A DNA stretch of 61,096 bases, filler included, from Dugesia japonica (Eukaryota), in assembly GCA_001938525.1 (NCBI GenBank). It is 6 parts of 6 records of this genome, joined end to end, with 100 filler letters (N's around TTAATTAATTAA, not from the genome) between each part and the next. Parts side by side here need not be neighbours in the genome. Positions count along the whole stretch, not along the records: positions 22,321 to 31,495 come from MQRL01455844.1; 5 more parts are not named here. The stretch is one strand, 5' to 3'. How positions within the stretch are numbered: position 1 is the stretch's first letter; every line of letters begins with the position of its first letter. Positions 1 to 61,096 of the stretch are shown one piece after another. Both the position numbers and the translations under genes were made by a program. Below the pieces are notes generated by a model that saw only the letters and a list, made by a program, of their open reading frames with translations, was not told where the DNA came from and did not search any database.

Positions 1-650
1 GGTTTATTATTTCCTTGGCTTTGGTAAATTAGGGTTGAATTTGTTTGAATTTTCAAGTTTTTTAAAATTATTTTGAACTCTTTTCGTGAAATTAGGTCAT
101 TTTGTTTAAATTTTCAGATTTTTAAAATTTTTAAATCAAATTTTTGTGTGATAGTCCAGGAGAATATCCGAAATTTCGAAAATTTTTGAAAAAAATTTTG
201 TCGAGATTTTTACATCAATCGATGGAGAATTTAATGGAGNNNNNNNNNNNNNNNNNNNNNNNNNNNNNNNNNNNNNNNNNNNNNNNNNNNNNNNNNNNNN
301 NNNNNNNNNNNNNNNNNNNNNNNNNNNNNNNNNNNNNNNNNNNNNNNNNNNNNNNNNNNNNNNGTTTATCAGGAATGAAATAAATAGGATTTTGTGGTGA
401 AAATTCTCAAATTTTGAATTTTGGTGCTCAATTTTCTGTGCGTACATAACTCGTATAGTTTCAAATTTGGTATTATTTTACTCTAGAGGAAAAAGTGACT
501 ATGCAAAGTTAAAATATCGTCTCAGGTAAAATGCGTCCTAACAAAGATATTCAGCTGTCCTTTCGGATTTGGTAACTTTTTTCGAAAATTAAAAAATTAT
601 CTTAAAATTGGTCCGCAAGGTATCTATAAAAATTATACCTGTATATAAGG

Positions 651-1265
651 TATAATTTTATTTTATTTTCTACTACAATTAATCAATTTGAAATTCAATT
701 ATTATATCATGGATTTAATCAAGGACTTGGTAAACAAGATTTAATTAATATTTTTTCTGATGATGTACAAAATAGAATACCAAAAGATTTAACACTACAA
801 GAAATTATATATTGGTATTGTACTCAACCCAGTTTACTAGAAGTTGGTCAAACCAGTGAACAAATAAACATTACAATTTCAACTATAGCATCTGAAATTA
901 TTCCATGTGATAAATTACCATCAAATAAAAAAAATTTAATAATCTTTGATGATGTAGTAAATGAGAAAAACCAACAGATTCAGAAATCTTATTTTACTAG
1001 AGGAAGACATAATAATTGTAATGTAATTTATATATCACAAACATATTATGAATTGGATAAAAATAGTATAAGAAATAATAGTAATTGTTTTATATTTTTC
1101 AAATTAGGAAAAAGAGACAAGGATAATGTTTATCATGATCTTTTTAGTAATATTTTTAATAATAAAGAAGAATATGATTTTGAAACTAATNACCATTGGA
1201 AAACTAAATACAACTACTTTTATCTAGATAAGGAAAAAGAAATTTTGGTAGATTCATTATTCTAA
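651..1265 (+). pseudogene. A32/FtsK-like genome-packaging ATPase, 5'-truncated (Walker A missing)
   Basis: Frame is open from ~651: STTINQFEIQLL...NLIIFDDVVNEKNQ...YFTRGRHNNCNVIYISQTYYELDKNSIRNN (Walker B and RGRH motifs). Clearly homologous to 35230-35945(-), which retains GSSGCGK. Confidence 0.9.
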
Positions 1266-1306
1266 TTCATTGGATTCATTAGATACTAAATAATCTTTAT
1301 AATAAA

Positions 1307-1840
1307 ATGACTTTAACAACTACAACAGAAAAAGAATTAATAGATTTGATAAATAGTGATAAATCTAAATCAATAAAAATAAATGGTAAAAATTATTGGA
1401 TAGGAAAAAAGACTAAAGAAATATTAAAACAAAAGATGGAAAAGGAAGGTGGGGTGTTTCCATTATTAGCTTTAATACCTGGTATTTTAGCTGGAATAGG
1501 TGCAGCAAGAGGAGCAGCTGCAGGAGTTGCAGGCGCAGCTGCAGGTATTGCGAAAGCAGTTTCCAATTCACGTAAAGCGATTAATAATCAAAAAAAGAAT
1601 GAATTATTAGATTTCCAACTTGGAAAAATAAAACAAGCTAGCCAGTCAACTGCCCAGTCAACTGGATCTGGTCTTTATTTAAATAATTATCAAGGTTCAG
1701 CTATTCATAAATATTTAAAATCTATTGGTTTACCACTTGAAATAATTAATAAAAAGAAATTTAAAAAAGGAATAGAAATTATACCAAGTGGAAAAGGTTT
1801 ATATTTGAATCCTTATCAAGATCCTTATCAACAAAAATAA
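1307..1840 (+). CDS. Adenovirus protein X (pX/mu)-like virion core protein
   Basis: KEGGVFPLLALIPGILAGIGAA resembles the adenovirus pX C-terminal GG-ILPLLIP motif. Repeated GxGLYLNxY motifs; homolog at 33330-34017(-). Confidence 0.7.
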   Translation: MTLTTTTEKELIDLINSDKSKSIKINGKNYWIGKKTKEILKQKMEKEGGVFPLLALIPGILAGIGAARGAAAGVAGAAAGIAKAVSNSRKAINNQKKNELLDFQLGKIKQASQSTAQSTGSGLYLNNYQGSAIHKYLKSIGLPLEIINKKKFKKGIEIIPSGKGLYLNPYQDPYQQK

Positions 1841-1852
1841 ATATTAAAGAAA

Positions 1853-2500
1853 ATGAGTGATTGGATTGAAGATAGAATAAAAAGTTTAAAAGAACAAATT
1901 AAAGGAAGAGAGAAATATGATAATTTAATTCTTGAACAAGTTTATTTTAATTCATTTAGTTCACAAGGTAATATATTACAAAGTAATTTATTACAAAGTA
2001 ACAAGGATCTTATTAAAGAACCTATTAAAATTGATTTTATCAAAGATGCTATAAAATTTGAACCAATCAAGGATCCTATCAAAGATATTATCAAAGATGT
2101 TATCAAAGATGATAGATTAAGAATAAAAAAAGAAGATTTAAAAGTTACTAAAAAATATGATTTATCAGATATGATTTATTCAGATAGTTTAATTCCTTAT
2201 ATTATTTATAATGAAGATGCTAATAGTAATGAAACTTTTGATTCTTTTAAAATAGGTTCAGATATAATTTATTTAAAACAAAGAATAAGAGATGGTGAAT
2301 TAAAGAAATATTTTGTTGTAGATAATAAAGAAATACCATTTAATAAAGAAGTATTAAATTTAATGTTTGGTTATGGTTCAAATGATGATGAAGCTAAAAG
2401 TATTTATTTAAAAGAATTTAATTTTAATATTCCTGCAGCAAGTAAATATATTAAAGCATGTAAAAAACAGGAATATTTGATAATCAATTTAAAAAATTAA
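1853..2500 (+). CDS. Polinton hypothetical protein with IKD/IKE micro-repeats
   Basis: 215-aa ORF in the Polinton gene cluster; no family recognised. May be frameshift-joined to 2569-2784. Confidence 0.5.
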   Translation: MSDWIEDRIKSLKEQIKGREKYDNLILEQVYFNSFSSQGNILQSNLLQSNKDLIKEPIKIDFIKDAIKFEPIKDPIKDIIKDVIKDDRLRIKKEDLKVTKKYDLSDMIYSDSLIPYIIYNEDANSNETFDSFKIGSDIIYLKQRIRDGELKKYFVVDNKEIPFNKEVLNLMFGYGSNDDEAKSIYLKEFNFNIPAASKYIKACKKQEYLIINLKN

Positions 2501-2568
2501 AACATCCACCTGAATATAAAGAAATTGATAGTCTAAAGAAAAATAGAGAAGAGAATAGAAGAGCTAAT

Positions 2569-2784
2569 ATGGATGGTAATAGAAGTATTGAAAATAATAT
2601 TGGTGATGGACTTGTTAATAGAAACCCAATAAAATTATTAGAGAAATTTGTTAAAATAACTTGTGCAATTAAATCTGGTCATGATAATCTTGAAGATGAA
2701 TTTAAAAAAATAATTAATAAACTATTGGATTCTAAAATCATAACAAGGGAAAAATATTCAAGATTGATGGAAAAGTATTTATAA
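2569..2784 (+). CDS. Small conserved Polinton ORF (or C-terminus of the preceding gene)
   Basis: NPIKLLEKFVKITCAIKSGH is matched by NPIAKWEKLVRIISAV at ~32560-32615(-) in Polinton copy 2. Confidence 0.55.
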   Translation: MDGNRSIENNIGDGLVNRNPIKLLEKFVKITCAIKSGHDNLEDEFKKIINKLLDSKIITREKYSRLMEKYL

Positions 2785-2856
2785 TAAACTTGAGCGCAGG
2801 GAGTGCTTTTTACTTGAGCTTAAAAATAAATTATAATAAATCACTACGCTCGGTTA

Positions 2857-3582
2857 ATGTCTCATCAATTTTTAATATTCGGTCAAGAACGAGAATTAGA
2901 AACTAATTTACCAAGAGCTTTAAAATTAGAAGGAAGATTGGAAATTGGTTTAATTTGGTTTACTACATCAAACATGATTTTAAATATTAATAATAAAAAT
3001 AATAAATACAAAATAGATAATATAGAAAAAACACTTACTCCTGGAGCATATGAAATAAAACAAATTGGTGAAAAATTAACACTAGTTGGTCAGTCAGGAA
3101 CTGGAATACTTTTAACTTTTGATACTTCTACAGGAAAAGCATTAATGACTTTATTTCTTGGTAACAATAAGGAGCTTAATAAACCAACTAGTCTAGAATT
3201 AAAACTTGAATTTGATAATACTTCTTTTTTTCATACTATTCTAGGATTTGATGTTAAGGAATATAAAATAAATAAAACAAGTAATTACATTTCAGAAAAT
3301 AAAATTAATATTATTGATGTAAATACAATTAATATTATTTGTAANNNNNNNNNNNNNNNNNNNNNNNNNNNNNNNNNNNNNNNNNNNNNNNNNNNNNNNN
3401 NNNNNNNNNNNNNNNNNNNNNNNNNNNNNNNNNNNNNNNNNNNNNNNNNNNNNATATATTCAAAAATAAATACAGATTTCATATCTAGAATAAAATTAAA
3501 TATAGTTGATGAAAATTTCAACACTATAAATTTTGATGGAGAAAAAATAAATATACTATTACATTTAAGACAAGTTGGATAA
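2857..3582 (+). CDS. Minor capsid protein (penton, single jelly-roll)
   Basis: LTPGAYEI, ILGF, INIIDVNTINIIC and C-terminal ISRIKLNIVDENFNTINFDGEKINILLHLR motifs typical of Polinton penton. Contains an N gap. Confidence 0.8.
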   Translation: MSHQFLIFGQERELETNLPRALKLEGRLEIGLIWFTTSNMILNINNKNNKYKIDNIEKTLTPGAYEIKQIGEKLTLVGQSGTGILLTFDTSTGKALMTLFLGNNKELNKPTSLELKLEFDNTSFFHTILGFDVKEYKINKTSNYISENKINIIDVNTINIICXXXXXXXXXXXXXXXXXXXXXXXXXXXXXXXXXXXXXIYSKINTDFISRIKLNIVDENFNTINFDGEKINILLHLRQVG

Positions 3583-4033
3583 TAAAGAAATGGTAAACTG
3601 GTCAGTAAGCTGGACAATACTAGATTTTCTAAAAACATTTGGTATATCATCAATGACTAATTTTGATTTAATGGAAATTGCTAATTTTTTAAATATTGAT
3701 GTTTATGTAGTTATGAAGAATGAATTCCAAAGTCAACCAACTGGAAACTATATAATAAACTATCAAAATTCTAATCAAAAAGGATCACATTGGGTTGCTT
3801 ATATAAATTCCAATAATAAAAACCAGTTAACTGGTTACTATTTTGATTCTTATGGACTACCTTCATTAGATTGTATCCCCAAAGTTGACAAGTGGAATAA
3901 AATTCAAGTTCAACCATGGGGAACAAGAATATGTGGAGTGTTGTGTATTTATTTTATTTATTGTATTTATAACAATATTGAATTTAAAGAAATAATAAAA
4001 GAATTAAAATATACCTTTAAAGATTTTCTTTGA
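3575..4033 (+). CDS. Adenain-like (C5) cysteine maturation protease
   Basis: Catalytic motifs GSHWVAY, YYFDSYG and QVQ...CGVLC. Confidence 0.92.
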   Translation: MDNKEMVNWSVSWTILDFLKTFGISSMTNFDLMEIANFLNIDVYVVMKNEFQSQPTGNYIINYQNSNQKGSHWVAYINSNNKNQLTGYYFDSYGLPSLDCIPKVDKWNKIQVQPWGTRICGVLCIYFIYCIYNNIEFKEIIKELKYTFKDFL

Positions 4034-4053
4034 GTAAAGAAATTATTTAAGAA

Positions 4054-5376
4054 ATGACTCATAGTTTTTCAAATGTAATAATGAATAGATTTGGTGAAAC
4101 ACTTGAGAATAAAAATACTTTTCAATTACTAGAAGCCTTTGATGGTAAAGTAGAAAGTAAAATTAATATTAAATTAAAAATACATGAACATGAAGAAGTA
4201 AAAAATAAAAAATATGATGATAAAGATTTTATTAAAAAAGAAATCCGTGGAATTGAAAACAAGTTGCAATCACAAATTCAAATTATTACTAACCAACTAG
4301 TTGGACAACAAATAACAATTGATACATTAATGGAAAGTAATAAATTACACTTGAGTGAAAGAAAAAAAGAATTTATAAAACTAAAAAGTGAAATGTTAAT
4401 TCAATTTGAAAATTTAAAACAAATCAAAAATATTTATAAAGTCATCTTTATATTTAATAATCAATTAAATAAGCAAGAGAAAAAAGTTGAAGATTTAAAG
4501 AAACAAGTTGAAAAATTAACAAGTAATTTTAGTAAAGAAAAATGTGACAAGTTAATGAAAGAAGTTGATATATTAATGTATGAATATAAATTAAAACATC
4601 AAATGGAAAATGATCTTTTACCTAAATTAAAAGAAGAATTTAAAAAAATAGAAAAAGATCTAGATGTAAAAAAAGAAATACAAATTATAAAATATTTAAA
4701 TCATTTGAATAGACAAAGAAAAGAAAAGAAAATTTATGATAAAGATAAATTAAATTACTTGAATAAATTTTTTAATAATTATTTACCATATAAACATTAT
4801 TTTGGTAAAACCTATTTTAAATTAGTTTTAGGGAAAATGGAAACGGTAGAATATAAAAAAACAATTTTTATAATATCTTCTGAATTTATTAAACATAATT
4901 TACCATGTATTGGAGTAATGATATTAAAAAACTATGATATTCTAAGAAAAGGTAAACTTGAAAAATTTAATTATAAAAATTATTATCTTCTCTTGGATAC
5001 ATTTAAACTAAATATTAAATTAGTCACTGGAAAAGATGAATTAATATTTATTTTTTGTTTTTGTCATAATCCCAATAATGGAAAAGAAACTAATGTTGGA
5101 ATTTTATTTAAAACCCTTACTAACCCAATGATTTTTAAATACTTTAGTTATAAAATAAATACAATTAATGAAGTTTATTTTACTATAAATAAAAAAGAAA
5201 TAAGTAAAACTGAATTTAACTCATCTTCTTTTTCAATATATATTTTTAAAGGTGTTTATTTTAAAAGTTTAGAAATTAAAACTCCACTAGATTATAAAGA
5301 AAGAAAAAGAAGAGGATATGTCCTAAAAAAAGAGATTGATCCAAATGAAGAATACGAACTAGATGAAACAAAATAA
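4054..5376 (+). CDS. Polinton hypothetical protein, N-terminal coiled coil
   Basis: Intact 440-aa ORF, heptad-rich N-terminal half; a positional counterpart lies at 54741-56183 in copy 3. Confidence 0.55.
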   Translation: MTHSFSNVIMNRFGETLENKNTFQLLEAFDGKVESKINIKLKIHEHEEVKNKKYDDKDFIKKEIRGIENKLQSQIQIITNQLVGQQITIDTLMESNKLHLSERKKEFIKLKSEMLIQFENLKQIKNIYKVIFIFNNQLNKQEKKVEDLKKQVEKLTSNFSKEKCDKLMKEVDILMYEYKLKHQMENDLLPKLKEEFKKIEKDLDVKKEIQIIKYLNHLNRQRKEKKIYDKDKLNYLNKFFNNYLPYKHYFGKTYFKLVLGKMETVEYKKTIFIISSEFIKHNLPCIGVMILKNYDILRKGKLEKFNYKNYYLLLDTFKLNIKLVTGKDELIFIFCFCHNPNNGKETNVGILFKTLTNPMIFKYFSYKINTINEVYFTINKKEISKTEFNSSSFSIYIFKGVYFKSLEIKTPLDYKERKRRGYVLKKEIDPNEEYELDETK

Positions 5377-5388
5377 ATAATTTAAAAA

Positions 5389-6075
5389 ATGACTAACCAA
5401 TCAATAGGTGGAAAACTATATCCTGATTTATCTGATGATAATTCTGTTAATGATAATTATTCAACATTAGAAACTATACAACATTTAAAAAATAAATTAA
5501 ATAGAACAAGAATTAGAGATTTTGAAAGTGATTTAGAATGGATTGATGATAAATTAAAACATTATAACAAATTATTAAAAAGATGGTCAAGATTTGTTAA
5601 TGGTATTAGATTTACTGATGTAGGAATATCTACTATAGTAGGAATAGCTTCAGGTACTATAATTTCAATGACTACTTTATCTTTTACAATTCCATTAATA
5701 GCTACAGGAATAATAACTGGAATACCAATAATTTATTCTATAGCTCATGGTTCTTTACGTATTAGTTTAATTAGAAAAAGATTAATTAAATATGCTTTAA
5801 AAATTAAACTATTGGAAGAAACTAAAAATAAATTATTCATCTTTCATGTAAAAGCTTTGGAAGATGATGAATTAACTAATGAAGAAATTAAAACTTCAAA
5901 AGATATAATTAATAATGTTAAAGCTCAACTTGATAAACATTCTATTAAACATTCCAACAGTAATCAACCTGATGACAACCTAAAAGATCAACTTGATCAG
6001 TTTAGTAAAACCTTTCCAATATTAATGAATCAACTTTCTCTTCAACTTGGAAATATAAAAAAATCAACTAGTTAG
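5389..6075 (+). CDS. Polinton membrane protein with hydrophobic hairpin (possibly the adintovirus 'gasdermin-X'-type ORF)
   Basis: LYPDL N-terminus, coiled coil, two Gly/Ser/Thr-rich hydrophobic segments; clear homolog at 56211-56639. Confidence 0.6.
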   Translation: MTNQSIGGKLYPDLSDDNSVNDNYSTLETIQHLKNKLNRTRIRDFESDLEWIDDKLKHYNKLLKRWSRFVNGIRFTDVGISTIVGIASGTIISMTTLSFTIPLIATGIITGIPIIYSIAHGSLRISLIRKRLIKYALKIKLLEETKNKLFIFHVKALEDDELTNEEIKTSKDIINNVKAQLDKHSIKHSNSNQPDDNLKDQLDQFSKTFPILMNQLSLQLGNIKKSTS

Positions 6076-6108
6076 AAAAACTATTAACCCAAAACCATTT
6101 ATTTAAAA

Positions 6109-9100
6109 ATGGCAAGAGTTAAAAATTTAAATGATAATGGGAGTGGTGGTAATCTCTCCAAGTTTTGTGAATTGTGTAATCAATATTTTAGAAGTCTTTA
6201 TCATCTTGAAACTCATTTAAAAGGTAGAGCTCATTTAAGAAAAGTTGAATTATTTAATGCAGGAAATGTTTGGAGAAGATGTCATATTTGTGATATTAAC
6301 TTTGATAATTTAGTTAATTATAATAGACATTTACAAGGACGTAAACATGTTATGAAAGTAGCTGAATTAGAACCAACTAGTTGGAATGATTCTGATTCAG
6401 ATTCTGATTCAGATTCTGATTCAGATTCTGATTCAGATTCTGATTCAGATTCGAATATTAATCTAAGAGATTTATTTAAAGATTATAGTGAATATGAAAT
6501 TGAAACTTGTAAAAAATCAATGATTAAATTAAAAAGATATTTTAATATTTATAAAAATGAAAAATAACCTGCTATTGAAAATATTTATCAATTTAATCAT
6601 AGAATAAATTTTAATCCATTAAAAGATTATTCTACAGAAATAAATGAAATGGTTAATTTGTTTATAAATAATTTTCAAAAAGTAGCAGTTTCAATAACTT
6701 GTTCAACTACTTATACTAAAGACTTTACTGGTGAAAATAGTATTAATACTCAAAATTGGATAAAAGATTATGATGCTCATTCAGAGAAAATAACAATGCC
6801 TAATCAAATTAATGAAGTAATTAATAATATGTTAGATCAGTTATCTGAAGATATTTTCACAACTGAAACTCAAGGATCAGGATGGTCATTTAATAATTTT
6901 AATTCTTTTACAATTGAACTTTCAAATTATGAATCTTTAACTGGTCAAGGTTATTCTCCTTTACCTTCAGAATGGAATAATACTTCAGGAATTTTAAATA
7001 TTAAAAATCCAAAGAATGATTTTAATTGTTTTAAATATTGTATAATAGCTCATCTTAATACTAAACTAGGAGATACAGTTTTTAATTATAAAGATCAGAA
7101 TACATTGGATTGGACAGGAATTAATATGCCAATGGATATAAAAAATATACCTAAATTTGAAAGATTGAATGATTTTAAAGTTAATGTCTTTGAAGTCTTG
7201 AAATCAAATGATAGACCTAAAATACAAAAACTTTATTGTTCACACTTTGAAACTAATCCTTCTCATTTAGTTAATAAATGTAATCTATTATTTTGGAATA
7301 ATTTTTCACAGGAAAGTCATTATATTTTAATTCGAAATTTAAATAAAATAAATTCCAAATCTAATCATACTAATGAGTTATGTATCAATTGTATGAATTG
7401 GAAAAGAAATAAAGAAGCTTTAATTAATCATCAAAAGATTTGTTTAAAACAGAAATCTTCAGATATTAAATTTACTAGTAATAAAATATATAAATTTAAT
7501 AAATTTTATATGAAAAACTGGAATCCATTTACTATTTACTTTGATATAGAAACTTTTAAAGATTCTAATTCCTCTGAATTAATTCCATTTTGTTTAGGTT
7601 TATATCTTGTAAGTACTCATTCTTTAGTTAAAAATATATATAATTCTTTCACAGGAATAAATTGTATAGCAAAATTTATTGAATGGTTATTAAAATTTAA
7701 TAGTATATTTGAAAACTTGATTAATAAAAGTTATCTTTCTATACCAATTGATGATAATGTTAATCTTGATAATGAAAAATGTTATTATTGTAATTTTAAT
7801 AACCATAAATGTAATTATTTATCAATAGATCCATGGACAGGAGCTTTTAGAGGATATGCTCATAAGGAATGTATAAAGAAATATGAATCTCCTAAAAAGT
7901 ATTTCATTTCAGTTTATGCTCATAATGCTTCTAAATTTGATAATCATTTTGTTTTTAAGGAATTATCTAAATCTCATTCTAATAAAATTTGTAATTTAAT
8001 TCCTTTAAATGATGATGTCTACATTTCATTTTCAGTTGAAAGATTAAGATTTCTTGATTCACTTAGAATGTGTAGTGGTCATTCTGTAGAGAAAATGTGG
8101 CAAGATTTATTAAAAAGTAAAAACCATCCTCTTCTTTCTTCATTTTCACTTAAACCATGTAAAGGTTTCTATCCTTATGACTTTGTAACTGGGGAAAATT
8201 ATTCAGAAGTAAAAACTAAACTATTAAATTACTCTCCAAATATTAATGACTTTTATAATGTTTTAAAACAAAGTAAATTATCTGAATCTGATTATGAAAT
8301 ATTTTTACAAGAATATTCAAAATTTAATAATTTAATGGATTATACTTTACATTATTTAAAATTAGATGTATTAATTCTAGCAGACTTTTTTGAGAATTTT
8401 AGGAAATTATCAATGGATAGAAATGAAACTGATCCAACTTATTGTTATTCTGCTCCAGGTTTAACTTGGGAAATTGGTATGAAAGTATCAAAAGTTGAAT
8501 TATTAAATGCTAATAACTTAAACTTTCTAACTATTGAACAAGGAATTAGAGGAGGATTTTCTGGAGTATGTGGAAATAGACATGTAGTAGCTGATGAATT
8601 TCATACTATAAAATGTTTTGATGAGAATAGTTAATATGCTGCTTCGATGAAAAAACGATTACCGTGGGGTGAAATGAGTTGGGATTTAAATAAAACTTAT
8701 ACCAGAACTAATGATAAATTCACAATAATAGATGGTGAAAAAATTTATATGGATTATATTTATACAGTTAATTTAATTTATCCAGAAAATATTAGGGAAA
8801 AAAGTAAATACTATCCATTTCCAGTTGATAAACAATCAGTAGATTTAAATGATTTAAGTGATTATCAAAAGGATTTATTATTATTAAGTAACCAAAAACA
8901 ATCTAAATTTGAAAAATTAATAATGAATCAGAAAAATAAATATAATTATGTAGTTTTAGGACAAGTTTTAGATCTTTATCTGGATCATGGAATGATTCTT
9001 TCAAAACTTCATAGTAAAATAAATATTCCTACTAAATATTTGCTTAAAGATTACATTATTTCTAATATTAATTCTAGAGATGAAGCAAAAGCTAATAATG

Positions 9101-9860
9101 ATGACTTTGGGAATTCATTTTTTAAACTATTAAACAATGCATTTTTGGTAAAACACTAGAGAATGTAAGAAATAGAATTAATTTATTCTTGGCAAAAACA
9201 AAAAAAGAAATATTAAATCCAGTAGCAAAGCCAGGATATAAATCTTCTACTATAATTAATGAAGAAGTTGCTTTAATAAAAACATTTAAATCATTAATTA
9301 TGTATAATAAATTTCAATATATTGGGTTCTTTGTATTAGATTATGCAAAATTAATAATTTATGATTTTGTTTATAACCAATTAAATCTACTAATTCCAAA
9401 TGATATAGTTAATAATTCTGAACAATGGAGAATACATTATAGTGATACAGATTCTTTAATGATTGAATTTATTCTTTATAATCAATCTTGGAAAGAATTT
9501 TCAGAAAAAACTAAAATTAAAAATTTATTTGGTACAAATTTATTTCAAATGAAGGATGAATATCCTGATGAAATAATTAAAGAAGCATTTTTCATTAAAG
9601 CAAAATCATATTATCCTGTTAAAGAAAAGAAAGATTTAAAGAAACACAAAGAAGTAAGTAATACTAATAACTTTACACCTCTACAATATAAAAATGTTTT
9701 GTATAATAATTCAATAATAACAGGAACTAATTATTCTATTAATTCTAATCTTCATNNNNNNNNNNNNNNNNNNNNNNNNNNNNNNGCAATTACTTCATTT
9801 GATGATAAACGTTTTATTTTATCAGATGGAATAACTACTCTACCATTTGGTTATTTATAA
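6109..9860 (+). pseudogene. polB: Protein-primed family B DNA polymerase (pPolB) with two N-terminal zinc fingers and a (DS)n tract; two in-frame stops and one frameshift
   Basis: ExoI FDIET, ExoII HNASKFDNHF and LDVLILADFFENFR. Motif A DENS*Y has a stop at 8632-8634. Motif B KLLNNAF/GK has a frameshift at ~9147. Motif C is YSDTDS. ORF 6109-6567 is in the same frame as 6649, separated only by TAA at 6565-6567. Confidence 0.93.
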
Positions 9861-9955
9861 AACTATTAAAACCAACTTTTTTATTAAATTTTTTCATAGA
9901 TTGATTACCAGGGCCGGCAAACCATCATTTTCACCTACTTATCATTTTCAAGGAT

Positions 9956-10252
9956 CTGCTTACCCCGAACCCAAATCATCTTTTTTTCTTTGAAAATCTT
10001 TTTGTCAAATATATTCACTAATAAAAATTTGGTCCTGCTGCTTTAACCACCATCCAATTATTTTTTTAGTATTTTTTACACTTTTTACAAAAACTGATAA
10101 ATTAACACTTTTTCTTAATTTTTCTTAATTTTTCATCATTTTTTTCAACTTCCAAATTTCGCGGCTCTGCTTACCCCGAACCCAAATCATCTTTTTTTTC
10201 AAAAATCGTATGGTCTGGGGGGGGCCTGCATTCCCGCCTTTCTACATCTACT
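9956..10252. repeat. Polinton right terminal region with subterminal direct repeat
   Basis: CTGCTTACCCCGAACCCAAATCATCTTTTTTT at ~9956 and ~10167; E2F-like TTTCGCGG and TTCCCGCC; terminus CTACT at 10252. Confidence 0.6.
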
Positions 10253-11382
10253 TATATAGTATTATCATTAACGTTATTTCGGTTGGGTGTTTTGCTAGAA
10301 TTACTACCTTGGAGATAAGATTAAAATAGGATCTAAATTCATCGTGAGTTATTGCAGTGATACCCATTACCATCAATGGATCTAATTCTGGTTACTTATA
10401 AATCGCATTCAATATGTTCCACTTGAATCATAATGAATTCATAATTCAGTTCAGGTAGATGTCCAGGATGATGAGGGACACATTGAGTTTCATTTGTCGG
10501 GAAAGAGAACAAGCACGGCGTAAGCAGTTAATCGGCCATCTTCTCTTCTCCAACCTTGTCCCTTCCCCGGATGAACTGGATCTAAGATGTTATAGAGAAT
10601 TATACCCACTCCCAATGGAAATTCGACTTAGACGTTGAGCCTGTTTATGAGCAATAAAATAAACTTCTGTGTTGTCTAAACTCGTTTCGTGGCCTAGCTA
10701 ACTTCATTCTTTAGGTTTATTGATGTTATGCATACATATGAATGGCGATTAATATTGACAGTAATTTTAATTTCAGTTAGAAATGGAATCGATATGGAAA
10801 AGGGTAATCGACCGCGACATAGGAACCCGGATAACCGTGACGCTGGTATTTTGTCTGACTGGCCAAACTTACCACCGGTAGAGACCATGGTCGCCAGAAT
10901 CCAAGACTTTGGTGAGCGACAAAGTTATCTGAGCTGGACGGGGCCTGACCGAACTCTCACCACGTCATTTCAGTACCAACCGCCAGCCCCACCCCCAGCG
11001 GTGCAGGTCTTTACTAACAATTTATTATGGGGTGTAAGAAAACCCTCGGGTAGCGAAGACTCCGAGAATACCGCACCCGTGGCCGATTCAGCACCTACTC
11101 ATTAGCGGTTTATTATTTTCTTTTGTGTTTTAAAATAAAATAACTAATTGTTCCGGACTTATAACTAAATCTTTTAATCCCGTAAAGTTTTCTTTTATTA
11201 AAAATAATATTAACGATGGATAATTGTCTACCGAGTAACAATAAGTGTAAGTAGTTGGTGTTACTCACCAAATCTTTATATTGTGTTTGATAAAATTCGT
11301 TTACTTCTAGTGCACTCCTCACTGAATTGTGTTGCGGCCCCGACCAAGAAAGTGAGAGCTTCTAGTTGTTGGGGTGAAACAC

Positions 11383-11482
11383 NNNNNNNNNNNNNNNNNN
11401 NNNNNNNNNNNNNNNNNNNNNNNNNNTTAATTAATTAANNNNNNNNNNNNNNNNNNNNNNNNNNNNNNNNNNNNNNNNNNNN
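11383..11482. other. Artificial contig spacer
   Basis: 44 N + TTAATTAATTAA (stops in all six frames) + 44 N. Confidence 0.97.
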
Positions 11483-11499
11483 TATATATATATATATAT

Positions 11500-12310
11500 A
11501 TATATAACGCGAAATATTAAAGAAACTGTATGATATGCCAGAAAGCTAAAGTGTTGACAACAAAAATGAAAGCAAAACAAAAATAGCACAATCAGCCAAC
11601 ATTTTTCAGTTGTTATTTATAGATGTGTATGAATCATTGCAGGAGACAAGAGGTCGAAAAAGAAATGTTCACGGTATAATAGAGCAATGCAGTAAATATG
11701 TAGTTTTAATAGAGATGACAAGACAAGATTAAGACACGATAAGGAAAAAAATAATGGAGAAGTGAATATTAACGTTCGGGTATACGAGAGAAATTAGAAT
11801 TGATTATGAAAGAGCATTTGATTCAAAACCAATTAAAGACTTTGCAGTTGAACATGAGTTTATATCATCATAACACAAACAGAAGAATTGAAAGGCAGTT
11901 TAGAATTATGCAATGTATGATAAATGTGACACTTAAAGACAGGGAAACCTCAGATTGGGTATATGTATGGCTGGATATAGGAACTACTTTGAACTCTACT
12001 AAACAGAAGAACACGAAAAAGAACTCTGCTAAAATAGTATTTTGGAAGAAAACAAGCAAAGAAAAATAGTAGGGAACAAATACTGAAAGAGCTCACAAAG
12101 AGCAAAATAAAAAAAATACATACCAAGAGACAATTCAAGATAGTGAGGAGGTCTGAGTAAAAGTTGAAACAATAAACAATAAAGATCAATTTGAAGGATC
12201 CCGTAAGATCAAAGGAAAGGTTCACAGCCGACGTTACATCCTGAAAGATACAAACGGAAAGTCTTGAAAGAAAAGTAGAGAAGATTAAAATATCTTAAAA
12301 GGCGAAAAGT
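11500..12310 (+). pseudogene. Decayed Ty3/Gypsy-type integrase
   Basis: Across stops: IIEQCSKYVVLIEM...ILTFGYTREIRIDYERAFDSKPIKDFA...IERQFR...; same family as 31596-31690. Confidence 0.7.
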
Positions 12311-12530
12311 GAGCATGTTTTGAAAGTGGATTGAAATTTTTGTGTTTTGGTTAGAAATTTTTTTCTTAAAATCTTTATTTAAAAATTAAAAAATTTGAAA
12401 TTGATAGAAAATTAAGTTGTTAAGAATAAGAATAAGTAATTTTTATAATAACAATTATTTCGAGAATAATTGTTGAACTCAACCATTGTTCGCATTTTAG
12501 ATTTCTCTAAAATATCAAGCAATATTAAAT
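12310..12530 (+). repeat. Probable LTR of that integrase-bearing element
   Basis: Follows a purine-rich tract after the integrase. Segment 12447-12520 is homologous to 52644-52722 on another contig. Confidence 0.5.
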
Positions 12531-14024
12531 AATAATAATTTTTTTGCAAAAATTAAGAATTAGTTTAAATATTTATATACATCATTTATTGTAGACCAGA
12601 GGTCTTAAACTCAAATGATCTCTCGAGCCACATTAGACAGTATAAAAATATTAATTCCAGAATTATGAATTTGTTTAAATAATATATATTTATATACATT
12701 TTTTTAAATGATTTTAGTAAAATCTTTTTTATTTTACTTTTTAGACAAAATATAAATTTAATCGGATTTTTTAAAACCAAAGTTTTTTAAACCTATTTTA
12801 GTATAGTTTTATTTTGATTAATGTTAAATATTCTACATCCTATTTTTTGAAAATTATGATTTATTTTAGATTTAATAAATTTATGATTAGTTTGATTTAT
12901 TATTGTCTTTTAGTTTTTTATTAAATAAATTTAATCAATAGAAAAATTTATTTTACGTTTAATAATTATTTTATTCAAACACTCGTAAATTTAAATTTCA
13001 ATACCTGGGAAAATGGTAAATTTATTCATTAAAAGTGATGAGTTCCATTTGGTTTTCTAACAAATCCTCAGGATATCAGCCACTAGGTTTACTTATATTC
13101 CATTTTAGAATTATTTAACTAGTCTCTGGGGCGAAATGTTGAGCTCTGATTTTTTTAATAATGCGAAATTTCGTGAATTCTCTATTTGAACATTGCATTT
13201 AAGAATAATTTAAAATACACAATGTTAAACATACGTTAATAATTAATAAAATCAATGTTATCTCTTTTACTCTCTATACTTTTCAGTCCACCTTATCAGA
13301 ATAAAGTATTTTCTATGGGTTGTTTGTATGAAGAATCATTCAGTATTTATACCTGAATGATGGCAGTTAATGGTGCCATCAAATCTTTCCACAAATATTG
13401 CAAATTAAATAACATGAAAAATAAAATTANNNNNNNNNNNNNNNNNNNNNNNNNNNNNNNNNNNNNNNNNNNNNNNNNNNNNNNNNNNNNNNNNNNNNNN
13501 NNNNNNNNNATTTAATCAACCTAAATTAACGATAATTAGCAAATAACTAATTCAAATTGTTAACAATCATCAATAGACTTATTGAACAAAATAAAGAGGA
13601 AATTAAAACCTTGTTATACGTTTTATGGAATATAAATTTTGAGTTGATTATATATCTTGTACAAAATAGTTAATTATGTTAAAATTAGACATGGAATATA
13701 TGTGCAATACTAATTCAGTCTCTCGAATCACAGCATACTGAACTGCTGTTAGTAAAATGATTCAAATTTCATCATTAAATAAACATTTGGCAAAATATTG
13801 TTCCAAGGAAGAAAGCATTTTGGATAGTATTCTTGTAGATAAGTATAAGTACTTTTTAATTCCAAGAAGAATGACATCAAAATATCAATTAATTTAATGG
13901 AAGGTTTTGTACAATGGATTTTTAAAACATTATTGATCCGAAAATTGATGGAACCGCTTCATGAACACAGAATTGTCTGGTAGAACATTGCAGCTTTAAC
14001 GATACAAAACTTGCCCGATCACAT

Positions 14025-14471
14025 CAGAGGCGTAGCTAGTGTGTTTGGCGCCCGGGGACAAGATTCGTATTTTGCGCGCCCCCCCACTGAAAAATTAAGA
14101 GTCATCCAATGTAACGGCTACTAAAGCAAAGACTTAAGAAGAAACTGATGAAGACGAAACATGTGATAAGTCAAGCAAGAAGCAATACAAACGAAATACC
14201 ATATCCAAATAAGATGTATGTTTCTGGTTATAGGTTACGAAATCTGTAGTCTATAGCCTAGGCTTAAATTAATATTAAATTCACACAATAAGATTGATAG
14301 TGCATAACAAAAAGTTGACTGCAAGAGAGTGATGAACCTTCAATCTTGATAGATATCATGTTTAAACGATACAAAAAATACACAATACAAATATTTCAAA
14401 CCCCATTTTGGTGCCTCTCTGGTCTGGGACCCGGGGATACTTGTCCCCCCTGCCCCCTAGCTATGCACTCG
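14025..14471. mobile_element. Non-autonomous hAT-type MITE
   Basis: Exact 8-bp TSD GATCACAT (14017-14024, 14472-14479); imperfect TIRs CAGAGGCGTAGCTAG / CTAGCTATGCACTCG. Confidence 0.8.
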
Positions 14472-14609
14472 GATCACATCATAATCACAAACACAGGAGT
14501 AATTTTTTCAAAACATAGAGTTAATTCATCCGTTGGCTTTGTGCGCTATCATAATTTGAACCAACTTTTCTCATTCAAAAGAAAAGACTGCATTTTCAAC
14601 AAAAATAGG

Positions 14610-15110
14610 AAAGTTGCTTTTCAAAAAACTCCAGTATTAGCATATCCAGATTTCAACAAAGTTTTTATTTTATCCGGACGCTAGCTTTGATGCGATTGAG
14701 GCCATACTGTCACTATTAGATGAAAATGGAAACGAAAGAGTTATTGCTTATGGATCACATGCAATGAGTTCACACAAAAGAGGTTATTGTATCACAAGAA
14801 AAGAATTGTTAATTTATTTATTGCTATTTATTATTTCACTCAACACTTCAATCATTATTTGTGTGGTAAATTTATTCTTCAAACTGATCATAAGGCTATT
14901 ACTTTTATGTTATCTACAAAAAAGCCGATTTCTTCACAATTCCAGAGATGGATAAACTTTTTAAGCAGTTTAGATATTAAGATGGAATATCGAAAGGGAA
15001 CATGCAAACGCTGATTCATTATCTCGACAATCATGTACAACTTGTTACCAGTGCCAAATGAGTCATCCAGAAGCTAAATCAGGAAAGTTAAAAACTCGTA
15101 TCTTAAAAAA
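14610..15110 (+). pseudogene. Ty3/Gypsy RNase H fragment
   Basis: PVLAYPDFNKVFIL, DAS, ERVIAYGSHAM, YCITRKELL and TDHKAITF motifs, with frameshifts. Confidence 0.85.
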
Positions 15111-15749
15111 GAAATTAAAAACTTTTTAATAATTTCAATTAGAAGTAAAACAAATAAAATTAGAAAGTGTATGTCTCATACTCTATACCGATATTTTTAA
15201 TTGTAGAATTAGCAAGGTTTATTACTGTAAAGAATGTGCATTATTCTAGTAATTTTAAATAAAAAATATTGAAATTATTTTGAATAAACTTAAAGCACAA
15301 AATACAAAATCTGATTTTTGACATACTATTTTCAACGGAATTAATATTAAATTCTTTATCATTTCATGTATTAGGATTATTATTGTTTACCTTTTGTTAT
15401 ACAATATGGAATATTACATCTAAAAATAATAAATTTAATTAAATTGATTTTTAAAAAAATACAGTAGAACCAAATACATATATTACGTCAGAATTAAACG
15501 AAAAATAGAAAGCTCATGAATTTATGTACTAGCATGTCTACTAACTGGAAAATGTAAACATATTTACCAGGATTATTAATTTTTGAAAATAATCCATTTT
15601 AAGTGTTATGTTAACATACTATATATATATATATAAATCTTAAGATATAGTATCGATTAACAATCTATAATTTAAACACCCGGTTCACTTATTATCTCAC
15701 TCTGGAAAATTTGTATGAGTGTGTTGGAATTAGCAAACTGATATATAAT

Positions 15750-15870
15750 AACGGTTAACAACATTATCTATGCACACGTCTTCATCACTGAGTTTCAGAA
15801 AAGAAGTTTGCCACATGTACATTAGTTTGGAGTACAGAAGTAGATTCGATTAGCTGTGGTTTTTGTGTAA
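15750..15870 (+). pseudogene. Helitron Rep (HUH) motif-2 fragment
   Basis: IIYAHVFITEFQKRSLPHVH (EFQKR...HVH at 15790-15822) matches Helitron EFQKRGLPHAH. Confidence 0.65.
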
Positions 15871-16698
15871 ATTATTCAACGTAAGAATTCATTTGAATCA
15901 CAAAATCTAACAAAGTGGATACATAAAGCATTAAATCTACTCTTTTTTAAAATTTAAATCAAAAATTATTTTGCAAAAGATTTACTCTAATTATTCTCAT
16001 TTTCAGAATGATAATTTAACAAAATTCAAAAATTATGGGCGCCACACAATAAGCAGTTTCTCGAAAAAGTCGGCCAAAATTAGTGCAAGGACCATTATTA
16101 TTATAAACTTGGTTATAAACTTTTAAATACCACAAGATTAAGAAAAATAATAAAATTTAAGATAAAACAAACATTTATTTAGAATAAAACAACTAAATTA
16201 ACACAAGTATCATAATTTTTGACATTCTAGATACCAAAGGTTTCTTCGATAAAAAAAACAAAAAAAATATTTGATTGAAGCTATTATGAAATTTTTCAAT
16301 GAAATTTATTGTAGTTGACTTGATAAGTTCTAAAATACTTAGGAAGGATCATTATTTTGCATACAATTTTCAATGAAAGCAACGATTAGAAAAATTATAA
16401 ACTGTACACCTGCAGAAGTTCAATTTGGCAGATAGATATTAAAATAAATATTTATTAGCATTAACTATAAAGCTATTGATTAAATAACTTGTTGAAAAAA
16501 GAATGAAGATCTAGAAAACAAAAATAAAACTAGAATAAAATAGAAATACTAATAAATAAAAATAAAATAATATTAATAAAGTAAATATTATTTATAATAA
16601 TGAACATAAAACCCATAAATTATTTAACATTGTGCATTAATTAAAATCGATGTAAAATATAAGCAGGATAAAATATTTAAAGGTTCATTACGAATAAT

Positions 16699-16806
16699 TG
16701 TGATATAATATAAAAATGAAGTGTTTAAATAATCAGATTTTAGAAGAGGAAAATTTGAACTTGTTTTATTTTGAATAAATATTTTTTTAGTAATTTACCA
16801 TTAACA
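16699..16806 (+). repeat. 5' LTR (108 bp)
   Basis: Aligns ungapped to 21358-21465 with 8 mismatches by manual count. Confidence 0.95.
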
Positions 16807-16854
16807 TAGCGTCAGGAGCAGAATTCAGTATATTTTTTATCAAAATTATTCAAC

Positions 16855-17720
16855 ATGGTTCAGAAGCTGCCAAGTTTTAATATTGGAGATGATTCTGCAA
16901 AAGACTTTCAGCAATTTAAGAACCACATTCTTAATTTAAAGATCGAAGAATTACCAGAATGTTAAGGGTGACTTTAATTTGTTAAGTAATAACTTTGTAG
17001 AATTAAACAAAGTTAAAGATTCGAATATTTCTACTATTACCGAACTTTTACAGATAAAGCAAAATGATCTCTCTTTAAGAGAAGATATTAGAAAAATTGA
17101 GATTTTATTTATTTAAATGTCAACTAGATTTGAACAGCGAGGATAGAGAAAGACTTTAATATTCGCTTTTTTATTTAGATTGAAAGACAAAAAAGTGGCA
17201 GCAGCAGTTCAATTTCTTTAGCCAAAATCATTAGATGAAGCTTATAACTTTGTAAAAAAAGAAGTAAAAAACAAAATTAAGGAAAATCTGAGACAAATTA
17301 AAACACAACATGATTTGTCATATGAAGTGCGTTCACTAAATCAGAAGGGGACATAATTGGAACAAATGATAGCCAGGCTATCTATTGATATAAAGAACGG
17401 AAAAAATAGATATGGAGTGAATAGCACAAGGACTAATAATGAAAGTCAGGATAGAAATATCCATATCAAAGATATTAAATACTTCAACTGTGACAATTTT
17501 GGCCATTTTGTGAGAGATTGTAAAAACCCAATTATGTGTAAAAAATACAAAATGTTTGGCCATTTAGATCGATTTTGCGGAACAAAAAATATGAAAAAAG
17601 TTAGATAAATTAATGACAATGATAGTGAAAATATAGGATTTGACGAAATTAGATCGATTTCAACGAGATCAGAAATGTCTAGCACGGATACCAATCATGC
17701 ATTGAACGAAATAATTTAGA
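16855..17720 (+). pseudogene. gag: gag with two degenerate CCHC zinc knuckles
   Basis: YFNCDNFGHFVRDC and CKKYKMFGHLDRFC; multiple stops. Confidence 0.8.
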
Positions 17721-17879
17721 AAAACGCGAAAACAAAAAAGGTAATAAAAAATAATTGTTATACTAAAGAAGTTATGAATTCAGCTCAATACATCACGGGC
17801 AAGGAGCTATATCAAAGTTTAAAAATAAAAACAAAAAAACACTGATTTCAGAAAATCACTCAGAATTTGCTCAAAATTA

Positions 17880-20800
17880 GTCTTTGGTCCAAGCGAGAAT
17901 AAAACAAAAATGGGTAGCAACACTAATAAATAGTGGGGCAGAATCAAATGTAATGGATTATAATTTATTATGTGAATTGAGAAAAAGTAACGAACGGATT
18001 AAATTTTTCAAAAAAACCGAAAGAATGTACTTTGTAAAAAAGGATCACCTATGAATATTGTAGGGGTTGCGAAGGTTGAACTAGTAATTGGAGAAAAAGA
18101 ATTGACACTAAAATTTATAGTGGTGGAAAACGTTTTCCCAAAAATTACCATTGGAATTAAATCGATGAAAACATACATAATTCAAATTGTGCCACACGAT
18201 GACTGTATGTATATCAGGAATCAAGCTATACCATTTGTATCAAAAGTCTGTGATGATGTAGCGGAAAACTAACAAGCACCATTCTTAAAAGTCACGATCC
18301 AGGTGCTAGAAAAAACGATACTCAATATTGCTTTTTCGCATCATTTTGGATGAAGCTGTAGTTTTAGAAAAGTATAAAGAATATTTTCTACGTGGATCAG
18401 TTGACTGTGATGAATTCAAATTTAAAGACGAAATCTTTGTAGGTTACAAAGATAAACTAGCAAATTTAGATATCTTGTCAGCTAATTCGATAGTGACTGT
18501 TGACAAAGACGGAAAGATTCCTAAAAGACTTTATAATTTATCAGATTCCGAAAGAAAAATTTTTAAAGGCACAAGAATGGGTAGTTTAGAAATCTTGGAA
18601 GAAAAAGGCGAGTTCATCAGAAATATTTATTCAGACAAATTAGAGGTGTCTCATTTAAACGGATTGAATGATAGAATCGAAAAAGAAGACGACATTCTTT
18701 TGGAATATAAAAAAAGGTTAAGAGATTAATATTATAAGATGCTAACATATTTAGTAAATGCGACACGAATATTGGTCATTGTAAAAAACTAAAGCATTAC
18801 ATTGTCACTAAAGAAGAAGCGCCAATTGTTGTCCCCTCTAGACGAATACCGATAAGACTTGAGGATAAAGTTGATAATTTAGTTTCAGATTTATTGAAAA
18901 ATGAGATAATCAGGAAACGTGAAAGCCCGCGGAATGCACCTTTAGTGTGCATGACTAAAGCCAATGGTCACATAAGATTATATGTCGATTACCGGCAGTT
19001 AAACTTAGTCACAATCAGACCAATATATCCAATTCTAGAAACGTCTCAAAATTTTGATACATTGGGTGGAGTAAAGATATTTAGCGTTTTAAACTAATCT
19101 AATGGATATTATAATGTCGAAGGAAATGAGGCAGATAAACAAAAAACACATTCTCTACTAGACGAGGACAGTATGAATTTAATAGAATGACATTTGGCCT
19201 GAGTTCAGCCCCAGCAACATTTCAACGATTTATTCATCTGATATTGCAAATTGAAAATTGGGAACAATGTTTTATTTGTCTGGACGATGTTTTGATCTTT
19301 GGAAACTCATATGAACAACATCTCATTCGATTGGATGTAGTTTTAGCTAGAATAGAAGTATTTGGAGTTAAATTAAAACCTGACAAATGTAATTTTTTGC
19401 CAAAGGAAGTTTCATATCTGGGACATAGAATTACGGTAGAACGTATAAAAACAGATCCAATAAAGATAGAAAAAGTTCGAAATTGGTCAGAGCCAGGGTG
19501 TTACTCAGAGCTACATTCATTTATAGCTTTCTGTAACTATTATAGAAAATTTATAAAAGATTTTGCTTATGTCGTTCAACCTTTAGAAACTATATTGAAA
19601 CAAGACAAAAAAATTAAATGTGAAATACAGCAAAAAATAAATAATTTGGGATGCTGAAGGAAAAGAAGCATTTAAAAAGATACAGATACTTCTAACAACC
19701 CCTTATCCTCTGAAAGAAGGTAGGTTCGTATTAGATACAGATGTAAGTCACAGTCATATTGGAGGAATCTTAAGCCATGTTCAAAATTGAGATGAAAAAG
19801 TTATCGTATATACGTCGAAGAAGCTGGCAAATTCAGAATTGAAATATTGTGTTACTCGTAAGGAATTATTAACTGTCTATGTTTTTATCAAACAGTTTAG
19901 GCATTATTTATTGGGGAGAAGTTTCAAAATAAGAACTGATCATAAATCATTATTGTGGCTAAAAAGTTGGAAAAATCCAAATACATCACAGTATTTTACT
20001 TGGATCACAGAATTAGAGGAATATGACTTTGATATTGAACACGAACCTGGCAGATTACACATAAAAGCAGACTATATTAGCCGACCGGAATGTGAACAAT
20101 GTGAATTCAGACATAATGAACCAAAAAAACGAAAAAATGTGAAACTGATCGAGAAAGAAAATGATGAGAAGCCAATTATTCGAGTTCTAAAAAATTATTT
20201 CACATATCATAGAAAAAAGGAAATTATGGAATATTGTCATAATAATATGAGCCATCCAGGATTTATAAAGACAAAGTAATTAATTAAGAATTATTATGAC
20301 TGGAAGAATATGAGTAAAGATACAAAATCCTTTATTGAAAAGTGCATTCCATGCATAAATTGAAAGAATGGAATAATTTCAAACTACATTCCTGAAAAAC
20401 CTTTTATAGCTAATGAGACTTTTAAAAAAATATGCAGAGATATCACCGGACCATTACCAGAATGTAAAAGCTATAAATATATTTTAGGTGTGATAGATGT
20501 CTTTTCAAGATATACCATGTTAATCCCTCTTAAAGTCATTAAATCGAGACAGGTAATATATAAATTATTTAAAAGATGGATCACTATCTTTGGAATGCCA
20601 AAAATTATTCACTCCGATAATGGAAGTCAGTTCAAAAACAATTTCATGGAATAATTTCGTAAAGTTCTTAAAATAAATCAAACCTTTACCCGCCCATACT
20701 ATCATCAAGGGAACGGCTGGGTAGAAAGAATCTTTAAAACTGCAAAAGATATAATTTATGCAACCAGTTTGAAATTTCTCACAAATTGGATAGATGCCAT

Positions 20801-21345
20801 TCCATTCTTCGAAATAGGTTTGAGAATAACAAACAATGAAACAACTAATTATTCTCCTTTCGAAAAAACTTTTAGCAAACAATTTCAAGCTTATTTAAAT
20901 AACGAGCAAGTCAACTCGAAAAGTTTGGATCAATATTTAGAGAATATTAGAGTAAATTTAGAAAGAATAAATCAAAATTTTAAAGCAAAAGAGAATGTAA
21001 TTATTAATAATAACTATCAAATAAAATTAGCGATATGGTAATGTTCAAATCAGAAAAGAAAGGAATGTTAAAAAAGCGATAAAAAAGGACCATGTGAAGT
21101 TAAGGAAATATTACCTTAAGAATGAGTTACAAAGGAAATAGCTAATTCGTTATGTTAATCAAATGAACAGATTTACAATAGAAAAGCTAGAGGTGAAAGG
21201 AGAAAAGAATCTCATGAACACAATAATAATAAGCCAATCAAAACGAAGTTCAATAATCAAACCAGAAAAACTAACAAGCGAGAGACGAAGAAGAAATCCT
21301 TCTAGAGAAAGACGTAAACCAACAAGATTCCGGGAATTCAAATGA
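17880..21345 (+). pseudogene. pol: pol (protease, RT, RNase H, integrase)
   Basis: PR LINSGA; RT YVDYRQLN, FGLSSAPATFQ, CLDD; RH TRKELL, TDHKSL; IN DITGPLP, HSDNGSQF, GNGWVERIF. Many stops and frameshifts. Confidence 0.92.
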
Positions 21346-21357
21346 TAAAAAGAGGGA

Positions 21358-21465
21358 TGTGATATAATATATAAATGACGTGTTTAAATATTTAGATTTT
21401 AGAAGAAGAGAATTTGAACTTGTTTTATTTTGAATAAATATTATTTTAGTAATTAACCATTAACA
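21358..21465 (+). repeat. 3' LTR (108 bp)
   Basis: Direct repeat of 16699-16806. Confidence 0.95.
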
Positions 21466-22220
21466 ATAATAAATAAATCATACAAAAAGAGTTACAGATT
21501 AATGGATAAGAATAACACCAATAAGAGTTTGTACTATATAATTACACAAATCATTTAAGATTATAAGAATGTGATAATGAATTTATTAGAATTAATTTAT
21601 CACGTATTATCATCAATAATTGATTGTTAGTCCACAATAAGGATAAATATAATTGTAATATGTGAATATTTGTATATAGGTATGTTTATGAAATAGATGT
21701 CTCTATTGATTGATTGTATTCTACATTAAAATTTCACAGAAGTATTTCTCAATATAACAGAATAAAAATATGTGGTAAGGATAATTTATATAGCCACTAT
21801 TTTTGTTTTCTTTCAATAATATTATCAGTTAAATAGCATTTATTAAAAAAACGTATCAACTTAATTAAACGTTGAAATTAGTAAACATTAAATAAATCAA
21901 AAATCAGAATATTAAATCGTTATATTTTTTGTAAAGCTTTATGGTTTTTCTTCAATCATTATTCGAACTGGTTTTGTATTAGAAAATTTTGTTTGATTGT
22001 TTGTTGAAGACATTGATTGATTTCCATTAAATTCATGATATTCTGATATTATTTTATTATTTCTCTTTCCATTATATCTTTGAATTCCCAGAATAATTAT
22101 TATGACAGCCATACTTGCAATTGTAGCTGAGGTAATTGATATCAATATCCAGTTGTAATTGAAAGAAACCGAACTCTTTTTTTCATCCCATTTACCATTT
22201 TCACGTAATAAAAGTTGATA

Positions 22221-22320
22221 NNNNNNNNNNNNNNNNNNNNNNNNNNNNNNNNNNNNNNNNNNNNTTAATTAATTAANNNNNNNNNNNNNNNNNNNNNNNN
22301 NNNNNNNNNNNNNNNNNNNN
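22221..22320. other. Artificial contig spacer
   Basis: 44 N + TTAATTAATTAA + 44 N. Confidence 0.97.
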
Positions 22321-22387
22321 TTTTCATTTTTTTGTTCGATGCATCAAATTCTTTTAATTCTGCTCTTTAACGTTCTATGACAACGAC

Positions 22388-22890
22388 TCAAGTCGCATAG
22401 CCTAAGAGGCTAGTGAACTTCTCTTGTATGCAAGTTCCTGTTGCATCCAAAATAGATCCTGCTGCGACCAGGCATGTTTGTACTATTTGACCACTTTTGG
22501 TTTTAATTATCTTTCCTTCACTCATGTGTATTTTACCAGTTGTAAATCCAGATTCGCATTGTTGTCTTGTGAGAATAACAGGTATTACTTCCATACCTGG
22601 GGATATGATTGTCGAATAACTACTTCCTTAACACCAATACACAAACACTTGCATTGTTACTTTACATTACATTATCTTTGTCTTGTAATAATGTGATTCT
22701 GGGTACACAAAATAATTCATCAATTTTCGTACCACTTTCAACTTTTTTGGATTTGCTTCTAGACATTCCTCTGCATCGATTAATGAATATAATGTTTCCT
22801 CGATATCCATATGATCACAATCCCAAGCTTGAATTGCCGCACTTCGGCCCATTAAGAACATTAAAATTAACACCATGAACATTGAATGCA
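22388..22890 (-). pseudogene. env: Chuvirus-like glycoprotein, signal peptide and N-terminal ectodomain
   Basis: MFMVLILMFLMGRSAAIQAWDC...YSLIDAEEC...*CKV...YWC...QQCESGFTTGKI...GTC. ORFs 22667-23026 and 22388-22594 share a frame; the Cys pattern is conserved with 43720-44160. Confidence 0.8.
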
Positions 22891-23001
22891 TACTGCTGGT
22901 TCTTGTACTTCGATTTGTCTCGGTTCCGTATTTGTCGATATAATTCTTTAATAATGCATGTACTCGTTGGTTTAATTTGTGAAGCAAATTCGTTTTTGGT
23001 T

Positions 23002-23223
23002 TTATCTCTTTATTATACCGTTCCATCCTCCGACATTCTTTAAAAACGGTTTGATTTGATCATTTGTTATCTTGACTATTGGCAAGGCGCTTCATTGAAA
23101 TTTCATTCCTGGTTTACAACGGGTCAATGCTATTTGCATTTGTTTTACTAAATATGCAAGTGCCACTAATAACCTTGGAGTCGCTGGACAATTTGACAAT
23201 AGTCCTTGTACCTTTTTTTCCAT
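23002..23223 (-). pseudogene. Bcl-2-like BH1-BH2 segment
   Basis: Manual translation: VQGLLSNCPATPRLLVALAYLVKQMQ...Q*SALPIVKITNDQIKPFLKNVGGWNGII. BH2-like GGW sits at the same position relative to env as in 43387-43572. Confidence 0.55.
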
Positions 23224-26200
23224 TGTTTCTCGATCTTTAAGGGGATATATTTTGTAACTGTTAATTTCGCTACTATTGGTCCTAATATCATAGCTATTTG
23301 TTTCTCGGTTGGTAACGTATGTGCTTCTAATTTCTCCATTATTTATGATGACAATTAAGCCCCTTGTTCATCTTTTGTTGGTTTTCTCCTCGTTGTACCA
23401 CTTGCTGTTGCTTTTTTTGTCAACCTCTTGGCTTTTTGTTCATCCACATCTCTGCATCACACATCACTCGTTGATATATCTCATTATTGGTTGTATCATC
23501 TGTATTATCCGTTGTCGTTTTCCTTTCTTCAAACATTGTAGCTGGTGGTATTATTTTGTCTGCAATTCCATTCAGTTTAACTGATAGATCATCATCATCT
23601 TCCTGATCTAAGTCAACTTGGCTAGCATTAAATCTTCACAATCTATTTGGTTTCATTTGTATATTTGACTCTGACGTTGTCGCTGGTTCAATTTGTGTAA
23701 TTTCGATATTTTCATCATCAACATCATCTTCCCAATCTAAAATCTGATCGATAATCTCATCTTCTGTAGTATTTTCTGCTTTTGATTCCTTAATTGGCGA
23801 TTTTCTCAGTCGCCCTCTTGGTTTAGTAGCTGCTTTGCTCGTGCTACATAGCGTCATTGGTTGTACAAATTATTTTATCAATGTCTGACTTGATCTTGAT
23901 CCTGCTTGTGATTTACCTTTGATCTCCTTGGCTAGTAATTTTCTCCTAATTGGTCTTTCACCACCTACCGTTTTTTGTACATTTTATTTTCTACATTTTG
24001 TCGGATATCCAATGTTCCGAGGATATCGTTATTCAATAATTCCTGATTATTCAATAANAATACGTATGGTGGCTCAAATGGNATTTTAGATTTTATCTAA
24101 TCTAAGTCAAATTTGAAATTTTCGTTTAATGACCATCCGGTTCCACAATTTTGAAGCTAAATCTATGTGATGTCGGTTCCGCTTCTTCACACTTTTCATA
24201 TCTTGATATCAGCAGCATTAATTGTTTTCGCCCTCCATTTACATTCCTCTTTACATCTGGATATTTTGTAAGTTAATGCTCTCAATTCTTTAATTGAAAA
24301 ATCACTTTGTAATAATTGATCCGCTCCACGCTGGCTTTATTTAGGCTTTTCTCTTGAATATTTGATATAAATTGATCCACTAGATCCGTTCCACTACACT
24401 TTTTCAATTTACCAGTCATTACTGCTACCATATCTTGTGACCTACTTAATTCCTGATTTGATTTGTATTGTAGATGTGGCAACTGTGGATTAATATTATC
24501 GACATAATATCGTATTGTCTTTCTACACAAATTCTCTCTAATTAACTTTAACGTATACGGGTTTCTCTCGTTTTCTCCACTTGCAAAAATATCAACGTTC
24601 ATCATATGACCTGGCCATAGGCCTGATCTCTTTACTGGATACTCATCATGATCCTCCGTGATCTATCCTCCACAATAAACTACAATATTCTCTCGTTTAG
24701 TAATTGGTGTATTCTCTTTTCCTTTCGCTGTTTGTTTATTCAAATGCTTAATAATTTTCTTTATTAATTTACCTCAACTTGTCGTCGTTTTAACAACAAA
24801 CTCTTTGCTTGACTCGTCTAGAAAATATACTGTTACTTGCACATCTTGTTTCAATATGCTATCTGCATAGGTTATCGTTAACATATGTATGAGCGTATAC
24901 AACGCTTTTCCTCCAATCATACACAATTGGTTCAATCTGTTTATTACCCCTTGAATATTCACTCTGTCATTTGAGTGTAATTCTCGTAAATTGTTAACGC
25001 TATTTATGCTGTAGTTTGTTTCAAACATTTCCACGGTTCACGTTCGTTTTCNGATTCTNCTATTCGTTCNATTTCCTTGTCAGTTACGATTCTTAAATAT
25101 TCTATTTTATCTATTTTGTTTAAATACACGTTTCTTATTTTTGTTTTAATTCAACTAATTGATTTTTATTCAAACTTTTCGGTTTTCAGTCATCCAATTC
25201 CAACATTAATTCCGTAATTTCTCCTGGTCTCAATCGTAACTCAATTACATGTTAATCCCCTTTATTCAGCTTGTTTCTTTGTTAATCATATAATCACACA
25301 CAATTCGATATTTCTCAAACGTTTTCTTTAAAGGTAATTTACTCAATATCGCTTGCAATTGACCCACTCTGGTGGTTTTCAATTTCTTAATCGTTTTCAT
25401 TTGAATCGTCATGCAAAAATTATTGTCCATTGTATGGATTTTTACCCCAAAATGCGATCTAACGGTTGTTGCTANGATCATCTCCTGATAATCTTTAATT
25501 AATTCGGACCAATTCCTCCGATGTTCCCAAAATATATCATAATGATAGTGCGTATTCCAAGTCAGCATTCTCCAATAAGTTGGTTTCGGAATTAATTCTA
25601 TTCTCTCTTATGTTATACCCACAGATTTATTTATTGGAGCTAAATTAATTATAATAATCCTCATTACTGTCCTCGTTAACAGTAGCTGATGTTTCACTCG
25701 ACTCATTTACACTTCATTCGCCCGCATTACTTGATGGGTTTGCACTCATTTTAACTTTATTTATTATTTTATTCGAAAATGATCTCATCATACAGATTCT
25801 AGCTGGTCTTGGTTGTGTTCTCGATAACTGCTTCTCATTAGCCTCCATAGTAGTTTTAATTAAAACGCTCGATATGTCTGTTTTAGGTAATTCATTCGAA
25901 TTGTTTATCTGTGGTGCTCTCTTTTCCAACAACGGCACAAGATTTTTAATTTGACATTTATTAAACGAAATCATTATACTTTCAGTGGTTCTAAAGTAGA
26001 AATCAGGCCAAATTATTTCGTTATATAAACGCATTCTCAGACTTTCTAACAACGTAATTACCATAGTACTTCCAGGTTTCAGACCATTTTCATAAATATG
26101 TGCATTTAAATCATTTCTACTAACCACCGACACTGGTGTACAAATAATATATTCGCCTATGGGTTTTGGCCATTCAATTTCCTCCAAAGCATACATTTAA

Positions 26201-27130
26201 TTTTTTACTGTCGTTTCTTTCAGTTTTAACACTCGTGGCATATTCCATTTTGTTGCAGCTGGTACTTTCTTCAAGACCTGATCCATCGTAATGTATGCTG
26301 TTCAATCTTCATCTGGTCTCTTAGCTTCCAATGCTTTAATTTTATAATCATCCTCTGTCGTATTCTTTAACAACGCCTTCTAATATTCTAGAATTAATGG
26401 TCTGTTGCTGTATCAATATGTCCTGGCTCTGCTAATTCAACCAAATGATTCATTAATTTCCAATAAGCTTTTCATTCATTTTAATTCGTCTTTCAACAAC
26501 TTAGTATCTCTTATCACTGTTTTGATATAGTCAAACACCTTTGCTTTGTTTTTAATTGGTGCTTTCAATCTTGCTGGATCACTTTTAAATATCATATTAA
26601 TTTAAGCTATGCTGGATTTCTTTTTTATTGCTCCTCTCGTTTGTTTGGTCATTGGCTGCCTGACTTCCTTAACAATGTCTCCCATAGATTCTTGTTGCAA
26701 TTTTCTTACTCCTCTAGTTGTCGTTATTGACTCTATTTGTACTAGCACCATATATTTGTGATATTTCATTTCAAAAGAATTTATTACTTGTTCACTCGTT
26801 CTGAATTCAGAATAATGCTACAATGGTTGTTTAATGCGATGCATTTCTACGAGATCTATTAACTTTACTGTTGTTTTACCTGACCAGACTCAATTTTCCG
26901 ATATATGTGCTTTACCATCATCTTGTTCTATTACTCTGATTCGAGAACACAAAACGTAATCTCTGATAAGCTTTGGCGTTGGTTGTAATAATCCACCCAC
27001 AGTAGTATCTTGTAGCTCAATTTTTCTGGGTATTTCATGATATTTCGATTCAGTTGAATCTTCATCTATGGCTGATTCGTAAGCATTAATCCTATAATCG
27101 TTGTGTTTCTCAATTTGTCATTTTCATCCA

Positions 27131-28200
27131 TCATTTTCCCAATGGCCTGGTTATTTCTCGATTTATTATTGTAGTTTGCATTAGAATTTCCATATCCCGA
27201 TCTTTGATTGTTCTGGAAACAATTTCGACTCGTATGGCCTGGTTTATTGCATGTTTAACACACTTGCTGATTTTGTGATGAAATATTTTTCCATTTTTTT
27301 GTCCTGGCTTCTGACAATTTGTACAAACCATTATTGATCTGCAGTCTCTGGCATAATGTCAAATTTAACCGCAACAATAACATGTGATTCCCTGTGATTG
27401 CAGCTACGCTTNTTGTCTATTTCCTCCGTTGGATCTCGAATTATTATTTGATTTTCGTGGTAGGGGTGTATTCTGACTCGGTAACAGTCCTGTTAATATT
27501 GGTTGAGTTCTGGCTGGTTTGAAATCTGCTATTTTTGGTTCACTTTGTTACTTCGCTTTCTGTTTCTCAATTTGGAAAACATTAGATTGTTTTTTATTCA
27601 TGCTTATTTTATGAGCCATCATGGCTACATTTATTATCATTTCTACTGTTTTGGGCTGAGACAGATTTACCCATTTTTTCACTTCTGAATTTCTAAGTCC
27701 TTTAATAAAAATACCGAACACTGTTGGATCACCTAATTTATCTTTCATTGCCAATTGACCAAATTTACGTTATTTCCAAGTATTAACAGTTTCTTTACTG
27801 CTACTAATTTTATCTCAATAAATAGTTTTAGCTGAATCCTTTAAGTATAGAGGTAATCAATCTGGTGCTCTCTTGTCACTCCATTGACAAGCTTGTATAT
27901 GTATCCCATATGCTGCAATAAAATCATTCAAATTCTCAGGTTATCCATTAAAATAGTCCCCATCGAAGTCCGTTTTCCACTCCAAAATCCGTTTCGATTT
28001 ATGTCCACTTGTACTCCTTTCATCATCTGACAATTTAGNATTCTCCCCGGTTTTCTTTTCGTTACCGGCGGTTGACATGGTATCGGTATCACTTGATTCT
28101 GAACTTGATTCCAAGTAATGACGAATTCTACTTGATAATCTTGACGTAGGTATACTATCACTAACTAATTTAGATTTGTATTGACTTTCCAGATCAATGT
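27131..28200 (-). pseudogene. gag: Ty3/Gypsy-type gag (capsid + zinc knuckles)
   Basis: YFNG*PENLNDFIAAY...CQWSDKRA...LPLYLKDSAKTIY; FIKGLRNSEVKKWV...PKTVE; ITCYCCG..HYARDC; VCTNCQKPG. Confidence 0.8.
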
Positions 28201-29049
28201 CTTCTAAAACATTGGCTCTTGAGTGGTTTGGTTCGGTTATGGTATCAAATTCTCTTTGTACGCCGTCGTTAGACGGGAACGAACTGGGTGATTTGGATAC
28301 TAAAATTGATAAAAATTTGTCAAATTGACGAGACAGTCTGTTGTACGAGACCGATTGCTTTACTTTGACTGGATTGTGTCGTTTAATTACAAATGATCTT
28401 CTATGTTTAGTACTCTCTCTAAATTTATATCGGGATCCTTGATTATCTATTATTGTTTATTTGGTTNGTTTGTAGTTAGATTGGTTTGTTTTGATCTATT
28501 CAGTTGTTGAAAAATTGATTGTTTCTGTTTCTGAAATTAAATAATATGGCCCTACGGCTTCTGCACACATTCAAATATTATTATCGCATTCATTAATAGA
28601 CTACTTTTATCTACTTTTATTTACCACAGATACTTCTAATTACCAGTTAATACACTACAATATATTACCATACTTTATTTCTATTACTTCAGCAGCGCAT
28701 TTGCGTTATTTAATTTTATTACTCAATCGTTTATTATACATATGCAACAATTTTATCTGATTTTGTCATCAGGTATTTTCCAAAAAATTTCAATAATACT
28801 TTCAATATTCACTGTTTTGAAAAGGCTGAACTCAAAAATTNATTCCAATTATNAATCATNCAATTTAATAGATTAAAATACTCCTGTACACCAATTCCTC
28901 GTAATCATTAACCCTCAGCTAGTATAGATTCCCCGGGTGTGCTTTTGACACATTACTTTAACAAACTCTATTAATTCTTTCGTATTTCATTACATGTGAT
29001 TCCTCTGTTGAGTTCATCACACTTCATTCACTAATAAATTCATTCATTC

Positions 29050-29705
29050 CTCATGGAACATTCCCACCTGTTCCTGGCAAACTTTCATCGATGAAAGTTC
29101 TTTAATTTACTAAAAGCCTCAAATAACTCATTACGTAATTGATTAAATCAATACATTGGGTTTCTACCCGACATTTTGAATTGGAACAATCTGCCTGATC
29201 CTGGAAATTTGTTGTTAGGACAAATTTTACAATTAATCAATACTCAATTTATTTCATTTCATTTCTCATAATACAACAATTGCGCCTGTTCCTGGTAATT
29301 TATCTTCCAAATAAACTTACTTTACTAATTGACGATCAATTCATTTCAACTTCACATCTCAAGTTGGTACACTCTCACCTGCCCTGGTAGTTTATCTTCT
29401 GGGTAAACTTTTAATATCAATTGACAATCACTTTATTTCATTTTCCTCTTACATTGAAACAATGTCGCCTGTTCCTGACAGTTTATACCCCGAATAAAGT
29501 TTTCATAACTAATCAATGATTAAATTATCTCCACTTTGCATTGTCCATTTGAAGGACGATTCAATCAATGCACACATCTTTCCCCTTCTCTTTAGATATT
29601 TCAATTACTAAATTTTGGCTATACTTCTTCCTTCATTACTTCACATTAGTACTCTTCAATTATTCACAATGGAACTCTGGCGCCGGTTCTTGGCAAACTT
29701 TCTTG
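29050..29705. repeat. Six dispersed degenerate repeats (core RCCTGTTCCTGG) in the element leader
   Basis: Copies near 29054, 29182, 29274, 29367, 29456 and 29670. Confidence 0.7.
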
Positions 29706-30324
29706 TGAAATTTTGTAAGTTCAAAGCTTTCCTCCAATATAAATTATCAATAAAATTGTCCTCAAATAATTCAATTTAACTCTACCCTCGGATAGTTTTA
29801 TTATTTCTTTTCAATGAACTATACACTCGGATAGTATTATTATTACTTTCAATTTTAACTATACGCTCGGATAGTTATATCATTTTCGACAAGATCTTCC
29901 TTAGTTCTCTTTTCGGTGGCCAACCGACAAAGTATCCGGAACGAATCACTGGTAATTAACTCACTACTCCAATATTTGCTTCAATATATTTCATTTCATT
30001 CCGTTATCATCTTNNNNNNNNNNNNNNNNNNNNTCGAATAAATTTCAGACTTTTCTCACAACAGTTTATTTGCTTTGAACACTCTCTATATGCAGCCGGT
30101 AGTCTATTTTTTAAGCTTCAGCCAGGCGACAATTTCGATCCTCAATTTAACTACTTTAATACTTCAATATATCAATGCTTGAGTCAGTTGACAGTCTATT
30201 TCTACTCAGCTCCAACCGCTCGCTAATGTGAAGGTTCTCAGTCAGAATCCCATGATCTAGCTGATATGTAGCTACGACGCTACCCGCGATCGCATTACTA
30301 AAATAAATTTCCAAATATAAACAA

Positions 30325-30338
30325 CACTACTGATGCCA
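30325..30338 (-). promoter_or_regulatory. Putative tRNA-Leu-like primer-binding site
   Basis: Minus strand ...CCCACA-TG-TGGCATCAGTAGTG resembles the Leu PBS TGGTGTCAGAAGTG, 2 nt after a CA LTR end. Confidence 0.5.
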
Positions 30339-30340
30339 CA

Positions 30341-31284
30341 TGTGGGCTAACTATTGTACTATCTTGTCAACACTGAGTCCTCTGATCGCAAGATATCAAG
30401 GACTATTTTCGGCCTCACCCTCAATTCCCAAAACTCTGTAGAGCTACGGGTAGTTAGCTGTAGGAGTGAGTGTCACGGCAGTTTTCATATTTTCGTCTAA
30501 TCTGCATCTAAGTCTACGGTGGTAATTTCTCCGACCGTTTCATCTGCAGTCGTTCGGTAATTTAACCATAGTGTCCTTAAAGATACAAACAAGGATCCTT
30601 CTCGGTTGGTGTATGTCTTTATAACATCCGCCATGAGCCTGTTTGCGTGCCGAAGGGACAGCTATTTTTCTTTAATCTGATTGTACTTCGCTGCAGACTT
30701 CATCACCTGTCCTTATTTCTTTTTGTTCCTCCTTCCACCTTTGCTGCGCGGCGATTACATCTTTTCAGCATTTTTTCATCATTGGATTGGTTCACTAGAA
30801 CTTTAGATATTACTTAATTGTAATAAGTTTTATTAAGATATATAAATAATATTAATTGGGGAATAAAAAATGTAATTTAAAGTGATTTGCAAAGGCATAA
30901 AATTGTTTGAAGGCTAAAGTACCTACAATCGCTCTCCAAATACACTTTTACACAAAATAAAAATAATGACTAAGTAAACTCGTTTAATTCCACGATTGCC
31001 TCTGCAACCCACACTAAAATGACTAGTCCAAAATTGTGACATACTTATCACCTAGCATATTTGCAACTAAAGGACTAAGATCTCAATTAACACAAGTTTT
31101 ATTAATCACACAGATGTTCGCTTTGATCTTACTCAACTGGCCTCTTTACATCCATGCCCAACGTCTCTCGTATTATTATTAATTCGATTTCTTCGGCCTG
31201 CGGCCTAACTGTTCTTGTTCCCCGCTCCTAAGATGCGAACCAAAGAAGATGACGATTCAGAACTACCATTTTTTCTCGTCCCCA
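30341..31284 (-). repeat. Putative 5' LTR of the giant element
   Basis: Ends CA next to the PBS; contains minus-strand AATAAA (~30828, ~31098); non-coding. No second copy in the window, so the start is a guess. Confidence 0.4.
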
Positions 31285-31495
31285 TGTTTGCAGAGCTCTC
31301 GACGGATATTCAAAAATCGAAGGATTTAACGAAAAAAAATTAAAATTATAATTCCTTTAGAAATCATTAAACATTTGTTTAATTTATGAATTAATTATTA
31401 TTCAAGTCATTCTACAATTATTTATTAATTCAAATATTGAAAACTAAATGAAAGGAAAATTGAGTGCATAATCACAAATACTGTATTCAAACTCT

Positions 31496-31595
31496 NNNNN
31501 NNNNNNNNNNNNNNNNNNNNNNNNNNNNNNNNNNNNNNNTTAATTAATTAANNNNNNNNNNNNNNNNNNNNNNNNNNNNNNNNNNNNNNNNNNNN
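31496..31595. other. Artificial contig spacer
   Basis: 44 N + TTAATTAATTAA + 44 N. Confidence 0.97.
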
Positions 31596-31690
31596 TAGAT
31601 GTCCAAGAGAAATAAGATTAGATTGTGGAAAAGCGTTTGAATCCAGAGTTATGAGAGAGTTTGCACATAGGTAGGTAGATAGTAGCGCAC
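31596..31690 (+). pseudogene. Gypsy integrase fragment
   Basis: PREIRLDCGKAFESRVMREFAH, similar to ~11780-11850. Confidence 0.65.
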
Positions 31691-33329
31691 TAAATCACCC
31701 CCTAGGCAAAGAACTTTTATAACAAAGAGCATGAGTCATAAGTATGACTCATCGATGACTAGAACAAAGTCGATGAGTCATAAAAATTAATAATTNNNNN
31801 NNNNNNNNNNNNNNNNNNNNNNNNNNNNNNNNNNNNNNNNNNNNNNNNNNNNNNNNNNNNNNNNNNNNNNNNNNNNNNNNNNNNNNNNNNNNNNNNNNNN
31901 NNNNNNNNNNNNNNNNNNNNNNNNNNNNNNNNNNNNNNNNNNNNNNNNNNNNNNNNNNNNNNNNNNNNNNNNNNNNNNNNNNNNNNNNNNNNNNNNNNNN
32001 NNNNNNNNNNNNNNNNNNNNNNNNNNNNNNNNNNNNNNNNNNNNNNNNNNNCTTTTACCTGTTAAAAAAATATTATCAATTAATTCTTTTAAATTATTTA
32101 ATATAATTGGATCAAAATGTTTAGTTTGTAATTTTTGTTTTTTTAATTTTAAAATATAATCATCAATTATTTTCATTAATTTTATATGAATATTTTTTTA
32201 TTTTATTATATAAATCTACTATTTTTTAAATTTATCTTCTTCTTCAAATCTTATATTATTATCTGTCACAAAAATTCTTAAAATTTGTGAAATATTATCA
32301 TATAAATTACTAATTTAATCTTCAATAAGTTTTGGAATTTTATTTTTTAATGTTTTTAAATGTTTATTTATATTTTGCAAATCTTTATTTTCATTAATTT
32401 AAAAGTAGTAATTTGCTGCTGTGTATCCGCATTTGAAGATATAACCTTTGAAGTTAATAAATCTTGTTTTTTAATTTGTTGTTGCATTTCTAGATATTGT
32501 TCTTTAACAAACGTCTTTAAAAATTTTTACTTTGTTTTCTAAATAATTAAAACATGTCTTATTACAGCAGAAATAATTCTAACTAATTTTTCCCATTTTG
32601 CAATTGGATTCCTTGGGGTGGATTCGACTGCTTTATGTAAACCATATCTTCCAATATCAAATTGAGAAAAATCATTTTCAGAAGTACTTGGAGTTGGAAC
32701 TGGTTCTTTTTGCACAAGATTTCTTACAGATTAATTTTTCCTCGCAGAGCCACGCTCGAGATTTTTTTTTATCTTTTCTTTCATCTTTAATTTTTTTTAA
32801 AGTATCATCAAATTTTAAATCATAATTTTCACAAGCTTTAAAATAATCTGTTTTTTGAATTATCTTTAAATAATTAATCTGCATAAATTACTCTTTCATC
32901 AAAATAATCAGAACGATGTCATAAAATTAAATTCATTAATTCATGATTATAAGTCAATGTTTTTGTATTATTATTTTTATTATCAATTATATGAAAATAA
33001 TTATTTCCATCTTTATTGGTTAATGGAATTAATATTTTATCTTTAATTTTTATTTCAGTATGTTTTTCCATTACTTGATATTAAATCATCAAATTTAGGA
33101 ATCAAATTACAAAGATCTTTTTTATCTTAAACATTTCTATCAACTATTGATGGTTCATATTTATTTAAAAATTCTTCTTTTTTATTTTTAGGAGTATATT
33201 TTTACCCTGATTTAATAAATTTAAATTTTCAATTGCTTTAGTAATTTTTTTCTTTTCTTGAAATTAAAAATTCTAAATATGACATTTTATAAATAAATTT
33301 ATTAATCAATTATTATCAGAATTTTCAGA

Positions 33330-34017
33330 ATAATGATATGGTTTTAAAAATAGTCCTGTTCCAGAAGCATCTTCTAATCTTTTTTTTAATACCTTTTAAA
33401 ACATTTTACTTATAACTAATGCATCTATTATATTATTCTTTTTCTTTTCTCTAAATTTCATTTTTTAAATATTTATGTATTTAATTTACTTGATATGAAT
33501 TTAAAAAAATTCCTGTTTCATTATATGGATTCATATATAAACCTGTTCCAGTAGTTGCCCCTGGTACATCATTTTTATTAGTTATTGGTGTTGTTGTATT
33601 ATTTTGTATTCTTTTTTTAACTTCATCTTCATCGGCTTTTGTTTTAACATCAATTTCCTTTTCTTTAATTTGTAAATCCATCGCAGCACTCTGTAAGGCA
33701 GATAATTCACTAACATTTTTACTAACATTTTTAATTTAACATTTTTGTTCTCTTGATTTAATTACTGCAGTTGCAACTCCACCAGCAACTGTAGCTGCAG
33801 AAGGTGCTGTTCCTAAAATTCATGGAATTGCTGCCATTAATAATGGAAGAATTCCACCTTCTTTTTTCCAATTTATATTTGCATTTAAATNNNNNNNNNN
33901 NNNNNNNNNNNNNNNNNNNNNNNNNNNNNNNNNNNNNNNNNNNNNNNNNNNNNNNNNNNNNNNNNNNNNNNNNNNNNNNNNNNNNNNNNNTTGTTCTGTT
34001 ATAGATGCTTGAGACAT
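33330..34017 (-). pseudogene. pX-like core protein
   Basis: KKEGGILPLLMAAIP*ILG...AGGVATAV; GTGLYMNPY, TGIFLNSY, GTGLFLKPY. Confidence 0.75.
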
Positions 34018-35229
34018 TTCTTATAATAATTATTTTACTCGCAGAGCTTGCTCAAGAATGATAGACTAGTATTTTTAAACCTGTAATGTTTATTATGATC
34101 AATATCAAAATCTTTTTGATCTAATAATAAATGTGGAAATTTATATGAAATTCTTGACCCTGGATATTTTTCACCTAGTATTTTTAATCTTTTTAAATTA
34201 TTTGAAACTTCTGACCATGATAAATAACCATTTAGAATAAAAGGTTTATAAAAAGCTATTTCATAAAATAATATTAATTTATTTATATAATTTGGGGAAT
34301 AATTAATATTAATTTCATTTAAATGATCATAAAAATCTGCTTTTATTAAAGATTTTCTTTTCATTACTTCTAAGATACATCCTTATTGAAAATAATAATA
34401 TAATGCACTTCTTACTATTATATTTATTTGATTATTACATCTATCTAATGCATCATCACATTCTTCTATTGATGATCCAGTATGAATATCATTTAATAGT
34501 ATAAAAATAATTTTTTGTTTATTTCTTTTTTATCAATTGAAGATAAAACTTTTTTTTCAAATGATGACATTTTAACATTTTTGTTTTTCTGCCTCCATTG
34601 ATTTAATTATTTATTTATCTAGATCCCGATCTCTAGTAATTTCAGAATTCTGATTATCTTGAATAGAGGGGGAAGTTGCGGAGGAAATTTGTGATATAGA
34701 ATCTGGAGTTTCAACGGATTCACAATCTTGATTATCACACATTTCTTTATTAATATTATATGCAATTTCATCTATATCGAGATTAATAGCACCCAAAGTG
34801 TTTGCGAAGGAATTTTCAGATTTCTCGCAGAGCTATGCTTGAGAATTTAAAGTTGAATCTACAAAATCTGAAGTTCTTTTATCAGATTTTTCTGTAAGTA
34901 TTTTTTTAATTGTCCTTGGAATTGCATTATTTGATAAAAATATTTGAAATTTATTAAAATTAGTATTCGATAAATTATTTTTAAAGAATCATATACTAAA
35001 ATATTACTTTTTTTATTTTTTGAAAATTTTAAAAATAAATCTCGAACATAGTCTTGTGAGGCTTTAAAAGGATTGGTAGAAAACATTTTATTAAGAAATT
35101 TTTTAGTTGATTCTTAAAATCATGAGTTGTGATTTTTATTAATTTTTTCAGAGTCAAAATCTGTCACAATGTCTCCAGGACCATGAGTTACACCCCTAGA
35201 GTCGTTGCAATATATTTCATCAATTTTCA

Positions 35230-35945
35230 AAAACATTCATCGAAGAGATCTTCCATTAAAATATCAGCTTCTCTATCTAAATATAAATAATTATATTTTG
35301 TTTCCCAATGTAATGTTACTTGATAATCATATTCAATTTTATTGTAAAAAATATTACGAAATAAATCATGATATACATTATGTTTCTGTTTTATTAAATT
35401 TAAAAAATATAAAACAATTACTATTATTACTAATTGAATTTTTATCTTAATGAAAATATGTTTGTGATATATAAATTACATTACAATAATTATGTCTACC
35501 TCTTGTAAAATATGAATTTTGTACTTCTTGATTTTTTTCATTAACAACATAATCAAAAATAATTAAATTCTTTTTTGAAGAGGTATTTGATAATTGATTA
35601 CAAGGAATAATATCATTAGGTTTATTACTTAATGTTATAAATATACTTTGTTAATTTTTATCTATAAATTTCTTTTCTAAAAACAATTTAACAACTTGTT
35701 GTGGTGTATCTATTAATTCTGGAATTATATTTTGTTTTTCAATACTTGAAATTACATCTTCTTTTGATAAACCATTTTCAAGTCCTTCTCTCATTAATTG
35801 TAATTCAAATTGATTTATTGTTGTTGATTAAATTATTAAATTATTATAATCTTTAAATTCTGGTGTTAATAACATTTTTAATAATAATACATTTTTTCCA
35901 CATCCTGATGATCCAATAATTAATAATCTAAAATTTGATGGAAAT
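35230..35945 (-). pseudogene. Packaging ATPase
   Basis: FRLLIIGSSGCGK (Walker A), NLIIFDYVVNEKNQ, FTRGRHNYCNVIYISQ; contains stops. Confidence 0.9.
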
Positions 35946-36002
35946 ATTTATTATTAAATAAAAAAATTAAGATTTCGTTTTGTCTAATATATTTATTTAA
36001 TT

Positions 36003-36419
36003 TTAAATTCCTTCGCAAACGCCTTCCAAAGCTATCGCGAGGCTCCAGGGGTTTGAGCAATTTTTTGAATGCATGTTCATTAATTTATTTGAATCCATCT
36101 TCATTAATTTATCTGAATTCATGATCATTAATTTATCCGAATCGATTTTCATTAATTTATCTGAAGCTATGTTCATTAATTTATTTGAACTCATTTTCAT
36201 TAATTCTAAACCAAATAAACCAACATTAATTAATCTAATACCAGTACTAATATTTTTAAGAATTTTTTCTTGATCTTCTTTTGTCATGTATTCAGATGTA
36301 TCAGTAATTACGCATTTCTAAAATTTTTNNNNNNNNNNNNNNNNAACTTCTTTATTATCAGAAACTTCTTTTTTATAAGAGACTTCTTTATTATTATTTT
36401 CACTTTGTGAATTTCCCAT
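36003..36419 (-). pseudogene. Small ORF with MGNSQS start and 8-aa tandem repeats
   Basis: ATG at 36419 is in frame with ORF 36003-36287 (one stop and an N gap between). 24-bp repeats encode MxxxS(D/N)KL. Confidence 0.45.
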
Positions 36420-36428
36420 TCTTATATT

Positions 36429-37069
36429 TTATAAAGCAGTTTTTGAAGTTCATTATCATAAAATCTACGTAAAATCTTTCCATTATCTATATCTGTAATT
36501 CCAAATGTTATTGGTTTTGTCTTGTATACTTTTGTTATTATAAATATTTCATTTGTCCATTTAGCTGTAAATCCTTTTTCAAATTTATAATTATATTTGA
36601 ATATTCTAACTCGATCTCCAATTTTAAATTTTTGTTTAAAATTAAAGTATTATGTTCATTTATTATTTCTTTTTTTTTCAGGATTTTCTGAAGCTTCTTT
36701 TGGAGTTACATTAATAAAACTATGAATTGTATTATTATATTCATTAACAACTTTTTGTAATAAATTATTTCATTTTTGATTTCCAACTGATGTAAAATAT
36801 TTCCACATTTTATTTTTAAATGTTTTATTAAATCTTTCTATAACAGCTGCTTTACCTTTATTTTCAGTGGAATATAAATTACTATTATTTTCATTACAAA
36901 AATATTTAAATATTTTATTATAAAATTCACTTCCTTTAGCAACCCATAAATTATTTGGAATTCCATTATTTTCTTCAATTATATTTTCAAATGCATTTGT
37001 TATTGCTTGACCTGTTTTTGAACAAGATATTTCAATAAATGCATATGTAGAATATAAATCAATAACTGT
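36429..37069 (-). pseudogene. Polinton retroviral-like (rve) integrase, interrupted at its 5' end
   Basis: TVIDLYS...LWVAKGSEFYN...KAAVIERFNKTFK...YNNTIHS...KFKIGDRVRI...FEKGFTAKWTNEIF. Confidence 0.9.
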
Positions 37070-38008
37070 TTTGGGGTGAAACACCCCGTTTGTAAAGAAA
37101 AATAAAAGCCAATGGCACAAGACGAAAAAATGTTGAAGAAAGGGGACCGAAGGGAAAGCCAATCAAGAACAACGTAGTTAAAATGTAAAAGTTGTAATAA
37201 TTACATCAAAGCTACAAGAAAAGTAATGAAGAATAATCAGTATGGCTAAATTAAGAAAAGATAAAAATACAAAGGAGAAGGAGATGAAGATCTTGCATCA
37301 GCAATTCTGACCCATATCAATTACAATAATTAAAAGAAATTATGAAATTAATAATAAAAGGCAAGAAACCCATTACTGGGAAATAATTCATTATCAGAAA
37401 ACATTAATTAATTTTAAATAAAAACATAAGTTAAAACTAGTCAAAAATCCGTTTTTTACGAATATCTTGGCTCAGAAAACTCATAGAAGCTAGGTGCAAG
37501 AAAATTTGAGAAGACAATGTATTAGAGCAATGGGATTTTGCCATGGGAAAACGATACCATCATCAGGAAGACCCCTACAAAGATTTGAAAATTGAGACGA
37601 TATACCTTATTGTGCACCAGAATTTATTTGGTGCAAAATAAAACAAATGACTGGAACGGATATAAAAAACGTGATGAACATATTCAGCGAATATCATAAA
37701 GAAGATATTGATTGCGTATATTTTTCTAGAAGGAAGAAAGATTTGATTAGAAAATTTATCGACTCTCTATCCTGAGTCTAATAAAAGACAATGTTAAAAA
37801 ATTTATGACAATTAATTTAATTAATTATTAAAAAAATTTTAATTTATATTTTAATTTATTTATTCTTTATTACTATTTAACATAAAAAATTTTTAAAAAA
37901 AATAAATGAATTTTAAAAAAAATTAAAAAAAAATAATAATAATAAAATTAAGTCTGCGGGGAAATCAAATATTAAGTATGCTTGATGATAGTTGTCATAG
38001 AAATAACC

Positions 38009-38200
38009 TTGACCTACTTTCCTTTAACCTTGACATCCATTTATTCGACCTTCAAATATTCCCCCAATCAGAACTGAGTATGCTTAATCAATCTGACCTT
38101 GAAATTCGACCTTGAATTATTTAAACCAATCAGAATCGAGAATACAAAATCACTGAACTTGAAAATTCGACCTTGAATTATTTCAGCCAAAGTATAATAA
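38009..38200 (+). promoter_or_regulatory. Tandem ~61-bp promoter-like repeats with CCAAT boxes and a TATA-like box
   Basis: TTCGACCTT at ~38044, ~38105 and ~38166; CCAATCAGA at ~38065 and ~38126; TATAATAAA at ~38193 before the ATG at 38219. Confidence 0.55.
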
Positions 38201-38218
38201 AACACTGACTTTGAAAAA

Positions 38219-38708
38219 ATGTGCCACTATCTACCTACTGATGTCCAAGGAGAAAATGTACTTGAAAATGATACTAACCAAGAAGAACTACAAAATATCA
38301 TTGCAGCCATCAATATTATTGCAGAACAAGCAGTCATTCAAGGTAAAAAGATGGAAGATGCAAACCCTGACGAGAAAGACGATGGTGTTTGTTTTGAATA
38401 TTTAGATAAAAGATATGAACATTATTATGGTAAGAGTTTAATTTATCATTAATTTATTCAATTTTCCTTTTAGATTTAGCCAAACAGATATTAAGTGAAA
38501 GGCTTCCAGAAATTATAATGACTGTGAACTGATGACTACGATGGAATATTTCACTCATATCTTGCGAACAACATGAATTGATATAGATCTAATGATGGAC
38601 GACTTCATCCAAGAACTGAGATTTAATTTCCTGACAAACCTAAACAAGACTCATTATGAAATTTTTAAAGAAAATATTTTGAAGATGTCTGAAGCCTTTG
38701 AAAACTAA
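38219..38708 (+). pseudogene. Small two-exon acidic protein gene (intron 38430-38473), decayed
   Basis: GTAAG...TTTTAG 44-nt intron restores the frame (YY|DLAKQILSERLP). Exon 2 needs one frameshift and has one stop; AATAAA at ~38727. Confidence 0.5.
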
Positions 38709-39719
38709 TGTAATAATGTGCTAAGAAATAAATGTTTTACTTGATAATTGTTTTGCCTTATTTACTTTTAATATATGGATAATACAAGGTAACTGTGCAA
38801 ATATTACCATCAAAAACCTTATATTATACAACTGCTATGTAAATAATTCAAGTAAATTTTGCATTCGAAACTTTATAATACACGTTTCATATGTAAATAA
38901 TACACTCATAAAGCCTCTAATAGACGGTTACCATGTAATTAATACAAGTTTACTACACAAATAATACAAACATAAATCTTATAATACAAGATTACTATGT
39001 AAATAATAGACTCATAAGCCATATAATTCTTTATTTACCCTCTTCTTTTTTAACCTATTCTGTTTTCTATACTCTTTTTTATAATCCTCTACTTTTCTTT
39101 CACTTACTCCTTTTCCTTTCTTTTACCTTCTTNNNNNNNNNNNNNNNNNNNNNNNNNNNNNNNNNNNNNNNNNNNNNNNNNNNNNNNNNNNNNNNNNNNN
39201 NNNNNNNNNNNNNNNNNNNNNNNNNNNNNNNNNNNNNNNNNNNNNNNNNNNNNNNNNNNNNNNNNNNNNNNNNNNNNNNNNNNNNNNNNNNNNNNNNNNN
39301 NNNNNNNNNNNNNNNNNNNNNNNNNNNNNNNNNNNNNNNNNNNNNNNNNNNNNTTTTTTATTCTCTTCTTTTCTTCCAACCTTTTCTTTTTTACTCTTTT
39401 CCTTTAATAAATAAATATTTACTTATTAGTCTTTTTATACAGACCTATTAGTTATATATGGGAAGGTTCCATGAATTTATGATTTTTATGAAAAAAGTCC
39501 TATGTTTTTATCATTTTGTTCTCGAAAATGTTCTCAACCAATATGTTTTTTATTTAAACTTGCAACAGTAATGAGACATTTTATTAAAAATTGCAACACC
39601 AATGAGACTTTTTATTTAAATTTGCATCACTAATATGCTTGTTTTATAGAAAATTACCTAGTTAATGTTTTTTATGAAAATTTTCTATGTTTTTATCATC
39701 TTGTAAAGAAAAGTTTTAA

Positions 39720-40240
39720 TTTGAATATTGTATTATGCAAATATCACAAAGACTCTCCTCTTTGAAGGTTTCTATTTTATCATGATATTATCACAAAGAC
39801 TACCCTGTTTGAAATATTTTGATATATTTTATCATGAAAATATTACAAAGACTCCATTCTTTGAACTTTTTAAAATATTTTATCATAATAATATCACAAA
39901 GACTACCCTGTTTGAAATATTTTGATATATTTTATCATGAAAATATCACAAAGACTTCATTCTTTGAACTTTTTTATTTTGTCATGATAATATCACAGAG
40001 ACTCCCCTCTTTGAACTTTTTATAAGAATATTTTCTCATGCAAATATCACAAAGAATCCCCTCTTTGAACTATTTTTAAATATTTTATCATGATAATATC
40101 TCAAAGACTCCACTCTTTCCACTTTTTTATAAGAATATTGTATCATGTTAATATCACAAAGACTCCCCTCTTTGGTTATTTTTAATTGTTATATTTTAAT
40201 CATGTAAATATCACAAAGTCTCCCCTCTTTGAAGTTTTTT
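39720..40240. repeat. Minisatellite, ~55-60-bp unit
   Basis: Repeated TATCATG...ATATCACAAAGACTCCCCTCTTTGAA. Confidence 0.9.
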
Positions 40241-40259
40241 GATAGATAAATTTTTATAA

Positions 40260-40640
40260 ATGCAACTCAGAAGCATTACAGCTGCAACATACATACACTG
40301 AAAATAACGTGCCTGGGAATTTTTGATTAATACATGCAATAGGTATGCGACTCAGTAACAACTCGGTAGCAACACACTTACACTGAAAATCACAAGTCTG
40401 AGTATTTTTAATAAATTCCTCATCAAAATAAGTTTTTTAAACTCAAAATAGCCGACATTCTGATTTTTAAAACTCAATATAGCTGCCATTTCGATTTTTG
40501 TTTAAATAAATGCAATAGATATGCAACTCAGTTGCAACTCATATGCAACACACATACATTAAAAATCACATTCCTGAGAAATTTTATTGATATTTAAAAT
40601 ATATACAATAGGTATGCAGCTCAGATACAAATCAGGTGTT
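40260..40640. repeat. Degenerate tandem repeat (ATGCAACTCAG...CACATACACTGAAAAT)
   Basis: Several copies visible by eye. Confidence 0.7.
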
Positions 40641-40844
40641 AAATATAGAGGCTCCCTATGTTAAATATAGTGGCTCCCCATTCAAAATATCAAGAATGCC
40701 CATACCATGCATTAATTTCTTGTAATAATATCTAAACAAATATCAAGACTGCCTTATATCTTGTAATAATATCTTAAAAATTATCAAGACTTCCTTCCAC
40801 CCTTGCAAAATATCAAGACTCCCCTCGTCCCTTGCAAAATAAAA

Positions 40845-41045
40845 TAATTTAATTTAATTTTAATTTACTTTAATTTAATTTAATTTAATTTAATTTAATT
40901 TAATTTAATTTAATTTAATTTAATTTAATTTANNNNNNNNNNNNNNNNNNNNNNNNNNNNNNNNNNNNNNNNNNNNNNNNNNNNNNNNTTAATTTAATTT
41001 AATTTAATTTAATTTAATTTAATTTAATTTAATTTAATTTAATTA
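40845..41045. repeat. (AATTT)n microsatellite
   Basis: Direct sequence; spans an N gap. Confidence 0.95.
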
Positions 41046-42149
41046 TATTAAAAAGATTTCCCTCCATTGAAATGAAAAACTTTAAATTTCTAACCAAAAT
41101 ATTTTTTTTGAATTTCCTGCCAAAAAGATTTTAATTTGAAGTTCCGCCAAAAAGATTTTTTTTGAATTTCCCGCCAAAGATTTATTTAATTTCCCACCTA
41201 AAATAACAAGACTCCCCTCTTCCCCGTTCGAAAAATTTGAAAATCCACCTTTCCTATTCAAAAAATACTCAAAAATACATTATTTTTACAAAAATAACAT
41301 TACTTTCATCTAATTCATCAATTTAAACAAAATACAACATTTTAAACCAAAATAAAGATTTCAAACCCTTATGACGTCACACTCACCGGTATGAAAAATT
41401 TCAAATAATTATCAAAAAATCCGATAATTAATTGTCTTTCAACACATACAACTCTCCCCCACCCGAAAATTTTTTTAACACACTTATCCTACTTACAAAA
41501 ATATACCAATCCAAAAGTACCTCTTAAAATAAAAAATCAAGGCATATTCTACAAACAAAATCGTCTCCATTACATTAACTTTCCAACAACCCATCAACCA
41601 ACAAATTCCATCAACCACATACAAACCTACAGCCCCCAAAGATCATCCCACGATAACTCATACGACTGTTTCGTGCCACCACTACCCTTCTAGAGAAAAC
41701 AATCCATCCCACCTCATAAGTTCTTTAGACAATATATAGACCAAAATTTTGTCCAACATCAACCAAATCTTAAAATCTCCAAAAAAATTAGTTCCAAGAT
41801 CTCCAGCTCCTCCTTTCACACACACACATACACAAAAAAAATCAACTTGACCTACTTTTTTAAAATCACCTTAGCAACCAAAACACACACAAATTTTAAA
41901 ATATAAAAATAAACTTCACACACCCAGGATCAAAAAAACTGATCCGATCAAAAAAATTTGATCCGATCAAAAATTATTTGATCTCAAAAATCTTAGAAAA
42001 AAAATAAACGAAAAATCATATCACAATCGTTATGTGTTTCTGAGCCCCTCAACCCTGGGGAGGAGAGAGGGGGTTCCCGCGATAACTGCTTAAAAAATTG
42101 CGCTATGATTTTGGCTCATTGCCAAATTTTGCTAATGCGCCACTATTAA

Positions 42150-42326
42150 CATTTCTTTTCAAATATCTAATTGATTTGTTGATTGTAATGATTGAAATAA
42201 TATATCACCAGGTTGATTTAATTTAACTATTGAACTACTTGTTGGTGATATTTTTAATAAATCATTTTTAGATATTACATGGTTTAAAACATAATTATTA
42301 TCTATATCTAATTTTACTTCTTCCAT
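42150..42326 (-). pseudogene. Probable N-terminus of a Polinton major capsid protein
   Basis: MEEVKLDIDNNYVLNHVISKNDLLKISPTSSSIVKLNQPGDILFQ resembles the LNxxGxIxF start of Polinton MCPs; truncated. Confidence 0.45.
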
Positions 42327-43253
42327 TTTCTATAATTATAATTTGCGACAAAAAAAGATTCCTAAATAAATTACCAAAATAAATAATAAAATTAAAAATA
42401 TTACTTTAAAAAATATATTTTTAAAATTACACCTTTAAAATTAAATAATCACATCCTTCATATAATTTCACAACTTTTTCTCTTTCAATAATCATAACTA
42501 TTTATTAAAGCATTATTTTAGATTATTTAATTTATTCAAAGTTTTATTTACCCTTTAATTTACTATTGATTTTATATCTTTTGAATATTTTTTTTATTAT
42601 TATTCTCTCTATAAAATTTTAAATTTTCATCATTATATAAATTATTAACATAATATATTTTTCAAATTATTATTTTCATCTGTTAATTCAATATTTTTAT
42701 TATGCATATCATATATTGTTTCAACTAAGATTTCACCAGTTTTTATAATTGCTTTATAATTTGGATAAATTTCTTTTAACATTACACTTTGTTCTTTTGG
42801 TGTTAATTTACATTCTATTGAATAATCTTTTTTTAAATCATTTAAAAACTATGGATCTTTTTTAACATCAATATAATCATCCATTTTCTATTGAAATAAA
42901 ATAGAAAACTTTTTTAAATTTTATATGGCTTTTTTAAATTTCTCATCAATTCTTCTTCTTCTTCGAAATTATTTGTATTACATGGAATTTTAACTGGAAT
43001 GTAATTTTGTTTCCTCACAGGGCTTTGCTCGAGAATAGAATTCTGCAATCTTCATTTATACCACCAGATTTTGGATTTTCTCGACTGGAATTATTATTAT
43101 TATTTCTCGAGCTGTTCTTTGAGAGTAATAATAAATTTAATTCTCGATATTCGCTAGGATTTTTAGCATATCCAATTAAATATAATTTATGTTCTTTCTT
43201 TTAATATTTCTTTTTGTCTTTTCTTTTTTCTTGTTTGATATATATTTTTAAAT

Positions 43254-43286
<33 letters not shown>

Positions 43287-43386
43287 NNNNNNNNNNNNNN
43301 NNNNNNNNNNNNNNNNNNNNNNNNNNNNNNTTAATTAATTAANNNNNNNNNNNNNNNNNNNNNNNNNNNNNNNNNNNNNNNNNNNN
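43287..43386. other. Artificial contig spacer
   Basis: 44 N + TTAATTAATTAA + 44 N. Confidence 0.97.
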
Positions 43387-43572
43387 ATGAAGGAAGGAAT
43401 AAATAAAAATAAAGTAGTCACAGCTATTTTATACTTAATACTCAAGAATCGGAAACAATTAATTGAGAAACCTGATAAAAACATTGTAGTTGTAGAACGG
43501 ATAATCAATCAATTCTTGAACAAAGGAATTAATACTTGGATCACACAAGAAGGAGGATGGGAAACGTTATAT
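43387..43572 (+). CDS. Bcl-2-like domain (BH1-BH2 part; N-terminus beyond the contig edge)
   Basis: EGINKNKVVTAILYL...VERIINQFLNKGINTWITQEGGWETLY parallels Bcl-2 DGVNWGRIVAFFEF...[23 protein letters not shown] in spacing and in BH2. Confidence 0.68.
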
Positions 43573-43671
43573 CCAACAAACAATTGTAAACAAAGAATTC
43601 AACAAACCGAACAAGAAGATGAGATAAAGAAACTNNNNNNNNNNNNNNNNAAAAATTCAAATCGACCACTA

Positions 43672-45560
43672 ATGGGTACAATAATAACAATTATAATAAT
43701 GTTATTAGAATTAGCAAGAGGAGCAAACGCGTATATGATTGTAATACTCCCAAATGGGGAAAAATGTATTCATTATTGGATGTAGAAAATTGCCCAGAGG
43801 CGCATCCAACAAAAATAAAGGTATCAAATCCAATAATTATGCATTTATATTAAGAACCCGATTTTGTGCATGCAGAAGCATACAAATGTAGTATAAAATT
43901 TGAAGAAGAAATCTCATATTGTGATACTACACAAAGTATACCACTAATACCAGCTTGGTCTCCGGACATAGTGGTAGTAGATGCAAGCGACTGTGAAAAA
44001 GCATTTAAAACAAAAGTGTTGAAAGTACATGGGTACGAATTACAAGCAAGAGTTGGGGCGAGAATNNNNNNNNNNNNNNNNNNNNNNNNNNNNNNNNNNN
44101 NNNNNNNNNNNNNNNAAGAGTAGATGTTGTGGGATGGTCTACAGCAGATGGATATTGTGGAGGAGGAAATTATAGAATATGGGGACAAGCGAAATCTGAC
44201 ATCTTAGTTCGAAGACAATATCATATTGAATTAAAGAAAATAAAGGTGACGTTTGATGCTGCTACGGGAAAATGATGACACATCCATTTTGTAGCGTGAA
44301 AGATACAAGTTGTGATACTGGAGAATCAATGATGGTGTATAAAGTTAATCCGTTTGAATGTACAATTACGAAATTAAGGACGGTGGCAATGAGAGAAGTT
44401 AGTGGAACTCTACCAACAGATAAACCACCTAATATAAGAGATGCAAAAAGAAAAGCGACAGTGGTTGGTGAAAAAGCAACACCAACAATATATATATATA
44501 TATATATCGAATTCAACACAAGAAGCACTAAGACTCATTGAAAAAGGAGTAGACATTAAATGTGGGGTTGAAGTGATAGTAACAAATTATAATGGATTAT
44601 ATTTATCAGTAAAGGAAATAAAAGACGCCAGACCAGAGGTTGATAAACTAAATGTAAAAATAGCTGCATATTTCAATAATAAAATTGATTTTATCTATCA
44701 TGAAATTCTAAGACAAGTAGATAGAATATATCAAGAGACAATGATGAAAAATTGTAAAATCAAGCGGGAATTGCTAAGAGCAAAAATGGCAATGGTAGTC
44801 ACAAATCCAGATTTAGTAGCACCACTCTTGTTCGAGGAAAGAGGAACATTNGGAAGAATAGTGGGAGANACTTTAGTGAGTTTTAAATGTAAACCAGTAG
44901 CTGTTACGCTTACAGATCATGAGAAATGTACTAATGAATTACCAGTAATTTACGAAGGAGAAAAAGTGTTTTTGCTCCCAATAACAAGAATTTTAACAGA
45001 TAAACATTATTAGCCAAAAGTAATTGAAAAGTGTAGTAATATTCTTGATCCCATGTACAAATTAAATGAAGAAGTATGGATAACCGTATCAGACAGAAAG
45101 ACAGCACCAAGCCCACTGATGATGGAAATGATAGAGCTCGCTAGAACAACAGAATTGGAAAGGATTGATAATATGGAAAAACGTGGTATTTATACAATTA
45201 ATGATATTGAGAAAGNNNNNNNNNNNNNNNNNNNNNNNNNNNNNNNNNNNNNNNNNNNNNNNNNNNNNNNNNNNNNNNNNNNNNNNNNNNNGGAGTAATG
45301 GAGACGACGTGAATTTTGAATCACTATTACATGCAGATCATTTTAAAAGGGCAATGCGCAATTTCTTAGATAGATTTTTGGGGGGAATGGAATGGTTTGG
45401 TAATATATTCTCATGTATTTTGTTCGGGTGGTATGTCTTAACATTTTTAAAATTAGTGGGTCATCAAATACTTTCTTTGAGACAATTACATGCAGTTTTC
45501 GGTTATACATGGAAATTGGAAGCATGTTTCTGCCCATTTGTTGCAAAACATATGATTGTG
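43672..45560 (+). pseudogene. env: Chuvirus (Jingchuvirales)-like envelope glycoprotein
   Basis: Signal peptide, then AY/DC...YSLLDVENC; YFNNKIDFI...IYQETMMKNC; PDLVA...G...G.TL..FKCKPV; CTNELPV...FLLPITRIL; PMYK...W; GIYT; TM WFGNIFSCILFGWYVLTFLKL...LHAVFGYTWKL. Frameshifts, stops and N gaps. Confidence 0.85.
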
Positions 45561-45779
45561 CAAAATCACAGTGAAAAAATAAAAAATCTAGAAAAGCATC
45601 GAGGCGTATATACAATAAACATGGATGATGAGCAAGAGTTAAAAAAATTGACTAATGATAGGTCATCAGAGACAGAATATAAACCATATAAACAAGAAAA
45701 TATGGAATTAAAACAAATAAAAATAAATGATCCAGCACAATACAAATATCAAAAAAATTATGAAATAGCAGTCAAAAAT

Positions 45780-46100
45780 CCAGACAACAATAGACCAACA
45801 ACAGATATTGTAATAAATGGAATTAGTATACCTTCATTAATAGATACAGGAGCAGTATCCTCAATAATAACAGAATCATGGTTAAGTAAAGCCCAAAAAC
45901 AAAGAATAAAAGACTATAAACCTGATCATTTACCTGATCATAAACATAATCATTTACAGGTCATATAATAAAAACCAAAGGAATAATTGAATGTACAGTC
46001 ACAATCGGAACGGAGATTGTCACACATCCATTTAGAGTAATGGAGAATGGAACACAAAATTGTATTCTAGGCATGGATTTCCTTACACGATTAAAAGGTT
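45780..46100 (+). pseudogene. Retroviral-type aspartic protease
   Basis: SLIDTGAVSSII in the same ORF as the env TM; ILGMDFL follows after a frameshift at ~45960. Confidence 0.92.
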
Positions 46101-46712
46101 GTCATTGATCTACACGATAGTACATTAAAAATGATAAGTCCATTATCAATAGAGGCAAAATATAATGAAGTAATGGCAAATGAAAACATAATAATCGAAC
46201 GCTGTAGTGAAAACATAATACCGATAACCACTAAAGTAAGAAATGACGATTCATATATTTTTGAACCAAATAACAAATTAATAACAAAACAGAATCTATC
46301 AATGATGCCTGGATGTGTCAAACCAGAAAAAGGTGTAATACCAATAAGAATAGCAAATTATAATAATTACGATGTAACATTACATAAAGGAACAAGATTA
46401 GGAAAATTGTTTGAAAATGGTGATGAATATGAGATATGTAAAATCATAATTGAGGAGCAGACAGTCTTAAACAAACAATTTTTATCTCAAAGGAAAGCAT
46501 TTCAGTTAGGTAGCCAGGAAATATGTGAAATTATGTTAAATCAACAGGGCCAAACAAAAAAATCAAGCGAAATAGAATTAATTAAACCAAAACAAACCAA
46601 ATATTACGAGAAAGCAAAGATAACAAATAATGAACTTACAATGGGTTAAAGACAACAGTTACAAAAATTATTAGATAAATATGAGGACGCATTCGCAAAA
46701 CACTAATTTGAT

Positions 46713-48020
46713 ATGGGAGGAACTAATATCATAAAGCACATAATTGATACAGGCGAGGCAAGACCGATAAAGCAGCGACCATATGTGGCTCCTTATGCGT
46801 TAAGACCACCAATAAAAAGACAAATAAAACAAAAAGCAAATGGAATTATACGGGATAGTTTTTCCCAATGGGCATCACCAATAGTACCAGTCAAAAAGAA
46901 AGATGGTGAGATACGAATGTGTATTGATTATAGGAAACTTAATGAAGTTACAAAAAAATATACACAACCATTTCCAAAGATACATGAACAATTTAATAAA
47001 CTAATGAATGCAAAATATTTTGCAAGTTTAGATGCTAATAAAGGTTATAATATGATCCCAGTACAAGAAGAGGATAGAGAAAAAACAGCCTTTTGTACTG
47101 ATGATGGACTATATGAATTTGTCAGATTGTCGTTTGGGTTATGTAATGCACCAGCTACATTTCAAAGACTGATGAATGGAATGTATCAGTATTTATCAGG
47201 TGTTGAACATGTAGTTGTATACATGGATGATATACTCATAGCAACTGAAACATTCGAACAACATTTGATCAATATAGAAAATGTGTTATCCAGAATTAGA
47301 AAAGCAAATATCAAACTAAAACCTACAAAATTTAAATGAGCAGAAGAGAGTGTTATATTTTCAGAAAAAGTGAAAGCAGTACAAGAATTTCCAGTACCAA
47401 AAAGTGTACAATAGTTACAAGGATTTAATGGTCTAGTTGGATATTATCGAAGATTCATAAAAGATTTTACGAAAATAGCAGCACCATTAGTTGAATTAAC
47501 AAAGAGTATGAAAAAAAAGAAGAAAGCAAGAATGTTATGATCGTGGAGCAGCTGGAAGAAAATTAAAAGAAGCCTCAGAGGCTTTTGATACATTGAAACA
47601 ACGATTGCTAACAGCTCCCATATTAAGGTATCCTGATTTTACAAAGCAATTCATAGTAATGACTGACGCAAGTGGATATGCCATGGGGGCAGTACTTGGT
47701 TAGGAGGACGAGAAAAATAAAGATTATGTGATCGCATACGCCAGTAGAATGTTAAAAGGAGCAGAAACAAGGTATTCAACAATTGAAAAAGAGTAATTAG
47801 CCATTATATTTGCGTTAAAATCAATTTAGACCATTTATATACGGAACAGAAATAATTATCCAAACAGATCACAAACCATTAGAAGGTCTATGGAAAAACA
47901 AAGATGCATCCAGTAGAATACTGAAATGGGCAATGAAAATTNNNNNNNNNNNNNNNNNTATTATATACAAACCAGGTAGAGCAAATAAAAATGCTGATGC
48001 GTTATCAAAAATTCCGGAAA
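46713..48020 (+). pseudogene. pol: Reverse transcriptase and RNase H (Ty3/Gypsy)
   Basis: SQWASPIV, RMCIDYRKLN, FGLCNAPATFQRLM, YMDD; [31 protein letters not shown]. Confidence 0.95.
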
Positions 48021-48122
48021 TAAATAAAATAGAAATGATGTCAATAGTTATGACTGGAACAAACTCAAAAACCTTCATGGAAGAACAGAATAGAGATAAA
48101 AAAAATACAGGAGATTAAAAAG

Positions 48123-49300
48123 ATGATGCTTCAAGAAAAGAATACTAAATATAAAATGTATAAGAATTTGCTTGTGTACAATAATCTAGGAAAAAATCTG
48201 ATGGTTGTACCAGACTCTTTAAAACTATTATTATTATTACAATACCATGATGGAGCGCTTGGAGGACATTTATCCAGTAGAAAAACAACATCAAGATTAT
48301 TACAAAAATACTATTGGGATAATATTAAGGAAGATGTAAAAAAATGGTGTCAGGCATGTGGTATCTGTGCCACAAGAAAAAATACAGGAACAAAAACCAA
48401 AGTTCCACTACAACCAATGCCAATACCTAGCTCACCAATGGAAACATGTGCAATGAATTTTTGGTGCAAATTACCAACAACTATAAAAGGCAACAAACAT
48501 ATATTAGTATTCAATGATTATTTCACAAAGTGGGCAGAATCATTTGCCACAAAAGATGAGACAGCTGAAACAGTAGCAAGGCTATTAGTTGAAAAGATTA
48601 TATATAAATATGGGGCGCCGAGAAAATTGCTATCAGACAGAGGAAAGAGTTTCCTCAATGAGGTTATACAACGAGTAACCAATATGTTTGATATCAAAAA
48701 AATAAATACAACGGCTTATCACCCACAAACAGATGGGTTAGTTGAAAGATTTAACAGCACATTATGTAATAGATTGGCAGTCTTCGTAAATAAGCATCAA
48801 AATGATTGGGATCTATTTATTAAGCCAACGTTGTTTATACATAATACAACTGAGAACAAAGCCACGGGGTATTCACCATTTTATCTTATGTATCTAAGAC
48901 AAAATCATATGCCTATAGATATAACCAATTGTATCACAATATATGGATAACCCAGATTACGTTACAAAAATGCAAGATAGATTACAAGAAGTATATAAAC
49001 AAGCCAATCTAAAGGTAAAATTCAAACAAGAGCAATACAAAGACTATTACGATAAAAAAACTAAAGAACATAATTTTAAAGTAGGAGATAAAGTGAGAAT
49101 AAAGACACCAGTTACATAAAAAGGGTTAACAAATAAATTAGCAAGGCCTTACAAAGGTCCATATGAAATAGTAAAAACAACTCCTACAAACTTACACGTA
49201 ATAAGAAACAAAAAAGATGATCCCATGATTGTAGCAGTTAACCGATGTAAGTTAGCAGAAACAAAAATTGAACCAAAAAAACAACATAAATATAATCTTC
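48123..49300 (+). pseudogene. Integrase with HHCC zinc finger, DDE core and GPY module
   Basis: YHDGALGGHL...CQACGIC; SDRGKSF; TTAYHPQTDGLVERFN; FKVGDKV...YKGPYEI (after a frameshift at ~48945). Confidence 0.95.
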
Positions 49301-49314
49301 GATCAGGATCACAA

Positions 49315-49821
49315 AGCACATTACCAATTTTTGCAATAACTTTATTAACAATAATAGCAATGAGTGAAGCTCAATTAGAAGAGAAACATGGTTCTACTTA
49401 CATAACAAGAATAATTTATTCAAATAAAATTATACTCAAGGTACCGGAAGATAAAAAGAATATAATGTATATTTCTGCGCATATAAAAAACAATCCAAGG
49501 GTATACAAGGGAAAGGGTCAAGTAGAAATAGGAGGATTAGAAGCTAACACTGAATATAAACTCTGGATATGGGTGCGAACAGGTAGATACGGGGTAGTAG
49601 AACATCATATATTTACTACAGTACCTAAGAAACGAGAACAAGAGAAATCAAGTGCAACAAGAATGACAATAAAGACACAATATACGAATATTCTGAAAAA
49701 GCAAAGAAAGTTGAGTACAACCAAACCACAACAAAAAACAACTATCCCTCCAGCAAAATCACAAATAAAGACACAATATAGAACTATTCTGACAAAACAA
49801 AGAAAGTTGAGTACAACATAA
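49315..49821 (+). CDS. Signal/TM peptide + fibronectin type III-like domain + Thr/Lys-rich repeats, in frame with the integrase C-terminus
   Basis: YNLRS, then LPIFAITLLTIIAMSEA; VEIGGLEANTEYKLWIWV...FTT (FN3 GLxxNTEY motif); duplicated IKTQYxxILxKQRKLSTT. Confidence 0.62.
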   Translation, partial: STLPIFAITLLTIIAMSEAQLEEKHGSTYITRIIYSNKIILKVPEDKKNIMYISAHIKNNPRVYKGKGQVEIGGLEANTEYKLWIWVRTGRYGVVEHHIFTTVPKKREQEKSSATRMTIKTQYTNILKKQRKLSTTKPQQKTTIPPAKSQIKTQYRTILTKQRKLSTT

Positions 49822-50320
49822 CAATCAAACAGAAACAACTATTCCTCATAATACACCAGTATATGGTTATGCCATAATGACAAGTAAAATTAGAAATGAA
49901 AATCTGAAAAAAGATCATCAACAATTGAGACATAAAATTCTACAGATGTGGGTTACAACAACAATAAAACCATTTGACATAAAAATATTACATCACCCTT
50001 TTACAATATTGGAAAAATATTGTACTCTTCCTCCTCGCTTTCATAATTACGTTAATCCAAATGCATAAGCGATATAGGTGGAAGAGACAGCGTTATCGGC
50101 GTCGCAATGCCCCACAAATTCCGAATTATGTCTAATGGACATTGGTCTGAACACCCTGCGGTAAATTTAAAAGAAGAAATAATCTATATTATTATTTATA
50201 TATATATATATTTATTTATATAATAAGCTACTAATATCTGTAGCAGTATATAGGACTATTCAGTCCATAAAATCATCAATTAATTATATAATTATTCTAG
50301 ATATTACAACAACGCCGACA

Positions 50321-52348
50321 GTGATACAGACTCGAATATACGAACAAACACAACATTACATACATACTGAAACTGATAAAATATTTTACAAAAACATGCA
50401 GAAACATAACATGCACACAGACAAGCAGACAAGCAATAAATCAAAATATTCAAACACACAAGCAAATATGAATTCAACATATACACATACAAAGAATATG
50501 CCAGCAGATGTGCCCTCATCCTCAACTTTCATCACAAAGAATATGCCTATCTTTTATGAAAATATCCAAAATTTCAGTTTTTCTCATAAAGATGATGAAC
50601 CTAGAATAGAAATATTTAATGGCGTAACCAAGATCCCTAAAATGCTGAAGAACAATACCTTTGATAAAGATATAGTAATGATTAGGTTCCAGAAAGCACA
50701 ACGTTATAAATTGCAACAATTAATAGGTTATATTAAAATATATAAATATCAAGAGGATGCGTTAGNNNNNNNNNNNNNNNTTCTTCGCACAATTCGTATG
50801 CATGTTACAAAAACTCCTATCAAGTTTACGTATAAAATGCAAGAAGTAACGATACAAAATAACAGCTCATTGATTATAGACGACATTGTTACTGGAGATT
50901 GTAATAACATAAAAGTTGCAATAAGTGATATACTAGCAGTACTAGCTGTAGAACTAATTTATCATGATACAATCCCAATTCCATTTCCAACATTCACATC
51001 ACTCAAAGGTCAATGTGATGTCTCATTTATAGANNNNNNNNNNNNNNNNNNNNNNNNNNNNNNNAAAACACTGACAGTAGAAGATATTGAGCAATTGAGC
51101 GTGTATATAGATATAGAAACCGTTAAAGGTGTGTATTTTAATTCACAAGTAGTGGAAATCACAATCATGAACAACACAGGGGAAATCATATTAGATGAAA
51201 AAATATGTCCTAGGGAGCGAATTAGACATTTTGATGTAGAAAGAACGGGATGCAATCAAGAAAAAATAATGAAATACAAGGATGCATACCCCATAATACT
51301 AAAGGCCCGTCAACTAATATACGGAAAGATTTTAATTGGATATGATTTAGGTTAAAATTTAATAAGCCTACATATGGATCAAAGACATGTAATTGGAATT
51401 CGTGATCTAGCTGAGGAAAAATGGAGACGTATGTATACACCCAATGTTAAGAAGATAAGGTCTGTTAACCTGACGGAAGCGGTTTTTAAGCCATTACGGC
51501 ATGAGCGTGTTATTAAAGATATGTTAAACACGGCAAAAGATAGGCGAAATGAGTCAACAGCAAAACGTGTAGCATTTATAAAAATCACGTATCAACAAAT
51601 GATCTTACAACAGGTATGGCACGATTTGATAAAACCTGGTATGTCTAATATCCAGACAATAATAACAGATGATCCGTCATTACTACAGGAGATAGCGATC
51701 AGAGAGAAAGATAAGCCTGAAGCAATTAACTGGACAATGAGTTATAAAGCAGAATCACTTGATACGAGTGATGAAGAAGATGATGACGTTGATTTTGATA
51801 TTGAAAAACGATGGGAGCATTATGAAGCGTATGAAGCTGCAAAGAAAAATTGGCATGAGGAACAATTAGCTAACGAAATACGAGAAAGCAATCCAAAAGG
51901 AGTACCAGTAGATTTAGATGATAGTTGTACGGAATACTGGTCAGATGAAGATAAAAACTTGGAAGATCTTACGGTGGAACAAGTTAGAGAAGACTGTATA
52001 TATATGCCATATTTTACAGATAGTGAAAGCGATGACTCAATGGGACCGGAACCGAATATATTTTTAACTGAACCAGACTTTATCTGGACAGAAACGGTAA
52101 AGGAAAAGCGAAAGAAAGAGGGAGAATATAGATTATTAGGAAAATCCGAAGATGATATTTATTTAAAATATGGAAAAAAGAGAGTGAGATTGGCAAAAGT
52201 TGACGACGCTGGAAAGAAGTTACGATTTGTAGTAGAAAATACAATATTTAATAAAGTGGCAATGGAACAAGACGGCACATTGCTCACATTATCAGTAAAT
52301 AAAGACGATGACACATTGTTACATGTGTCTATTAATAAGACAATATGA
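50321..52348 (+). pseudogene. EEP-like domain + REX4/ISG20-like DEDDh exonuclease + acidic region; one in-frame stop at 51353-51355
   Basis: DEDDh: VYIDIETV...VVEITIMNNTGEIILDEKICP...TG...LIYGKILIGYDL...IRDLA. EEP-like: DIVMI, IVTGDCN, PTF...CDVSF. ORFs 50321 and 51374 share a frame. Confidence 0.72.
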
Positions 52349-52400
52349 CACATTATAACCAGCATATGTATATATATATATATATATACATATATATAAT

Positions 52401-52500
52401 NNNNNNNNNNNNNNNNNNNNNNNNNNNNNNNNNNNNNNNNNNNNTTAATTAATTAANNNNNNNNNNNNNNNNNNNNNNNNNNNNNNNNNNNNNNNNNNNN
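52401..52500. other. Artificial contig spacer
   Basis: 44 N + TTAATTAATTAA + 44 N. Confidence 0.97.
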
Positions 52501-52730
52501 GAAAATAAGTTTTCTAATTGATTTATAATGATATTCAACTAATTATTATCATTTATAGAGTGTTTCATCATATTTTGAAATCTATTTTATTTTGACTATT
52601 TTTCAATTAATTTTGACAATATTTCAGTTTTTGTTAACATTTTATAATTACAATTATTGTGAGAATAATTGTTGGACTTAACCATTGATCGGATTTGAGA
52701 TTTCATTAAAATAAGATAAGGCTTCGATCA
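52501..52730 (+). repeat. LTR-like repeat related to 12310-12530
   Basis: Shared ACAATTATT..GAGAATAATTGTTG..CT.AACCATTG segment. Confidence 0.5.
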
Positions 52731-53237
52731 AAACAAAACAAAATTTATTTGTACAAAAAGTTCAAATTTTCGACAATAGTCTTCTTCAGGAACATGTTGG
52801 CTTCTTGAGATATTCAATGCAATAGATCTTTGTTACTAAATTCTTTAAATTTTATCAAAATTTTATTAGTTTATTTTTTTTTAAAATTTAATGTTTTTAA
52901 TTTTTAAATCAAAAAATTTTCAAAGAAATTTTGTTAACATTCTTTTAATTTCTATTAATTTATTTCTTTTAATTCAATAAAAAATAGACCGAAAAGTATG
53001 TGTATATTTGGGAAATGAATGAAAATGTTTTCAGATTTTTGAAGAAGGAATAGTTTCTGAATGATAAAAGAACTGCAAGCATTGGGATTAGGGCATATCA
53101 AATTGGGATATTTTTTCAAAACCGGGATTTGGTATTTGTAAACCAATAAAAATAAATGTATTTGTGAATATTGTAATAAAATATTACTTGGAAAAAATAA
53201 AGCTAGACATTTACGAATTTGATTAAAGAATATTCAA

Positions 53238-53960
53238 CCAAAGAGTCAATCGTATCATCATTCAGAGATGATTTCAATTCTGTTACTATATTTCCACATG
53301 CAGAGAAAGTTCTTTCTGAATAATCGCTAGTTGGATAAATTTAGAGAAGATATTAATAGTCTTTTCTTAAATAGATTCCTTTTGTCCCACTTTCCTCCTT
53401 CTCAAATATTTCTCTCTTCATTGACTTTAATAAATTAGAAGATTTAATTGGTACAGGGTTTCAAAGAATAATATTTTGATCTTCGTTCGATCAATCTTGA
53501 TCTCAACAACTCTTTCACTTTTAATCAAAAACCAACATCTGTGATGTTAGCAAACATAAATTTCATAGCTGCACCTGCAGTCAAAAGTGTGGCATCTCGT
53601 CGGCACATAGATTCAAGTGATAATGTAATAGGTGTCATTGTAGCTATTATATTCTTAAGTTTCATTATTTCTAATTCAGTAAATGAAATTTCAAGCTTTT
53701 AATCAACCAGAGCTTTGAGTACACAGGTTTTGATGTCATTAAATTTCTCAAAAATTATAAGAGGGCTATTCCATCTTGCCTTTATGTATAGAAATAATTT
53801 TAATTCTTTTTCTTGTTNTCTAAAACATGTTTAATCAAAATTTACTCTTTCTGTTGTTGATTTTTTGAAATGTTTTGATAATTCTTCTAGTTTTTTGGAC
53901 AAGTTCAGCAATGCCATCACAATATGATAAACGATTTCCTGCTGTATTAATTTTGAACTC
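53238..53960 (-). pseudogene. hAT transposase remnant
   Basis: ARWNS motif; LESMCRRDATLL; dimerisation motif PTSDYSERTFSACGNIVTELKSSLNDDTID. Confidence 0.85.
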
Positions 53961-54021
53961 AGCAATGAAATTTTCAATAGATTCTTCATTATATTGAATC
54001 TAAAGAAGAAGAAAAGAAGAA

Positions 54022-54222
54022 AATGTTTTATATTCTTTTCCTGTAAGCACTGCACCTTTTGGTTTTAAACTTGTTGAAAGAATGTCTAATCCTATTTATA
54101 TTCCTGTATCAAAAAAGTTAATTGAATCAATAAGGATTTCATTTGTTGATGAATATAATAATTTAATAGATTTTAACGGCGAAACTATTAGTATATTTTT
54201 AAATTTAAAACAGGTTTTATAA
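54022..54222 (+). pseudogene. Penton C-terminal fragment
   Basis: VLYSFPVSTAPFGFKLVERMSNPIYIPV...IESIRISFVDEYNNLIDFNGETISIFLNLKQV. Confidence 0.85.
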
Positions 54223-54230
54223 AATAAAAA

Positions 54231-54720
54231 ATGAATTATTCAGCGATAAATCACGCAGGGGTTTACTAATCGATACTTGATTCCTTAAAAACATTTGGTA
54301 ATAATACTCAAACAAATTTTGATTTAAAAGAATATTCTATTAAATAAAATTTACCTGTTAAAATATTAATGAACGATGAGCTTTATAAATTAAAGACAAC
54401 TAAAAAAGTAACGTAATTATTAATTATCTAAACTCAGATAAAAACGGTTCTCACTGGGTTTGTTTCAAGACGACCTTCGGCCTAGAGCAGACGAATGTCT
54501 TAGGGCAAAGCTCGACTAAATCAATATATTTTGATTCATATGGAATTAAACATATGGATGAAGTAGAAGCTTTTTTAAATAAAGAATAAATTTAAATAAA
54601 CATATGTGGTATATTATGCCTTTGTTTTATATATGTTAAACAATACAGATATTTATTTTTGATAAAATTATTGATTCCATTTACTCAGATTTAGAAAAAA
54701 CTTTTGAAAAAGTAAATTAC
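54231..54720 (+). pseudogene. Adenain-like protease
   Basis: GSHWVCF, IYFDSYG and ICGILCL, with stops and frameshifts. Confidence 0.85.
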
Positions 54721-54740
54721 TATGTAATTTATCGACAAAA

Positions 54741-56183
54741 ATGAGTACTTTTATTCCTACAAGCAAATCTGGTTCAACTATTCAATCAAATGATTTTGAT
54801 TTAGAAGATGTAATTAAACATACTGAAGCTAAATTAGCTTAACCTTTAGAATACAACTTAAATAATAAAATTACTAGTGAAATAAATAATCTTTATAAAG
54901 TTTATGTAAATGAATCGGGTGATAAAATAGAAAAACTAGAAGTTATTCAAGAACATAACACTGATAATGATGTTGTAAATAATAAATATTTAAAGAAATA
55001 TACCGATCAAATTAAAAAGGATATAGACAATAAAACAAATTTTAGAATAGACTTATTAACTATTAAAATAAATGAAACGATCAAATCTAAAATATTAAAA
55101 TTTAAAACTAAATTAGATAAAGAAATTAAAGATTTAATAGATAAAGAAATAAAACAAATAAAGTTAAAAACAAATGATTAAGTTAATCAATTGTATTCTT
55201 TTAAAGAAGTTCAAGAATAAGAAATGAAATCTTTAAAAGATATTGTAAAAGATAAAATAAATCAAGTTGAATTTAATTCTTTTAAACTGAAACAAGAAAC
55301 GACTTTCAAGAGTCTTCAAACATAGTTTAGTAAAAAATTAAATAATGATTCACGATTTACTTTCTTGAAACATTTATATATTAATACTTTTAATAATCAT
55401 TTATTATTTTTTATTAATAAAATAAGATGATATGAAAAATATTCCAATTTAAAAATTGAGTTTTGGTTATCATCTAATTTTGGTTTAGATGAGATAAATG
55501 ATAATTTTAGTTTTGAAGATTTAAGTGGTGTTGGTTTAACTATAAAAGGAAAACCAGAATTAAGATGGAGACATGTACTAGTAGGAAATACCCCCCTTTA
55601 GTTGTAATAAATGTTTTTATTTAAATAAAGGAGACCAATTTATTTCTAAACATGAATTTTAAAAAGATTTTGTTTTAATGATTCTTTATAATAGAGAAAG
55701 TCATTTCGATTTAAAAGGCGCGTTTATTCAAGGAGGTGAATCAAATAAAAATATAATAGGAGAATATAAAGAATATACATATTATGTACAATTAAATAAT
55801 GAAGAATTATATCATGATCCTAAACATTTTCCCAAGTTATTGTATATTGAAAAGAGAGGAAATCAAATTACCCTTTATTGAGGTCTTTGTGAAAAAAAAC
55901 AATACATTACTATAAAAAAAGATTTTGAATTTGGAAAACTAGTTATAGGTGATAAAAATACGAGTGGATTTATTTATGAATGTTTATGTTATGTAACTAC
56001 TTGTGTTGAAATAGATAACATTGATATATATCAAGAATTTTATAATCTTTATCGCGTACAAACAAGAGTATCTCGCCATGTTGCGCCTAAGAGCAGCCAA
56101 ATAGAGTTTGACAATAAAAATAATAACGAACATAGTTCTAAGGCAAAGCCTGATGAAACAATTATAAACTCAAAATATTATTA
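54741..56183 (+). pseudogene. Coiled-coil ORF, positional counterpart of 4054-5376
   Basis: Synteny between protease and membrane protein; heptad-rich; many stops. Confidence 0.45.
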
Positions 56184-56210
56184 AATTAAATTAATATTAT
56201 ATTATTAAAA

Positions 56211-56810
56211 ATGGATAAAGAATATGGTTGTATTTATCCAGATATAAATGAAGAAGATCAATTTAATAGAACTGCATCTATATCTGATTATAAGAACGCA
56301 ACGGAGTTGACGAGGCAATATGCCGATAAATTAAAAACATTAAGAATTAAAGACTTTGAAAATGGTTTAACATTCTTAACTGATAAAATAAATCATTATA
56401 ATAAATTATTTAGAAGATGGAAAATGTTTGATACGGGTGTAAGATATACCGATATTTTAATAGGATCTTTATTTGGTGCAGCAGGTATAACAATAACTGT
56501 TTTAGCTACAAGTGGTATAGTTATTTTAACTTTACCTGTTATTAGTCTTGGTACATTTTCTTTAACTAATTCAATTATTCATGGTATATTGAACATCGGA
56601 TTAATTAAAAGAAAAAAGAAATATAATGATTTGAATTAAGAATTAGAAACTAGTAAAAATAAATTATTTCTTTATCATCAGAAATGTTTACATGATAATA
56701 TATTACCACATGAAGAAATAAATACTAGTAAAACAATTGTTAATGAAATCAAAAATAAAATATTAAAGATTAAAACTGATATTGAAGTTAAAGAAGAAAA
56801 AAATAGATAA
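56211..56810 (+). pseudogene. Membrane protein homologous to 5389-6075
   Basis: IYPDI, RIKDFE, HYNKLFRRW, GVRYTD, IHGILNIGLIKRK; frameshift near 56615. Confidence 0.8.
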
Positions 56811-57915
56811 AGATGATACTTTTTTATAAACAAAGCTAAAGGAAATGAAAACTATAATAAATCAGCCTACGCCAAAAGTACGAAAAAAATAAATTAGAAA
56901 TAGATTATAATTGTTTAAATTGTATAAAATTAAAAATTAATTATAAAAATTAAAGTAAATATTTTTAAAAAAATGGTAAACGAAAGACATATTATGCGAA
57001 TTAATAATCTTATTAAAATAATTGGTGTTAACCATGAATTAGAAAATAAAATTAAAGAAGAAGAATATAAAATTCCTCAACATAATAAAAGATTGCAAGC
57101 TAATTTCTTAGCCACTATATATTTAAATTTCTATTCGCCTAGTGAGATTTAAGAAATATTTAACTGTATTGCTTCTTTATCACCAGGCGAGGAAAACAAA
57201 AAATTGATTGAAATATTAAAAGGTTATAATGAATATGATGATGATGATGATGATATTTTTTTAATCCAGCTGCATTTGCCAGAGGAATTTTTGGCTAAGA
57301 CTGGTAATTGTTCAATTAAAAGTTATTTATAACAGTTATTTATAAAAATTAGTTATAAAAAATATGTCAAACGAAATTATAAATTATTTTGCTAATAGTA
57401 AAGAATTTATCGCAATAAAATAAAGTTGCATTAGCACCCGAATTATTTATTAAATTTAAACAATATGAAGCAGCTATAAAATTAGCTGGATGAACAATTA
57501 TTAATCTTGATATTAAAAATGAAGTTTTAGTTCAACAACTTGATAAGTATGGTAAATATAATCCAGAAGAATTAAATAGAGTAATTAAATATAAAGAATT
57601 AGAAGAATCTAATAAAGATAATCATGAAAGATTGAAATATAGATTATTTAAAGCATTAGATCAATGTAAGACTATAAAATAAAATAATAAAGCAAATATT
57701 GAAGAGAAAAATAAAATACATTTATTTTTATCTCTCTTTTCTATAATATTAACCAATCTTTTTAACTCATCGCAAATATAGGTTAACTGCGCCGATTTTA
57801 ACACGAAATGTTTATCTAGTTCATTAAATATTTCTTCATTTGTTTTTTTATGTGTGTTGTTTTCGCTAGTATTTAAATTTTTTATTGTTTGTAATTGACC
57901 GTGGTTGATCGCGGT

Positions 57916-58263
57916 CTAATTGCGGTCACCTCGAGACAATGAAAAAAACTGATTTTTCAGATATTCCACCTCTTTTTCATTAAAATCAATTAAATATTTC
58001 AAATGTGCAAAATCAATAATTGAAGCATCTTTATTACTTTGCCCTGAATATACAGATTGTAATAAATATATAGATGATTTTAAATATCGCATATATTTAT
58101 AATAAGTTGTTCTTTTTATTTCATAATCTGTTTCTAATGTAAAAGCTCCCAACATTTTTGGTAAGCTCTTGAATTGTTTTTTTCGTTGAAATACGAATAT
58201 TCTAGCAATAATATCATAATTTTCTATAAATGTTATTATGTTCTTATTATTAGGTACAGGCAT
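57916..58263 (-). CDS. Polinton hypothetical protein
   Basis: Intact 115-aa ORF with TATAAAAATG start context; no family recognised. Confidence 0.45.
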   Translation of the reverse strand: MPVPNNKNIITFIENYDIIARIFVFQRKKQFKSLPKMLGAFTLETDYEIKRTTYYKYMRYLKSSIYLLQSVYSGQSNKDASIIDFAHLKYLIDFNEKEVEYLKNQFFSLSRGDRN

Positions 58264-58296
58264 TTTTATAAAATAAATTAATTATAAATTAACCAT

Positions 58297-59313
58297 TTAG
58301 ATTTCTGGCTCTAAATATCTAAATTTTTCAAAATGACTGTATTGTTCGTGAAAATTAATTAAAACCTCACATTGGAAACTGTCGGTTTTTATTTTATAAT
58401 TCGAAATATGCAATGGAGATGATATATAACTTTTTAGGAGTGTATTATTATTTTCTAATGATTTTGGATCTAATTCAAGAACATTTATAGNAATGTTGAA
58501 TAGTTTTTCCAAAATCTTAATCTCATTTATTGGAAAACCCCTCTTCATTATCTGATTTACATCTATACCATTTTCCATTAATACATTAGTATTTATTCCT
58601 TTAAAATATTTTGAATAATATTTAAAATCGCTTTTATGATGCGAATCATTTGTTGAGGAAATAAATACGCAATTATATGCCAAAATATTCAGAAATTATC
58701 TTTTGTTTTAATATTTATTATTGAATTGGATCTAAATGAAAGATTTAAAATATGCCATCCGCGTAGAAATTTAACTCTGGTGAATTCTAATGTAAAATCT
58801 TTGAAACCTATTATTCTCCAATTGCTTCCTTGAAAACTGTTCATCTTATTGTCGAAAACATTATTTATACTAATATACGTTTCTTCATCATTATTTCTAC
58901 TATTATTAAAATAAATTAAAGGATTCGACTGAATTAATATATTCTGTTCTTAAGTATTTCTATTTTCTACCTCTTCATTAATTAATATGTCATCTCTTTT
59001 CATATAAACGGTGCAAAAAATTTAAAACTAATTTATAAGGACATGGTTCTATCTTACCTCTGATTGTATTTTCAAAACCAGACAAATAGGTATTTATGTT
59101 ATCACTTAAAAGTAAATCTTGAGATATAGTTTCTTTTAAATAATAAGGGAGAACATTTATTACTTCCAATCTATTATTCTCCCGTTGATCGCGATTATAT
59201 CTTCGCACTTCTCGGTAATTAAAGAGAGAGGTGAGTCTATTAAGTCTATTTATCCTATTTCTCCTTATAATTGGAGGTAAATTGGGATTATCATTTCTTC
59301 GTAATGCTGGCAT
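58297..59313 (-). pseudogene. pPolB N-terminal (terminal-protein-region)-like ORF without polymerase domains
   Basis: FQGSNWRI..FKDFTLEF...SIINIKTKDNF*IFWHIIAYL...FPINEIKILEKLFNIXINVLE matches QGSGWSF...ILNIKNPKNDFNCFKYCIIAHL...MPMDIKNIPKFERLNDFKVNVFE of 6649-7330. Confidence 0.7.
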
Positions 59314-59499
59314 GTCTTTTTTTATTAAATAAATAACTTTTAATTATTATTTATCTTATTTACTAAAAATAATGTATTTTATCAAAGTGTAGTAGTTGGT
59401 AAATAGGCTGGATGGCACTTGTGGCGTTTTTTAGATTATTTCGCCGTTTTATGCATGGTTCCAAATATTTTATTTAATAAATTTAACTAATTGGTTCAA

Positions 59500-60475
59500 A
59501 TCTTATAAAAATATTTATGGTGATTCATCTGGATGGATTCCAGACACAAACAAAGGAGATTTAGATATTACTTGGGAAGGAAATGAAGGTTTTTTAAAAA
59601 GAAATAAACTTTATGACTCAAAAAAAAATTTCTGGGTTGTTTCCCTTTAAACCTTTTTTTGGATTTATACAATGTTATAATAGATTATTATATAATACAA
59701 AGATTGAATTTACTTGTAATCGACAAATTGATGATAAATTAGTATTTTATTGTGATACAGGTAAAAAAAAACTTTTAAACTAACAACTTTAGAATAACAT
59801 ATACCAGAATGTAGATTATTACCAAAAATGGAAGTAAATCTATTAGAAAGAATTTATACAAATAAATCTATTCAAGTTTCGTTTTTAAATAGAATTACTT
59901 CAAGTACTACTTTAGATTCTGGAAATAAATATTCACTTAAATTGAATAATTTAGTTTATAAACCAAGATATTTATTTATTGTAATAAAAGATGAAGACAT
60001 TTCTTATCAAAAGAATATTAATTTATTTTTCCAACAAATAAGTGAAACTGAAAAGAAAAAAGAAGGGACTCCAGCTGCAGAAAAAGAAGTTACAACAAAA
60101 CATTATCTTAAAAGAAATCAAGTACAATTAAACAATACATATTATCCTATTAATGAATGTAAATTTAATATTAAAAATAATGAAATCATTTTTCCATATT
60201 TAAATTATGTAAATTGTTGTAAAGACTTTTTAACAGAACCACAAGTATCTCTTCAAGAGTTGGGCAATTTATACCCAATCTTTTGTTTTGATGTTAGTTG
60301 CCAAGACGACAAATTAAATATAAATACCGTAGATATAACTTTACAATAACTAAAGATACTGATTTTAAAGGGTCTTTATGTTGGTGTATTTTAGAAGAAA
60401 AACATTTTGAAATGAAGTTATCTAATTCTAAAATTGTAAGAATTGAAAATAAACGAGGAGAAAGTTATGTTTAAA
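59500..60475 (+). pseudogene. Major capsid protein (double jelly-roll), C-terminal part
   Basis: NEGFLKR, PLKPFFGF, KPRYLFIV, LNNTYYP and YPIFCFDVSCQ motifs typical of Polinton MCP. Confidence 0.85.
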
Positions 60476-60509
60476 GTTTAAGTTGAAAAATCACACATTT
60501 AGATTTTAA

Positions 60510-61052
60510 ATGAATAAAAATAAATGTATTTGTGAATATTGTAATAAAATATTACTTGGAAAAAATAAAGCTAGATATTTACGAATTTGATTAAAGAATA
60601 TTCAAACTAATAGTGGTGGTGATGGGAAAGCTCAAGCCGAAGGCGATCTTCAATCTTCTAAATTAACTTCAACAATTTTAAAACAATTTACTTGGGAAAA
60701 ATATCCAGGTGAAAGACATTTATTTAAACATAATTATACTGGTCCCGTAACAAGATTAGATTTAAGATNAGATGAAAATAATAATCCAAAACCTGGAGAA
60801 GAACCAATTAATAGAGTAGACGAAGCAGCTTTTAAACATGATTTATCTTATAAAAATGAAAATATTAGAGATAGACATTTAGCTAATGTAAATTTAATTC
60901 ATGATTTAAATAATATTCCTAATCCTAGTATTTCAGAAAAAGTACAAAGAAGTTTAGTAAAATTAGCAATTAAAGATAAATTTATTTTAGAATCTGGAGT
61001 AAGTCTGAGCAAAGCGAAGACTTTCCTCACAAATTCAAATAGAAATAAGTAG
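60510..61052 (+). pseudogene. Parvovirus VP1u-type phospholipase A2 with N-terminal zinc finger
   Basis: Not in the ORF track. HNYTGPVT (Ca-loop-like), PINRVDEAAFKHDLSY (catalytic HD) and RHLAN; N-terminal CEYC finger with one TGA. Confidence 0.85.
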
Positions 61053-61096
61053 ATGGATAGTGGCGGACCAGAATAGCACACATGCAGAGCCCCCCC

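Follow-up and report, generated by a model that had tools for sequence, protein, structure and literature searches.

The window, a stretch of 61,096 nucleotides from the planarian Dugesia japonica, consists of six AT-rich contigs of 8.6–11.7 kb each with N-spacers between them, and these contigs hold repeats, namely Polinton/adintovirus-like genes and gypsy elements. The cassette at 22388–23223 forms the end of the contig at 22321–31495, and the site with which it is compared forms the start of the contig at 43387–52400; N-spacer joins at 22221–22320 and 43287–43386 place the two on separate contigs. Elsewhere in the window, Polinton/adintovirus-like stretches lie at 630–9860 (plus strand), 33500–37200 (minus strand), and 54800–61050, the middle one recognized by eye, and they encode a DNA polymerase B (E 5e-21), an ATPase-like protein, an adenoviral protease, a double jelly roll, and a phospholipase A2-like domain. 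An ordinary gag-pol gypsy-like element, decayed and without env, can be made out by eye at 17350–21040 (plus strand).

On the minus strand of the contig at 22321–31495, a fusion glycoprotein of gB type (class III) is represented by its first ~170 codons (22321–22828; Pfam Monjiviricetes_fusion, E 4e-17), in a frame broken by four stops. The start, AWDC, is at 22828, tblastn with relatives reaches 22325, and the frame stops short at 22321, where the contig ends; the end thus falls inside env, and neither pol nor an LTR is seen on this contig. A gB-like ectodomain fold is predicted from a model of the relative P0003 (pLDDT 83.5), which matches herpes gB (Foldseek, E 1.2e-13) and chuvirus-like glycoproteins (E 4e-40), and the piece in the window shares the Pfam family of P0003. 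Immediately before env lies an internal hydrophobic signal or anchor (22832–22876, minus strand; Kyte-Doolittle mean of 2.07 over 15 residues). A like stretch precedes env in all 12 of the long relatives examined, with or without a Bcl-2-like segment, and, since it occurs in relatives that have no such segment, it is to be regarded first of all as the signal of env.

Further upstream on the same strand, at 22996–23223, is a segment resembling Bcl-2 proteins from BH1 to BH2, with RLLVALAYL (BH1) at 23175–23149 and GGW (BH2) at 23031–23023; its frame contains two stops, at 23094–23092 and 23004–23002. The distance from GGW to AWDC is 203 bases, so the Bcl-2-like part and env are in different frames, with a frame change between them. 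The initial annotation had put these motifs and the hydrophobic stretch on the minus strand of a contig other than that of the 43.4 kb site, and all of them were located as quoted. What may be the N-terminal helices of this domain lie in another frame at 23235–23342 (minus strand), where the translation resembles the corresponding part of the relative P0079 by eye; neither of the two profiles described below (three-relative or leave-one-out) gives a score there.

Searched alone, the segment at 22996–23223 has no match in Pfam or among PDB sequences. It might be supposed, therefore, that an amphipathic stretch containing GGW resembles Bcl-2 by chance, and a modest pairwise score against the 43 kb counterpart (reached by 6/3000 shuffles) and Atlas feature searches with two relatives, in which matches were all <0.9 and gave no Bcl-2 lead, are in keeping with this. 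Against it stand profiles from which the segment was held out. A profile built only from P0003, P0007, and P0079 and run over the six frames of the window recognizes 23199–22996 (iE 3.6e-5) and one other place, 43384–43566 (iE 2.3e-8), the next and unrelated match being at 1.2; none of 2000 shuffled sequences reached its score. These three relatives and the two window elements make up a five-sequence Bcl-2-like alignment, A1. A leave-one-out profile scores the segment at 25.7 bits, the maximum among shuffles being 8.6 (0/1000), and each of the five rows is recovered by the other four (0/1000 shuffles each); held-out and leave-one-out profiles thus put the segment at the same spot before env. 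The A1 profile, searched against PDB sequences, matches Bcl-xL at E 6.7e-5 across BH1–BH2 and reaches 126 sequences at E<=1; among the matches listed (60 of the 126), all are Bcl-xL or Bcl-2. Pfam Bcl-2 itself matches four of the five members, the best at E 2.2e-5, below the curated cut-off, and a BCL2-like motif at this position is described in the account of planarian retroelements in PMC6431247. Given the held-out and leave-one-out profiles and the A1 match to Bcl-xL, sequence comparison argues that the Bcl-2 homology is remote yet real, and the chance explanation, largely refuted, is very improbable.

As a test of the fold, structure models are weak. The model of P0079 is all-helical with the expected helix pattern, at low confidence (pLDDT 57), and the first 33 rows of its Foldseek search are Bcl-2-family proteins, yet none is under E 0.2. 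A wide structure search with the same low-confidence model placed BHRF1 19th (Z 5.9, rmsd 4.2, 112 residues aligned) among generic helical proteins; this search gave nothing at Z>=8 and is not discriminating.

The five Bcl-2-like segments share only 16–34% pairwise identity, and throughout them GGW and one Asn are invariant; the expectation that GGW would be conserved in other members was borne out (5/5). The NWGR motif of BH1 is degenerate in all five, its W-G being replaced and its basic residue kept. In NWGR the glycine is important for binding. Canonical BH3 binding is therefore doubtful, the W-G of NWGR having been replaced in every member. This degeneracy suits the idea that the element is the same but its Bcl-2 fold is a scaffold for blocking signalling, innate-immune or other, and does not act on apoptosis, as has been reported for some vaccinia Bcl-2-like proteins; vaccinia A49, for example, is reported as a case of the fold without the function (PMC4358236), and other modules that meddle with the host occur in these elements (ankyrin repeats in the relative P0152; BIR, MATH, and ubiquitin-like modules in Burro, according to the description in PMC6431247). 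The basic residue of BH1 and the GGW of BH2 are retained, however, and poxviral proteins devoid of recognizable BH motifs can bind Bak, Bax, and Bim, as stated in PMC11209288. A scaffold of this kind is possible, but we would not expect it.

Upstream of the cassette, and again on the minus strand, the capsid N-terminal part of a gag, broken by stops, lies at 27812–27955 (three-relative gag profile, iE 3.7e-6; tblastn with P0002, E 0.001), followed at 27213–27388 by CCHC zinc knuckles, of which two are scored (Pfam zf-CCHC, E 4e-4 and 0.015) and a third, between them, is seen by eye only. Between the knuckles and the cassette are ~4 kb of decayed frames with candidate ubiquitin-like and E2-like resemblances. 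A possible ubiquitin/SUMO-like module at 24570–24851 (minus strand; Pfam RA_2, E 0.035) has no support among PDB sequences, and the ubiquitin-like profile of the relatives does not find it. Further on, at 24200–23940 (minus strand), upstream of an acidic region, an E2/UBC-like motif, PFEPP, is seen by eye and has no library match. The SUMO-like and E2-like (UBC) resemblances are visible by eye, and database comparisons gave no confirmation. Pfam gave no MATH match, and BIR and ankyrin modules were likewise not detected in the window elements. A 131-base direct repeat (70% identity) at 29222–29536, upstream of gag, is perhaps part of a non-coding region of the element.

The second element, on the plus strand, begins inside its Bcl-2-like segment, of which the contig holds the C-terminal half (43387–43566; Pfam Bcl-2, E 0.006; three-relative profile as above). 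The signal, the env ectodomain, and a transmembrane part follow at 43669–45670, matching Monjiviricetes_fusion in three pieces (E 3.6e-6, 4.3e-38, and 1.2e-9) and interrupted by N gaps as well as by stops and shifts of frame. Pol, in the gypsy order of protease, RT, and integrase, occupies 45786–49300 (Pfam protease, E 0.003; RVT_1, E 2e-30; Integrase_H2C2, E 3e-19; rve, E 2e-9); its RNase H region is broken, and the integrase tail carries a GPY motif. After the integrase, at 49310–49820 (plus strand), are a second hydrophobic signal and Thr/Lys-rich repeats, possibly a second surface protein; by eye, the ends of P0005, P0008, P0152, and P0156 likewise show a stretch resembling a signal and, late in the protein, a transmembrane segment. 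A long frame past the integrase contains, at 51100–51470 (plus strand), a DEDDh exonuclease-like stretch (ISG20, E 0.023; SDN1, E 0.42); something resembling it is seen by eye between gag and env in P0079, and it is absent from the Burro modules named in PMC6431247.

The initial annotation had described the cassette as a highly diverged copy of that at 43 kb, aligning with 43725–43825. The glycoprotein starts do align, at a score of 104, where the best of the shuffles reaches 58 (0/3000; 25/87 identical), and the Bcl-2-like parts do so modestly (score 42, 14/60 identical); the linker and signal, aligned alone, do not do so significantly (83/3000 shuffles). At the DNA level, the local score is 37 against a maximum of 33 in 200 shuffles, and this similarity, being near chance, makes the word “copy” too strong. 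Comparison of the translated sequences indicates instead that the two are separate subfamilies, 29% identical in env, each present in high copy. The stretch at 22388–23223 matched 561 and 634 contigs in two runs, most of them 90–95% alike or less, and the 43 kb stretch matched 2957 contigs of the same organism, the summed depth of matched contigs not being equivalent to copy number. RNA reads for the stretch at 22388–23223 numbered 15 in X13 and none in X16, and for the 43 kb stretch 21 in X14 and none in two other runs; nearly all of these reads are <95% alike, and no control stretch attests the organism in the empty runs, so that the counts do not decide on expression.

The order gag, accessory region, Bcl-2-like segment, signal, env, and pol is obtained by combining the two elements: gag to env is seen at 22321–31495 and env to pol at 43–49 kb, no single contig showing all three. 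Direct observation covers the domains, their order along these contigs, the places where frames are broken, and the high number of copies.

Relatives in the databases fit into this scheme. A search with the 43 kb env against 1.84 billion representative proteins returned 655 at E<=0.001, and the best of the 150 listed are polyproteins of great length, in which env is either preceded by gag or followed by proteases and RT. In 14 stored proteins the start motif of env was located further than 60 residues in from the N-terminus, and three of these, P0003, P0007, and P0079, have GGW shortly before the signal. The same three, together with the window's own piece, are the only ones to score with the Bcl-2-like profile across 158 stored proteins. 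In each of the three relatives, the Bcl-2-like segment, signal, and env occupy one open frame, with GGW 51–81 residues ahead of the env start, and in P0007 the frame continues into proteases after env; none of the three extends as far as RT. P0152 is a fused frame of 4844 aa without a Bcl-2-like segment; it also has ankyrin repeats and C2H2 fingers, and several aspartic-protease domains per polyprotein occur in P0005, P0009, and P0152 (up to seven stretches in the last). The label “Flavobacteriaceae bacterium” on P0008 was rejected as its host, the protein being an env-pol polyprotein that most likely comes from animal DNA binned with a metagenome. Word-based searches extended the set no further: env against longer proteins gave 0/802 candidates, A1 against longer proteins gave, among 7992, nothing beyond the three members it was built with, and A1 against short proteins gave 0/399. 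P0079 against metagenome contigs produced 46 pattern matches, none confirmed as a locus.

The history of the segment was followed on a tree of the env N-terminus with 23 rows, five short rows in which the start motif was not found having been dropped. The five carriers all belong to a single ten-row clade (support 95/92), the inner order of which is mostly unresolved; the place of the 22388–23223 copy within it is unsure because of its long branch (1.75). The earlier claim of an old trait in a diversified lineage agrees with this placement and with the divergence and shared GGW described above. The other five rows of the clade have no segment, and one of them, P0156, is sister to a carrier, P0003 (98/98); P0148 and P0150, included in the count of long rows that have no segment, are outside the retroelement clade. 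Presence of the segment needs three changes on the tree, two of them forced by supported branches, and the clustering of the carriers does not clearly exceed that of labels shuffled over the tree (31/500). The Bcl-2-like domain was probably captured once, early in the clade, and lost in several sublineages, although several independent gains may have occurred instead. The initial annotation had set the old trait against a one-off capture; this opposition is not demonstrated, and the absence of the segment from half of the clade fits one ancient capture followed by losses.

It had also called the cassette selected, and here the two families part. Codon positions were scored on differences to other genomic copies, taking the 40 best-supported rows out of totals of 65 and 192. 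For the 43 kb family, 27/40 differences are at third codon positions (p 1e-5), as are 5/6 in the Bcl-2-like part (p 0.018), both among the best-supported rows listed. In the 22388–23223 copy the figure is 3/20, the other 20 listed rows lying outside the two frames counted. The contrast between these counts is suggestive of a 43 kb family that diverged while selection acted on its frame and of decay after insertion in the 22388–23223 copy, the rows being in both cases a selected subset. The 22388–23223 copy is dead. These results also bear on whether the Bcl-2-like segment is a passenger, a captured host-gene relic whose only use is that of a folded spacer or a source for the signal of env, with no Bcl-2-type activity. 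Its loss from half of the clade and the low identity among its members would be expected of such a relic. On the other hand, GGW and the one Asn have stayed invariant despite the divergence, and the third-position bias in the 43 kb family extends into the Bcl-2-like part, even if in-frame parts of a polyprotein show some bias anyway. A passenger is, on this evidence, improbable.

The layout has a published counterpart. Burro elements, reviewed by Arkhipova and Yushenova in 2019 (PMC6431247), are giant LTR retrotransposons of gypsy-like type that occur in dugesiid planarians (GYPSM1, Jurka 2007; Grohme et al. 2018). According to this review, their gag has two or three knuckles and is followed by MATH, ubiquitin/SUMO-like, and BCL2 modules, BIR being carried as well; an env matching mononegavirus fusion glycoproteins lies in frame between gag and pol and is followed by protease, RT, RNase H, and integrase. 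The review attributes recognition of the BCL2-like motif to Grohme et al. 2018, describes decaying Burro fragments with stops and frame changes in Dugesia japonica, and rates the anti-death idea as worth testing. The window elements have in common with Burro, as described there, the gag with CCHC knuckles, the Bcl-2-like part directly before env, and env between gag and pol; the Burro pol order (gypsy: protease, RT, integrase) is matched by the 43 kb element only. Burro exceeds 30 kb and has LTRs and one frame of ~5000 residues, features beyond the reach of broken copies on ~9 kb contigs; its MATH, BIR, and ankyrin modules were not detected in the window elements. Judged by layout and published description, the element at 22388–23223 is very probably of the Burro type.

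Other known systems resemble parts of it. Chary and Hayashi (eLife 2026; PMC13524379) describe gag-env-pol elements with a gB-type env in flatworms, bryozoans, and nematodes, among them six from Schmidtea, Smed_errantivirus_1 to 6, reported with an HSV/gB-type env and an internal signal; the word Bcl has no occurrence in the main text or the seven supplements of that paper. By eye, in the sequences available from it, the env of Smed_errantivirus_3 is closest to the 43 kb env and those of Smed_errantivirus_5 and 6 to the env at 22388–23223. The env position, the gB-type fold, and the internal signal are shared; the window elements are diverged and broken. Anakin, as presented in PMC12440569, is a BEL/Pao element with a chuvirus-derived envelope gene, described as a separate capture. 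Troyka, in the same account, has neither env nor a GPY/F motif, and identity with it was rejected, env being present and GPY standing in the 43 kb integrase tail. The viral Bcl-2 proteins of large DNA viruses, as treated in PMC11209288, are likewise diverged, end in a C-terminal hydrophobic stretch, and belong to parasites of animal cells; unlike these, the window domain is inside a retroelement polyprotein, is fused to env's signal, and does not keep NWGR. A literature search found no functional test of the Bcl-2-like domain of these elements, and a word search of the accessible text of PMC11410931 and PMC8532177 added nothing on this domain.

The reading that we favor, and consider likely, is that of a decayed Ty3/gypsy-type element encoding gag, a Bcl-2-like domain, a signal, a gB-type env, and pol, in which the Bcl-2-like domain likely dampened the death of the host cell. 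An intact member would be translated as one long polyprotein. The hydrophobic stretch, 1–9 residues ahead of the env start, would thread env into the ER as an internal signal, and cleavage after it would leave env in the lumen, while the Bcl-2-like domain would stay cytosolic, held to the membrane by an anchor at its C-terminus. Use of the stretch by both parts is possible, although its presence in relatives that have no Bcl-2-like segment gives no ground for deriving it from a Bcl-2 tail. This would be the topology of cellular Bcl-2 proteins, many of which, as outlined in PMC11209288, consist of a cytosolic domain on such an anchor. The cytosolic domain could then bind pro-death BH3 proteins and so keep the producing cell alive. 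Delaying the death of that cell is the likeliest single role for the domain; taken by itself, however, this putative anti-death function is one that we would accept or doubt with equal readiness. A more specific proposal, which is tentative and rather less likely than its denial, is that there was a single capture at the root of a deep clade of flatworm gag-env-pol elements, that the env signal doubles as the tail anchor, and that a viral Bcl-2 without NWGR, made 1:1 with the fusogen, blocks the death of stem or germ cells producing particles. If this proposal is true, it would provide a working viral Bcl-2 outside the large DNA viruses.

Since the layout was already published, the finding itself adds little to it. 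What it does add is two more subfamilies of that layout, diverged and decayed, and a sense of its breadth: the Bcl-2-like segment spans env lineages that share only ~30% identity, half of the clade does not have it, and it is without NWGR throughout. If its function is indeed anti-death, a viral Bcl-2 carried by a retroelement would give a way into the question of how elements of this kind last in animals whose cells turn over heavily.

What the first reader, a model, noticed from the sequence alone, without database searches (positions are those of the whole stretch)
43387..52348. Giant Ty3/Gypsy 'retrovirus' with a chuvirus-type envelope placed upstream of, and fused to, pol
Seen: between 45292 and 45968 there is no gap, stop or frameshift. 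One reading frame runs from the glycoprotein membrane anchor (WFGNIFSCILFGWYVLTFLKL...LHAVFGYTWKL) into the aspartic protease (LIDTGA), and Ty3/Gypsy RT, RH and IN follow. The glycoprotein has the Cys/motif series of chuvirus G. Known: env normally sits 3' of integrase as a separate ORF, and the chuvirus-G captures I know of are in BEL/Pao elements (mosquito 'Anakin'). Inference: a single gag-X-Bcl2-env-pol polyprotein processed by host signal peptidase plus the element's protease, like an RNA-virus polyprotein. This would be an independently evolved enveloped retroelement. The architecture recalls, from memory and needing verification, the giant planarian 'Burro' elements; I do not recall a fusogen being described in them.
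Basis: partly seen in the sequence, partly recalled or inferred. Interest (0 to 1): 0.93.

Follow-up and report, generated by a model that had tools for sequence, protein, structure and literature searches.

The report
Decayed Burro-like enveloped retrotransposon, two glycoproteins
This is a broken copy of a high-copy jumping gene whose virus-type membrane-fusion gene runs in frame into its enzymes, a layout already published for the giant Burro elements of planarians, and the only possibly unreported part is a predicted second surface protein (a fibronectin-like domain behind a likely signal peptide) at the far end of the same reading frame.

Summary
One stop-free frame (45294-45965) runs from the envelope membrane anchor into the protease. 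The envelope matches the chuvirus-type fusion family. A natural relative is predicted to fold like chuvirus G and herpes gB. The join is not chimeric: 9 of the 12 best natural relatives carry env plus protease in one protein, and three DNA runs cover it.

The novelty claim fails. Arkhipova & Yushenova 2019 described in-frame env between BCL2 and protease in planarian Burro elements. Chary & Hayashi 2026 catalogued GAG-ENV-POL gypsy elements with gB-type env in flatworms, nematodes and bryozoans; their Smed_errantivirus_3 is the closest named match. This scan reached the same verdict on another genome (e1-8072092).

Gag, LTRs and giant size lie outside this 9-kb contig, and the copy is decayed.

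Not found in the papers I could read: after integrase the frame continues into a second signal-like stretch, an FN3 domain and a Thr-rich stretch. Four of 5 relatives extending that far show signal-FN3 motif-anchor. It is likely a second, perhaps attachment, glycoprotein.

The parts
43387..43575 (+). C-terminal part of a Bcl-2-like domain (BH2-type WITQEGGW at 43537-43560), cut off by the contig start
   Evidence: Pfam Bcl-2 E 0.016, below cut-off; Bcl-xL E 0.023; matches the Bcl-2-like region of relatives P0006 and P0002, E 2e-5 and 9e-5
43672..43731 (+). Predicted internal signal peptide 1, in front of the envelope's conserved xYDC start
   Evidence: Hydrophobic stretch, KD 2.1; relatives have a like stretch before A[YF]DC; cleavage is inferred, no SignalP run
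43731..45400 (+). Chuvirus/gB-type (class III) envelope ectodomain, broken by frameshifts, stops, a microsatellite and N runs
   Evidence: PF24664 colinear hits; colinear tblastn with 7 of 7 relatives tested; the model of relative P0002 matches chuvirus G and herpes gB
45405..45810 (+). Envelope membrane anchor, conserved amphipathic tail segment and linker, in one open frame with the protease
   Evidence: Stop-free 45294-45965; anchor-to-DTG distance 148 residues against 124-384 in the 10 of 13 relatives where the anchor pattern matched
45813..46100 (+). Aspartic protease (DTG at 45843-45851), frameshifted
   Evidence: Pfam gag-asp_proteas on both halves, E about 0.002 each
46170..46430 (+). 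Conserved ~85-residue domain between PR and RT, the position where Burro carries a dUTPase-like domain
   Evidence: Matches 5 stored relatives, E 2e-12 to 3e-4; no Pfam dUTPase hit; the dUTPase label comes from PMC6431247 only
46707..47504 (+). Reverse transcriptase (YMDD 47220-47231) and connection, with stops
   Evidence: RVT_1 E 2e-30; tblastn
47560..47940 (+). RNase H, frameshifted
   Evidence: RT_RNaseH_2 E 7e-15 and RT_RNaseH E 7e-8
48207..49280 (+). Integrase (H2C2 zinc finger, core, C-terminal domain), broken near 48950 and 49117
   Evidence: Integrase_H2C2 E 3e-19, rve E 2e-9; tblastn 46-55% identity for the C-terminal part
49315..49371 (+). Predicted internal signal peptide 2, in the same open frame (49120-49818) as the integrase C-terminus
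   Evidence: Hydrophobic stretch, KD 1.9; a like stretch after integrase in 5 of 5 relatives that extend that far
49372..49625 (+). Fibronectin type III domain of a predicted second surface protein
   Evidence: A 5-sequence profile hits FN3 proteins in PDB, Tie2 E 2e-4; AlphaFold2 pLDDT 82, all-beta; top Foldseek hits are FN3 domains, TM about 0.6, E 3e-4; Atlas lead 0.83
49626..49818 (+). Thr/Lys-rich stretch with a 96-nt duplication, a likely stalk; its membrane anchor is not resolved in this copy
   Evidence: Repeat D17; S+T 30%; a downstream TM is present in the 4 FN3-motif relatives; here the only candidate (near 50186-50236) overlaps an AT microsatellite
51092..51580 (+). ISG20/REX-like DEDDh 3'-5' exonuclease-like domain with one stop, followed by an acidic tail to 52348; membership in the element likely but not shown
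   Evidence: ISG20 E 0.016 and SDN1 E 0.34; no Pfam hit; no match among stored relatives; same purine strand bias as pol

Best explanation
This is a decayed copy of a high-copy Burro-like Ty3/gypsy element whose envelope anchor is in frame with its protease, and whose intact form likely made one long polyprotein that is predicted to be threaded through the ER membrane and cut into Gag, a gB-type fusion protein, the Pol enzymes and a second FN3 surface protein. Shown: domain order Bcl-2-like, env, PR, RT, RH, IN, FN3; the open env-PR frame; single natural proteins with env+PR+RT+RH+IN, one of them (P0021) with a zinc knuckle in front. Inferred: Gag and the Bcl-2-like domain stay in the cytosol. 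Signal 1 sends env into the lumen and host signal peptidase frees its xYDC start. The env anchor returns the chain to the cytosol, where the protease would release PR, RT-RH and IN. Signal 2 sends FN3 and the stalk into the lumen, and a second anchor fixes it. Gag particles would bud through membrane carrying env trimers as the fusogen, with the FN3 protein as a likely attachment or accessory surface protein, and the Bcl-2-like domain would blunt apoptosis of the producer cell. This copy cannot make the polyprotein.
For: Open frame and shuffle control. Of the 12 best hits to the env core, 9 carry env then protease in one protein and the other 3 end before that point. Seven proteins join env to RT/RH: P0004, P0007, P0010, P0019, P0021, P0152, P0154. 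Single tblastn HSPs span anchor to protease for P0001, P0004, P0007, P0008 and P0154. The window env nests in a clade of 21 rows holding all 16 polyprotein rows, SH-aLRT 95, quick tree. Fold of relative P0002: HSV gB E 7e-14 in PDB, Tacheng tick virus 4 G E 2e-43 in BFVD. Hydrophobic segments alternate so that PR-RT-IN fall on the cytosolic side; the segment behind the env anchor is weaker (KD 0.8-1.6 against 1.8-2.4). FN3 evidence. Three DNA runs lay 4966-7270 contigs on 45294-47930, with all 30 bins covered. Published match: PMC6431247 section 7; PMC13524379 supplement, where Smed_errantivirus_3 shares 28 of 52 residues with window 44117-44272 by my count by eye, against 32-40% for database relatives there.
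Against: No gag or LTR in the contig. Cleavage sites and topology rest on hydropathy only; the segment behind the env anchor could be a second membrane pass, which would put the protease in the lumen. The second anchor is not resolved in this copy, and 1 of 5 relatives (P0019) lacks the FN3 motif. That motif was chosen after seeing the sequences, and pairwise similarity among the post-integrase regions is not significant (best E 0.008 at Z=1000). The env fold was obtained for a relative (39% identical), not for this copy, with TM-scores to gB of only about 0.35. RNA of the family is scarce: 17 reads on the env-RH stretch in one run and 9 and 7 reads on the IN-FN3 stretch in two runs, mostly partial. 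I found no report of particles, fusion or infection for Burro elements (paper searches).
Confidence: 0.75

Rival explanations
1. The element is real and env is in frame, but it replicates inside cells. Env and the FN3 protein act as membrane tethers, cell-to-cell contact factors or decoys against superinfection and host signalling, not as the coat of free infectious particles.
For: A one-to-one Gag:Env:Pol polyprotein is unlike the ratio of retroviruses (own knowledge). These elements collect many accessory domains (ankyrin, C2H2 and repeated proteases in P0154; DEDD exonucleases in rotifer elements, PMC5408684 passages). The FN3 and stalk region is far less covered by look-alike contigs than pol.
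Against: Env keeps a whole class III fold and the conserved cysteines in relatives. The signal-FN3-anchor order after integrase recurs in 4 divergent relatives.
Confidence: 0.2
2. The env-protease frame is an assembly chimera or a chance insertion of a chuvirus endogenous element next to an ordinary gypsy pol.
For: The contig is short and gapped; no listed contig piece spans the whole stretch, and one low-depth contig (5.9) skips 45599-45833 in one run.
Against: The same junction exists in natural single proteins at only 24-29% identity across it. All bins across 45600-45780 are deeply covered in 3 of 3 DNA runs with no dominant joint. The layout is published for planarian elements.
Confidence: 0.02
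3. The FN3 module and the exonuclease belong to a neighbouring host gene or nested insertion, not to the element.
For: The exonuclease has no match among stored relatives and is separated from the FN3 frame by stops and frame changes. Laid depth falls over both regions.
Against: FN3 shares a stop-free frame with the integrase C-terminus (49120-49818), and relatives carry the same module in the same protein as integrase. Depth rises again at 49934-50121. This rival stays open for the exonuclease only.
Confidence: 0.05

Closest known systems
Burro / GYPSM1 giant gypsy-like LTR retrotransposons of dugesiid planarians (Arkhipova & Yushenova 2019, PMC6431247, section 7 read whole; Grohme 2018 and Jurka 2007 not held, seen only as cited there)
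   Same: BCL2-like domain, then env with mononegavirus-type glycoprotein homology, in frame with PR; a domain between PR and RT; RT-RH-IN; high copy number. That paper also notes decaying Burro fragments with stops and frameshifts in a third planarian species.
   Different: This contig shows no gag, LTR, MATH, SUMO, BIR or ankyrin. It has a signal-FN3-stalk module and a DEDDh-like domain after integrase, which that section does not mention (its figure was not visible to me).
GAG-ENV-POL errantiviruses with HSV/gB-type env, especially Smed_errantivirus_3 (Chary & Hayashi 2026, PMC13524379; abstract, section 14, part 1 of sections 5 and 6, term searches and supplement rows seen)
   Same: Env before pol, gB-type class III ectodomain, Ty3/gypsy pol. 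The env domain I-II sequence of Smed_errantivirus_3 is the closest named match (28 of 52 residues, counted by eye).
   Different: Their elements are intact (14.5-18 kb for the six Smed entries); this copy is broken. Their main text has 0 occurrences of 'fibronectin', 'exonuclease', 'polyprotein', 'fused' or 'Burro'.
Non-canonical nematode ERVs with env before pol (Sacco et al. 2022; not held, seen only as cited in PMC13524379)
   Same: Metavirus with an RNA-virus glycoprotein placed before pol.
   Different: Different host phylum; reported as not monophyletic with the other GAG-ENV-POL groups.
Anakin BEL/Pao elements of mosquitoes (Dezordi et al. 2020, PMC7642597; passages seen)
   Same: Chuvirus-type glycoprotein in an LTR retroelement.
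   Different: BEL/Pao backbone; this element carries the Ty3/gypsy Pfam set.

Membership tests
Burro/GYPSM1-like elements | Gypsy-type PR-RT-RH-IN | tested here: met
   Pfam order
Burro/GYPSM1-like elements | Env between a BCL2-like domain and PR, in frame | tested here: met
   Open env anchor-PR frame; Bcl-2 match weak but in place; continuity inside the ectodomain shown only by relatives
Burro/GYPSM1-like elements | One ORF of about 4,900-5,100 aa beginning with Gag and CCHC knuckles | tested here: inconclusive
   Contig starts inside Bcl-2 and is broken. Relatives P0008, P0012 and P0021 have gag signatures before env in one protein; P0154 is 4,844 aa
Burro/GYPSM1-like elements | Over 25 kb internal region, over 30 kb with LTRs | not testable with these tools
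   9-kb contig between spacers; no genome held
Burro/GYPSM1-like elements | Accessory motifs MATH, SUMO-like, BIR, ankyrin (variable among families) | tested here: inconclusive
   None by Pfam in this contig; ankyrin in relative P0154; some lie upstream of Bcl-2, outside the contig. Filed as Burro-like, not as Burro-1
Burro/GYPSM1-like elements | High copy number in a planarian genome | tested here: inconclusive
   Thousands of 90-99% identical contigs in 3 DNA runs, so high copy; the organism is coded, and a planarian host is inferred from the nearest named env
GAG-ENV-POL gB-type errantiviruses | HSV/gB-type (class III) env | tested here: met
   PF24664 on window pieces; fold of natural relative P0002 matches gB and chuvirus G
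GAG-ENV-POL gB-type errantiviruses | Env upstream of a Ty3/gypsy pol | tested here: met
   no GyDB profile or named RT tree was available
GAG-ENV-POL gB-type errantiviruses | Gag upstream of env | not testable with these tools
   Outside the contig; present in relatives and in the window's second element
GAG-ENV-POL gB-type errantiviruses | Infectious enveloped particles | not testable with these tools
   Bench question; not shown in the passages read
Anakin (BEL/Pao) | BEL/Pao-type gag-pol | tested here: not met
   Pfam set is gag-asp_proteas, RVT_1, RT_RNaseH, Integrase_H2C2; no Pao peptidase A17 hit in window or relatives (family assignment of these Pfam models is own knowledge)

The most novel reading that the evidence does not exclude
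Burro-like elements are two-glycoprotein enveloped retroelements: one polyprotein yields a gB/chuvirus-type fusogen before pol and a fast-evolving FN3-stalk attachment protein after integrase, both cut out by host signal peptidase. That would split receptor binding from fusion, as in herpes- and paramyxoviruses, within a single retrotransposon ORF.
Probability: 0.3. Interest if true: 0.7.

Novelty: new member of a known kind. Interest (0 to 1): 0.3.

Why it matters
The headline layout is already in print, so the locus mainly adds a decayed member. The post-integrase signal-FN3-stalk-anchor module gives a concrete candidate for how these elements choose target cells, which bears on how retroelements spread in animals whose stem cells carry the germ line. 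If it is a virion attachment protein, this would be an LTR retroelement with separate binding and fusion proteins made from one reading frame.

Tried and rejected
No genome is held, so no search for intact copies or LTRs. Word-indexed protein searches found nothing for the env core among longer proteins or for the post-integrase module; the HMMER search of representatives did find env relatives. Pfam does not recognise the FN3 domain, the exonuclease or the dUTPase-like region. Pairwise phmmer among post-integrase regions is near noise. No RNA holder was listed by the run search. No RT tree with named elements was built because no named reference sequences were available; only an env-core tree (quick method; 122 rows, hits covering under 175 query residues or under 40 bits dropped). 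The wide VIA-align search for the FN3 model was not run. Grohme 2018 and Sacco 2022 are not held, and figures are not visible, so an FN3 annotation there cannot be excluded. Paper searches for a retroelement FN3 module listed no paper that appeared to report it, judged from listings only. Searches of earlier scan notes for FN3 words and by sequence were blank. Rejected: chimera, BEL/Pao membership, and the claim that the layout is undescribed.
Full report
Setting. The window is a chain of contigs joined by 100-nt spacers of N around TTAATTAATTAA, so neighbouring contigs need not be neighbours in the genome. The finding fills one contig, 43387-52400, which is about 30% G+C and purine-rich on the + strand. 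No genome is held. The host is coded as organism A; a planarian is inferred from the nearest named relative.

Observation. The frame 45294-45965 is stop-free for 224 codons and runs from the env anchor to LIDTGA; 0 of 2000 shuffles reach that length. Of 21 pieces scanned with Pfam, four from this contig hit Monjiviricetes_fusion in colinear order (best E 8e-29), followed by protease, RVT_1, RNase H and integrase models. A Bcl-2-like fragment sits at the contig start with weak scores. The copy is decayed throughout, with frameshifts, stops, microsatellites and N runs, and even the protease changes frame. Gag and LTRs are not in the contig.

Is the env-pol fusion real? A phmmer search with the env core found 668 proteins at E<=0.001 and 13 at E<=1e-30. 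I scanned 19 of the 150 listed, chosen as the best and the longest, and four cluster mates. Nine of the 12 best hits have env followed by a protease in one protein; the other three end before that point. Seven proteins join env to RT and RNase H. P0021 carries zinc knuckle, env, PR, RT, RH and IN in 2,146 residues, and P0154 is 4,844 residues long. Seven relatives tested map colinearly on the contig; five of them give a single alignment that spans anchor and protease. Three DNA runs lay 4966-7270 contigs of 90% identity or more on 45294-47930, cover all 30 bins and show no dominant joint at 45600-45780. At several pol stops of this copy the other contigs read differently, so these look like private decay. 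The chimera idea is rejected.

What kind of envelope? The natural relative P0002 (39% identical over the env core) was folded with an 81-sequence alignment at mean pLDDT 82.8. Its best PDB matches are herpesvirus gB (E 7e-14, TM about 0.35), and its best viral-library matches are chuvirus and related glycoproteins (E 2e-43, TM 0.53). In a quick tree of 122 env-core rows the window env lies in a clade of 21 rows that holds all 16 polyprotein rows (SH-aLRT 95), apart from the stand-alone 600-700-residue glycoproteins. That points to one old capture for this group and not to a recent local one; the rows are unnamed and the root is a midpoint.

What is known. [quoted passage not shown] Chary & Hayashi 2026 (PMC13524379; abstract, section 14, part 1 of sections 5 and 6, term searches and supplement rows) report GAG-ENV-POL gypsy elements with gB-type env in flatworms, nematodes and bryozoans and list six from Schmidtea mediterranea. 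Their Smed_errantivirus_3 env shares 28 of 52 residues with window 44117-44272 by my count by eye, more than the 32-40% of the database relatives that aligned there.

What may be new. The open frame 49120-49818 continues from the integrase C-terminus into a second hydrophobic signal-like stretch, a 90-residue domain and a Thr-rich repeat. All 5 stored relatives that extend well past integrase have a signal-like stretch there, and 4 of 5 also have an FN3-type LxPxTxY motif and a later membrane anchor (the motif was picked after inspection). A profile of the five domains hits mostly FN3 proteins among 34 PDB sequences (best E 2e-4). The window's own domain folds at pLDDT 82 as a beta sandwich whose top Foldseek hits are FN3 domains, and the Atlas gives the same lead at 0.83, below its reliable range. 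Look-alike contigs are roughly ten- to fifty-fold thinner over this region than over most integrase bins and recover right after it. That fits a fast-diverging surface protein, though such depths are crude. The second anchor is not resolved in this copy. Further 3' lies a weak ISG20-like DEDDh exonuclease match (E 0.016). DEDD exonucleases are known as extra ORFs of rotifer LTR elements (PMC5408684, passages); the label DEDDh rests on the ISG20 hit and motifs I recall. Neither module appears in the text I could read; Grohme 2018, Jurka 2007 and all figures were unavailable.

Mechanism. Shown: domain order, in-frame fusion and, for a relative, a predicted class III fold. Inferred: signal 1, anchor 1, signal 2 and anchor 2 alternate so that Gag and PR-RT-IN are cytosolic while env and FN3 are luminal. 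Signal peptidase would free both ectodomains and the element's protease would free the enzymes. Particles would bud with env as fusogen and the FN3 protein as a likely attachment or accessory factor. Against this: no particle or fusion data, few RNA reads in three poly(A)/cDNA runs (17, 9 and 7), and a moderately hydrophobic segment behind the env anchor that could alter the topology.

Verdict. A real, decayed member of a known group of Burro-like GAG-ENV-POL elements; interest 0.3. The remaining lead is the second, FN3-type glycoprotein (probability about 0.3 of being a virion attachment protein; interest 0.7 if so).

Noticed in passing
window 22321-31495, minus strand: A second, heavily decayed element in another contig: gag-like region near 28000-27300 with CCHC knuckles, a long unknown region, a Bcl-2-like BH2 motif near 23020, a signal peptide and the env start AWDC near 22860. 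Its env start is only 28% identical to the finding's and hits relatives at E 1e-14 to 7e-21. Short direct repeats lie upstream at 29039-29702.
   Followed up: partly
window spacers at 11383, 22221, 31496, 43287, 52401: 100-nt N spacers with TTAATTAATTAA join separate contigs; adjacency across them means nothing.
   Followed up: yes
window 630-9860, 36770-37162 and 54843-61052: Gene sets that look like Polinton/Maverick elements (packaging ATPase-, protease-, protein-primed PolB-, integrase- and capsid-like ORFs); labels by eye, not tested.
   Followed up: no
window 18310-21041: An ordinary, distantly related Ty3/gypsy pol (24-43% identity to the relatives).
   Followed up: partly
proteins P0154, P0008, P0004, P0012: Relatives carry repeated aspartic protease domains (7 Pfam stretches in P0154, 5 DTG-type motifs in P0008), plus ankyrin and C2H2 fingers in P0154; the window copy has one protease.
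   Followed up: no
protein P0019: Has what looks by eye like a DEDDh exonuclease before env and a different, non-FN3 ectodomain after integrase; no detectable similarity to the window's exonuclease.
   Followed up: partly
protein P0007 (HBK71150.1): An env-pol-FN3 retroelement polyprotein is labelled as a hypothetical protein of a Flavobacteriaceae MAG, likely eukaryotic contamination of that bin.
   Followed up: no
window 45180-45210 and 45597-45630: Two similar peptide stretches (RGIYTIND and RGVYTINM) before and after the env anchor; the first is a conserved env motif, the second is unexplained and may be chance.
   Followed up: no
window 49934-50121: A short stretch after the stalk is as deeply covered by look-alike contigs as integrase, unlike its flanks; a conserved coding or cis element of unknown role.
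   Followed up: no
window 39714-40600: Arrays of ~50-nt and ~85-nt degenerate direct repeats in the preceding contig.
   Followed up: no
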